Origin: an uncultured bacterium
GTDB taxonomy: Bacteria > Auribacterota > Erginobacteria > Erginobacterales > Erginobacteraceae
Length of the DNA stretch: 32,000 bases
Direction: 5' to 3'
Assembly: GCA_964465735.1 (NCBI GenBank)
Contig: CAYXKT010000010.1
Span: 2,925 to 34,924 of the forward strand
Of the stretch, positions 1 through 32,000 are shown piece after piece. The notes below the pieces were generated by a model. It was given only the letters and a program-made list of their open reading frames with translations. It was not told where the DNA came from and did not search any database. The stretch's first letter is position 1. Each line of letters begins with the position of its first letter. The translations under genes were made by a program, and so were the position numbers.

Positions 1-473
1 TCTCCAATCTGGTGGTGGCCCAGTTGCTCTACCTGCAGATGGAGGACCCGGAGAAGGATATCAGCCTCTATATCAACACCCCGGGTGGGGCGGTGACTGC
101 CGGGCTGGCAATTTACGATACGATGCAGTTTGTCCGTTGTGACGTCACCACTTATTGCGTCGGCCAGGCCAGCAGTATGGGGGCGCTGCTTCTGGCGGCG
201 GGGACCAGAAAGAAAAGGTTCGCCCTCCCCCACGCCCGGATAATGATCCATCAACCCTGGGGCGGTACCCAGGGTGCGGCGTCGGATATCAGCATCCAGG
301 CCCGAGAAATATTGCGGTTGCGGGGGAAGCTCAACGAGTTGATGGTTTACCATACCGGACAGACCCTGGCCAAGATCGAAAAGGACGCCGACCGGGATTT
401 CTTTATGACCGCTGAGGAAGCCAGGGATTATGGCCTGGTGGACGTGGTGATAACCTCGAAAAAGGAGAAATAA
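1..473 (+). CDS. clpP: ATP-dependent Clp protease proteolytic subunit ClpP, 5' truncated by window edge
   Basis: Frame opens upstream of position 12 (..[29 protein letters not shown]..). Contains the active-site regions [14 protein letters not shown] and [12 protein letters not shown]. Followed 4 nt later by clpX. Confidence 0.97.
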
Positions 474-477
474 GACG

Positions 478-1731
478 ATGGCGGGTAAGCATCAAGCGCC
501 TCCTAATTGTTCGTTCTGCGGCCTCTCCGCCGACCAGGTGGGCCGACTGATTACCGGCCGGGAAGGCCTGATCTGCGAAAACTGTGTCCGGCTCTGTTCC
601 GAGATGCTCGAGGAGAAGCAGACCAAGCCGAAGCCGAAGAAACCGGCTCTCCCCGCCACCACTCCGACGCCGATGGAGATCAAGGATTACCTCGACGGCT
701 ACGTGGTGGGCCAGGAAATGACCAAGAAGATCCTGGCGGTGGCCGTCCATAATCATTACAAACGGATCCGGGAGCTGGAGAAAGCCGGCGCGGTTGAACT
801 GGAGAAGAGCAATATTTTGATGCTTGGCCCCACCGGTTCGGGAAAGACCCTCCTGGCCCGGACCCTGGCCCGCTGCCTCCACGTCCCCTTTGCTATTGCC
901 GACGCCACCACTATCACCGAGGCCGGTTACGTCGGTGAGGACGTGGAAAATATAGTTCTTCGGCTCCTCCAGGCGGCTGATTACGAAGTTCTGCGGGCTC
1001 AGGTCGGGATTATCTATATCGATGAGATCGACAAGATCTCCCGGCGGACCGAGAATGTCTCGATCACCCGGGACGTTTCCGGAGAAGGAGTTCAGCAGGC
1101 GCTTTTAAAGATCTTCGAGGGAACAATCTGTAATATCCCCCCCAAGGGCGGGAGGAAACACCCCCACCAGGAGTTTATCCCGGTGGATACCAGCAACATT
1201 CTTTTTATCTGCGGCGGAGCTTTCAACAACCTGGAGAACCTGGTCCGGAATCGGCTGGGGAAGCGGATGATCGGTTTCGAATCCAGCGCCGCCAAACAAC
1301 GAGAATTAAAACGAGGCGACCTTCTCTCCCTGGCTGAGCCGGAAGACTTGATCCGCTACGGGCTGATCCCGGAGTTCATCGGGCGGCTGCCTGTGACCAC
1401 CGCTCTTTATGACCTCACTCCGGCGGACCTGGTCACCATCCTGACCGAGCCGAAAAACGCCCTGCTCAAACAGTACTCTCGCCTGCTGGAAATGGAAGGC
1501 GTAGAGCTAAGTTATACCCGGGGCGCACTGAAATATCTGGCCGAGGAAGCGACCCGGAAGGGGACCGGGGCCCGGGCCCTGCGCGGGATCCTGGAGCGGG
1601 TAATGCTCGACGTGATGTACGAGATCCCGTCCCGGAAAGATCTGAAAGAGTTCCAGTTGACCCGGACGCTTCTGAAGAAGCTCTGCCGGGCAACTTCCGT
1701 CCCCGGTTCTTCCACCCTCCAGGCCGCCTGA
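478..1731 (+). CDS. clpX: ATP-dependent Clp protease ATP-binding subunit ClpX
   Basis: N-terminal zinc-binding domain [14 protein letters not shown], Walker A GPTGSGKT, Walker [11 protein letters not shown]-terminal [12 protein letters not shown]. 417 aa. Confidence 0.98.
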
Positions 1732-1796
1732 AGCGGCTGGGTCGCTCGGTCTGCCCCCGCCGTGGGCCGGGGTATTGATTTTAGGTTTCTGGAGAA

Positions 1797-2525
1797 ATGC
1801 AAGAGACGACCGGAAATTTCCCCCGCCATATCGCCATCATTATGGACGGTAACGGACGCTGGGCTCAGGGTCGGGGACTCTCCCGTCTGGAAGGGCATCG
1901 GGCGGGGGCGGAAGCGGTCCGGCGGGTGACTACCGCCGCCGCCGAGATCGGGATCGAATATCTGACCCTCTACGCCTTTTCGGTGGAGAACTGGCGTCGG
2001 CCCCGAAGGGAAATTCAGGGACTGATGCGTTACCTGCGGGAGTACCTGAAGAACGAGTTACCCCTGATGAAAAAGCACCAGATCCGGCTCAAAGCGATCG
2101 GGCGGCTCGATGAATTCCCGGCCTCGGTCCGCAAATCCCTGGACCGGACGATTGCCGCCACCGCCGCCCACCAAGGTCTTACCCTCACCCTGGCTCTCAG
2201 TTATGGCGGTCGGGCGGAGATCATCGATGGGATCCGGCAAATCGTCAGAGAAGCTCGAGAAGGCGGATTGGAACCGGAGCGGATCGACGAGGAGTTTTTT
2301 TCCCGCTATCTTTATGACCCCGATCTCCCGGATCCCGATCTCCTGATCCGGACCAGCGGGGAGATGCGGGTCAGTAACTTTCTCCTCTGGCAGATCTCCT
2401 ATAGCGAATTCTGGCTGACCGAAGACTGCTGGCCGGATTTCGACCGGGAACGGTTGCTCCTGGCGATCGCCGATTACCGGAAGCGCGACCGCCGTTATGG
2501 CGGTCTGGGTGTCGGTGTCCGGTAA
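1797..2525 (+). CDS. uppS: Undecaprenyl diphosphate synthase (cis-prenyltransferase)
   Basis: HIAIIMDGNGRWAQGRGLSRLEGHRAG signature and the C-terminal DLLIRTSGEMRVSNFLLWQISYSE motif. Confidence 0.97.
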   Translation: MQETTGNFPRHIAIIMDGNGRWAQGRGLSRLEGHRAGAEAVRRVTTAAAEIGIEYLTLYAFSVENWRRPRREIQGLMRYLREYLKNELPLMKKHQIRLKAIGRLDEFPASVRKSLDRTIAATAAHQGLTLTLALSYGGRAEIIDGIRQIVREAREGGLEPERIDEEFFSRYLYDPDLPDPDLLIRTSGEMRVSNFLLWQISYSEFWLTEDCWPDFDRERLLLAIADYRKRDRRYGGLGVGVR

Positions 2526-2556
2526 TTGTAAAAACTGTTAAAGGAGAGTAGGAATA

Positions 2557-3420
2557 ATGTCGAAACGCCGGGTGATGACTGCCATCCCCCTGATCCTGAT
2601 TCTGATCGGGGTGATTTATTTCAGCGGCCGGGCGCCGATCTTATTTTTTCTGGTCGGAAACCTCTTTGTCGGTCTGGGGATGCGGGAGTTCACCCGACTC
2701 ACTGATGGGATCCGCTCGATGGGTATTATCGGGGGGGTCTGTCTTTTCTCTTCAGTTTTTATCTCCGCCCTTGGTCCGGGAGGGCTCCCGGCGCACTTTT
2801 CTGACTGTATCGGGTCCGGCCAGGGAGACGCGGTGCTTTTTTTGATCGTGGTCGGGTTGTTCCTTTTTCAGGCTACCCGGACTGACGGGGGGCCGGCGAT
2901 CAACCGGATCAGTACTACCCTGACCGGGATTGTTTACGTCGCCTGGCTCTTCTCATTTTTTCCCCGGATCAACTATTATTTCCCCGCCGATGCTTCCGGG
3001 GGGTTGCCGGGGCGGTTCTACATCTTCTTTCTCGTCCTGGTGGTTAAGGTCAATGACAGCGCCGCCTATTATTTTGGTTCCCGCTGGGGAAAGACCAAGT
3101 TGATCCCCCGGATCAGTCCGGGCAAGACGGTGGAAGGGGCGGTCAGCGGGGTTCTGGCCGGAGGGGTGAGCGCGGTGGCCGGGAAGTTTCTCTTTTCCCT
3201 GACCCGCCTGACCTGGCCGGCGGCCCTGACCCTGGGTCTGGTTTTGGGGACGGCGGCGGTTTTGGGGGACCTGGCGGAGTCGCTCCTGAAGCGCTCGGGC
3301 GGGAGAAAAGATTCCGGCCGGACCCTCCCGGGTATGGGGGGGATACTTGATCTCCTCGACAGTCTGTTCTTTACCTCGCCACTGCTCTACTTTTATCTGA
3401 AACTGGTTCTGAAATTGTGA
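2557..3420 (+). CDS. cdsA: Phosphatidate cytidylyltransferase, polytopic membrane protein
   Basis: C-terminal signature SLLKRSGGRKDSGRTLPGMGGILDLLDSLFFTSP and GKTVEGAVSGVLAGG; lies between uppS and dxr. Confidence 0.95.
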   Translation: MSKRRVMTAIPLILILIGVIYFSGRAPILFFLVGNLFVGLGMREFTRLTDGIRSMGIIGGVCLFSSVFISALGPGGLPAHFSDCIGSGQGDAVLFLIVVGLFLFQATRTDGGPAINRISTTLTGIVYVAWLFSFFPRINYYFPADASGGLPGRFYIFFLVLVVKVNDSAAYYFGSRWGKTKLIPRISPGKTVEGAVSGVLAGGVSAVAGKFLFSLTRLTWPAALTLGLVLGTAAVLGDLAESLLKRSGGRKDSGRTLPGMGGILDLLDSLFFTSPLLYFYLKLVLKL

Positions 3421-4568
3421 AAAATATCGTCATTCTCGGTTCTACCGGTTCGATTGGGGTCAATACCCTGGAGGTGATTCGTCGGGACCGGAACACATTT
3501 TCTCTGCTTGGGCTGGCCGCCGGGAACAATATCGATCTCCTGAAACGGCAGGTTGATGAGTTTTCTCCCCGCCGGACGGTAGTGGCCGACCCCGACCGGG
3601 CAGAAATATTTCGCTCCCGGCTGACCGGTGGTCCTGAAGTTTTGACGGGAGAGGAGGGGATGGTTGAACTGGTCTCCGATCCTGAAGTCGATCTGGTGGT
3701 GGTCGCGGTGCCGGGGACGGCCGCTCTTCTCCCCGCCCTGGCGGCGATCGAACTGGGTAAGGATATCGCCCTGGCCTCCAAAGAAATCCTGGTCGCGGCC
3801 GGGGAACTGACGATGGCCGCGGCCAAAAAGCACGGGATTCGGATCCTCCCGGTGGACAGTGAGCACTCCGCCATCTTCCAGTGTTTGCAGGGATTGAGAC
3901 CGGATCAGGTGCAGAGGATTATTCTCACCGCTTCCGGGGGCCCGTTCCTCAATGCTTCCGGCGATGAATTGGCCCGGGCTACCCCGGAGGCGGCCCTGGC
4001 CCATCCCCGCTGGAAGATGGGGAAGAAAGTCAGCCTCGACTCGGCCACGATGATGAACAAGGGGCTGGAGGTGTTGGAGGCCCACTGGCTCTTCTCGATT
4101 CCCCTGGACCGGATTGAGGTGGTCATCCATCCCCAATCCATAGTTCATTCCCTGGTGGAGACCACAGACGGCTCGCTCCTCGCCCAACTCAGTCTCCCCG
4201 ATATGCGGCTGCCGATTTCCGGCGCGCTTTATTACCCTGACCGTTCCCCGGATAACTTCCGCCGGACCGTTTTAACCGATCTTGAGGCGCTGACCTTCCA
4301 AAAACCCGACCCCGCACTCTTCCCCGCTCTCAATCTGGCCCTCCGCAGCGGCCGGGCCGGGGGTACACTGCCCGCGGTAATGAATGCCGCCAACGAGGTT
4401 GCCGGAGAAATTTTCCTGGCCGGGAAGATCCCTTTCCTCAAGATAATGGAGGTGGTGGAGCAGGTGATGGACAGCCACCTGGTGGTGGCTGAGCCCGATC
4501 TGGAAGCCATCCTGAAGGCCGATCATTGGGCCCGGGGAGAGGCAAGGGCAGTGATCGGTGAGCAGTGA
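3417..4568 (+). CDS. dxr: 1-deoxy-D-xylulose-5-phosphate reductoisomerase
   Basis: NADPH-binding IVILGSTGSIGVNTLEVI, PVDSEHSAIFQCLQG and the substrate-binding region HPRWKMGKKVSLDSATMMNKGLEVLEAHWLF. Overlaps the cdsA stop by 4 nt. Confidence 0.97.
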   Translation: MKNIVILGSTGSIGVNTLEVIRRDRNTFSLLGLAAGNNIDLLKRQVDEFSPRRTVVADPDRAEIFRSRLTGGPEVLTGEEGMVELVSDPEVDLVVVAVPGTAALLPALAAIELGKDIALASKEILVAAGELTMAAAKKHGIRILPVDSEHSAIFQCLQGLRPDQVQRIILTASGGPFLNASGDELARATPEAALAHPRWKMGKKVSLDSATMMNKGLEVLEAHWLFSIPLDRIEVVIHPQSIVHSLVETTDGSLLAQLSLPDMRLPISGALYYPDRSPDNFRRTVLTDLEALTFQKPDPALFPALNLALRSGRAGGTLPAVMNAANEVAGEIFLAGKIPFLKIMEVVEQVMDSHLVVAEPDLEAILKADHWARGEARAVIGEQ

Positions 4569-4670
4569 GCAGGACTATCAATCCTTTAGCTTCCGGGACA
4601 ATTTTAAATATCACTTAAAGAACGAGGTTCAATCCGGATTTCTCAAAAAAAACTATTACCTAAATTGAGC

Positions 4671-4776
4671 GATTCTATGACGAAGCAATCTGTTTATTCT
4701 GTCGTGAGATAGCTTGGTCACTTCCGTTTTTCGCAATGACAAATGCTGCGTGGTATCAGGTTTTCGGTCAGAGGTT
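4671..4776 (+). repeat. Copy 1 of a dispersed, decayed intergenic repeat (REP/MITE-like)
   Basis: Shares the exact 13-mer GCTTGGTCACTTC (4712-4724) and then GACAAAT and CAGGTTT at near-identical spacing with 25247-25360. Located in the dxr-rseP spacer. Confidence 0.65.
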
Positions 4777-4839
4777 AATTGAGGATAAGACCAACCGAAT
4801 ATTTTCACAGAACGTATCTGCCAACTAAGGTAAAATAAA

Positions 4840-6462
4840 ATGCCGATAATTCCCCCCGCTCTAATCAACATCGCCAAGTTCGTTGTCCTCCTCGGGATAT
4901 TGATCTTTGTCCACGAACTCGGTCATTTCCTTGTCGCCCGTCGCTGCGGGGTTTATGTCAAGAAGTTCTATCTCGGCTTTGATATCGGGGGGGTGAAGCT
5001 CTTGCGCTATCGGGGCCGGGAGACCGAGTACGGGATCGGGATTCTGCCTTTGGGCGGCTATGTCAAGATGGCCGGCCAGGAAGATCTCCCTCCAGGAGAT
5101 GAGGAAGGGCTGAAAAAACTGGAAGAAGAAGATCAGGATATTGCGCCCGAACGCCGTTTCGACCGCAAGCCGCTCCGCCAGCGGGCGGCGATCGTGGCCG
5201 CCGGCCCGGTGATGAACCTTCTGCTCGGGGTTTTACTCTTCATCGCGATCGCCCGGATCGGGATTAAGACCCCGGTTTATCTTACCGAACCCCGGATCGG
5301 CCTGGTCGGGGAGGGGATGCCGGCCGAACGGGCCGGGATCCGGCCGGGCGACTTGGTCCGGGAGATTGCCGGCCGGGAAGTTGACGATTGGGATGATCTG
5401 TTCCGGAAACTTCGGTCCAGTCGGGCCGGCGAAGAACTGCCGATAGTTATTGAGCGGGAGGGGAAGACCCGGACCGTGACGGTGGTCCCGGAGCAATTGT
5501 CCGGGGTGGGTTTTTCTCAGATCGGGATTTCTCCGGCCGGAAAGGTGGTGATCGGGGGACTGGACCCCGATTCTCCGGCGTCTCGGGCGGGGTTGGAGGA
5601 GGGGGATATCCTGATCCGCCTTAACGGCGAAGAACTGCTGGCCCCCGCCCCCCAGGAGATACTCGAAGATTTTACCGGTGAGCTGATCTCCCTGGAGGTT
5701 ATCCGGCCGGAGACCGGAGAGATTCACCAACTCTTTATCCCGGCCGATCATCCGTCCTTTATCTCAGGTCTTTATCTCGATCGGGGCCGGGTGGCGGGGG
5801 TCGATCTCCGGGCCGAAGGAGGGGTGGGTAAATTAAAGAAAGGTGACCGGGTGGTGGAGATCGACGGTCATCCGGTGGAGCCGGAGGAAATCTCCGGCCG
5901 GATCGCCCAGGCCGCTCCCGGCCAGGAATTGATTTTCACTCTCCACCGTTCGGGCTGGTTTGCCCTCAAGCCGGCCACCCGGATCACGGTGAGCCTGCCG
6001 GTCGCTTCCCGGGCGGTTCTTTCCGGGGTATTCCTATCTTATGATCAGGAGTCGGTCCTGACCCGTTATTATGGACTGGCGGCGATCCCGGCCGGGTTGC
6101 GGATGGGGATGGAAAAAGCGGGGGAGGTAGTGGAGGTCTTTTATTTTCTTCTGACCGGGCGGCTGGGAGGTACGGCAGTCGGAGGTCCGGTGATGATCTT
6201 CCAGGTGACCAGCGGCGTTCAGGGTTTTTCCGAGTTCCTCGTGCTTTTGGCCTTGATCAGCATCAACCTCGGGTTGATCAACCTTGTCCCTCTCCCGGTC
6301 CTCGATGGCGGGCATCTCCTCTTTTTCGGGTTGGAAGGGCTCATCCGCCGGCCGTTGCCGCCCCGGGTGACTCTAATCGCCCAGCAGATCGGACTGGCGG
6401 TGATCGTCGGCTTGATCCTGCTCATAACCTACAAAGATATCCTGCGCCTTTTGGGATATTGA
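4840..6462 (+). CDS. rseP: RseP-type site-2 intramembrane zinc metalloprotease with PDZ domains
   Basis: HELGH zinc motif in the first TM, PDZ-like segments, C-terminal LVPLPVLDGGHLLFF motif. Position between dxr and ispG is conventional. 540 aa. Confidence 0.93.
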   Translation: MPIIPPALINIAKFVVLLGILIFVHELGHFLVARRCGVYVKKFYLGFDIGGVKLLRYRGRETEYGIGILPLGGYVKMAGQEDLPPGDEEGLKKLEEEDQDIAPERRFDRKPLRQRAAIVAAGPVMNLLLGVLLFIAIARIGIKTPVYLTEPRIGLVGEGMPAERAGIRPGDLVREIAGREVDDWDDLFRKLRSSRAGEELPIVIEREGKTRTVTVVPEQLSGVGFSQIGISPAGKVVIGGLDPDSPASRAGLEEGDILIRLNGEELLAPAPQEILEDFTGELISLEVIRPETGEIHQLFIPADHPSFISGLYLDRGRVAGVDLRAEGGVGKLKKGDRVVEIDGHPVEPEEISGRIAQAAPGQELIFTLHRSGWFALKPATRITVSLPVASRAVLSGVFLSYDQESVLTRYYGLAAIPAGLRMGMEKAGEVVEVFYFLLTGRLGGTAVGGPVMIFQVTSGVQGFSEFLVLLALISINLGLINLVPLPVLDGGHLLFFGLEGLIRRPLPPRVTLIAQQIGLAVIVGLILLITYKDILRLLGY

Positions 6463-6501
6463 AAAGGATGACAATCGATAATCAGTGTCCGGTAATCGGT
6501 A

Positions 6502-7587
6502 ATGAGCGATGATATGCAGAGGCGGGTGACACGACAGGTGATGGTCGGTCCGGTCCCGGTCGGGGGCGGGACGGAGATCTCCGTCCAGTCGATGACCAAG
6601 ACCGATACCCGGGATGTCGAGGCGACTGTAAAGCAGATCGAGGAATTGGCGGCGGCCGGCTGCGAGATTATCCGGACGGCGGTTCCTGACCCCGCGGCGG
6701 CGGTGGCCCTGAAAGAGATCTGTCGCCGTTCCCCGTTGCCCTTGATCGCCGATATCCACTTTGATCATCGCCTGGCCCTGCTCGCGGCTGAGGCCGGGGC
6801 GGCCGGCTTGCGGATCAATCCGGGAAATATCGGGGCCGCCGGGAAGGTGAAGGAGGTGGTCAGTGCCTGCCGGGAGAAAAATCTCCCGATCCGGGTCGGG
6901 GCCAACGAGGGGTCGCTGAGCCGGGAGATGGAAGAGAAGTACGGCGGACCCACCCCCCGGGCCCTGGTCGAGTCCGCGCTTCGGGAAGTGGCGATCATTG
7001 AGCGGGAGGGATACGGAGAGATCAAGATCTCGGTCAAGGCCTTTGATGTCTTCACCTCCCGGGAGGCTTACCGGCTGCTCTCCTCGAAGACCGATTACCC
7101 GCTTCACGTTGGGATCACCGAGGCCGGGCCTCCGCTTCCCGGGACTGTCCGTTCGGCGATCGGGATCTCAATGCTCCTTTTAGAGGGGATCGGGGATACA
7201 CTTCGGGTCTCTCTCTCCGGCCCACCCGCCGCTGAGGTCCGGGTGGCCCGGGAGATACTTCAGACCCTGGGCTGCCGCGGCTTTGGACCGGTGATCGTCA
7301 GCTGTCCGACCTGCGGCCGGACCCGGATCGATCTTCTGGCTTTGCTTGAGGAGGTGGAGGAGAAACTGGACCGACTCCCGGACAAGGAACGTCTGGCCGG
7401 CTGCCGGGTGGCGGTGATGGGGTGCGAGGTCAACGGGCCCGGGGAAGCTAAACAGGCCGAGATCGGGATCGCCGGGGGGCGGCAGGACGCCCTGCTCTTC
7501 AAGCGGGGGAAGGTGATCGGGCGTTATCCTCTAAAGGAGGTGGTCGATGTCCTGATCTCCGAGCTGGGTACCGGGGGCGAGCGATGA
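6502..7587 (+). CDS. ispG: 4-hydroxy-3-methylbut-2-en-1-yl diphosphate synthase
   Basis: VPVGGGTEISVQSMTKTDTRD N-terminus, PLIADIHFDHRLAL, Fe-S cysteines in SCPTCGRTRIDL and MGCEVNGPGEAKQAEIGIAGG. Confidence 0.97.
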   Translation: MSDDMQRRVTRQVMVGPVPVGGGTEISVQSMTKTDTRDVEATVKQIEELAAAGCEIIRTAVPDPAAAVALKEICRRSPLPLIADIHFDHRLALLAAEAGAAGLRINPGNIGAAGKVKEVVSACREKNLPIRVGANEGSLSREMEEKYGGPTPRALVESALREVAIIEREGYGEIKISVKAFDVFTSREAYRLLSSKTDYPLHVGITEAGPPLPGTVRSAIGISMLLLEGIGDTLRVSLSGPPAAEVRVAREILQTLGCRGFGPVIVSCPTCGRTRIDLLALLEEVEEKLDRLPDKERLAGCRVAVMGCEVNGPGEAKQAEIGIAGGRQDALLFKRGKVIGRYPLKEVVDVLISELGTGGER

Positions 7588-9128
7588 GCGAGATCCGGCG
7601 GCTGACCGGGAATACTACCGCCCTGATTCTCAGCCGGGGTGTCCGACTTTTGCTCTCAATGGCCCTGGGAGTGGTCCTGGCCCGTTACCTGGGCGACCTC
7701 CATTACGGCAACTGGACCGTGGCCCGCTCCCTGGCCGCTCTTTTGACTATCCTCTGTTCCCTGGGGATGAGCCAGATCGCTATCCGGGAGTGCTCTCCCC
7801 GGCCGGGGGAGATCGGGCGCTATCTGGGCACGGTCCTCTCCCTCCAGGCCGTTCTCTCCGCCGGCAGCGTCCTGGCCGCCCTGGTCCTGGTGTACGGACT
7901 TGGTTACCGGGCCGAGATCGCCTGGCTGGTCTTCATCGCCCTGGGAATCTACCTGCTCTCCTCTTTCGGCTCCAACTTCATCATCCAATTTCGTTCCCGG
8001 GAGAAGATGGGGTACGAGGCCCTGGCCAATACCAGCAAAGACCTGGCTTTGATGTTCCTGGTCTTTCTTGCCGTCTATCTCGGTTGGGGCGTGGTCCGGA
8101 TCGCCGGTCTCTACCTGCTGGCTACCGCCGGGTTCGTGATCTTTGCCTGGTTTCTGGCCGTAAAAAAATTTCCCGGTACCCGCCTCCGGTTCGACCGGAA
8201 GTTGGTCAAACGTCTGTTGCTCGGCGGTCTTCCGATCGGGCTGGCGGTCTTTTTTAACTCTTTTCACGATGTGACCCGGATTGTCCTCCAGAAGACGGTC
8301 GGTTCCTCGGGGGCGGGTCAGTACAGTGTGGCCACTCTGCCCTATCTGGCCCTGGAGAGCACCGTGATCATCGCGATAATGGGGGCGATCTTTCCGCTCC
8401 TTTCCCGGCTCTATCGGGACGATCGCGACCGGCTGGTCAAGATCACCCGGACCTTGAGCCGGTATTTCTATCTCCTTTCCGGGCTCCTGGTCGTTTACTG
8501 TTTGTTTCTCGGTGATGAACTGATCCTTCTGCTCTTTGGTGAACAGTACCTCGATGCCATCCCGGTCTTCAAGGTGCTGGGTCTGGTGATCATCCTGATG
8601 CCTCAGAACTACCTGCTCTTCAACGCGATGGTCGCCTCCCGCAAGGAATGGCTCTTTGCCCTGGCAGTCGGGGCGGCGGCTATTATCAACGGGGCGGGGG
8701 CCTTTCTTTTCAGCGCGCTTTTCTCCCGTCTCTCCCCGACCCCGGTCATCGGGGCTTCCGGCCCTGGCTCGGGGATCCGCCTGCTCGGGGTGACCGGGGG
8801 CCCGGTCGCTCTCTTTATCGCCCAGCTCTTGCTCCTGATTGTCCTGGCGAGGATTTTACGCCGGGAATATCGCCAGGGCCTGCTGGCCCATAACCTCTGG
8901 CGTCCGGTTCTGGCGGCGGTGGTGACCGGAGGGCTGGTCCGCTGGCAGGGGATTCTCGGTTTCCCCCCCGGTGTCATTCTGGCCACCAGCGCGGTAGTTT
9001 ACGCGGTCGCCCTCTATGGGTTGGGGACGGTTACTGAGAGGGACCGGGCGGTGTTTCGACAGCTTCTGACAACCTGGCCGCGCTTCTCCCGGCCGTCGAG
9101 CGTTGAGGATGGAGAGGCCGACCGATGA
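7584..9128 (+). CDS. Wzx-like oligosaccharide/polysaccharide flippase, multi-pass membrane protein
   Basis: 514 aa with about 12-14 hydrophobic segments. Begins TTALILSRGVRLLLSMALGVVLARYLGDLHYGNWTVARSLAALLTILCSLGM, typical of RfbX/Wzx flippases. Overlaps the ispG stop. Confidence 0.85.
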   Translation: MSEIRRLTGNTTALILSRGVRLLLSMALGVVLARYLGDLHYGNWTVARSLAALLTILCSLGMSQIAIRECSPRPGEIGRYLGTVLSLQAVLSAGSVLAALVLVYGLGYRAEIAWLVFIALGIYLLSSFGSNFIIQFRSREKMGYEALANTSKDLALMFLVFLAVYLGWGVVRIAGLYLLATAGFVIFAWFLAVKKFPGTRLRFDRKLVKRLLLGGLPIGLAVFFNSFHDVTRIVLQKTVGSSGAGQYSVATLPYLALESTVIIAIMGAIFPLLSRLYRDDRDRLVKITRTLSRYFYLLSGLLVVYCLFLGDELILLLFGEQYLDAIPVFKVLGLVIILMPQNYLLFNAMVASRKEWLFALAVGAAAIINGAGAFLFSALFSRLSPTPVIGASGPGSGIRLLGVTGGPVALFIAQLLLLIVLARILRREYRQGLLAHNLWRPVLAAVVTGGLVRWQGILGFPPGVILATSAVVYAVALYGLGTVTERDRAVFRQLLTTWPRFSRPSSVEDGEADR

Positions 9129-10363
9129 AACCGAAAGTCGCGATGATCTTCTCCCAGTTCCCCTGTTATGACGAGGTCTTTATCCTCCGGGAAATGGTGG
9201 AACTGGAGAGCTCACTCGATCTCTTTATCTTCTCGATCAAGCGCCCCCGCCGTGACCCGGTCCGGCACACGATCGGTCGGGGACTGGCCGGGAAGACGAT
9301 CTATTCCGGGCTCTTCGGGGACTGCCGGGTTCTTCGGGAGAATCTCCGGTTGCTGTTTTCGCAGACCGGGTTATATCTGAAGCTCATCGGTCTGGTTTTT
9401 CGGCTCAATCGCTCCGATCCGGAATTTCTGATCAAGTCATTGGCCATTCTGCCCCAGGCGGTATATTTTGCCCGGCTCTGCCGGGAAAGAGGGGTTGCCC
9501 GGGTTCACGGCCAGTGGGCCACTTACCCGGCTCTGACCGCCCTGATCATCTCCCGGATCAACCGGATCGCCTTCAGTTTCACCGGACACGCTCACGATAT
9601 TTACCTCAAGACTGTCGGTCTGGTCGGCAAGATCCGGGAAGCGGATTTTATCATTACCTGTACCGGGGATAATCGGCGCTACCTCGCCGCCCTCGATCCG
9701 GAGATCCGGCCGGAGAAGATCCGGGTGATCTACCACGGCGTTGACCTTGCCCATTATCAGCCGAAGAGCGAAATTGGGGGTGAGGTTGCGCCGGAAGGAG
9801 CCGGTCCCTTCCGGATCCTCTCGGTGGGGAGTTTATTTGAGTGCAAGGGGTTTGAGTATCTGATCGAGGCTGGAGAAATCCTTCGGCGGGAAGACTTTGA
9901 TTTTCGCTGCCGGATAGTCGGCGGTGGTTATCTCGAGGATCGTCTGAAGAAGATGGTGGAAGAGAAGGGTCTGAGCGGATATATTGAATTTTCCGGCTAT
10001 CAGGCCCAGGATGAGATGCCCCGGCATTATCGCTGGGCCGATCTTTTTATCCTCCCGGCGGTCTTGAAAATTCACTGGGGGATCCCCAATGTGCTTTTAG
10101 AGTCGTTGGCCGTCGGAGTCCCGGTCGCCTGTACGCCGCTGCCCTCGCTGGGGGAGGTGATCGAAAATCCGCCCTGCGGGTTTGCCATCCCCGAGCGCGA
10201 TCCGGCGGCGATCGCCGATCTGGTCCGGAAAGTCAGCCGGGACCGGGAACTATTAAGGAAGTACGGCCAAGCCGGGCGGGAAAAGATTGTCGAGAAGTGG
10301 GATATCATCAAAACCGCCGCCGCCATCGCCGGCCTCTGCACCGAGCCGTCTGACCGGGAATAA
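9125..10363 (+). CDS. Glycosyltransferase family 4
   Basis: FSFTGHAHDIY, RVIYHGVDLAHYQP, FRILSVGSLFECKGFEYLIEAGEIL and the nucleotide-sugar region VLKIHWGIPNVLLESLAVGVPVACTPLPSLGEVIE. Confidence 0.9.
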   Translation: MKPKVAMIFSQFPCYDEVFILREMVELESSLDLFIFSIKRPRRDPVRHTIGRGLAGKTIYSGLFGDCRVLRENLRLLFSQTGLYLKLIGLVFRLNRSDPEFLIKSLAILPQAVYFARLCRERGVARVHGQWATYPALTALIISRINRIAFSFTGHAHDIYLKTVGLVGKIREADFIITCTGDNRRYLAALDPEIRPEKIRVIYHGVDLAHYQPKSEIGGEVAPEGAGPFRILSVGSLFECKGFEYLIEAGEILRREDFDFRCRIVGGGYLEDRLKKMVEEKGLSGYIEFSGYQAQDEMPRHYRWADLFILPAVLKIHWGIPNVLLESLAVGVPVACTPLPSLGEVIENPPCGFAIPERDPAAIADLVRKVSRDRELLRKYGQAGREKIVEKWDIIKTAAAIAGLCTEPSDRE

Positions 10364-10394
10364 AATTCGACAGGATTTAGAAGATAGGGAGAAT

Positions 10395-10418
10395 GGAGTG
10401 ATGGAGTGATGGAGTGAT
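10395..10418 (+). repeat. Three perfect tandem copies of the octamer GGAGTGAT
   Basis: Direct reading of the GT4 / oxidoreductase spacer: GGAGTGAT GGAGTGAT GGAGTGAT. Confidence 0.9.
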
Positions 10419-10501
10419 GGCGGCTCAATCCGGTCCCTCACTCCGACGCGCCGAACCTCCATCTGTTCCCTGATTTTGGGCAATCAAACAAGGAGAATGT
10501 G

Positions 10502-11506
10502 ATGATCAATCTGGGCATTATCGGGGTTGGTGGCTGGGGGAAGAACCTGTTGCGAAACTTCCAGGAACAGCCGGGGGCGCGGGTATTGATCGCCGCGGAC
10601 AAGGTGGAAGAGCGCAGGAGTGTTGCCGGGGAGAAGTACCCGGAGATGATCTTGACCGATGACTACAACGATATCCTCTCCCATCCGGATATCCGGGCGG
10701 TGGTGGTGGCTACCCCGGGGGCCGGTCATTTTGCCGTCGCTCAAGATTGTCTCCTGGCGGGGAAGGATGTCTTTGTCGAGAAGCCGATGGCCCTGACCGC
10801 CGCCGACTGTCTCGAGCTCTGTCGGTTGGCCGAGGAGCGCGACCTGATCCTGATGGTCGGGCACCTCCTTCTCTACCACCCGGCGGTGCGGAAATTGAAG
10901 GAGGAGATCGAGGCGGGGACGATCGGAGACCTGTATTATCTCTACAGCCAGCGGCTCAACCTGGGGAAGATCCGCCGGAGCGAGAACGCGCTCTGGACTT
11001 TCGCTCCCCACGACATTTCGGTCGCCCTTTATCTGCTCGGCCGGCCACCGGTCGCGGTCTCCGCCCGGGGAGGGGCCTATATCCAGGCCGCGGTCGCCGA
11101 TGTCGCCTTTATCACCGTCAGTTTCGCCGACGGGGTGATGGCCCACCTTCACGTCAGCTGGCTCGACCCCCGCAAGGAGCGGAAGGTGACCATTGTCGGT
11201 TCCCGGAAGATGCTGGTCTTCGACGATATGGACAGTCTGGAGCCGGTCCGGATTTATGACAAGGGGGTGCCGGAGAATTTGGCCTACGACACCTATGGGG
11301 AGTATCTCAACCTCCGCTACGGCGATGTCCATATCCCCTGGGTCAGAGCCGGAGAACCGTTGCGGGCGGAGACCGGCCATTTCCTCGACTGTGTCCGCGA
11401 GCGGAAACAGCCGCTGACTGACGGCCGCAACGGGCTGGCAGTGGTCTCGGTTCTGGAAGCCGCCCAGCGTTCGCTGGAAAACGGGGGGCGGTTAATCGAA
11501 CTGTGA
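10502..11506 (+). CDS. Gfo/Idh/MocA family NAD(P)-dependent sugar oxidoreductase (WlbA-like)
   Basis: Rossmann motif IGVGGWGKNLLRNF, catalytic-region FVEKPMALTAAD, MVGHLLLYHPAVRKLK. ATG at 10502; the track start at 10499 is a GTG. Confidence 0.88.
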   Translation: MINLGIIGVGGWGKNLLRNFQEQPGARVLIAADKVEERRSVAGEKYPEMILTDDYNDILSHPDIRAVVVATPGAGHFAVAQDCLLAGKDVFVEKPMALTAADCLELCRLAEERDLILMVGHLLLYHPAVRKLKEEIEAGTIGDLYYLYSQRLNLGKIRRSENALWTFAPHDISVALYLLGRPPVAVSARGGAYIQAAVADVAFITVSFADGVMAHLHVSWLDPRKERKVTIVGSRKMLVFDDMDSLEPVRIYDKGVPENLAYDTYGEYLNLRYGDVHIPWVRAGEPLRAETGHFLDCVRERKQPLTDGRNGLAVVSVLEAAQRSLENGGRLIEL

Positions 11507-11531
11507 ACCATAGCGAGCGGGGATTTAAAAA

Positions 11532-11578
11532 GGAGTGAGGGATCGGCTGTGGCTGCCGGTATTCCAGTACCCCAGCAC
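11532..11578 (+). repeat. Copy 1 of a 47-nt dispersed intergenic repeat
   Basis: GGAGTGAGGGATCGGCTGTGGCTGCCGGTATTCCAGTACCCCAGCAC aligns gap-free to 14166-14212 with about 40/47 identities. Confidence 0.75.
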
Positions 11579-11631
11579 CCCAGTCACCGTAATCCTATTA
11601 ATTTCTAAATAGTCAACCGGCAAGGGAGAAA

Positions 11632-12240
11632 ATGAAAAAAACCAAGACTGAGAGCGGTTACTTTGTCCACCGATCAAGCTATGTTGACTCGGGGGCCGAG
11701 ATCGGGGAGGGGACTAAAATCTGGCACTTCAGCCATATCCAGTCCGGGGCCCGGATCGGCCGCGGCTGCTCGATCGGCCAGAACGTCAACATCGCCTCTA
11801 ACGTGAAGATTGGCGATTATGTCAAGATCCAGAACAATGTCTCGGTATATGAGGGGGTGGAGCTGGAGGATTATGTCTTCTGCGGACCCTCGATGGTCTT
11901 TACCAATATCCTCGACCCCCGGAGCGAATTTCCCCAGCGGGGAAGCGGATTTTACTTAAAGACCCTGGTCAAGCGTTCGGCCAGTATCGGGGCCAACGCC
12001 ACTGTCGTCTGCGGCCGGTCTATTGGGCGCTCGGCTTTTATCGGCGCCGGAGCCGTGGTAACCCGGGATGTCCCTGATTTCGCCCTGGTTTACGGCAACC
12101 CGGCTACGCTGAAAGGCTGGATCTGCGCCTGCGGCGAGCAGTTGAATTTTTCGGAAGCATCGGCGCTCTGCCGGCGGTGTGGTCGGAGATATCTTCGGAG
12201 GGGCGGAGTGGTGAGCCTCTTACCGGAAATCCAGGAATGA
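11632..12240 (+). CDS. Left-handed beta-helix N-acetyltransferase (WlbB/WbpD-like) with C-terminal four-cysteine zinc-ribbon-like tail
   Basis: Hexapeptide repeats IGEGTKIWHFSHIQSGARIGRGCSIGQNVNIAS; LVKRSASIGANATVVCGRSIGRSAFIGAGAVVTRDVPDFALVYGNPATLKGWICACG...CRRCG. Confidence 0.9.
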   Translation: MKKTKTESGYFVHRSSYVDSGAEIGEGTKIWHFSHIQSGARIGRGCSIGQNVNIASNVKIGDYVKIQNNVSVYEGVELEDYVFCGPSMVFTNILDPRSEFPQRGSGFYLKTLVKRSASIGANATVVCGRSIGRSAFIGAGAVVTRDVPDFALVYGNPATLKGWICACGEQLNFSEASALCRRCGRRYLRRGGVVSLLPEIQE

Positions 12241-13343
12241 TCCCCCGGCCCCGGAGAGTCCTTTATGTGATCGACAAGATGGTCCGGGCGGGGGCTCAGC
12301 GCCATCTGCGGCAGCTGCTCGCCGGTTTTGACCGCCGGGAGGTCGAACCGATGCTTTGCTGTCTGCTCAGTTCCGGGCCCCTGGCGGAGGAACTGGCGGG
12401 GGAGGGGATCGTGGTCGAGACTCTGGGGCTGGAAAATATTATGGGTTTCCGGTTCTTTCGGGCCATTGCCGGCTTGCGGCAGATCATCCGCCGGCACCGG
12501 ATCGACCTGGTCCATTCCTATCTCTTTGCCGCCAACCTGGTCTCCCCTCCAGCCGGCTTGCTTACCAATACGACGGTAATTACCAGCCGACGGGATACCG
12601 GGTTCTGGAAGACCCGCCGCCATATTCTGGCCCTTCGGGCGGTCAACCCCCTGACCGGGAAGATCACCGCCAACTCCCGGGCGGTGGTCGAATACCTTCA
12701 CCGGCGAGAAAGGGCAAAAGCGGAAAAAATTGTTTTGATCTATAATGGGGTCGAGCTCCCGGCCGGGGCAGAGATGCCTGCTCGTCCGACCGGAGCGGGC
12801 AGTAAGATTGTGATTGGCGCGCTGGGGAATATCCGTCCGGTCAAGGGCTACCGGGAACTGCTCAAGGCGGTAGGGATGCTGGCACCGGATATTGATTGGG
12901 AACTCCGGGTGGCCGGGCGGACACTGGATTACGGCTACCGGGAAGAGCTGCGGGATCTGGCCGGTGAAGAAGGACTGGGCGGTCGGATAAGTTTTATCGG
13001 AGAGGCGGCCCAACCGGAAGAATTTCTCCAGGGTCTGGACATCTTTGTCCTGCCCTCCCGGACAGAAGGATTCTCCAACGCCCTGATTGAGGCGATGGCC
13101 TGTGGTCTGCCGGTTATTGCTACCACGGTCGGCGCTAACCCGGAGGTGATCGTCGAGGGGGAGAGCGGCTTGCTGGTCAAGCCCGGGGTCCCCCAACTTT
13201 TGGCGGAGAGGCTGGAAGAACTGGCCCGGGATCCCGGGCTCCGTTTCCGTCTGGGCCGCGCGGGCCGCCGGAGGGTCGGGGAAGTTTTCAGCCGGGAGGC
13301 GATGTGTCGGAATTATCGGGATTTATATTATGAGTGGGCTTGA
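12237..13343 (+). CDS. Glycosyltransferase family 4
   Basis: MIPRPRRVLYVIDKMVRAGAQRHLRQLL start. The ATG at 12237 overlaps the previous stop as ATGA and is preferred over the upstream start at 12177. IVLIYNGVEL, GALGNIRPVKGYRELL and LDIFVLPSRTEGFSNALIEAMACGLPVIATTVGANPEVI. Confidence 0.92.
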   Translation: MIPRPRRVLYVIDKMVRAGAQRHLRQLLAGFDRREVEPMLCCLLSSGPLAEELAGEGIVVETLGLENIMGFRFFRAIAGLRQIIRRHRIDLVHSYLFAANLVSPPAGLLTNTTVITSRRDTGFWKTRRHILALRAVNPLTGKITANSRAVVEYLHRRERAKAEKIVLIYNGVELPAGAEMPARPTGAGSKIVIGALGNIRPVKGYRELLKAVGMLAPDIDWELRVAGRTLDYGYREELRDLAGEEGLGGRISFIGEAAQPEEFLQGLDIFVLPSRTEGFSNALIEAMACGLPVIATTVGANPEVIVEGESGLLVKPGVPQLLAERLEELARDPGLRFRLGRAGRRRVGEVFSREAMCRNYRDLYYEWA

Positions 13344-14160
13344 ATTCTTCTCCCGGCAGAGGCTCCGGAAGGTTCTTCCTCGCCTGGCGGCAACCTGTGC
13401 GCCTAAAGTCGGTGGGTTCAGGGTCCGGATCCTGATGTATCATCGGGTTACCGATATCCCCGGTGATCGGCTGTCGGTATCTCCGGACGAGTTTAGCCGA
13501 CAGATGGATCTCCTCCGGGCCGGAGGCCGGACGGTGGCGGATCTCTCCGCCGCCTTCTTTCGGGATGGGGCAGATCGCGAACGGAGCCGGGAGGTCCTGG
13601 TCCTGACTTTTGATGACGGTTACCGGGACTTTTATGATAATGTCTTCCCAATTCTCCGGGCCCGGCGGCTGCCGGCCGTGGTTTTTGTCGTCCCGAAATT
13701 CATTGAGGGCGCGATCGAGCTGGACCGCTACCGGGGGAGGGGAGAGGACTCTCGCCCGCTCTCCTGGGAGATGTTGGCGGAGATGAGCAAGGAGGGAATA
13801 GAGATCGGTTCCCATTCCCTGACCCATCGGGAATTGACCGGGCTGAGTCGGCCGGAAGCCGAGACCGAGATCTTGAGGTCAGCGGCGGTGATCGCCGAGC
13901 AACTGGGCCGGCGGCCGCAATGGTTCGCCTACCCCCGGGGGAAGGCCGATCCTGGGCTGGCCGAGTTGGTCCGGGCGGCCGGCTATCGGGGGGCCGTTAC
14001 CGTCCGGCCCGGGATCAATCGGTCGGGCCAGGACCGCTACCTGCTGCGCCGGACTGAGATCTCGGGAGATGACGACCGGGAAGATTTTTTGTTGAAGATT
14101 GCCGGAGGTTTTGATCTTCCTCACCGGGTCTGGCAGATAATGGCGGGGAGGAGATTATGA
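13330..14160 (+). CDS. Polysaccharide deacetylase (NodB/CE4) family protein
   Basis: ILMYHRVTD, VLTFDDGYRDFYDNVFPIL, EIGSHSLTHRELTGLS, WFAYPRGKADPGL. Confidence 0.92.
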   Translation: MSGLEFFSRQRLRKVLPRLAATCAPKVGGFRVRILMYHRVTDIPGDRLSVSPDEFSRQMDLLRAGGRTVADLSAAFFRDGADRERSREVLVLTFDDGYRDFYDNVFPILRARRLPAVVFVVPKFIEGAIELDRYRGRGEDSRPLSWEMLAEMSKEGIEIGSHSLTHRELTGLSRPEAETEILRSAAVIAEQLGRRPQWFAYPRGKADPGLAELVRAAGYRGAVTVRPGINRSGQDRYLLRRTEISGDDDREDFLLKIAGGFDLPHRVWQIMAGRRL

Positions 14161-14165
14161 AGGAT

Positions 14166-14212
14166 GGAGTGATGGACCGGATGGGGCTGCCGGTACTCCA
14201 GTACTTCAGCAC
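14166..14212 (+). repeat. Copy 2 of the 47-nt dispersed intergenic repeat
   Basis: GGAGTGATGGACCGGATGGGGCTGCCGGTACTCCAGTACTTCAGCAC; see 11532-11578. Confidence 0.75.
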
Positions 14213-14281
14213 AGCAATACTGCGTCGCTCCAATTGCCAGGTGAATCCGGATATTTCCCTGCTTGCCTCTTATCGATACCA

Positions 14282-15427
14282 ATGAACGGCAGACGAAAAA
14301 TTACGATCCTCCACCTGATTGACAGCCTTCCCCGGGAGGGGGCGGAGATGGTGGTCTATGACCTGATCCAGCAGGGAAACCGGGAGGAGTTTAATTTCCT
14401 GGTCGTTGCCCTGACTCGGGGCGGCGGGGTGGCGGAGATGCTAAAAGCGATCGATATCCCGGTCGATATCCTGAAGAGAAGATCGTTTCTTGACCTCCGG
14501 GCTTTTCGCCGGTTGCTGCGCTTGATCAGAAATCGGAGGGTGGACGTGATCCAGACTCATCTCTTTTCCAGTCATCTCTGGGGGTGGGCGGCGGCGCTTT
14601 TCTTCCCCCGGGTCCGGCTGCTGCGGGTCGAGCACAATATGTCGGAATGGAAGAATTATCTCCGCCGGGGTCTGGATTATCTGCTTTCTTTTCGGACCGA
14701 CCGGTTTGTCGCGGTCTCCAAACCGGTCCGCGGATCCCTGGTCTCGCGCTGCCGTATCGACCCGGTTAGGGTTGAGGTGATTGTGAACGGATTGAATACC
14801 GACCGACTCCGGCCAGGTTCTGACCCGGCCGCCTGGCGGCGGAAACTGGAGATTCCGGCGGAGTCAAAGATTGTGGTCACCGCCGCCGCGCTTACTTCGA
14901 AGAAAGGTCACCGGTATCTTCTGTCGGCATCCGAACTGGTCTCTGCCCATCGGGATGATGTCTATTTTCTCTTACTTGGGGAGGGGGAACTGCGGGGCGA
15001 ACTGGAAAGTTCAATCCGGGAGCGGGGGCTAACCGATCGGGTATTTCTCCTCGGCTCCCGTTCGGACGCGGTGGAGATTATCTCCCAATCCGATCTCTTT
15101 GTTCTCAGCTCGATCCGGGAGGGTCTGCCGATTTCCCTGCTGGAGGCGATGGCTCTGAACCGACCGGTGGTGGTAACCGCGGTGGGAGGATGTCCGGATC
15201 TGATTGTGGAAGGTGAAAACGGCCTCCTGGTTCAGCCCCGGGACGGGGCAGGTCTGGCGGCGGCGATCGTAAAGGTTCTCGACTCTCCGGGGCTGGGAGA
15301 ACGGCTGGGAAAAGCGGCCGCCCAAACCGTGGTTACAGGATACGGGATGCGGGGAATGATCGAAGCTTACGAACAACTCTACCGGTTGAACCGGGAGCAG
15401 CTGAGAAGACGAGTGGGGAACCAATGA
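14282..15427 (+). CDS. Glycosyltransferase family 4
   Basis: ITILHLIDSLPREGAEMVVYDLI, VIVNGLNTDRLRPG, SDLFVLSSIREGLPISLLEAMALNRPVVVTAVGGCPDLIVEGENGLLV. ATG at 14282 preferred over the upstream TTG at 14234. Confidence 0.92.
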   Translation: MNGRRKITILHLIDSLPREGAEMVVYDLIQQGNREEFNFLVVALTRGGGVAEMLKAIDIPVDILKRRSFLDLRAFRRLLRLIRNRRVDVIQTHLFSSHLWGWAAALFFPRVRLLRVEHNMSEWKNYLRRGLDYLLSFRTDRFVAVSKPVRGSLVSRCRIDPVRVEVIVNGLNTDRLRPGSDPAAWRRKLEIPAESKIVVTAAALTSKKGHRYLLSASELVSAHRDDVYFLLLGEGELRGELESSIRERGLTDRVFLLGSRSDAVEIISQSDLFVLSSIREGLPISLLEAMALNRPVVVTAVGGCPDLIVEGENGLLVQPRDGAGLAAAIVKVLDSPGLGERLGKAAAQTVVTGYGMRGMIEAYEQLYRLNREQLRRRVGNQ

Positions 15428-15726
15428 GCGATCTCAAGCCGATCCCGGAAAAACGGAAGATCCGGGTCAGAACCCGGGTGGACGAGAGACGGACCGAGAA
15501 GATTAGCGGTCGGCTGTCCCGGGTAAAGGTCGTGGCCGTATTATTTGCGGCGGCGGTCGTGGGGATTGCCCTGGGAATTGTCCTGGGCCGGGGGGCTAAC
15601 CGGATGGTCAGTGTTCATCGCCAGCAGAAGCGGATTGCTCAGTCCCTGCCGAAGTTCAACCCCGATTCTTCGGACCTGGCGGAACTGGCTCCGGTGGCGG
15701 AACCCGGCAAGTCGCCCGCGCGTTGA
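15424..15726 (+). CDS. Small single-pass membrane protein of unknown function
   Basis: 100 aa, basic N-terminus then VVAVLFAAAVVGIALGIVLG hydrophobic segment. ATGA overlap with the upstream glycosyltransferase suggests translational coupling. Confidence 0.6.
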   Translation: MSDLKPIPEKRKIRVRTRVDERRTEKISGRLSRVKVVAVLFAAAVVGIALGIVLGRGANRMVSVHRQQKRIAQSLPKFNPDSSDLAELAPVAEPGKSPAR

Positions 15727-16463
15727 ATGATCTCAATCTCCACCCGGCGGTTCATCGCTCTCCCCTCGGGCGTGGCGTTGCTTGCTGCCGGCTGGTAGGG
15801 GCCATAACCGATCGCGCTGAGAATCCCCGGCCCGATCCCCTGTTCGTCGATCAGATACCGCATTACTGAACTTGCCCGGGCGCAGCTCAACTCCCAGTTG
15901 GAAGGATAACGGAGGGTATTGATCGGAAGGTTGTCGGTATGCCCACTGATCCGGACTTCAACGGTCGGGTTGTGGAGAAAGACCCGGGCCAGAAGGTTGA
16001 GAAACTCTTTCCCTTCCGGTCTCAGATCGGCCGAGGCGGGGCGGAAGAGAAAAGGGGCGAGGGGGACGATCTTCAGCTTCCACTTGCTGACGTCAACCCG
16101 GACGAAGCGGCTTAAATTGGCGTCGATGATATACTGCTGGATCTCCCGGGCCATCTGCCGCATCTCGTCAATCCGGGCCAGCTCCCGCATCTGCTGCTCT
16201 TTTAATTCCCGGATTTTATCCAGCAGTTCCTGCTCCTCCTGGGTCAGCTCAACATCGATCGCGTCTTCTATTCTTCGGTCGGAGAGCTGGATCAAACGTT
16301 CCCCGGCGATCCAGACCACCGGGATGTTCAGGGCCAGCATCGTGGAGAGGATGATGAAGAAAGTCATCATCAAGGTGGCCAGATCGGAGTAGGTGGTCAT
16401 CCACTCCGGCGGCCAGCCGGCGCCCCCCTCGTCCGGATTGAAATTTTGCCTTCTTCGGGCCAT
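15639..16463 (-). CDS. MotB-family protein B (OmpA-like peptidoglycan-binding domain)
   Basis: Single N-terminal TM with proton-path Asp context GWPPEWMTTYSDLATLMMTFFIILSTM. OmpA-like VEVRISGHTDNLPINTLRYPSNWELSCARASSVMRYLI...NRRVEIEII. Confidence 0.9.
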   Translation of the reverse strand: MARRRQNFNPDEGGAGWPPEWMTTYSDLATLMMTFFIILSTMLALNIPVVWIAGERLIQLSDRRIEDAIDVELTQEEQELLDKIRELKEQQMRELARIDEMRQMAREIQQYIIDANLSRFVRVDVSKWKLKIVPLAPFLFRPASADLRPEGKEFLNLLARVFLHNPTVEVRISGHTDNLPINTLRYPSNWELSCARASSVMRYLIDEQGIGPGILSAIGYGPYQPAASNATPEGRAMNRRVEIEIIQRAGDLPGSATGASSARSEESGLNFGRD

Positions 16464-16482
16464 TATCAGGGTTCGGTCGGAT

Positions 16483-17298
16483 TTATCTCTCGGCCATCTC
16501 GGAGCCGAGATAGATATGGAACTCGACCCGGCGGTTGCGCCCCGTCAGTTCGGGGTCGTCTTCTTCATACTTGGGTCGGGAAGGGCCGTAAGCCGCGGCG
16601 GAGATCCTTTCCGGGGGGATCTCCCCCCGGTCAATGAGGTAATTGGCCGCGGCAATCGCTCGGGCGGCGGAGAGTTCCCAGTTGCTGGGGAACTGTTGCT
16701 GATGTCGGGGGTGGATCGGGGTGGAGTCGGTATGCCCCTCGATCCGGACCGAGGCTCCGGTCTCTTCAATCAGCCAGGCGATCTTGTCCAGAACCGGATA
16801 GAAAGACTGGAGAATTTCTGCCTTACCCTCCCGGAAAACCAGAGGCGCGGTAGGGATGATCACGATATCCTCCGCCGTTACCAAGAGCTCGACGTCGCCC
16901 TCCATCCTTCCCATCCGAACAAACTCCATCACCTCTTCCGCTTTCATCCGCAGGGTCCCCAGTTCGCTGAGGACGGTCTGCTGCTGTTTGCGGGGGAGCA
17001 GCTGGAATTGGGTCAGGATCCGGTACTCATCCTCGGTGACAAAATCCATCTGGCTGGTCTCGGCGGTTCCCCGGATGATATCGGCATCGTCCTCCTCCCG
17101 CATTTTGATGTATTTCTCGTCAATCCCGGCTACGGTCAGCGAATACCAGAGGACAAAGAAGGTCATCAGGATGGTTGTCATATCGGAGTAGGTGACCATC
17201 CAGTCCGGTGGCCAGTCCCCTTCGATCCCGCCGGCCCCGGACTCGGGGGCGATCCGTTCGTGCTCAATCTGGGGGGTGAGTTCAGTCTCGTCGGGCAT
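16483..17298 (-). CDS. MotB-family protein A (OmpA-like peptidoglycan-binding domain)
   Basis: DWPPDWMVTYSDMTTILMTFFVLWYSL TM; VRIEGHTDSTPIHPRHQQQFPSNWELSAARAIAAANYLI...GRNRRVEFHIYL. Start ATG at 17298 with a good Shine-Dalgarno, rather than the ORF-track start at 17388. Confidence 0.92.
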   Translation of the reverse strand: MPDETELTPQIEHERIAPESGAGGIEGDWPPDWMVTYSDMTTILMTFFVLWYSLTVAGIDEKYIKMREEDDADIIRGTAETSQMDFVTEDEYRILTQFQLLPRKQQQTVLSELGTLRMKAEEVMEFVRMGRMEGDVELLVTAEDIVIIPTAPLVFREGKAEILQSFYPVLDKIAWLIEETGASVRIEGHTDSTPIHPRHQQQFPSNWELSAARAIAAANYLIDRGEIPPERISAAAYGPSRPKYEEDDPELTGRNRRVEFHIYLGSEMAER

Positions 17299-17344
17299 AG
17301 TATGTCTCCTCCCGGGAAGAGCTTCCCGGGCCCGTCCATCGGTC

Positions 17345-18097
17345 CTACTGCCGGCCGGCCAGGTAGGCGCGGAGTTTTTCCCGGACAATCTGGGAATTGT
17401 CGCCGGCCTGGATCGAGGCGATTCCCTCGATGATGATCTCGCGGGAGAGGGCCATATTGGTATTGTAGACCCGAATCTTCCCCGCTACCGGCATACAGAT
17501 CAACCCGGCGAAGAGGATCCCGTAAAAGGTGGTCATCAACGCGACCGACATATTCGGGGCGATGGTCGAAGGGTCGGTCAGAGTCCGCAGGAGCATAATC
17601 AACCCGATCAGGGTCCCGACCATCCCGTAAAGAGGAGCGTAAACCCCGACATCCCGCCAGAGTCGTTCGTCGGCGCCGATCTTCATCTGCAGATAGTCGG
17701 AGACGGTCTCCATAATTCCCCGGGTGATCCCGGGGTCAGTCCCGTCGGCCACCAGGTCAACCCCGATATCAAGCAGGGGGTAGCGGCCCTTGGTTGAGAG
17801 TTCCCGGATCGACATAAATCCTTCCTTCCGGGCCTTGACGGCCATCTCCACGATCAGGTTGATCACCGCTTCCGGGTCCATCACCGCCCCGACCAGAGTG
17901 AAGCGGAAGGCCTTTAAGCCGCTGATGATCTGGTAGAAGCTGAAGTTAATCATAATCGCGGCCGCCGTTCCCCCAAAGACGATGATCACCGACGGGAGGT
18001 TGAAAAAGTAGGGGAGCATCTCCGGTCCCCGGACGTAGATGGAGAGGAAGACGACGCTTACTCCGAGAATAAAACCGATTATGGTGCTGAGGCGCAT
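17345..18097 (-). CDS. motA: MotA-family stator protein (MotA/TolQ/ExbB superfamily, flagellar MotA-like)
   Basis: MRLSTIIGFILGVSVVFLSIYVRG N-terminus, VIIVFGGTAAAIMINF, YAPLYGMVGTLIGLIMLLRTLTDPSTIAPNMSVALMTTFYGILFAGLICMPVAGKI. Confidence 0.95.
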   Translation of the reverse strand: MRLSTIIGFILGVSVVFLSIYVRGPEMLPYFFNLPSVIIVFGGTAAAIMINFSFYQIISGLKAFRFTLVGAVMDPEAVINLIVEMAVKARKEGFMSIRELSTKGRYPLLDIGVDLVADGTDPGITRGIMETVSDYLQMKIGADERLWRDVGVYAPLYGMVGTLIGLIMLLRTLTDPSTIAPNMSVALMTTFYGILFAGLICMPVAGKIRVYNTNMALSREIIIEGIASIQAGDNSQIVREKLRAYLAGRQ

Positions 18098-18103
18098 AGT
18101 TCT

Positions 18104-18310
18104 TTAACCTGTAGTTGGTTCAGGTTTAGGGGAGTTGATCTCCTGCTTGTAGCGGGTGACCTTGGTGATAATATCGTCAACCAGATCCCGGACAATATAT
18201 TGCTCCCCGGAGTTTAAGGTGATGATGGTGTCCGGCTTGGCTTCCAGCCGTTCGATCATCTCAGCGTTGATGATCAATTCCTGTCCGTTAAGCCTGGTCA
18301 GCTTGATCAT
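18104..18310 (-). CDS. flbD: FlbD-family small protein
   Basis: 68 aa: MIKLTRLNGQELIINAEMIERLEAKPDTIITLNSGEQYIVRDLVDDIITKVTRYK, the FlbD family pattern. Immediately upstream of motA; overlaps the previous stop as TAATG. Confidence 0.88.
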   Translation of the reverse strand: MIKLTRLNGQELIINAEMIERLEAKPDTIITLNSGEQYIVRDLVDDIITKVTRYKQEINSPKPEPTTG

Positions 18311-20412
18311 TATTTCTTGGCGTTCTCCCCCGCCTCGTCCTGGAAGTGGGGGACGGTAACCAGTCCGTCGTGGGAAAGCTTGCGGATAACGGCGATAATT
18401 TCGTGTTGGGCGGACAGGGTCTTACTGGACAGCTTGCGCAGCACATCCATAATCTCTTCCTGGGCCTCGACCGCCCGGGAGTGGGGGATACCCCCCATCA
18501 CCGTCAGGTCTTCTTTGAGCATCGCCCCCGCCCGTTCGGTCAGGCCGGTAAAGAACTTGGTCTGGACTTCTTCCGACGAACCCCGCAACGCCATCTTTAA
18601 AGTGGTCCGTTCCACGGTCCGAAAAATTTCGTCGATAATCGATTGATCGACGGCCAGCATTGCTTCATTGAAGGGGAGTTCCTTCCCCTCTTCCTCAATC
18701 TGGACCTTTTTGACCGATTCCATATCTTCTTTCAGGCGGGAGCGGCCCTTGTCGGTCATATTTTTCATAAACTTCGAGCGGACATCTTCGGGGGCGTCAA
18801 CCAAAGCGGCACCCAGGACTTCGATATTCAAGTTGTGGATCAAGGTCTCCACATCCTTGTCCTGAAGAGTCTTGATGTCTTCGAAGAGGAACATCCGTTT
18901 TCTGACGTCGGTAGCCATCGCCGGATTATTGCTATCCATCTTCTCCAGCAGGACCTTGGCCATCGCGTAGCGGCTGGAGGAGAGCATATCCGCCAGGACC
19001 CGGACCCCGGTCACCGGCTGATAATCTTTCCTCAAGCGGACAATCTTCAGTTTTCTCTCGAGGAAGTCCTTGATCTCGTCGGCCATATCCTCTTCCTCGG
19101 TCAACTGAGTCATTGCTCGAGCCATCTCGAACTGCTTCTCCTCGTCGAGAGCCTCAAAGACCGAGGCCGACGTCTGGGCGTCGAGCTGGGAGAGGACCGC
19201 CGCCGCTAATTTCGGCTCCTCGTCCTTGATCAGAAGGATGATATCCTCCGGATCAGTGGTCTTGATGTATTTAAATGGCTGCTCAACCAGGCTGGGGGAT
19301 CGTTCCAACTGCTGGCTCATCAGTTCCTCGAGGTTGCCCAGGACCTGGATCACCTGCCCTCCACCCCCCCCGAAACCTCCGTCTCCGGAGGGCGCGGCGG
19401 CCGCGGCCGCCGCCGGCGGTGCTCCGGGAGCGGCCGCCGGAGCACCGGGTACACCCGGCGCGCCGCCGCCGCCCAATCCGCGTCTCCGCTGTTCATCGAG
19501 CAGATCGGAAAGGGTGTCTCTCATTTCGGTCAGCAGGACGTCGGATTCCTGGGCGGGGCTGCTTAAAAGATCCCGGATCTCTTCGAGGATCCCGACATCG
19601 ATCCTCCCTCCGCCGGACCCGCTCCCGACCTGCATTTCCATCAGTTCCTTGATCCCGGTCAGGGTGGCCTCCCGGGTATCGCTGGAGATCCCGGAGAGGG
19701 CCTTCTTCAGTTCTTCCAACTCCGCCTGCCGCTGCTTTCGCTCTTCTTCTGAGAGATGCATCCCGCCGGCGGCCGCGACACCGCTCTCGGGGCTGCCGGC
19801 CTTGACCTTCCGCATCGGAAAGTAGATGGCGGCGATCAGGATTAAAAGGGCAACCAGCGCGAGAATGGAGTAGAGCAGGTAGTTCTGCTGGGCGGCGGAG
19901 GGAGGAGAGAAATCTCCCCACTTCTTGGGGATGACCCGGACCGTATCCCCCCGGGCGGGATTGATCCGGGCCCAGCGGGTGATGGCTTCCTGGATCTGCC
20001 CCGGTTCATCCGGGGTCCCCAGATCCGAAGCCGAGAGTTTTTCATCAGCTTCGACCGTGATGTGGATGCTGGAGATTTGGGCGAACATCCCCCGACTGGC
20101 CGGCAGGGCCTGCTCTCTTTGTTCGGTCGTCGGGATCCGGACCCCCGGCAGTCGCTCCAGGACCCGGGCTGTGTCAGGATCCTGGAGGTCGAAACGATCG
20201 GAGAGGGTGACTTCCACACTGACAATACTCCGGTGGGGGCCAAGCATTGTGTTAAGATTATTCTGTAGAGAGGCTTCCAGGGCGGAGGCGATCTGGGTGG
20301 CGTCGCCCCGCTGGATGGTCTGGGCCCCGGTGGCCGGGATCAAAAGGAAAAAGCATAGGACCGGGAGAAAAATGTTCCCGGAGTTTCGGCTGAAGAAAGT
20401 TATCCTTGCCAT
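18310..20412 (-). CDS. Single-chain FliF(C-terminal, RBM3-like)-TM-linker-FliG fusion protein, 700 aa
   Basis: Signal peptide MARITFFSRNSGNIFLPVLCFFLLIPATGAQ. FliF C-terminal-like ALEASLQNNLNTMLGPHRSIVSVEVTLSDRF...ITVEADEKLSASDL...INPARGDTVRVIPKKW, then TM NYLLYSILALVALLILIAAIYFP. Gly/Ala/Pro linker, then FliG-like EEPKLAAAVLSQLDAQTSASVFEAL...GVRVLADMLSS...VRKRMFLFEDI...ALRGSSEEVQTKFFTGLTERAGAMLKEDL...SRAVEAQEEIMDVLRKL. Confidence 0.88.
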   Translation of the reverse strand: MARITFFSRNSGNIFLPVLCFFLLIPATGAQTIQRGDATQIASALEASLQNNLNTMLGPHRSIVSVEVTLSDRFDLQDPDTARVLERLPGVRIPTTEQREQALPASRGMFAQISSIHITVEADEKLSASDLGTPDEPGQIQEAITRWARINPARGDTVRVIPKKWGDFSPPSAAQQNYLLYSILALVALLILIAAIYFPMRKVKAGSPESGVAAAGGMHLSEEERKQRQAELEELKKALSGISSDTREATLTGIKELMEMQVGSGSGGGRIDVGILEEIRDLLSSPAQESDVLLTEMRDTLSDLLDEQRRRGLGGGGAPGVPGAPAAAPGAPPAAAAAAAPSGDGGFGGGGGQVIQVLGNLEELMSQQLERSPSLVEQPFKYIKTTDPEDIILLIKDEEPKLAAAVLSQLDAQTSASVFEALDEEKQFEMARAMTQLTEEEDMADEIKDFLERKLKIVRLRKDYQPVTGVRVLADMLSSSRYAMAKVLLEKMDSNNPAMATDVRKRMFLFEDIKTLQDKDVETLIHNLNIEVLGAALVDAPEDVRSKFMKNMTDKGRSRLKEDMESVKKVQIEEEGKELPFNEAMLAVDQSIIDEIFRTVERTTLKMALRGSSEEVQTKFFTGLTERAGAMLKEDLTVMGGIPHSRAVEAQEEIMDVLRKLSSKTLSAQHEIIAVIRKLSHDGLVTVPHFQDEAGENAKK

Positions 20413-21246
20413 TTATTCTGCCTCGTACTCAGGGGTGGCTTCCGGTTCCTCGACTTCTCCCCCGGTAAACTCATCTTCACTGACCGGAGAAGTATTCTCC
20501 GCCAGTTCCGGGTAACGGGGGACGAGGAGGACCATCCCCGGATAGATCAAGTCGGGGAGGAAGATCTGGTCCCGGTTGGCGTGATAGAGCAGAAGCCAGC
20601 GATAAGGGTCGTTATAGATCTCCTCACGGCCGGCGATCTTCCAGAGATTGTCATCTCTTCTGACCATATAAGTATATGTCGCGGCCCGCTCCACCGCCAT
20701 CCCCGACGGGGCCGGTCCAGGGGCAACCGCTCCATCCCCGATCCAGGCGGTGGCGGGTGGAGGCGCCATCTCTAATTCCTCGATCTGGAATTCCAGGGCC
20801 TCGATCTTCAGCGCCCGGTCATCGGCGATTTTTCGCAGGGAGGCCGCCTCTTCAGTCAGTCGGTCCCTTTCCCGGCGGAGGTGTTCGTTGGCGGCCACTT
20901 CATTGAGGAGTTCCTCCCGGATCTCCCGGCAGTCCTCTGAGGCAATTAAAAACTCCTCCCGGTCGATCTTCCGAGCCGGTCGGCGGCGGGTGAATTCATC
21001 GGACCGCGGGTTGATGAAGATATAACCCCGGTTTCCCCAATCCCGGACCGTCTCTCCCCCGTAGATTCCCGGTTGGGGACTGTAGGGATAATCGATTACC
21101 CCGGTGGTCCGACCCGATTTCTTCCAGACACTCTCCAATCCCGTGCGGTCGATATTTATCGACGACTGTCCGTGCAGCTGGGGGGGGGATAAAAATCCGG
21201 AGAAAAGGAAGATGGAAATTATGATTTCGAAGGATGTCTTGAGCAT
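20413..21246 (-). CDS. Secreted coiled-coil protein with C-terminal LysM domain
   Basis: Signal peptide MLKTSFEIIISIFLFSGFLSPPQLHG. Coiled coil REIREELLNEVAANEHLRRERDRLTEEAASLRKIADDRALKIEALEFQIEELE. LysM YTYMVRRDDNLWKIAGREEIYNDPYRWLLLYHANRDQIFLPDLIYPGMVLLVP. Confidence 0.8.
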   Translation of the reverse strand: MLKTSFEIIISIFLFSGFLSPPQLHGQSSINIDRTGLESVWKKSGRTTGVIDYPYSPQPGIYGGETVRDWGNRGYIFINPRSDEFTRRRPARKIDREEFLIASEDCREIREELLNEVAANEHLRRERDRLTEEAASLRKIADDRALKIEALEFQIEELEMAPPPATAWIGDGAVAPGPAPSGMAVERAATYTYMVRRDDNLWKIAGREEIYNDPYRWLLLYHANRDQIFLPDLIYPGMVLLVPRYPELAENTSPVSEDEFTGGEVEEPEATPEYEAE

Positions 21247-21342
21247 TGCCTGAAGCCTCCCCGATACTCCAATAATTTAAGTAGTGGAGGGGGGCAGGAT
21301 ATCGCTCCCTGTTCCGCTACCTGATGCCATCTCTAATTGTGT

Positions 21343-21371
21343 AATCTACATAAATCGGAATGTATTGTAAA
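21343..21371 (-). promoter_or_regulatory. Candidate sigma70-type promoter for the minus-strand motor operon
   Basis: On the minus strand: TTTACA - 17 nt - TAGATT, about 97 nt upstream of the LysM protein start. Confidence 0.4.
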
Positions 21372-21404
21372 GAGAACTTTTTTGCTGTTCAGCCGGGGAG
21401 CGAT

Positions 21405-21433
21405 TTGACAATCAAGAGAAAATTTGGTATTGT
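21405..21433 (+). promoter_or_regulatory. Candidate sigma70-type promoter for the 21518 CDS
   Basis: TTGACA (21405-21410) - 17 nt - TATTGT (21428-21433), within the divergent intergenic region. Confidence 0.55.
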
Positions 21434-21517
21434 CGGCTTGTCTGATATTCCGGCTCAGAAGATCAAAACCGGCCTCCCCTTTCTTCACCAAAATAGCATA
21501 ACACTACTGGACCGAAG

Positions 21518-22552
21518 ATGGAAAGAAAAAGTTTCGTCCGGATTTCCCTTCATCTGCTCTGGGGGATCTTGATCATAGTAGTTCTCCTCCTGTTTTTTCG
21601 GGAACGGTTGGGCCACCTGCCCGGTTTTTTCCGGCGACTGAAAAGGGAGCCCCAGGCCCTGGTCTCGGTCTTCAAGCCTCGGGAGATGGCCGGGGTCAGT
21701 TTCTCCTTCGCTGATCCGGAGGACCGGGCCGTCTGGAAGACCTCGGGATCCCGGCTGGAGGCCGTCCCCGCTTTCTTCGGGGCGGATGAAACCTGGGGTC
21801 GGGTTACCTATCAGCCTTCCGGTTCCCCGGGTTTGCTTTTGACCGATGAGACAATGGGGGTGATGGACTGGCGGGGGGCGGAGAGTCTCTCCTTCTCCGT
21901 CTATAACCCCCAGACCTGGTCGATCAACCTCAAGATCAAGGTCAAGGATACCTCCGGCCACAGTTTCCAGAGTGAACAGGAGATCCCTCCTCGGGTCCGG
22001 ACTGTGGTCACCATCCCGGTCCGGGATATCGCTTCCCGGCTTGATCTGAGCCGGGTCGGCTACCTGAATATCTTCCTCTGGGATCCGACTACCGCCACAG
22101 ATCTGTATCTGATTGACTTCGCCTTCCCCGCCCCTGGCCGGCCCTCTGTCCCTTCCGGCCTGGTCAAATTTATGGGGCTACAGTTTCCCTCCGTGCTTCG
22201 GCCGGGAGAGGAGGTTGAAGCAGTCTTTTATTTTCTCCCCAGTCGTCCGCTTGCCGCCGACAGTGTTCTTCTGATCCGGCTCCGCCGGGGCGAGGAGCTC
22301 TTCTCCCTGGTCCGGGTTGATCCGCCCACCCCGACCAGCCGCTGGCGACCCGGACGGTTGGCCAAGGTCGGGCCGTTCCCGGTGGAGATCCCCGCCGATC
22401 TCCATCCCGGCCGCTACGATCTGGAGGCGATCCTGGCCCAGCCGCTTTCCAGCGCCCGGGGCGAGGAGCTGGTCTTTCAGCCCTACCAGAACCCGGAAAT
22501 TCTTGGTTTCAAGGTCTCGGAAATAAATGTGACCGGTGAGGGAGGGATGTGA
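21518..22552 (+). CDS. Membrane-anchored extracytoplasmic protein of unknown function; predicted all-beta N-terminal domain plus C-terminal 'YxNPEI' domain
   Basis: N-terminal TM ISLHLLWGILIIVVLLLFF. FSFADPEDRAVWK...LSFSVYNPQTWSINLKIKVKD segment, then a domain ending YQNPEILGFKVSEINV that recurs in the 22802 CDS. Confidence 0.7.
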   Translation: MERKSFVRISLHLLWGILIIVVLLLFFRERLGHLPGFFRRLKREPQALVSVFKPREMAGVSFSFADPEDRAVWKTSGSRLEAVPAFFGADETWGRVTYQPSGSPGLLLTDETMGVMDWRGAESLSFSVYNPQTWSINLKIKVKDTSGHSFQSEQEIPPRVRTVVTIPVRDIASRLDLSRVGYLNIFLWDPTTATDLYLIDFAFPAPGRPSVPSGLVKFMGLQFPSVLRPGEEVEAVFYFLPSRPLAADSVLLIRLRRGEELFSLVRVDPPTPTSRWRPGRLAKVGPFPVEIPADLHPGRYDLEAILAQPLSSARGEELVFQPYQNPEILGFKVSEINVTGEGGM

Positions 22553-22614
22553 TACATTTTACCCTGGCGGGGACAGAATGAATATCCGACAAGAAACATC
22601 CAATGAAGAAGGGG

Positions 22615-22640
22615 AGACGGTCCGCTCTGCGGGACCGTCT
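22615..22640 (+). other. Perfect 9-bp stem / 8-nt loop hairpin downstream of the 21518 CDS
   Basis: AGACGGTCC-gctctgcg-GGACCGTCT. No T-tract follows. Confidence 0.6.
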
Positions 22641-22664
22641 GGTTATCTCCGCCGTCTTGATTAT

Positions 22665-22774
22665 TTGACAGAAATAGTGGGTGACAATCTGTCAGTGTGA
22701 GCTATAGATTTTAGCCGCGAGTTAAGTGTGGCGGGAAGTAGTCTCAATTTATTGACAGGCAGATAAGCTGTCAG
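22665..22774 (+). promoter_or_regulatory. Two TTGACAG...CTGTCAG inverted-repeat pairs upstream of the 22802 CDS (candidate operators)
   Basis: TTGACAG 22665-22671 / CTGTCAG 22689-22695 (17-nt spacer), and TTGACAG 22752-22758 / CTGTCAG 22768-22774 (9-nt spacer). Confidence 0.45.
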
Positions 22775-22801
22775 AACACCGGAAAAACCGAGGATAAAGT
22801 T

Positions 22802-24289
22802 ATGAAAAAAACCGTCTCTTCTGCCGCCCTTTTTGCCGCGTTTCTTTCTCTCTTCTCCCTCCCCGCGCTTTTTGGGCAGGGATATGGCTCTTATCGGACC
22901 GAGGTCCGGGAAGGTGATCCGAGACTGCAACTGGTCAGTTTCAGTCTCCCGACCGAGATCCCCCAGGGAGAACTGATCAGCGGCAGCCTCTTCTTCAAGG
23001 CGACCCGGCCCCTGGAAGAGAACCTGAAAGTATTTTTTCATCTGGTCCGCCCCGGCCAAACCAAGACCGTCCTCAACGGCGACTTCTCTCCTCCCAACTC
23101 CACCCGGCTCTGGGATGTCAACCAGGTGGTGGAGGCGGGTCCTTTCGAACTGTCGGTCCCCTTTAACCTGGAGCCGGGCGAATACGATATCCGGGCCGGA
23201 CTGCTCCAGATTGTTCGGGAGGAGGATCTGGTCCGCTATATCCGGGAGCCATACCTCAACCCGGAGATTGAAAATTTTATTATCGGCCGGCTGACGGTCC
23301 AGGGGACGGAGAGGGCCGATCTCTCGGGTCCCTCTGAGCTTGATCTGATCGCCTTCGACAACGAGGAGGAGATCATCTTCTGGGAGGCCTCGGGGGCGAA
23401 GATGGAGTTTGCCGGCTACTCCGAGGAAGGGGAAGAGACGGTCTCCGCCGTCCGGGCTACCATCCTCCCCGGGATTGTTGAGTACCCGGGGGTGAGTCTG
23501 CAGAATTTTTTTAATCTCTTGCCCGCTCGGTCCGACTGGTCACTTTACGATACTCTCCGTCTCCACCTCTCTCTTCCGCCGGGAGACTCGGCCGGTCAGC
23601 TGCGGCTTTTGATTGAAGACCGGGCCGGGCGGCGTTATGAGTCCAACATAACCGTCTCCCCGGGCCGGACCAAGCGGCTCAATCTCTCCACGGTCGATCT
23701 CAGCGGTTCGATCAATGTCTCCGCGATCCGCCGAATGAAGCTTTACCGGGTCAACCCGACCTCAGCTTTCACCTTCTACATCTCCCACCTCCAGCTGATC
23801 TCCCGGGGCCAGCCGACCGGGAAACCGGCGTTGACTTTTGTTCGGATGGAGGCGCCCGATCAGGTCCGGCGGGGCCGCCCCTTCCAGATCCGGTTCTTCT
23901 TCAGCATCGACCAGCCGATCTTCCAGAGTCATAAGCTCTTTACTCACATCTACCGGGTCAACGATATGGCCGGGAAGGCCACCTCGGATATCTCTCTTCC
24001 CCAGCCGATCCGGAACTGGCGGCTGGGCGAGGAGATAGCGGTTGATTCCGGCCCCCTGATGATCTCCACTGATGGCCCCCCCGGAACCTATGTGGTTCGG
24101 GCCGGGCTTTATGTCGTCGCCGACAGCTCCGGCCGGGGCTATGTCAAGGTCGATGACTGGTTGGCCTATGACAGCAGCCAGGAGGTGATCAACATTATCC
24201 AGCCGGATGGACCGGTCGATTACATCAAGCAGCCCTATACCAACTCCGATATCCAGAACTGGGAGGTGGGGACGATCACGGTCGAATGA
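22802..24289 (+). CDS. Secreted protein of unknown function with two 'YxNPEI' domains flanking a beta-rich domain
   Basis: Signal peptide MKKTVSSAALFAAFLSLFSLPALFG. Domain ends YLNPEIENFIIGRLTVQ and YTNSDIQNWEVGTITVE match the end of the 21518 product. Confidence 0.75.
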   Translation: MKKTVSSAALFAAFLSLFSLPALFGQGYGSYRTEVREGDPRLQLVSFSLPTEIPQGELISGSLFFKATRPLEENLKVFFHLVRPGQTKTVLNGDFSPPNSTRLWDVNQVVEAGPFELSVPFNLEPGEYDIRAGLLQIVREEDLVRYIREPYLNPEIENFIIGRLTVQGTERADLSGPSELDLIAFDNEEEIIFWEASGAKMEFAGYSEEGEETVSAVRATILPGIVEYPGVSLQNFFNLLPARSDWSLYDTLRLHLSLPPGDSAGQLRLLIEDRAGRRYESNITVSPGRTKRLNLSTVDLSGSINVSAIRRMKLYRVNPTSAFTFYISHLQLISRGQPTGKPALTFVRMEAPDQVRRGRPFQIRFFFSIDQPIFQSHKLFTHIYRVNDMAGKATSDISLPQPIRNWRLGEEIAVDSGPLMISTDGPPGTYVVRAGLYVVADSSGRGYVKVDDWLAYDSSQEVINIIQPDGPVDYIKQPYTNSDIQNWEVGTITVE

Positions 24290-25143
24290 GCCGCCGGGGG
24301 CGAAAGGTCCTGTGGCTTGGGGTCATAATCGGCGGCTCGGTGACTGTTGTCGGTTGGTTTCTTCTCTTTGTCGCCCTGGTTCTGGAGCCGAACTGGGTCA
24401 CCGTGGACCGGGTGGTGATCGAGGACGAGCGGCTCTCCGGCCCCCTGGCCGGGATGAAGATCGTCCAGATCTCCGATCTTCACCTGGAAGGCAGCCTGGG
24501 GTTCCGGGAAAAGGAATTGGTCCGGAAACTCAATCGACTTTCTCCTGATATTATCCTGATCACCGGCGATCTGGTAGAAGCCGCGGCGCCGGAGTTGGTG
24601 GAGCAGCTGGTGAAAGAGTTCCGTCCCCGGATCTGGACTTATGCCATCCTCGGCAACTCCGACCGGATTTATCTCCAGCGGGAGGGACTGGCGCGGCGGT
24701 GGAAGAAGTCCGGTCTTTCTCTGGTCGGGGGCAAATGCCTTCCGATGGCTGGAGAGAGAGCGGAGATATTCTGGCTGGCCGGGATTGATTTTCCCGGCTA
24801 CGAGGTTCCCGGGGTGGAGGCGGAGATTGATCGCATCCTGAGCGAATTTCCCGCCGGCTCTCCCCTGGTCTTTCTCTCTTACGACCCCGATCTGGCCCCG
24901 CTCCTGATCGAGAAAGGCGCCGACCTGGTGCTTTCCGGGGATACTCACGGGGGTTTGATCGGTCTTCCCGGCTGGCCGGCGATCTTTCACCGGTATTTCG
25001 GCCGGTCGAAATATATCCGGGGACTTTATCCGGTAGCTGGTGGGATTCTTTATGTTAACCGGGGGATCGCCCCCAAGGGGCTTCCGGTCCGTTTTCTCTG
25101 TCCGCCGGAGATAACCCTCTTCGAGTTTCGGCCGGTCGGATGA
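24286..25143 (+). CDS. Membrane-anchored calcineurin-like metallophosphoesterase (YkuE/YaeI-like)
   Basis: MKIVQISDLHLEG, DIILITGDLVEAA, YAILGNSD, LVLSGDTHGGLIGLP metal-binding motifs after an N-terminal TM. Confidence 0.9.
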   Translation: MSRRGRKVLWLGVIIGGSVTVVGWFLLFVALVLEPNWVTVDRVVIEDERLSGPLAGMKIVQISDLHLEGSLGFREKELVRKLNRLSPDIILITGDLVEAAAPELVEQLVKEFRPRIWTYAILGNSDRIYLQREGLARRWKKSGLSLVGGKCLPMAGERAEIFWLAGIDFPGYEVPGVEAEIDRILSEFPAGSPLVFLSYDPDLAPLLIEKGADLVLSGDTHGGLIGLPGWPAIFHRYFGRSKYIRGLYPVAGGILYVNRGIAPKGLPVRFLCPPEITLFEFRPVG

Positions 25144-25246
25144 GCGGGGCGGCAATCGGAAAGCTTTCCCGGTAATCACGGTCAGGCAGTCCCCAAACTC
25201 GGTCCGTCATTATAGTCTCTGAACGGAAAACCCGAAAACCAGGTCT

Positions 25247-25360
25247 GATTGCGAGGAGGGACGAGGAATTTATCTGTTTGGTTTGAGATGAGATTGCTTG
25301 GTCACTTCGTTGCTCGCACTGACAAATTCTCCGTGATAACAGGTTTCCGTTCAGACACTG
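25247..25360 (+). repeat. Copy 2 of the dispersed, decayed intergenic repeat (REP/MITE-like)
   Basis: GCTTGGTCACTTC exact match (25296-25308), then GACAAAT and CAGGTTT spaced as in copy 1. Remnant inverted arms GATTGCGAGGAG... / ...GCTCGCACTGACA. Confidence 0.65.
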
Positions 25361-25427
25361 TTTAAAGAGGATCGCGATGTGACAATGCCGGTTCCGGATC
25401 CCTTGGGGCGGAATCAAGGATAGAGAT

Positions 25428-26213
25428 ATGGTCAAGGAACCCAGGATTTTAATTCTGATGTACCACAGCGTCTCCGATTCCGGGGAGTACGGAAGACTGC
25501 CTGCGGACTGTCGCCCGCTTGGCTATCGGGTGGGGGTCCGCGATCTCCAAAATCATCTGGAAATTCTTCACCAAGAGGGTTGCTCTACCATCCTTCTTCA
25601 GGATCTGGCCGAGGCCCGGGCAGGGAGGGCTAAACTTCCTCCCCGTCCGGTTATCTTGACTTTTGACGATGGCTACGGGGATAATTTCTCCTCTGCCCTC
25701 CCTCTGCTCCGTTCCGCCGGCTGCCGGGCAGCCTTCTTTCTCAGCGTCTCTTACCTCGGCCGTCCGGGGATGTTGACCTGGGAGGAGGCCTCGCGCCTGG
25801 CCGCCGCCGGGATGGAGATTGGCTCTCACGGAATGAACCACGGACTTCTCTCTGGGAAAAGCCGGGCGGAACTTCGCCGGGAACTGGAAGAGTCCCGCCG
25901 GTGCCTGAAGGAAAGGCTGGGGTTGGCGGCGGAGTATTTCTCTCTCCCCCGGGGTTACCTGCCCCGGGCGCTCCCCCGGCTGGCTCTCCGGGCTGGTTAC
26001 CGCGGCCTCTGTACTTCTCGGCCGGGTTTGAATACACTCCGGACCGATCCCTTCCGGCTTTGCCGTTTCCCGGTCCGGTCCGGGATTTCTCCCGAAGAGT
26101 TTCGGGCGCTCATATCCGGACGGGGCTGGAGGTATTCCCGGATTTATCTGTCCGAGACGGCTCGGGATCTGGCCCGGATCCGTCACTACCGGCCGGGGAG
26201 AGAGGGGCGATGA
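25428..26213 (+). CDS. Polysaccharide deacetylase (NodB/CE4) family protein
   Basis: ILILMYHSVSD, VILTFDDGYGDNFSSALPLL, EIGSHGMNHGLLSGKS, YFSLPRGYLPRAL. Confidence 0.92.
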   Translation: MVKEPRILILMYHSVSDSGEYGRLPADCRPLGYRVGVRDLQNHLEILHQEGCSTILLQDLAEARAGRAKLPPRPVILTFDDGYGDNFSSALPLLRSAGCRAAFFLSVSYLGRPGMLTWEEASRLAAAGMEIGSHGMNHGLLSGKSRAELRRELEESRRCLKERLGLAAEYFSLPRGYLPRALPRLALRAGYRGLCTSRPGLNTLRTDPFRLCRFPVRSGISPEEFRALISGRGWRYSRIYLSETARDLARIRHYRPGREGR

Positions 26214-27073
26214 CGACAGCTGCCACGGATTGTGAAGTCCAGGGGGGCGAGAGGAGATCTGTATTCGAACTGGTCTTGATGACGGCCGCGGTCCTCTTTC
26301 TGTTTTTCCCCACCCTGGTCTGGATGAACGCTCGATTTTTCGAGGAGCACTCCTATTACGGACACGGCTGGCTGATCCCGCCGGCGATCGCCTTTCTCAT
26401 CTACCATCGTCGGGAATTCATCCTCTCCGTCCCGTCTCGCCCCAGCAGAGTCGGACTTTTCTGCCTGATTCTTTCTCTGGCTCTGCATCTGGGAGCCCGT
26501 TTATTCGGGGTCAATTTTCTCTCCGCGCTTGCCCTGCCGATGGTGTGTTTCAGTCTGGTCCTGGCCCGGTTCGGACCTGGCCGCAGTCGGTACCTGATCG
26601 GTCCCTTACTTCTAAGCGTGTTGATGATCCCTATTCCGGGGATCTGGATTATCGCTTTGACCTTCCGGTTGAAGATGGTCGCGGTTGATGCCGGGGTCGC
26701 CCTGGGGAGGTTGCTCGGATTGGAGATTGTTCGGGAGGGGATCGAGATCATCCTCCCCACCGCCCCCCCGGGGGAGACTCTGAAGATCGGCGATCCCTGC
26801 AGCGGTCTGCGATCGCTGTTCTCCTTTGGCGCCTTAGGCGGTTTTTTCGCCCTGCTCCTCCCGATTACTGCTCCCCGAAGGGCCATCGTCTTTTTTGCCG
26901 CGGTTCTTTTAGCCCCCTTGAGCAATCTCCTCCGGGTGGTGGCGTTGATCGTTCTGCGACAGACGGCGGGACCGGAAATCCTTGCCGGTCACTGGCATAT
27001 CGCTCTTGGGGTGGGGGTCTTCTTCTTCTGTTTCTTAATCTTTCTCCAGGTGGCGCGATGGCTGCTCCGTTAA
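26210..27073 (+). CDS. Exosortase (EpsH-related archaeosortase/exosortase family)
   Basis: Multi-pass protein with catalytic Cys in GDPCSGLRSLFSF, Arg in LSNLLRVVALI and His in AGHWHIALGV. ATG at 26210 overlaps the previous stop as ATGA. Confidence 0.92.
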   Translation: MTTAATDCEVQGGERRSVFELVLMTAAVLFLFFPTLVWMNARFFEEHSYYGHGWLIPPAIAFLIYHRREFILSVPSRPSRVGLFCLILSLALHLGARLFGVNFLSALALPMVCFSLVLARFGPGRSRYLIGPLLLSVLMIPIPGIWIIALTFRLKMVAVDAGVALGRLLGLEIVREGIEIILPTAPPGETLKIGDPCSGLRSLFSFGALGGFFALLLPITAPRRAIVFFAAVLLAPLSNLLRVVALIVLRQTAGPEILAGHWHIALGVGVFFFCFLIFLQVARWLLR

Positions 27074-27705
27074 CCGCTCAGCGGGCCTACTTAAGCGGGC
27101 TTCTGCTTGTCCTGCTGGCCGGGACCCTCGTCTGGCTGATCGATCGGGACCGGGAGGATATCCTCCCCGCCGGAGATCTTGGACGCCTGCCGTTGGAGAT
27201 CGGGGATTGGGTTGGGGAGGATATCCCGGTTGGAGCCCGGGAGCGGGCGATTCTCGGGACCGATAATCTCCTGCTGCGCCTTTATCGGAAGGGAGACTGG
27301 TTCCTTTATCTATATCTTCTCGAGTGTTCCTCCAACCGGGCCAGCTTCCATCCCCCGGAGTACTGCTATGTCGGGGGCCGGACCGAGTTGGTGGAACGAG
27401 GTCGGAAGACTGTGTTCTGGGATGGGGGAGAGATTCCAGCGCATCGGATGGTCTTTCTCGGGCCGCGGGGGAAGAGTCTGGTCTATTACTGGTACACCTA
27501 TGGGGAGCGGGTTCTGGGTGATTATTATCGCCAGCAGTTGCTGATCATAACCAATATCCTGCTCGGCCGGCCGCGGCCGGCACTGCTGGTCCGGGTTTCA
27601 GTTGAGGGGGCTTTTCCGCAGGAGGTCGGGGAGGAGATGATCGCCGATTTTTCCCGTACTGTTCTCCCCGCCATCGAGCGCGATCTGCTGAAGACTGCCC
27701 CCTGA
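27058..27705 (+). CDS. epsI: EpsI-family exosortase-associated protein (DUF3485)
   Basis: Single N-terminal TM, LPLEIGDWVGEDI, NRASFHPPEYCYVGG, VYYWYTYGERVLGDYYRQQLL. Directly downstream of and overlapping the exosortase. Confidence 0.88.
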   Translation: MAAPLTAQRAYLSGLLLVLLAGTLVWLIDRDREDILPAGDLGRLPLEIGDWVGEDIPVGARERAILGTDNLLLRLYRKGDWFLYLYLLECSSNRASFHPPEYCYVGGRTELVERGRKTVFWDGGEIPAHRMVFLGPRGKSLVYYWYTYGERVLGDYYRQQLLIITNILLGRPRPALLVRVSVEGAFPQEVGEEMIADFSRTVLPAIERDLLKTAP

Positions 27706-27754
27706 CCCTGATCCTGCCGATCTCCGGTCACCGAATCCCGACTCAAAAAATATA

Positions 27755-27774
27755 GAATCCAGAATTCAGGATTC
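27755..27774 (+). repeat. Near-palindromic 20-mer GAATCCAGAATTCAGGATTC
   Basis: Reverse complement is GAATCCTGAATTCTGGATTC (2 mismatches). Lies between the convergent epsI and sugar transferase genes. Confidence 0.6.
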
Positions 27775-27800
27775 AGAATTCACCTTGACTCCCGACTTTC

Positions 27801-29201
27801 TCAGACTGCCCCTTTCCCGCTCAGGATCACCCCCAGGGTCTTGAGCACGATCAGAAGGTCGAGGGCCAGGGACATATTCTCCAGGTAGAAGATGTCATAG
27901 AGAAGCTTCTCCCGATGCTCGATGGTCGAGGAGGAATAACCGTAAGTCACCTGAGCCCAGCCGCTGATCCCCGGCTTGACCTCCAGCCGCTCGGCATAAA
28001 ACGGGATCTTCTCCACCAGTTCGCGGACAAAGCAGGGTCGCTCCGGCCGGGGTCCGATCAGGCTCATCTCGTTGATCAGGACGTTGTAGAGCTGGGGTAA
28101 TTCATCGAGCCGGAATCTCCTTAAGAACCTCCCTGTCCTGGTGCAGCGGGGATCGTGAGGACAGGAGAATTCCGGTCCGTGAGTCTCACTGTCAGCGAAC
28201 ATCGTCCGGAATTTATAGAGGATAAAGGGCTGACCGTGAAGTCCCGCCCGCTCCTGTCGGTAGAGAACCGGGCCGGACGAGGTCAGTTTAATCACCAGGG
28301 CGATCAGGAAGAGGAGGGGGGAGAAGACAATCAGGCCGATCAGAGAGATCGCGGTATCGATCAGTCTCTTCAGGTCCTTGTAGCGGATTACCCGATTGGA
28401 GATCGGGCTGATCATCGGGACCAGTTCGGTCGGGGAACCGGCCATCGATCCGATGGTCGCCTCGTAGAGACTGGGGACGATCCGGAAGACGACATCGGTC
28501 TGGCTGAAGAGGGTGAAGATGGAGAGGATGGTCTCTTTCGGCATCTGGCTGGCGATCACCACCTCGTCAATTGGATAGAATTCAATCAACCGGGGAATAT
28601 CGTCAATCCCCCCCAGGTGGAATGGATTCTCCGGCAAAAGGTCGGTGTCTTCCCTCAAGCTGATGAAGCCGACCAGTCGGCGGGAGATATGGGCCTCCCG
28701 GAGCAGACGGGTGGCAATTCTCTGGGCCCCGTGATCGGTGCCCACAATCAGAGTGTGGGAGACGAAATAGTCTTTCCCCAAAACCAGGTTGATCAGTTTT
28801 CGGGCCAGCAACCGCCAGGTGATGATCAGGATTATGGTGAGCAACCAGGAGAAAAAGATCACTGTCCGGGGATAGGCGAAAGCCCGGAAGAAGAAGGCCG
28901 CCACCATAATGATCAGGGTGCTGGCGGTAGTGGCCTTGATAATGTTGAGGACGGTATCGTAGGTGGTCTTGTACTTTGGCTTGTCGTAGAGGCCGTAAAT
29001 AAAAAAGCTGAGCAGCCTCAAGACAATAATCGGCAGGAGAATCTTTAAGAAATCGGCGAAGTTGGCTCGGGGGAAAGGGCCTTCAGTCCGCCCGAAGCGG
29101 AAAAGGAATCCGGAGATTTCGGCGCCCAGAACCAGCAGAGAGTCAATGGTCAGTGAGGCGAGGATCAGGGTGAGCTTGGAAGTCCGACGCTTCCTATTCA
29201 T
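27801..29201 (-). CDS. Exopolysaccharide biosynthesis polyprenyl glycosylphosphotransferase (WbaP/WcaJ-type initiating sugar transferase)
   Basis: CoA-binding-like HTLIVGTDHGAQRIATRLL. Bacterial sugar transferase domain KRLIDTAISLIGLIVFSPLLFLIALVIKLTSSGPVLYRQERAGLHGQPFILYKFRTM...LDELPQLYNVLINEMSLIGPRPERP. Confidence 0.95.
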   Translation of the reverse strand: MNRKRRTSKLTLILASLTIDSLLVLGAEISGFLFRFGRTEGPFPRANFADFLKILLPIIVLRLLSFFIYGLYDKPKYKTTYDTVLNIIKATTASTLIIMVAAFFFRAFAYPRTVIFFSWLLTIILIITWRLLARKLINLVLGKDYFVSHTLIVGTDHGAQRIATRLLREAHISRRLVGFISLREDTDLLPENPFHLGGIDDIPRLIEFYPIDEVVIASQMPKETILSIFTLFSQTDVVFRIVPSLYEATIGSMAGSPTELVPMISPISNRVIRYKDLKRLIDTAISLIGLIVFSPLLFLIALVIKLTSSGPVLYRQERAGLHGQPFILYKFRTMFADSETHGPEFSCPHDPRCTRTGRFLRRFRLDELPQLYNVLINEMSLIGPRPERPCFVRELVEKIPFYAERLEVKPGISGWAQVTYGYSSSTIEHREKLLYDIFYLENMSLALDLLIVLKTLGVILSGKGAV

Positions 29202-30021
29202 TAATCAGGACGGTGAAGCCGGTCTTCAGTTGGCGGTGGGTCCGAGCCCTATTGATGTCGGCTATCGTCATATCCGGCAGGACCCGGGTCGCTGTGATCT
29301 CTCCGACTTCCCGGTCTCCATCGAGGACTCGAAACCCGACGCCGGGAACAACTCCGTCACCGCCGCCTCGGTTAATGATTACGAAGTCATAGTCAGTATT
29401 GACTTTGAGGATGGTTCCTCGCAGAGCAGGGACCTCGGTTCGCACGTTCCTGACCAGTAGTCCCGGCATCTCGACGGCCGGACTTTCGGCCAGACGATCT
29501 TGAAGTTTATTCTTCTCCTCCAGGAGTCTTTCGATCTGGTCCAGATAGCGTTTTTGCGATTCCCGGCTTTCTTGGAAGTCCTGGCGGAGTTCGGCCAGAG
29601 AACTTTGTTCGGCCCGCAGCCGTTGGTCGAGAATCCGGTTATCACTCTGGAGGGCCTCGACTCGGGATTGGAGCTGGGTCCGTCCGGCCCGCAGTTCGAC
29701 CACTTCTTCCTGGAGCTGGCCCCGGCCGGCTTCGACGATCCGGAGTTGATCAGCGAGATCGTTAAGTTCCCGGAGCCGGTCAGTGAGGTCTCGCCCCAGG
29801 TCGGCGGCCTGTTCTTCGGCGATGGTCAGTCCCCGGGCTGCTTCTTCCAGCCGGGACGATTGAGCGCGCGACCGGGCAAAGAGGGCGATGGTTGCCATTA
29901 GCAGCAGCCCGATGATTACGGGAAAGACAATCCGGGTTAACATCGATCTCCCGGTCCGGGGAGAATTCCCTTTTTCCAGAGTAGATTTTGTCTCTTGATT
30001 TTCTGCGGGAGCCATAGTCAT
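29194..30021 (-). CDS. Single-pass membrane protein with long coiled coil and small C-terminal beta domain, unknown function
   Basis: TM MLTRIVFPVIIGLLLMATIALFA, about 130 aa heptad-rich region, then GTILKVNTDYDFVIINRGGGDGVVPGVGFRVLDGDREVGEITATRVLPDMTIADI. Start overlaps 30021; stop overlaps the sugar transferase start by 8 nt. Confidence 0.75.
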   Translation of the reverse strand: MTMAPAENQETKSTLEKGNSPRTGRSMLTRIVFPVIIGLLLMATIALFARSRAQSSRLEEAARGLTIAEEQAADLGRDLTDRLRELNDLADQLRIVEAGRGQLQEEVVELRAGRTQLQSRVEALQSDNRILDQRLRAEQSSLAELRQDFQESRESQKRYLDQIERLLEEKNKLQDRLAESPAVEMPGLLVRNVRTEVPALRGTILKVNTDYDFVIINRGGGDGVVPGVGFRVLDGDREVGEITATRVLPDMTIADINRARTHRQLKTGFTVLINE

Positions 30022-30175
30022 TTCTCCTGTTAGATTCCTGGTCAGAAAAAAGAATAGCTTGTTTGCCTAACTACAGTAATATACTAAACAGATCCCGTCC
30101 GCTGTCAAGACGTATATGGATTTAATTGATTGCTTTAGGCACCAGTTGTGGTGAGCGTTGAGGGGGATTGTTAAA

Positions 30176-31288
30176 ATGGAAACGCTGTTTATAATTGCTT
30201 TATTGTTTATTCTATACACTTATATCGGGTATCCCCTGGTCCTGCTGGTGGTGACGAGAGGGAAGAAACGCCGACCGGATCTACAGTCTCGACACTTTCC
30301 CCGAATCAGTCTTCTGATCCCGGTTTACAACGAGCAGGAGGTGATCGTGGCCAAACTGAATAATTCTTTGGCCCTGGACTATCCGGAAGGAAAGCTGGAG
30401 ATTGTCGTTGCCTCCGACGGTTCGGACGACCGGACTGTGGAACTGGTTCGGCCCTTGCTTTCGCGGTCAGTCCGGCTAAAAGCTTACTCCGAGCATCGGG
30501 GGAAGATGAGCACCCTCAACCGGGCGATTCCGGAACTTTCCGGGGAGATTATTGTTTTTACCGATGCCAGTGCCTTTTTTCCCCCGGAGACGCTGAAAAT
30601 TCTTCTCCAGGGGTTCGCCAACCCGGAGGTGGGAGCGATCAGTGGGTCCCTGATTTTACAAGAAGAGGTGGCGGGGGGAGGTGAACTGTCGGTGGACTGG
30701 TACTGGCGGATGGAGAAATTCATCCGGGAACGGGAAAGCCTTCTATCTTCAACTGTGGGGGCTACCGGGGCGATCTGGGCGTTACGCCGGGAACTGTTCT
30801 CGCCTCTGCCTGATGACACCATTCTCGACGACTTTCTCCTTCCCCTGGCGCCGGTCCGCCGGGGCTACCGGGTACAGTTTGAGAGCCGGGCCCGGGCTTA
30901 CGAGAGGAGCCGGACCAACCTGCGGGGGGAGTTTCGCCGCAAGGTGAGGACTCTGACCGGCAACTACCAGGCCTTCTTGCGGGCTCAGTGGCTCTTCAGG
31001 TCGAAGCTTGCCTTTCAGCTGATCTCCCACAAGCTCTGCCGGCTTTTTGTCCCCTTCGCCCTGATTGGGCTGCTCATCTCCTCCTGGTTTGGACCCTCGG
31101 CCTTGCGGCCGTTTTTCTATCTCCAGGTGATCTGTTACGCTTTAGCCGCCGCCGGCCTGCTGCTGATCAACCGTGGCCGGAAGCCGAGGAAGTTATTCTC
31201 CGTTCCCCTGACCTTCTGCCTTCTCAATGGGGCCGCCCTGAAAGCGTTTTTTGTCTATTTCCTCGCCCGGCGTCGTCCGGTCTGGTGA
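30176..31288 (+). CDS. Glycosyltransferase family 2 with C-terminal membrane segments
   Basis: ISLLIPVYNEQEVIVAKLNNSLALDYPEGKLEIVVASDGSDDRT, IIVFTDASAFFPPETL, DDFLLPLAPVRRGYRVQFESRARAYE. ATG at 30176 with upstream GAGGGGG; the track start at 30158 is TTG. Confidence 0.93.
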   Translation: METLFIIALLFILYTYIGYPLVLLVVTRGKKRRPDLQSRHFPRISLLIPVYNEQEVIVAKLNNSLALDYPEGKLEIVVASDGSDDRTVELVRPLLSRSVRLKAYSEHRGKMSTLNRAIPELSGEIIVFTDASAFFPPETLKILLQGFANPEVGAISGSLILQEEVAGGGELSVDWYWRMEKFIRERESLLSSTVGATGAIWALRRELFSPLPDDTILDDFLLPLAPVRRGYRVQFESRARAYERSRTNLRGEFRRKVRTLTGNYQAFLRAQWLFRSKLAFQLISHKLCRLFVPFALIGLLISSWFGPSALRPFFYLQVICYALAAAGLLLINRGRKPRKLFSVPLTFCLLNGAALKAFFVYFLARRRPVW

Positions 31289-31383
31289 AAACGGCTTTTT
31301 ACTGGACTAATCGAATGAATTGTAATATCAACTTAGCCTTTGGGCAAAATCAGTTGACTCCGGCTCAGGTGGGTCTGGCAGGA

Positions 31384-32000
31384 TGAAAGATTCAGTAAAG
31401 AAAAAAGTATTTTTAGGTATCCGGATCGCGATCAGTCTCGTTTTGATCGGGTATATATTTTATCGGATCTCCGCCGACTGTGAACTTGGAGATCTGGTCA
31501 AGTACTGGACTGATATGAATTACGGGTGGCTGGCCGGGGCCTTCCTGATCCTTCTGGTGGTTCTGGCGCTCGGCTCTTTCCGCTGGGGTCTGCTCCTGGC
31601 CGCCGGCGGGGTTCGGCTGAGTCAGATCAGCGTTTTTATGTATTATCTGATGGGGATGTTCTTTAATAACTTCCTCCCCTCCACGGTGGGGGGAGATGTT
31701 ATCAAGGCTTATTATCTCTCCCGAGCGACCGGGAAGGGCGCGGTGGCTTTTGTCTCCGTGCTCCTCGACCGGCTGATGGGGATGGGTGGCCTCTGTGTGG
31801 TGGCGGTCGTCGCCAGCCTCTTCGGGGGGAGAACTCTCTTGTCCCTTGAGGCTACTCGTCCCTACGCTCTCCCGGTTTTCCTTATCGTGGGTGGGGTGAC
31901 GGTGGCTCTTGGCTTGTTTTTCCTCCTGGTCTTTAATGCGCGGATAATGCATTTCTTCCTTTCCCTCGCCCGTTGGGGAAAGATCGGGGAGAAGATCCGC
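31384..32000 (+). CDS. Lysylphosphatidylglycerol synthase TM-region / AglD / YbhN-like (UPF0104) membrane protein, 3' truncated by window edge
   Basis: My own translation from ATG 31384: MKDSVKKKVFLGIRIAISLVLIGYIFYRIS...SFRWGLLLAAGGVRLS...YYLMGMFFNNFLPSTVGGDVIKAYYLSRATGKG...VLLDRLMGMG. The frame stays open to the end. Absent from the ORF track because no stop is present. Confidence 0.88.

Follow-up and report, generated by a model that had tools for sequence, protein, structure and literature searches.

What is the core of a flagellar motor doing amongst genes for surface polysaccharides? The question is raised by 32 kb of DNA from an uncultured bacterium (hereafter the window), in which six neighbouring genes encode rotor-like and stator-like proteins. 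The cassette looks like an undescribed non-flagellar motor, one that keeps only the rotor ring and the ion-driven stator of the flagellar machine, in uncultured PVC-group bacteria; no published description of such a flagellar-motor-core cassette was found.

Gene content of the locus

The minus-strand run at 15639-21246 consists of six intact, closely spaced ORFs (Table 1). ORF analysis, Pfam, AlphaFold and hhalign bear out both the coordinates and the gene content given in the preliminary description (FliF/FliG, FlbD, MotA, two MotB and a LysM protein), and Pfam, NCBIfam and PDB matches confirm the identity of the stator genes. Annotation of all gene-like ORFs of at least 150 aa likewise agreed that genes for rod, hook, filament, export gate and FliM/FliN are missing from the 32-kb window and that both ends of the run abut surface-glycan genes, namely a flippase, three GT4 glycosyltransferases, two deacetylases, an exosortase (EpsH/EpsI), a priming transferase and a GT2 enzyme. 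Two claims need refinement. The rotor-like gene is indeed a FliF/FliG fusion, but its FliF part comprises RBM3 only and FliG_N is missing; and the operon is not fully self-contained, as two conserved glycan-binding-like neighbours beyond it, U345 and U495, belong to the module. Hexamer pairs in the divergent intergenic region might conceivably serve as promoters, judging by their match to consensus.

Table 1. Features of the motor cassette and its conserved neighbours (window positions)
Feature	Position	Strand	Remarks
LysM/coiled-coil partner	20413-21246	-	277 aa; stop abuts fusion gene start
FliF-RBM3/FliG fusion gene	18310-20412	-	700 aa
FliF RBM3-like periplasmic ring-building domain	19918-20310	-	residues ~35-165; AF2, Foldseek, hhalign
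TM helix	19801-19896	-	residues ~173-204; AF2 helix 173-204
FliG_M domain	19045-19251	-	residues 388-456; Pfam 3.5e-11; alignment to T. maritima FliG 1LKV
FliG_C region	18313-18945	-	residues 490-700; MFLFEDI hinge, two torque-helix copies, C-terminal helices
FlbD/SwrD-family small protein	18104-18310	-	68 aa; Pfam FlbD
MotA, flagellar (PomA/MotP-like) type	17345-18097	-	250 aa
MotB1	16483-17298	-	271 aa from probable ATG start at 17298; plug, TM with channel Asp (YSD), OmpA-like peptidoglycan-binding domain
MotB2	15639-16463	-	274 aa; plug, TM with channel Asp, OmpA-like domain
Divergent intergenic region, motor operon versus U345/U495 genes	21247-21517		promoter-like hexamer pairs, both strands
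U345	21518-22552	+	membrane-anchored, two beta-sandwich domains; outside the six-gene run
U495	22802-24289	+	secreted, three beta-sandwich domains, no catalytic domain; conserved neighbour
Calcineurin-like metallophosphoesterase	24286-25143	+	recurrent neighbour

The rotor-like fusion protein

The fusion protein is laid out as an N-terminal signal/TM segment, an RBM3-like periplasmic domain, a TM helix, a cytoplasmic and partly low-complexity linker of ~170 aa, FliG_M and FliG_C. In the window's own protein the FliF half has no Pfam match, and PF08345 matches weakly in 6 of the 13 family members. The AlphaFold model (mean pLDDT 67) gives this half an alpha-beta-beta-alpha-beta topology followed by a TM helix (alpha 36-57, beta 62-70, beta 113-123, alpha 139-147, beta 157-163). 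The top 18 Foldseek matches in the PDB are without exception FliF RBM3/S-ring structures (probability 0.99-1.0, E = 6e-5 to 4e-3), at modest TM-scores of 0.35-0.56, and hhalign pairs the N-terminus with a sister family that passes the PF08345 cutoff (probability 98.2%, E = 3e-14). Together, the structural matches, the weak Pfam signal and the profile alignment support the assignment of the FliF half as an RBM3 domain alone. An RGDT motif (R154-T157) is invariant in this domain, the beta-collar site of FliF is occupied by a short, low-confidence insertion, and the TM helix is near-invariant in the Auribacterota family, with invariant columns from Y178 to K202.

The cytoplasmic half lacks FliG_N: the NCBIfam fliG profile is matched at positions 106-304 of 338 only, with 149 bits against a cutoff of 226.7. 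In FliG_M, EEPK stands in place of EHPQ, the motif that binds FliM, and E398, E399, P400 and K401 are conserved in the family. The FliG_C match (Pfam 7.6e-35) falls into two stretches that align separately to one and the same segment of T. maritima FliG, a tandem duplication of the torque helix with an internal similarity of 38% over 29 aa (E = 1e-5). The first copy (~523-577) carries K/R, E562 and D563, and the second (~596-662) R610, R627, E634 and D635; R627, E634, D635 and the MFxF hinge are invariant in all lineages.

The stator and FlbD

MotA matches Pfam MotA_ExbB at 3.8e-21, scores 180.8 bits with PomA and 178.9 bits with MotP against 16.4 bits with TolQ, and finds its best PDB matches in flagellar MotA/PomA (3e-42 to 7e-37); by sequence it is of the flagellar and not of the TolQ/ExbB type. 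Cross-lineage alignment reveals that the MotAs of the module keep the R90-equivalent arginine and both channel prolines, while all of them carry Arg/Lys at the position equivalent to E98, with an acidic residue after it, so that the canonical MotA-E98/FliG-R281 pair cannot form as it does in E. coli.

Both MotBs of the window match Pfam OmpA and MotB_plug. They represent orthologous B1/B2 pairs across all lineages, MotB2 being the second paralogue, and in every lineage both retain the plug, the channel Asp and the OmpA-like domain. The mechanical ORF of MotB1 extends from a TTG at 17388 (16483-17388, 301 aa), but translation probably starts at the downstream ATG, as in the homologues and in the gene call on an identical contig. 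The FlbD match covers the full length of its small protein (1.2e-24), and, apart from the L009/L010 variant, all loci have flbD directly after the fusion gene; L009 also has no adjacent stator genes.

The LysM partner and the glycan-binding-like neighbours

The LysM/coiled-coil partner, a periplasmic protein, comprises a signal peptide, a conserved N-terminal region, a coiled coil and a C-terminal LysM domain (residues ~190-245). The domain falls below the Pfam cutoff (17.3 versus 20.9 bits), but matches the NCBIfam LysM model PRK11198 at 3.8e-8, and the family profile picks up solved LysM domains (Kbp/YgaU, LytE and 6VE2_O; E = 2e-8 to 9e-8). It is 63-70% identical in L008, L009 and L011 and recognisable in L001 and L007, and wherever a locus includes upstream sequence, the gene is the immediate upstream neighbour of the fusion gene.

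U345, which has no Pfam match, and U495 are paralogous (reciprocal HMM matches of 1e-32 to 1e-66). By Foldseek, the AF2 model of U495 (pLDDT 79.6) resembles modules of xanthanase (3e-9), CBM11 (TM 0.63) and the part of GH50 agarases that is non-catalytic and of the CBM type; the protein is CBM-like and so probably glycan-binding. U495 co-occurs with the motor genes across loci, and U345 does so in Auribacterota loci and in L008, L011, L020 and L023; in L008 both MotB genes even share a same-strand run with U495, U345, GH123 and GT2. L007 lacks U345, and neither gene is seen in L022, a 14.6-kb locus with nothing sequenced downstream of MotB2. The calcineurin-like metallophosphoesterase also recurs near the module, in Auribacterota loci and in L007, L011 and L022. 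Every locus is surrounded by exopolysaccharide (EPS) genes, including Wzx, Wzy_C, Wza/Wzz, Bac_transf, GT2/GT4, deacetylases, exosortase, GH123 and CBM60, an association that within Auribacterota could partly be inherited synteny.

Conservation and flagellar status of the carriers

As the preliminary description had suggested checking, the gene order is conserved in relatives: it is the same in eight Auribacterota/PVC species representatives and is kept in MAGs labelled Omnitrophota and Planctomycetia, at identities down to ~31-36% (best tblastn segment). All eight genes are under purifying selection (dN/dS 0.07-0.43); MotA is 88-92% identical between species (dN/dS 0.07-0.10). By these substitution rates and the gene order across three phylum labels, the cassette is predicted to be working, not decaying.

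A canonical flagellum elsewhere in the genome had been named as something that would argue against a stand-alone motor. One carrier speaks to this directly: locus L012 belongs to the MAG 3300035698_653 of Ca. Erginobacter occultus, which is 95% complete and, in the single published MAG analysis on which a genome-wide lack of flagellar genes rests, is reported to be without flagella (PMC9324843). Among the Pfam-annotated or called genes of ~10 homologous loci, with flanks of up to +/-10 kb, no other flagellar genes were found. Carriers labelled Planctomycetia or Omnitrophota may have true flagella too.

Proposed function and alternatives

We consider it probable, with substantial reservation, that the cassette encodes a non-flagellar rotor-stator machine derived from the flagellar motor core and tied to the EPS pathway. 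In such a machine, the fusion protein would oligomerise in the inner membrane, its RBM3 domains forming a periplasmic ring and FliG_M/FliG_C a ring beneath the membrane, with the covalent link substituting for the flagellar joint between the FliF tail and FliG_N. Five MotA subunits and a MotB1-MotB2 pair, probably a heterodimer, would be anchored to peptidoglycan; ions passing via the MotB aspartate would make the stator push the torque helices, two per subunit, and the ring turn, with FlbD aiding the stator as in flagellar motors. Ring formation, rotation and MotB heterodimerisation are what we infer from these parts. The least secure element is the output: the periplasmic face of the ring may act on an N-acetyl-amino-sugar polymer, either nascent or bound to the surface, that the flanking Wzx/Wzy/exosortase locus makes, and the LysM/coiled-coil protein and both glycan-binding beta-sandwich proteins may join it in moving, spooling, exporting or organising that polymer. 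No periplasm-spanning axle or outer-membrane component is evident in the cassette.

The preliminary description envisaged a stripped motor for gliding, surface movement or envelope energisation. Its non-flagellar character is supported; gliding and general energisation are hypothetical uses, and the context points to surface polysaccharide. Were movement the primary role, the ring would drive U345/U495 as adhesins or glycan-binding proteins over the surface, with EPS as track or slime. The same parts list would fit, with glycan-binding beta-sandwich proteins as conserved partners and carriers without flagella, and ion-driven 5:2 motors do power known gliding systems, Agl-Glt (PMC3858216) and GldLM. 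The cassette, however, encodes neither a giant adhesin-like surface protein nor an outer-membrane platform or a track protein, both U345 and U495 are small and devoid of a cell-surface anchoring signal, and the neighbours are EPS biosynthesis and export genes in place of motility or chemotaxis genes, which makes gliding unlikely, if still worth keeping in mind. We give similarly low credence to a non-rotary energiser or sensor, in which ion flow through MotAB would drive conformational work or report load via the FliG/RBM3 protein, in the manner of Tol/Ton, and would act as a gate or regulator of EPS synthesis and export, perhaps via c-di-GMP, without continuous rotation. Signalling genes do adjoin the cassette (L020 has a diguanylate cyclase response regulator and a histidine kinase, L022 a GAF-HD-GYP-type protein and L009 a hybrid kinase), the altered MotA interface residue is in keeping with it, and a LysM partner that binds peptidoglycan or glycan, encoded right next to the fusion, suits a static scaffold; indeed, a LysM protein bound to both peptidoglycan and ring would hinder rotation, a point against the rotary reading. 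Against the non-rotary reading stand the invariance, and even duplication, of the torque-helix charges and the MFxF hinge, the ring-forming nature of RBM3 in FliF and the flagellar type of the stator.

Many Planctomycetia are flagellated, flagella have been published for one Auribacterota species (Ca. Auribacter fodinae), some flagellates have additional paralogues of FliG and the stator, and our view of the carrier DNA here is a 32-kb window, all of which would accommodate an auxiliary rotor-stator set for a canonical flagellum encoded elsewhere. We regard this as very improbable given the Ca. Erginobacter occultus MAG, a fusion without FliG_N and the FliM-binding motif but with its own membrane anchor and ring domain, and a cassette that always lies in glycan loci and never beside flagellar genes. 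A functionless, decaying remnant of a lost flagellum would explain a flagellar-gene subset in apparently non-flagellated organisms, and such remnants have been discussed (PMC12199754), but the intact ORFs, the selection on them, the gene order kept across phylum labels and the lineage innovations (fusion, torque-helix duplication, paired MotBs and new partner proteins) effectively refute it. Anti-phage defence of the Zorya type was rejected as next to inconceivable: both MotBs match ZorB weakly, at most at 77 bits and mainly over the generic OmpA-like domain, whereas MotA has no ZorA match, ZorC/D-like genes are absent, and FliG and FlbD are present.

Origin and relation to known systems

The rotor-stator machine proposed here shares with the flagellar motor core FliF RBM3, FliG_M/FliG_C with hinge and torque-helix charges, a flagellar-type MotA, MotB with plug, Asp and peptidoglycan-binding domain, and FlbD. 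Its gene order is collinear with fliF-fliG ... flbD-motA-motB in flagellar operons of Firmicutes, Actinomycetota and spirochaetes. Of 68 canonical fliG loci, 37 have flbD 6-10 kb downstream on the same strand as fliG, 31 have motA in that region, and 29 have both; owing to this placement, the cassette is collinear with a flagellar operon stripped of its export, rod and hook genes. In contrast to the flagellar motor, it lacks RBM1/2, FliG_N, FliM/FliN, export apparatus, rod, hook and filament, joins FliF and FliG in one polypeptide, has a duplicated torque helix, two MotB paralogues and a charge-reversed E98-equivalent in MotA, and resides in EPS loci of organisms reported to be without flagella.

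Compared by description only, the natural FliF-FliG fusion of Chlamydiaceae also combines a shortened FliF with a FliG-like cytoplasmic domain in a non-flagellated bacterium of the PVC superphylum, but it is ~330 aa long, its published description gives it RBM2, a second RBM and nothing more of FliG than a FliG_M-like region, it has no MotAB/FlbD partners and is thought to be injectisome-related (PMC4768692). By functional analogy only, the ion-driven 5:2 motor and envelope proteins of Myxococcus Agl-Nfs/Agl-Glt are similar: Agl-Nfs moves the spore-coat carbohydrate polymer, of the Wzx/Wzy type, around the cell surface, and Agl-Glt drives gliding (PMC3858216). That motor is of the TolQR and not the MotAB type, has no FliG/FliF domain and employs accessory proteins unrelated to those of the cassette. 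GldLM of type IX secretion is likewise a non-flagellar, ion-driven rotary envelope machine, but beyond a distant 5:2 architecture its parts are not homologous, and the cassette has no T9SS genes.

The TPR-bearing RBM3/FliG fusions P0028, P0153 and P0161, for which no published description was found, have the same signal peptide-RBM3-TM-FliG_M-FliG_C layout and homologous N-termini (hhalign 98.2%). They differ in added C-terminal TPRs, a single FliG_C, a single MotB and the absence of EPS context, and are partnered by an AAA ATPase and a 985-aa protein or by a >3,200-aa protein and a TPR/UPF0164 protein. In L097 the TPR-bearing fusion is followed by FlbD-MotA-MotB, as in the cassette.

Gene content and layout of the motor-like operon

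The six minus-strand open reading frames (ORFs) that the preliminary description read as a flagellar-motor-like operon are all present at their coordinates (15639–21246; see table), and they encode a LysM-like protein, a FliF/FliG fusion, FlbD, MotA and two MotBs (MotB-A or B1, MotB-B or B2). The stop of the LysM gene at 20413 adjoins the start of the fusion gene at 20412, the 3' end of the fusion gene and the FlbD gene overlap by one base, and the other gaps within the cassette measure 6–46 bp. Pfam recognises FliG_M, FliG_C (in two stretches), FlbD, MotA_ExbB and, in both MotBs, OmpA and MotB_plug. The MotB-A ORF as listed begins at a TTG at 17388; its homologues and an identical contig begin 30 codons later, at 17298. 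Gene annotation of the 32-kb window agrees with the earlier reading that genes for the rod, hook, filament, export gate (FlhAB, FliPQR) and FliM/FliN are lacking. Rfam and tRNA scans of the window returned no matches, and promoter and terminator scans returned weak consensus matches only.

The operon is surrounded by a plus-strand surface polysaccharide (EPS) locus encoding a flippase, three GT4 glycosyltransferases, a GFO-type oxidoreductase, a hexapeptide acyltransferase, two polysaccharide deacetylases, a metallophosphoesterase, the exosortase EpsH (PF09721, 6.5e-48), EpsI (PF11984, 1.2e-28), a priming sugar transferase and a GT2 glycosyltransferase. This exosortase/PEP-CTERM type of EPS context is confined to the Auribacterota loci, with a Wza/Wzz/Wzy context in other lineages. 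Housekeeping genes (clpP, clpX, uppS, cdsA, dxr, rseP and ispG) lie elsewhere in the window.

Three smaller features of the window deserve mention. A 100-aa ORF with one predicted transmembrane (TM) helix comes after a GT4 gene and, on the strand opposite to MotB2, overlies the 3' end of that gene; it may be real, since two other loci have a small gene call at the corresponding position, L002 (84 aa) and L003 (94 aa). The EpsH ORF, counted from a GTG, is 390 aa long and runs into the upstream deacetylase gene; its true start is later (~26210), because the gene call on the identical contig is 287 aa long. A 275-aa coiled-coil protein without a significant family match is encoded by a gene that always precedes the priming sugar transferase gene, also in L001, L003, L007 and L022, and may act in EPS production as a scaffold or in setting chain length.

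Coordinates of features in the window and in homologous loci from other metagenome-assembled genomes (MAGs) or contigs
Feature	Location	Coordinates	Strand
LysM-like protein gene	window	20413-21246	-
FliF-RBM3/TM/FliG_M/FliG_C fusion gene (700 aa)	window	18310-20412	-
100-aa ORF	window	15424-15726	+
U345 gene, accompanies motor genes	window	21518-22552	
U495 gene, accompanies motor genes	window	22802-24289	
EpsH ORF	window	25901-27073	+
275-aa coiled-coil protein gene	window	29194-30021	-
Fusion gene broken into two ORFs	L022	9980-11967	
U345 gene broken into two ORFs	L006 (same as L019)	8079-9134	
Histidine kinase and response-regulator GGDEF cyclase genes	L020	4125-6898	
GAF-HD_5 (HD-GYP-type) protein gene	L022	1488-2678	
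Hybrid kinase and response regulator genes	L009	2817-5477	
Sister cassette	L096	9198-16324	
Sister cassette	L097	812-8337	

The fusion protein combines parts of FliF and FliG

Of the FliG portion, FliG_M and FliG_C hold up and FliG_N is absent, because the NCBIfam FliG profile (TIGR00207) is matched at positions 106–304 of 338 only, with 149 against a cutoff of 226.7. Alignment to the Thermotoga maritima FliG (1LKV) covers FliG_M, the MFxF hinge (here MFLFEDI) and FliG_C. The torque-helix segment is tandemly doubled (residues ~523–577 and ~596–662), and both copies carry a basic residue at the R281 equivalent and an acidic pair at the D288/D289 equivalents; R627, E634 and D635 are invariant in all lineages, and the more distant members P0034 and P0036–P0038 have a single copy. 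The FliM-binding EHPQ(R) motif is replaced by EEPK throughout the family, which fits the absence of FliM. Other natural FliG fusions occur in public data, namely a full-length FliF joined to FliG_M and FliG_C (P0099, 787 aa), FliM–FliG (P0050, P0155) and FliN–FliG (P0102, P0125) proteins, some of which may be gene-calling artefacts.

The FliF portion is reduced to an RBM3-like domain, RBM1 and RBM2 being absent. The window protein has no match to PF01514 or to a Pfam FliF family, and PDB sequence searches with its N-terminal domain, whether by single sequence or by profile, gave no match, the link to FliF being reached via structure prediction and profile–profile comparison. An AlphaFold model built with 13 family members predicts the topology alpha-beta-beta-alpha-beta and, after it, a TM helix spanning residues 173–204 (core pLDDT 75–86, mean 67). 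In a Foldseek search of the PDB the best 18 matches of this model are all RBM3 structures of the FliF MS-ring (probability 0.99–1.0, E = 6e-5 to 4e-3), followed by SctJ proteins of type III secretion systems; the TM-scores to FliF are modest (0.35–0.56), partly because the long beta-collar of FliF is here shrunk to a short, low-confidence loop. PF08345 (YscJ_FliF_C) is weakly matched by six of the 13 family members, and it is matched above the Pfam cutoff by a sister family from the exhaustive search (P0028, P0153, P0161), whose N-terminus aligns with that of the window family in hhalign (probability 98.2%, E = 3e-14). These three independent lines support a predicted FliF RBM3 (S-ring) domain in the fusion. 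The conserved helices of the cytoplasmic linker were considered as a putative degenerate FliF-tail/FliG_N unit.

Stator, FlbD and LysM proteins

The stator assignment, one MotA with two MotBs, is borne out, and the MotA belongs to the flagellar clade rather than to TolQ/ExbB. Against NCBIfam profiles it scores 180.8 bits for PomA, 178.9 for MotP and ~180 for MotA compared to 16.4 for TolQ; all these scores fall under the equivalog cutoffs, which rules out orthology to the named subfamilies. Its closest solved relatives in the PDB are flagellar MotA/PomA proteins, and it keeps the Arg equivalent to E. coli R90 together with both channel prolines. At the position equivalent to E. coli E98, where flagellar references carry Glu, every module MotA has Arg/Lys and then Asp/Glu (residues ~88–97 of the window MotA, whose gene spans 17345–18097); this is a clade signature and implies a remodelled rotor–stator interface. 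As the R281 equivalent of FliG is still Arg, the charge pairing between rotor and stator must differ from the textbook version. In homologue searches the module MotAs are at least 45% identical to the window MotA, and identity drops to ~38–42% in flagellar MotAs of Tissierellia and other Firmicutes.

Both MotBs possess in all lineages a plug, the channel Asp within a TM motif of the form 'WPPxW...[YF][SA]D', and a peptidoglycan-binding domain of OmpA type. Across lineages the first genes are orthologous to one another (B1), as are the second genes (B2), which dates the duplication as old, and a B1–B2 heterodimer is plausible from these sequences. FlbD (PF06289) scores 86.1 bits against a cutoff of 24.7, with residues 1–58 aligned to the 59-position profile; FlbD/SwrD is little understood, forms hexameric rings and has a predicted interaction with MotA that is not validated (PMC13232269). 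The LysM domain proposed for the upstream protein lies under the Pfam cutoff in the single sequence (17.3 vs 20.9 bits) and is confirmed by the family profile, which matches solved structures of this domain (Kbp, LytE, 6VE2_O; 2e-8 to 9e-8).

Conservation and distribution of the cassette

A word-based search identified 27 close homologues of the fusion (50–78% identity), which where the source is named come from Ca. Erginobacter occultus, Auribacterota or the PVC group. An exhaustive profile search added more distant proteins of the same architecture at 180–479 bits, with ordinary FliGs at 150 bits or less. When one genome per species was scanned, full-length matches came only from eight Auribacterota/PVC, one Omnitrophota-labelled and three Planctomycetia/Planctomycetales-labelled MAGs, the remaining 68 loci being ordinary FliGs. 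Genomes carrying the cassette include JAVCCZ01, CAZPMN01, CAWGIE01, JBDRSA01 and CAYNIO01. The order LysM-like, fusion, FlbD, MotA, MotB1, MotB2 proved to be kept in all sufficiently long loci when these were scored with custom profiles; the exception is a variant with the first two genes only (L009/L010). The fusion gene in L022 and the U345 gene in L006/L019 are each broken into two ORFs, the result of frameshifts, of misassembly or of pseudogenisation local to these MAGs.

The operon travels with glycan-related genes

The claim that the operon is self-contained needs qualifying after comparison with other loci, as two genes outside it, U345 and U495, travel with the motor genes. They lie divergently upstream of the motor in Auribacterota and L011, downstream in L020 and L023, and in L008 in a same-strand run with MotB1, MotB2, a GH123-like hydrolase and a GT2; L007 has U495 and lacks U345. 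The two proteins are paralogues without a Pfam match even at a loose threshold. U495 is secreted and is predicted to fold into three beta-sandwich domains (pLDDT 79.6); in structure it comes closest to non-catalytic modules of CBM type from a xanthanase and from GH50 agarases, and to CBM11. U345 and U495 also have a domain in common with the GH123-like neighbours. The upstream slots of L007 and L022 hold a 456–459-aa protein, for which CBM60 is confirmed in the L022 copy; L022 has a Wzy-like protein there as well.

Every locus examined sits among surface-glycan genes. These are exosortase-type EPS genes in the Auribacterota loci, Wza/Wzz/BY-kinase/Wzy/Wzx in L007, GH123 and GT2 in L008, GH123 in L011, and GT4, GT9 and GH123 in L023; L020 has a Wzy-like gene, a histidine kinase and a response-regulator diguanylate cyclase, and L022 a priming transferase, a deacetylase, the CBM60 and Wzy-like proteins and a GAF-HD-GYP-type protein. 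The signalling genes of L020 and L022 adjoin the cassette, as do a hybrid kinase and response regulator in L009, and these neighbours hint at a possible control of the cassette by c-di-GMP or two-component systems.

A TPR-bearing sister family

The sister family consists of fusions with a signal peptide, FliF_RBM3, a TM helix, FliG_M, FliG_C and C-terminal TPRs. Its gene order in L096 and L097 is AAA_16/22 ATPase, fusion, 985-aa protein, FlbD, MotA and a single MotB, and in L004, L005 and L095 a giant ORF (over 3,200–3,500 aa) and a TPR/UPF0164 (PorV-like) protein precede the fusion. No EPS or flagellar genes were found near these five loci. The family looks like a second undescribed mini-rotor cassette, and its FlbD–MotA–MotB genes, other partners and lack of EPS context suggest a wider group of such cassettes.

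Proposed mechanism and rival readings

Read from its sequence, the fusion is a membrane-anchored protein with the FliF ring-forming domain outside and the torque-receiving domains of FliG inside, and its gene stands beside those for FlbD and a full stator of flagellar type. The fusion would form a ring turned by the stators, and the periplasmic face of this ring would act on the polysaccharide of the flanking genes, assisted by the LysM/coiled-coil protein and the putative glycan-binding proteins U345 and U495. A functional precedent is the Agl–Nfs motor of Myxococcus, which moves the spore-coat carbohydrate polymer around the cell surface (PMC3858216). The cassette could be the first known member of a separate class of rotary nanomachines outside the flagellum, made up of a FliF-RBM3/FliG ring with MotAB stators and comprising at least two families (EPS-linked and TPR-bearing), in which ion-driven rotation of an inner-membrane ring handles surface polysaccharide or other envelope cargo and not a filament; we hold this tentatively, at somewhat less than even chances.

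The same rotor and stator genes could instead serve gliding, or act as a non-rotary energiser or sensor tied to c-di-GMP, and both compete with the polysaccharide-handling motor. An auxiliary role in flagellar motility is a further rival. No flagellar genes occur among the Pfam-annotated or called genes in the flanks of the homologous loci examined. The cassette locus L012 belongs to the type MAG of Ca. Erginobacter occultus, 3300035698_653, whose published description gives 95% completeness and type IV pili and reports flagella to be encoded by no Ace Lake Auribacterota MAG, in contrast to Ca. Auribacter fodinae (PMC9324843). That the cassette is the decaying remnant of a lost flagellum is excluded by its conservation and by dN/dS values of 0.07–0.43 for all genes against three relatives, MotA being the lowest. 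A Zorya (ZorAB) defence system, marked by ZorA with ZorC/D or ZorE, was likewise rejected, as ZorA gave no match and the ZorB/OmpA similarity is generic only.

To our knowledge, FliG is regarded as a rotor protein of the flagellum only, and the non-flagellar 5:2 motors that we know of (Tol, Ton, Agl, GldLM, Zorya) all lack it. A polysaccharide-handling motor of the proposed kind would mean that the flagellar rotor–stator pair is able to work as a stand-alone module, and suggests that some PVC-group bacteria perform ion-driven mechanical work in making or using surface polysaccharides. We found no published description of a non-flagellar FliG/MotAB system; most subscription journals lay outside the coverage of the search, so novelty is unproven. 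The nearest published item is a short chlamydial FliF–FliG fusion (CT719-type) without a stator or known function, whose published architecture differs from that of the window fusion (PMC4768692). Rotor proteins in the genomes of non-motile bacteria were pointed out in a 2025 survey, which raised the question of another function (PMC12199754); the cassette adds a concrete, testable system. As a minimal natural rotor in one polypeptide without a C-ring switch it would be useful for studies of torque generation, and it bears on the modularity and evolution of the flagellar motor.

Relation to flagellar operons

Of the 68 ordinary fliG loci (L024–L091), 37 have flbD on the strand of fliG and 6–10 kb downstream from it, and 31 have motA there, usually with motB; both are found in 29. 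The fliG–flbD(–motA) arrangement is widespread, including Thermoleophilia/Solirubrobacterales (Actinomycetota), Firmicutes and one spirochaete, among others. The cassette is collinear with it, its order being what a fliG...flbD–motA operon would have once fliF was joined to fliG and the export, rod and hook genes in between were lost, and we infer from this gene order that the cassette probably originated from such a flagellar operon.

Follow-up and report, generated by a model that had tools for sequence, protein, structure and literature searches.

Several ion-driven motors of the 5:2 type, among them GldLM/T9SS gliding, the Myxococcus AglRQS motor with Glt/Nfs, ExbBD-TonB and TolQR, work on the cell envelope, surface adhesins or the polysaccharide coat. 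Within the flagellar motor, the RBM1 and RBM2 domains of FliF house the export gate, and the charge of MotA E98 pairs with R281 of FliG. FliF and FliG of Salmonella and Vibrio, each at full length (945 aa together) and inside a complete flagellum, have been engineered into one polypeptide (PDB 8z4d/8z4g), and the titles of the PDB entries state that such fusions form MS-rings/S-rings of 34-35 subunits; a covalent 1:1 rotor is thus mechanically viable. A natural FliF-FliG fusion, the CT719 family of the Chlamydiaceae, is known as well (Bergeron 2016, PMC4768692). This is a single chain of ~330 aa with periplasmic ring-building motifs (one RBM2-like, the second unassigned), a TM helix and, in the cytoplasm, a FliG_M-like segment only, with neither FliG_C nor a torque helix; its PVC-group host has no flagellum, the flagellar genes listed are FliF, FliL and FlhA only, and no dedicated MotAB is reported (PMC4768692).

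Predicted architecture of the fusion protein

A gene of the window (the whole 32-kb stretch of DNA that was analysed) encodes another protein of mixed FliF and FliG ancestry, as its initial annotation had claimed in describing a C-terminal segment of FliF joined to FliG in one chain (Table 1). The predicted order is signal peptide, RBM3-like FliF segment, one TM helix, linker, FliG_M and FliG_C. The N-terminal hydrophobic segment is a predicted cleavable signal peptide, with a basic n-region, a hydrophobic core and small residues at positions -3 and -1; cleavage would presumably precede Q31, a residue that is invariant in the family alignment. The RBM3-like domain has a short collar insertion (~40 aa, aa 72-111) with a conserved LPG motif, and the TM helix is directly followed by a basic stretch, MRKVK, in keeping with the positive-inside rule. 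The AlphaFold monomer model is only moderately confident (pLDDT 69.9 for aa 1-212 and 58 for the whole 700-aa chain).

Table 1. Features of the fusion gene, its operon and its neighbours, in window coordinates
Feature	Position	Strand	Basis or remarks
RBM3-TM-FliG(M,C) fusion gene, whole ORF	18310..20412	-	ATG start, uninterrupted, 700 aa
Predicted signal peptide, aa 1-30	20323..20412	-	Read from sequence; model helix 12-23
FliF RBM3-like ring-building domain, putatively periplasmic, aa 31-170 (~140 aa)	19903..20322	-	Profile and fold
Single predicted TM helix, aa 176-200, NYLLYSILALVALLILIAAIYFP	19813..19887	-	Near-invariant in family; model helix 173-204
Putative cytoplasmic linker, aa 201-377	19282..19812	-	Conserved helices and Gly/Ala/Pro-rich stretch
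FliG middle domain (ARM_M), aa 378-465	19018..19281	-	Pfam, PDB, alignment
MFLFED hinge and first, truncated FliG_C copy, aa 490-575	18688..18945	-	ARM_C and torque-helix-like RLKEDMESV
Second, complete FliG_C copy, aa 583-690	18343..18666	-	PDB, alignment, torque-helix charges
LysM protein, 277 aa, exported coiled-coil with C-terminal LysM (peptidoglycan-binding)	20413..21246	-	First gene of operon, abuts fusion
FlbD/SwrD-family small protein	18104..18310	-	Start overlaps fusion stop
MotA/PomA-type stator A subunit	17345..18097	-	Family models, alignment
MotB paralogue 1: plug, conserved Asp in TYSDM, OmpA-like PG-binding domain	16483..17388	-	Pfam, sequence
MotB paralogue 2: plug, conserved Asp in TYSDL, OmpA-like domain	15639..16463	-	Pfam, sequence
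344-aa membrane-anchored protein, paralogue of 495-aa neighbour	21518..22552	+	Divergently transcribed, position conserved
495-aa secreted protein	22802..24289	+	Position conserved
Metallophosphoesterase	24286-25143	+	Conserved neighbour in Auribacterota- and Omnitrophota-type loci
Polysaccharide deacetylase	25428-26213	+	Conserved neighbour in Auribacterota- and Omnitrophota-type loci

By family profile and by modelled fold, the putative periplasmic domain is a homologue of FliF RBM3. A profile of 52 family sequences matched residues 240-441 of Salmonella FliF with an E-value of 2.2e-12 (0.017 for SpoIIIAG), and the top 18 Foldseek matches of the AlphaFold model of aa 1-212 in the PDB were all FliF RBM3/S-ring structures (best 7bk0_B, E-value 1.2e-4, prob 1.0). 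Genuine FliFs were recovered exactly at their YscJ_FliF_C region when a 14-sequence N-terminal profile was compared with 1.84 billion proteins; the same shallow profile found no FliF in the PDB, for which the broader 52-sequence profile was needed, and a word-indexed protein search with the N-terminal profile returned two proteins only. Pfam and NCBIfam, applied to the window protein alone, left the FliF part undetected and gave no match to YscJ_FliF_C (PF08345), a model that is significant (5e-9) in a distant member of the family (P0034). Two motifs already quoted in the initial annotation, GPHRSIVSVEVTLS and NPARGDTVRV, coincide with residues that are near-invariant in the family (G58 and R154-G155-D156), and these segments align with 'IVGNGNVHAQV' and 'KRGDTLNV' of FliF. 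The resemblance is to RBM3 only, as had been proposed, with no Pfam match in the fusion to the RBM1/RBM2 model (YscJ_FliF, PF01514), for which control FliFs score 1e-55 to 1e-66. Two other traits of FliF, a pair of TM helices and a C-terminal tail that binds FliG_N, are likewise lacking, and the linker behind the one TM helix resembles neither FliG_N nor its partner.

The predicted cytoplasmic part comprises FliG_M and FliG_C with their hinges and a charged torque helix. Pfam detected FliG_M at residues 388-456 (E-value 3.5e-11) and FliG_C at residues 490-574 and in a second stretch (7.6e-35), phmmer matched the fusion to T. maritima FliG-MC in the PDB (3.7e-28), and the FliG_C structure resembles 1qc7 and MotAB-bound FliG (8ucs_H) with TM values of 0.7-0.8. 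The score against the NCBIfam equivalog TIGR00207 was 149.4 bits, below the cutoff of 226.7, with the match confined to model positions 106-304. Through a partial duplication of FliG_C the protein has two torque-helix motifs; in that of the second copy, R627, E634, D635 and R646 are invariant in 28 Auribacterota-type sequences and R610 is near-invariant, and the equivalent of R281 is often Gly in the wider family. Of the hinges, FxFED (MFLFED in the window protein) and the second Gly of GG are conserved throughout the family. The EHPQR motif, by which FliG binds FliM, is degenerate (EHPQ has become EEPK in the window protein, and only E and P are kept family-wide), and the R160 column of FliG_M is variable across the family. 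FliG_N, which the initial annotation had also judged missing, gave a single Pfam signal (PF14842, E-value 0.016) that overlaps FliG_M, and a cryptic copy in the linker was rejected, hhalign of aa 205-377 against an alignment of flagellar FliG N+M giving a probability of 0.8% (96% for the FliG_M control). The linker (~170 aa, low-complexity/helical) sits where the FliF C-terminal tail and FliG_N would be, and the earlier suggestion that covalent fusion replaces the docking of one on the other is plausible.

Family and distribution

Five contigs, which come from no fewer than two samples, encode an identical fusion protein, and 27 colinear full-length homologues (686-710 aa, 50-78% identity) share hundreds of invariant positions; thus the artefactual joining of two genes by a frameshift or misassembly, against which the initial annotation had cautioned, can be dismissed. 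The closest named relative is in the MAG of Ca. Erginobacter occultus (L011/P0003, 77% identity). The same layout is found in ~90 further 50%-identity clusters from Auribacterota, Omnitrophota and Elusimicrobiota MAGs, a range across phyla that is a sketch, organism names being known for few clusters of the wide family. A first full-length search returned the close family and one other protein (P0028) only, a narrow yield suspected to result from the Ala/Gly-rich linker, and an alignment-based search for related loci returned 11 species-level MAGs and ordinary FliGs. No description of the RBM3-TM-FliG family was found in the literature searched, and its combination with a stator unit appears not to have been described previously.

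Operon, stator and neighbouring genes

The fusion gene belongs to an operon with the order LysM-fusion-FlbD-MotA-MotB-MotB, in which the six genes abut or overlap and promoter-like sites are confined to the divergent intergenic region (21247-21517). Apart from the window, 12 distinct related loci have kept the LysM gene upstream of the fusion. Linkage of the fusion to MotA and MotB was found in every related locus with downstream sequence, including those of members with 18-32% identity, except L034, within 10 kb of which there is no MotAB. Judged by its sequence, the putative stator is a flagellar-type one. The PomA, MotP and MotA models match MotA over its whole length, with scores below the equivalog cutoffs, and the equivalents of R90, P173 and P222 are retained. 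The position of MotA E98 (PomA E96), located in an alignment with E. coli MotA and Vibrio PomA reference sequences that are presumed correct, is occupied by R in all Auribacterota-type MotAs and in those of L008 and L010, with D or E at the +1 position in all but two of these R-bearing proteins (E in the window MotA); E98 is kept in flagellar MotAs and in the MotA of L032. With this replacement, and with Gly often at the R281-equivalent of FliG, the canonical charge pairs are not all intact, and the alignments gave no simple pattern by which the torque helix of FliG would compensate for the charge change of MotA E98R. Membership of Zorya or another known anti-phage system with MotAB-like proteins was rejected; PADLOC left the fusion, MotA, FlbD and the neighbouring genes unmatched and gave the MotBs only generic ZorB/OmpA similarity.

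The 344-aa and 495-aa proteins have no match in Pfam, NCBIfam or PADLOC, nor does the latter have one in the PDB. In the window and in L001, L008 and L035 the module lies among EPS genes, with Wzx/Wzy/exosortase polysaccharide genes beyond the deacetylase and metallophosphoesterase. Outside the clades with this EPS setting, an outer-membrane-barrel/TPR protein and a giant secreted protein adjoin the module; in L003, L006, L032 and L033 it is accompanied by giant ORFs (2,773 to 16,931 aa) together with a UPF0164/PorV-like barrel. Synteny of the module is kept across lineages labelled as different phyla.

No other flagellar genes were found in the window or within ±10 kb at 17 distinct related loci, and none for FliM/FliN, the export apparatus, rod, hook or filament lies near the fusion; this absence refers to the window, those flanks and one published MAG analysis, in which Ca. 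Erginobacter occultus is reported by its authors to lack flagella. With an operon of its own that includes MotA and MotB, and with hosts reported to be without flagella, the fusion appears to be part of a stripped-down, flagellum-independent rotor-stator unit, and the implicit framing of the protein as a flagellar component in the initial annotation does not hold. That annotation did not mention that FliG_C is partly duplicated, that the operon has dedicated stator genes, how large the family is or that a natural fusion is published for the Chlamydiaceae.

Possible function

The gene probably encodes the rotor subunit of a rotor-stator module that is independent of a flagellum. After export of the N-terminus, the RBM3-like domain would oligomerise at the inner membrane into a ring on the periplasmic side, like the S-ring of FliF, with each subunit spanning the membrane by one TM helix and a 1:1 ring of FliG_M/FliG_C hanging below the membrane on the long linker. 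The stators would consist of the co-operonic MotA and both MotB paralogues, anchored to peptidoglycan via the OmpA-like domains and probably assisted by FlbD/SwrD, and ion flow through them would push the torque helices of FliG_C and so turn the ring. Since RBM1/2, a type III export gate, a rod, FliG_N and FliM/FliN contacts are absent, such a ring could neither build nor switch a flagellum. The gene neighbourhood invites the conjecture that the mechanical output goes to the cell envelope, with the co-operonic LysM protein as a candidate for periplasmic coupling or anchoring. A broader reading, possible but advanced only tentatively, is that RBM3-TM-FliG with its private MotA, MotB and FlbD makes up an autonomous minimal rotary motor, a ring spinning in the inner membrane with no axle, export gate or filament, which is encoded in MAGs of Auribacterota, Omnitrophota and Elusimicrobiota. 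Such a motor would drive some work on the envelope other than that of a flagellum, for example the extrusion of exopolysaccharide or giant adhesin-like proteins or their surface transport, and would be either a repurposed flagellar core or a surviving relative of a pre-flagellar rotor.

It is doubtful, though deserving of some weight, that the protein instead forms a platform for signalling or regulation that does not rotate. Such a FliG-like array, anchored in the membrane, would recruit or gate MotAB ion channels, or be braked by c-di-GMP effectors, so as to sense the state of the envelope or surface and control polysaccharide production. The embedding of the module in EPS loci fits such a platform, as do a histidine kinase and a response-regulator-GGDEF protein adjoining the module at L008, a PilZ gene near L032, a family member that is fused to HisKA+HATPase_c (P0057) and the altered charge at MotA E98. 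However, a simple receptor would hardly need a ring-building motif, and the conservation of the torque helix, the hinges, P173 and P222 of MotA, the Asp and plug of MotB, and FlbD/SwrD points to retained force generation.

A streamlined MS-ring/C-ring protein of a real flagellum, with the other genes located elsewhere and the fusion in place of separate FliF and FliG, is unlikely. In its favour are the homology of the two halves to FliF and FliG, the order FlbD-MotA-MotB, which is typical of flagellar genes, the report that another member of the same phylum (the MAG of Ca. Auribacter fodinae) encodes flagella, and the assembly of rings by engineered FliF-FliG fusions (PMC10941966, PMC11481574; PDB 8z4d); but RBM1/RBM2 are absent, the FliM-binding motif is degenerate, no flagellar gene accompanies the fusion in the window or the flanks of the 17 loci, the 77%-identical copy belongs to a MAG reported as non-flagellate, and the string 'flagell' is absent from the two Omnitrophota surveys searched. 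A remnant, in decay, of a flagellum since lost, or an artefact of assembly or annotation, might account for the loss of RBM1/2, FliG_N and the FliM contacts and for the junk-like appearance of the low-complexity linker, but is effectively refuted by the recurrence of the identical ORF in different samples, the many invariant positions of its colinear homologues, the further clusters with the same layout and the synteny across phylum labels.

If the reading as a flagellum-independent rotor is true, this would be the smallest natural rotor known, in which one protein supplies both membrane ring and torque ring at 1:1 and has dedicated stators. It would be a tractable system for asking what suffices for MotAB-driven rotation and how the size of an RBM3 ring sets the copy number of FliG. 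It would also mean that a core of FliF-RBM3, FliG and MotAB can occur independently of the axial structures and of type III export, which bears on models of flagellar origin in which rotor-stator and secretion system evolved separately. The conserved linkage to polysaccharide loci and giant ORFs would suggest that these poorly known phyla have an energy-coupled machine of the envelope that has gone unrecognised.

Comparison with known systems

The system shares with canonical FliF/FliG and MotAB/PomAB an RBM3 ring domain, FliG_M/FliG_C with a torque helix, a PomA-like MotA, MotB with plug, Asp and OmpA domain, and the gene order from FlbD to MotB. It differs from them in the lack of RBM1/2, the second TM helix, the FliF tail, FliG_N and an intact EHPQR motif, and in its covalent 1:1 stoichiometry, partly duplicated FliG_C, two MotB paralogues and replacement of MotA E98 by R. 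The engineered fusions resemble it in carrying FliF and FliG in one polypeptide, whereas theirs are complete proteins. The EPS genes, PorV/UPF0164-like barrels and giant secreted proteins of the neighbourhoods recall the non-flagellar motors of the MotAB family, but those have generic stator homologues and no FliG-like rotor ring, whereas here a flagellar-type stator would act on a ring of FliG. The fusion of the Chlamydiaceae is alike in its single chain with periplasmic ring-building motif(s), TM helix and cytoplasmic FliG-like domain; compared with its published description, the window protein is set apart by having RBM3 only, FliG_M and a duplicated FliG_C in 700 aa, and a full stator operon.

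The fusion protein and its absent parts

The fusion gene, an intact ORF with a 700-aa product, stands second in a compact minus-strand operon of six genes. The last 325 residues clearly belong to FliG: Pfam places FliG_M at aa 388-456 (E 3.5e-11) and FliG_C at aa 490-574 and again over a further stretch (E 7.6e-35), Thermotoga FliG-MC is matched at E 3.7e-28 (phmmer against PDB), FliG structures rank first for the full-length AlphaFold model (Foldseek; 1lkv, E 6e-8), and FliG_C alone gives TM 0.7-0.8 against 1qc7 and against 8ucs_H, which is FliG bound to MotAB.

No FliF domain was detected in the window fusion protein by Pfam or NCBIfam, and a shallow N-terminal profile had no match in PDB. 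The FliF homology of the periplasmic domain, RBM3-like according to the initial annotation, was confirmed at the level of sequence by three independent lines. The N-terminal profile had 421 matches in an exhaustive search of 1.84 billion representatives, among them bona fide FliFs (PF01514 plus PF08345) aligned precisely over the YscJ_FliF_C region, and distant homologues of the same layout have significant full-length PF08345 (P0034, 5e-9; P0057, 3e-9; P0028, 5e-7). With a profile built from 52 periplasmic-domain sequences, Salmonella FliF was matched over residues 240-441 (E 2.2e-12) and other FliFs down to 3e-7, with SpoIIIAG at only 0.017. Fold and profile agree: the AlphaFold model of aa 1-212 (pLDDT 69.9) has a helix-strand-strand-helix-strand topology, and its best 18 PDB matches (Foldseek) are all FliF RBM3/S-ring structures. 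In alignment with FliF, the beta-collar is a long insertion that is cut to about 40 residues in the fusion protein; within this stretch the family keeps a near-invariant LPG motif, and an RGD motif ahead of the TM helix is also near-invariant.

RBM1/RBM2 and FliG_N, reported missing by the initial annotation, were indeed not recognisable: Pfam gave no YscJ_FliF (RBM1/2) match, and the linker had no similarity to a flagellar FliG N+M profile (probability 0.8%, against 96% for a FliG_M control). This segment of about 170 residues between the TM helix and FliG_M contains conserved helices and a Gly/Ala/Pro-rich tract, and is of low confidence in the AlphaFold model. The hydrophobic segment at the N-terminus resembles a cleavable signal peptide whose end falls just before the invariant Gln31 (sequence; alignment), so the mature protein is predicted to have one TM helix (aa 176-200). 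The FliM-binding EHPQR motif reads EEPK in the window protein, and its E and P alone persist across the family. The fusion protein lacks RBM1/2 and the tail among the marks of FliF, and FliG_N, EHPQR and the equivalog score among those of FliG; the ring and torque domains of both are plainly common to it.

Torque and stator details

FliG_C is partly tandem-duplicated. The first copy, after the MFLFED hinge, comprises ARM_C and a torque-helix-like segment (…GRSRLKEDMESV…), and the second is complete (…TERAGAMLKEDLTVMGG…); over 32 aa the copies share 38% identity (E 3e-6), and there would thus be two torque-helix-like motifs per subunit. This duplication is restricted to the LysM/FlbD clade, that of the LysM-fusion-FlbD-MotA-MotB operon (window family, P0032, P0038, P0085). 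The second copy has equivalents of E. coli K264, R281, D288, D289 and R297, four of the five being invariant and R610 near-invariant in a 28-sequence alignment; the R281 equivalent is often Gly in the wider family.

MotA-FliG pairings are R90-D288/289 and E98-R281 (PMC12505986). The window MotA keeps R90, P173 and P222. The MotA E98/PomA E96 position is Arg in all fusion-linked MotAs of the LysM/FlbD clade (window loop KARKEGFMSIRE), with an acidic residue at +1 in all but two sequences, and Glu is kept there in flagellar MotAs of control loci and in a MotA of the second, giant-ORF clade (L032). Alignment comparison revealed no matching pattern of compensatory change in the FliG torque helix for E98R. 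The single MotA is followed by two MotB paralogues (window 15639-17388), with plug, channel Asp and OmpA domain intact in both; this pair, shared by L009 and the majority of LysM/FlbD-clade loci, is possibly a heterodimeric B2 axle or two alternative stators.

Genomic surroundings

Features of the window and of related loci
Feature	Coordinates	Strand	Remarks
MotB paralogue	15639-16463	-	operon gene 6; OmpA-like domain
MotB paralogue	16483-17388	-	operon gene 5; OmpA-like domain
PomA-like MotA	17345-18097	-	operon gene 4
FlbD/SwrD	18104-18310	-	operon gene 3
Fusion	18310-20412	-	operon gene 2
FliG_C duplication	18343-18945		aa 490-690 of fusion protein
LysM/coiled-coil exported protein	20413-21246	-	operon gene 1
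Divergent intergenic region	21247-21517		promoter-like sites
344- and 495-aa exported proteins	21518-24289		divergent
Wzx/Wzy-type exopolysaccharide locus	7584-15427 and 24286-31288		encloses motor operon
Deacetylase ORF	25428-26213		overlaps exosortase ORF by about 300 nt as listed
Exosortase EpsH	25901-27073		polysaccharide locus; GTG start as listed
EpsI/DUF3485	27058-27705		polysaccharide locus
Second-clade locus L032	1-8090		giant ORF, 16,931 aa
Second-clade locus L033	1-7823		giant ORF, 14,454 aa
Second-clade locus L006	47-8368		giant ORF, 2,773 aa
Second-clade locus L003	1-7973		giant ORF, >3,202 aa
P0057 (L006/L007)	10001-12511		kinase fusion
L034	980-16145		PorV and T9SS-type genes

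The remainder of the window contains ClpP/ClpX, isoprenoid enzymes, RseP and the polysaccharide locus, with a flippase, several GT4/GT2 transferases, two polysaccharide deacetylases and an initiating sugar transferase; the true start of the exosortase probably lies downstream of the first in-frame start codon. The two divergent exported proteins are paralogues with a common C-terminal motif, PY.NPEI..F..G.I.V; neither matched Pfam, NCBIfam or PADLOC, nor did the 495-aa protein match PDB. In all Auribacterota-type loci their genes are syntenic with the operon. The conserved block (deacetylase, metallophosphoesterase, 495-aa and 344-aa genes, divergent from LysM, fusion, FlbD, MotA, MotB and MotB) was seen in these and more distant loci (L001, L008, L010-L021, L035), one of the latter labelled Omnitrophota. 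Wzx/Wzy/Wza/Wzz-type genes again surround it, with exopolysaccharide embedding in L001, L008 and L035.

In the second clade, the fusion often has C-terminal TPRs; the giant ORF lies two genes upstream, with a UPF0164/PorV-like TPR protein between, and MotA-MotB follow downstream, sometimes past an uncharacterised protein of about 800 aa. In a single case, P0057, HisKA and HATPase_c are fused N-terminal to RBM3-TM-FliG_MC; this kinase would be cytoplasmic, implying an extra TM. Near the L034 fusion are two PorV genes, T9SS-type cargo (Por_Secre_tail/CHU_C) and a Roadblock/LC7 (MglB-like) gene, and no MotA/MotB within 10 kb.

Among the 148 matches listed in the exhaustive search outside the close set of homologues, about 90 have the RBM3-like domain followed by FliG_MC in one chain, the architecture for which the initial annotation had proposed a search. 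The names attached by sources to family members are Ca. Erginobacter occultus, Auribacterota or 'PVC group', Omnitrophota and Elusimicrobiota.

Interpretation

The data are most simply read as a rotor-stator module, derived from or related to the flagellum, that works without one. RBM3 domains would assemble into a ring, the covalent link would fix a 1:1 FliG ring below it, and private stators would drive the FliG ring. Ring formation and rotation may be inferred from homology, and find support in what is published on engineered FliF-FliG fusions, whose rings have 34-35 subunits (PDB entry titles). Conservation of the neighbourhood points to motor output at the envelope, on polysaccharide or giant secreted proteins. 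There is a substantial, though less than even, chance that the fusion protein is an autonomous minimal rotary motor.

Should the operon instead belong to a streamlined true flagellum, which seems improbable, further flagellar genes might lie elsewhere; none was found within the 32-kb window, and none of the Ace Lake Auribacterota MAGs encodes flagella, including Ca. Erginobacter occultus (Williams et al. 2022), whose copy of the fusion is 77% identical. Ca. Auribacter fodinae, unlike the Ace Lake MAGs, encodes flagella (Williams et al. 2022). The kinase fusion of P0057 suggests that signals are sent or received at the ring; a signalling platform that does not rotate is an unlikely reading of the family. 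A relic or artefact is very improbable: the identical 700-aa protein is present on five contigs, at least two of them from different samples with the same FlbD and MotA genes downstream, and 27 colinear homologues of 686-710 aa (50-78% identity) have hundreds of invariant positions, which disposes of the frameshift or misassembly considered in the initial annotation.

Comparison with known systems

A literature search found no published description of an RBM3-TM-FliG fusion family; surveys of giant genes and of genomes in Omnitrophota are silent on MotA, FliG and flagella, and the family is absent from the coverage of a study of MotAB evolution (PMC12505986). The closest published case is the FliF-FliG fusion of Chlamydiaceae (Bergeron 2016), for which a dedicated stator is not reported; it has a FliG_M-like tail alone, and the RBMs that it keeps differ from those of the window fusion.
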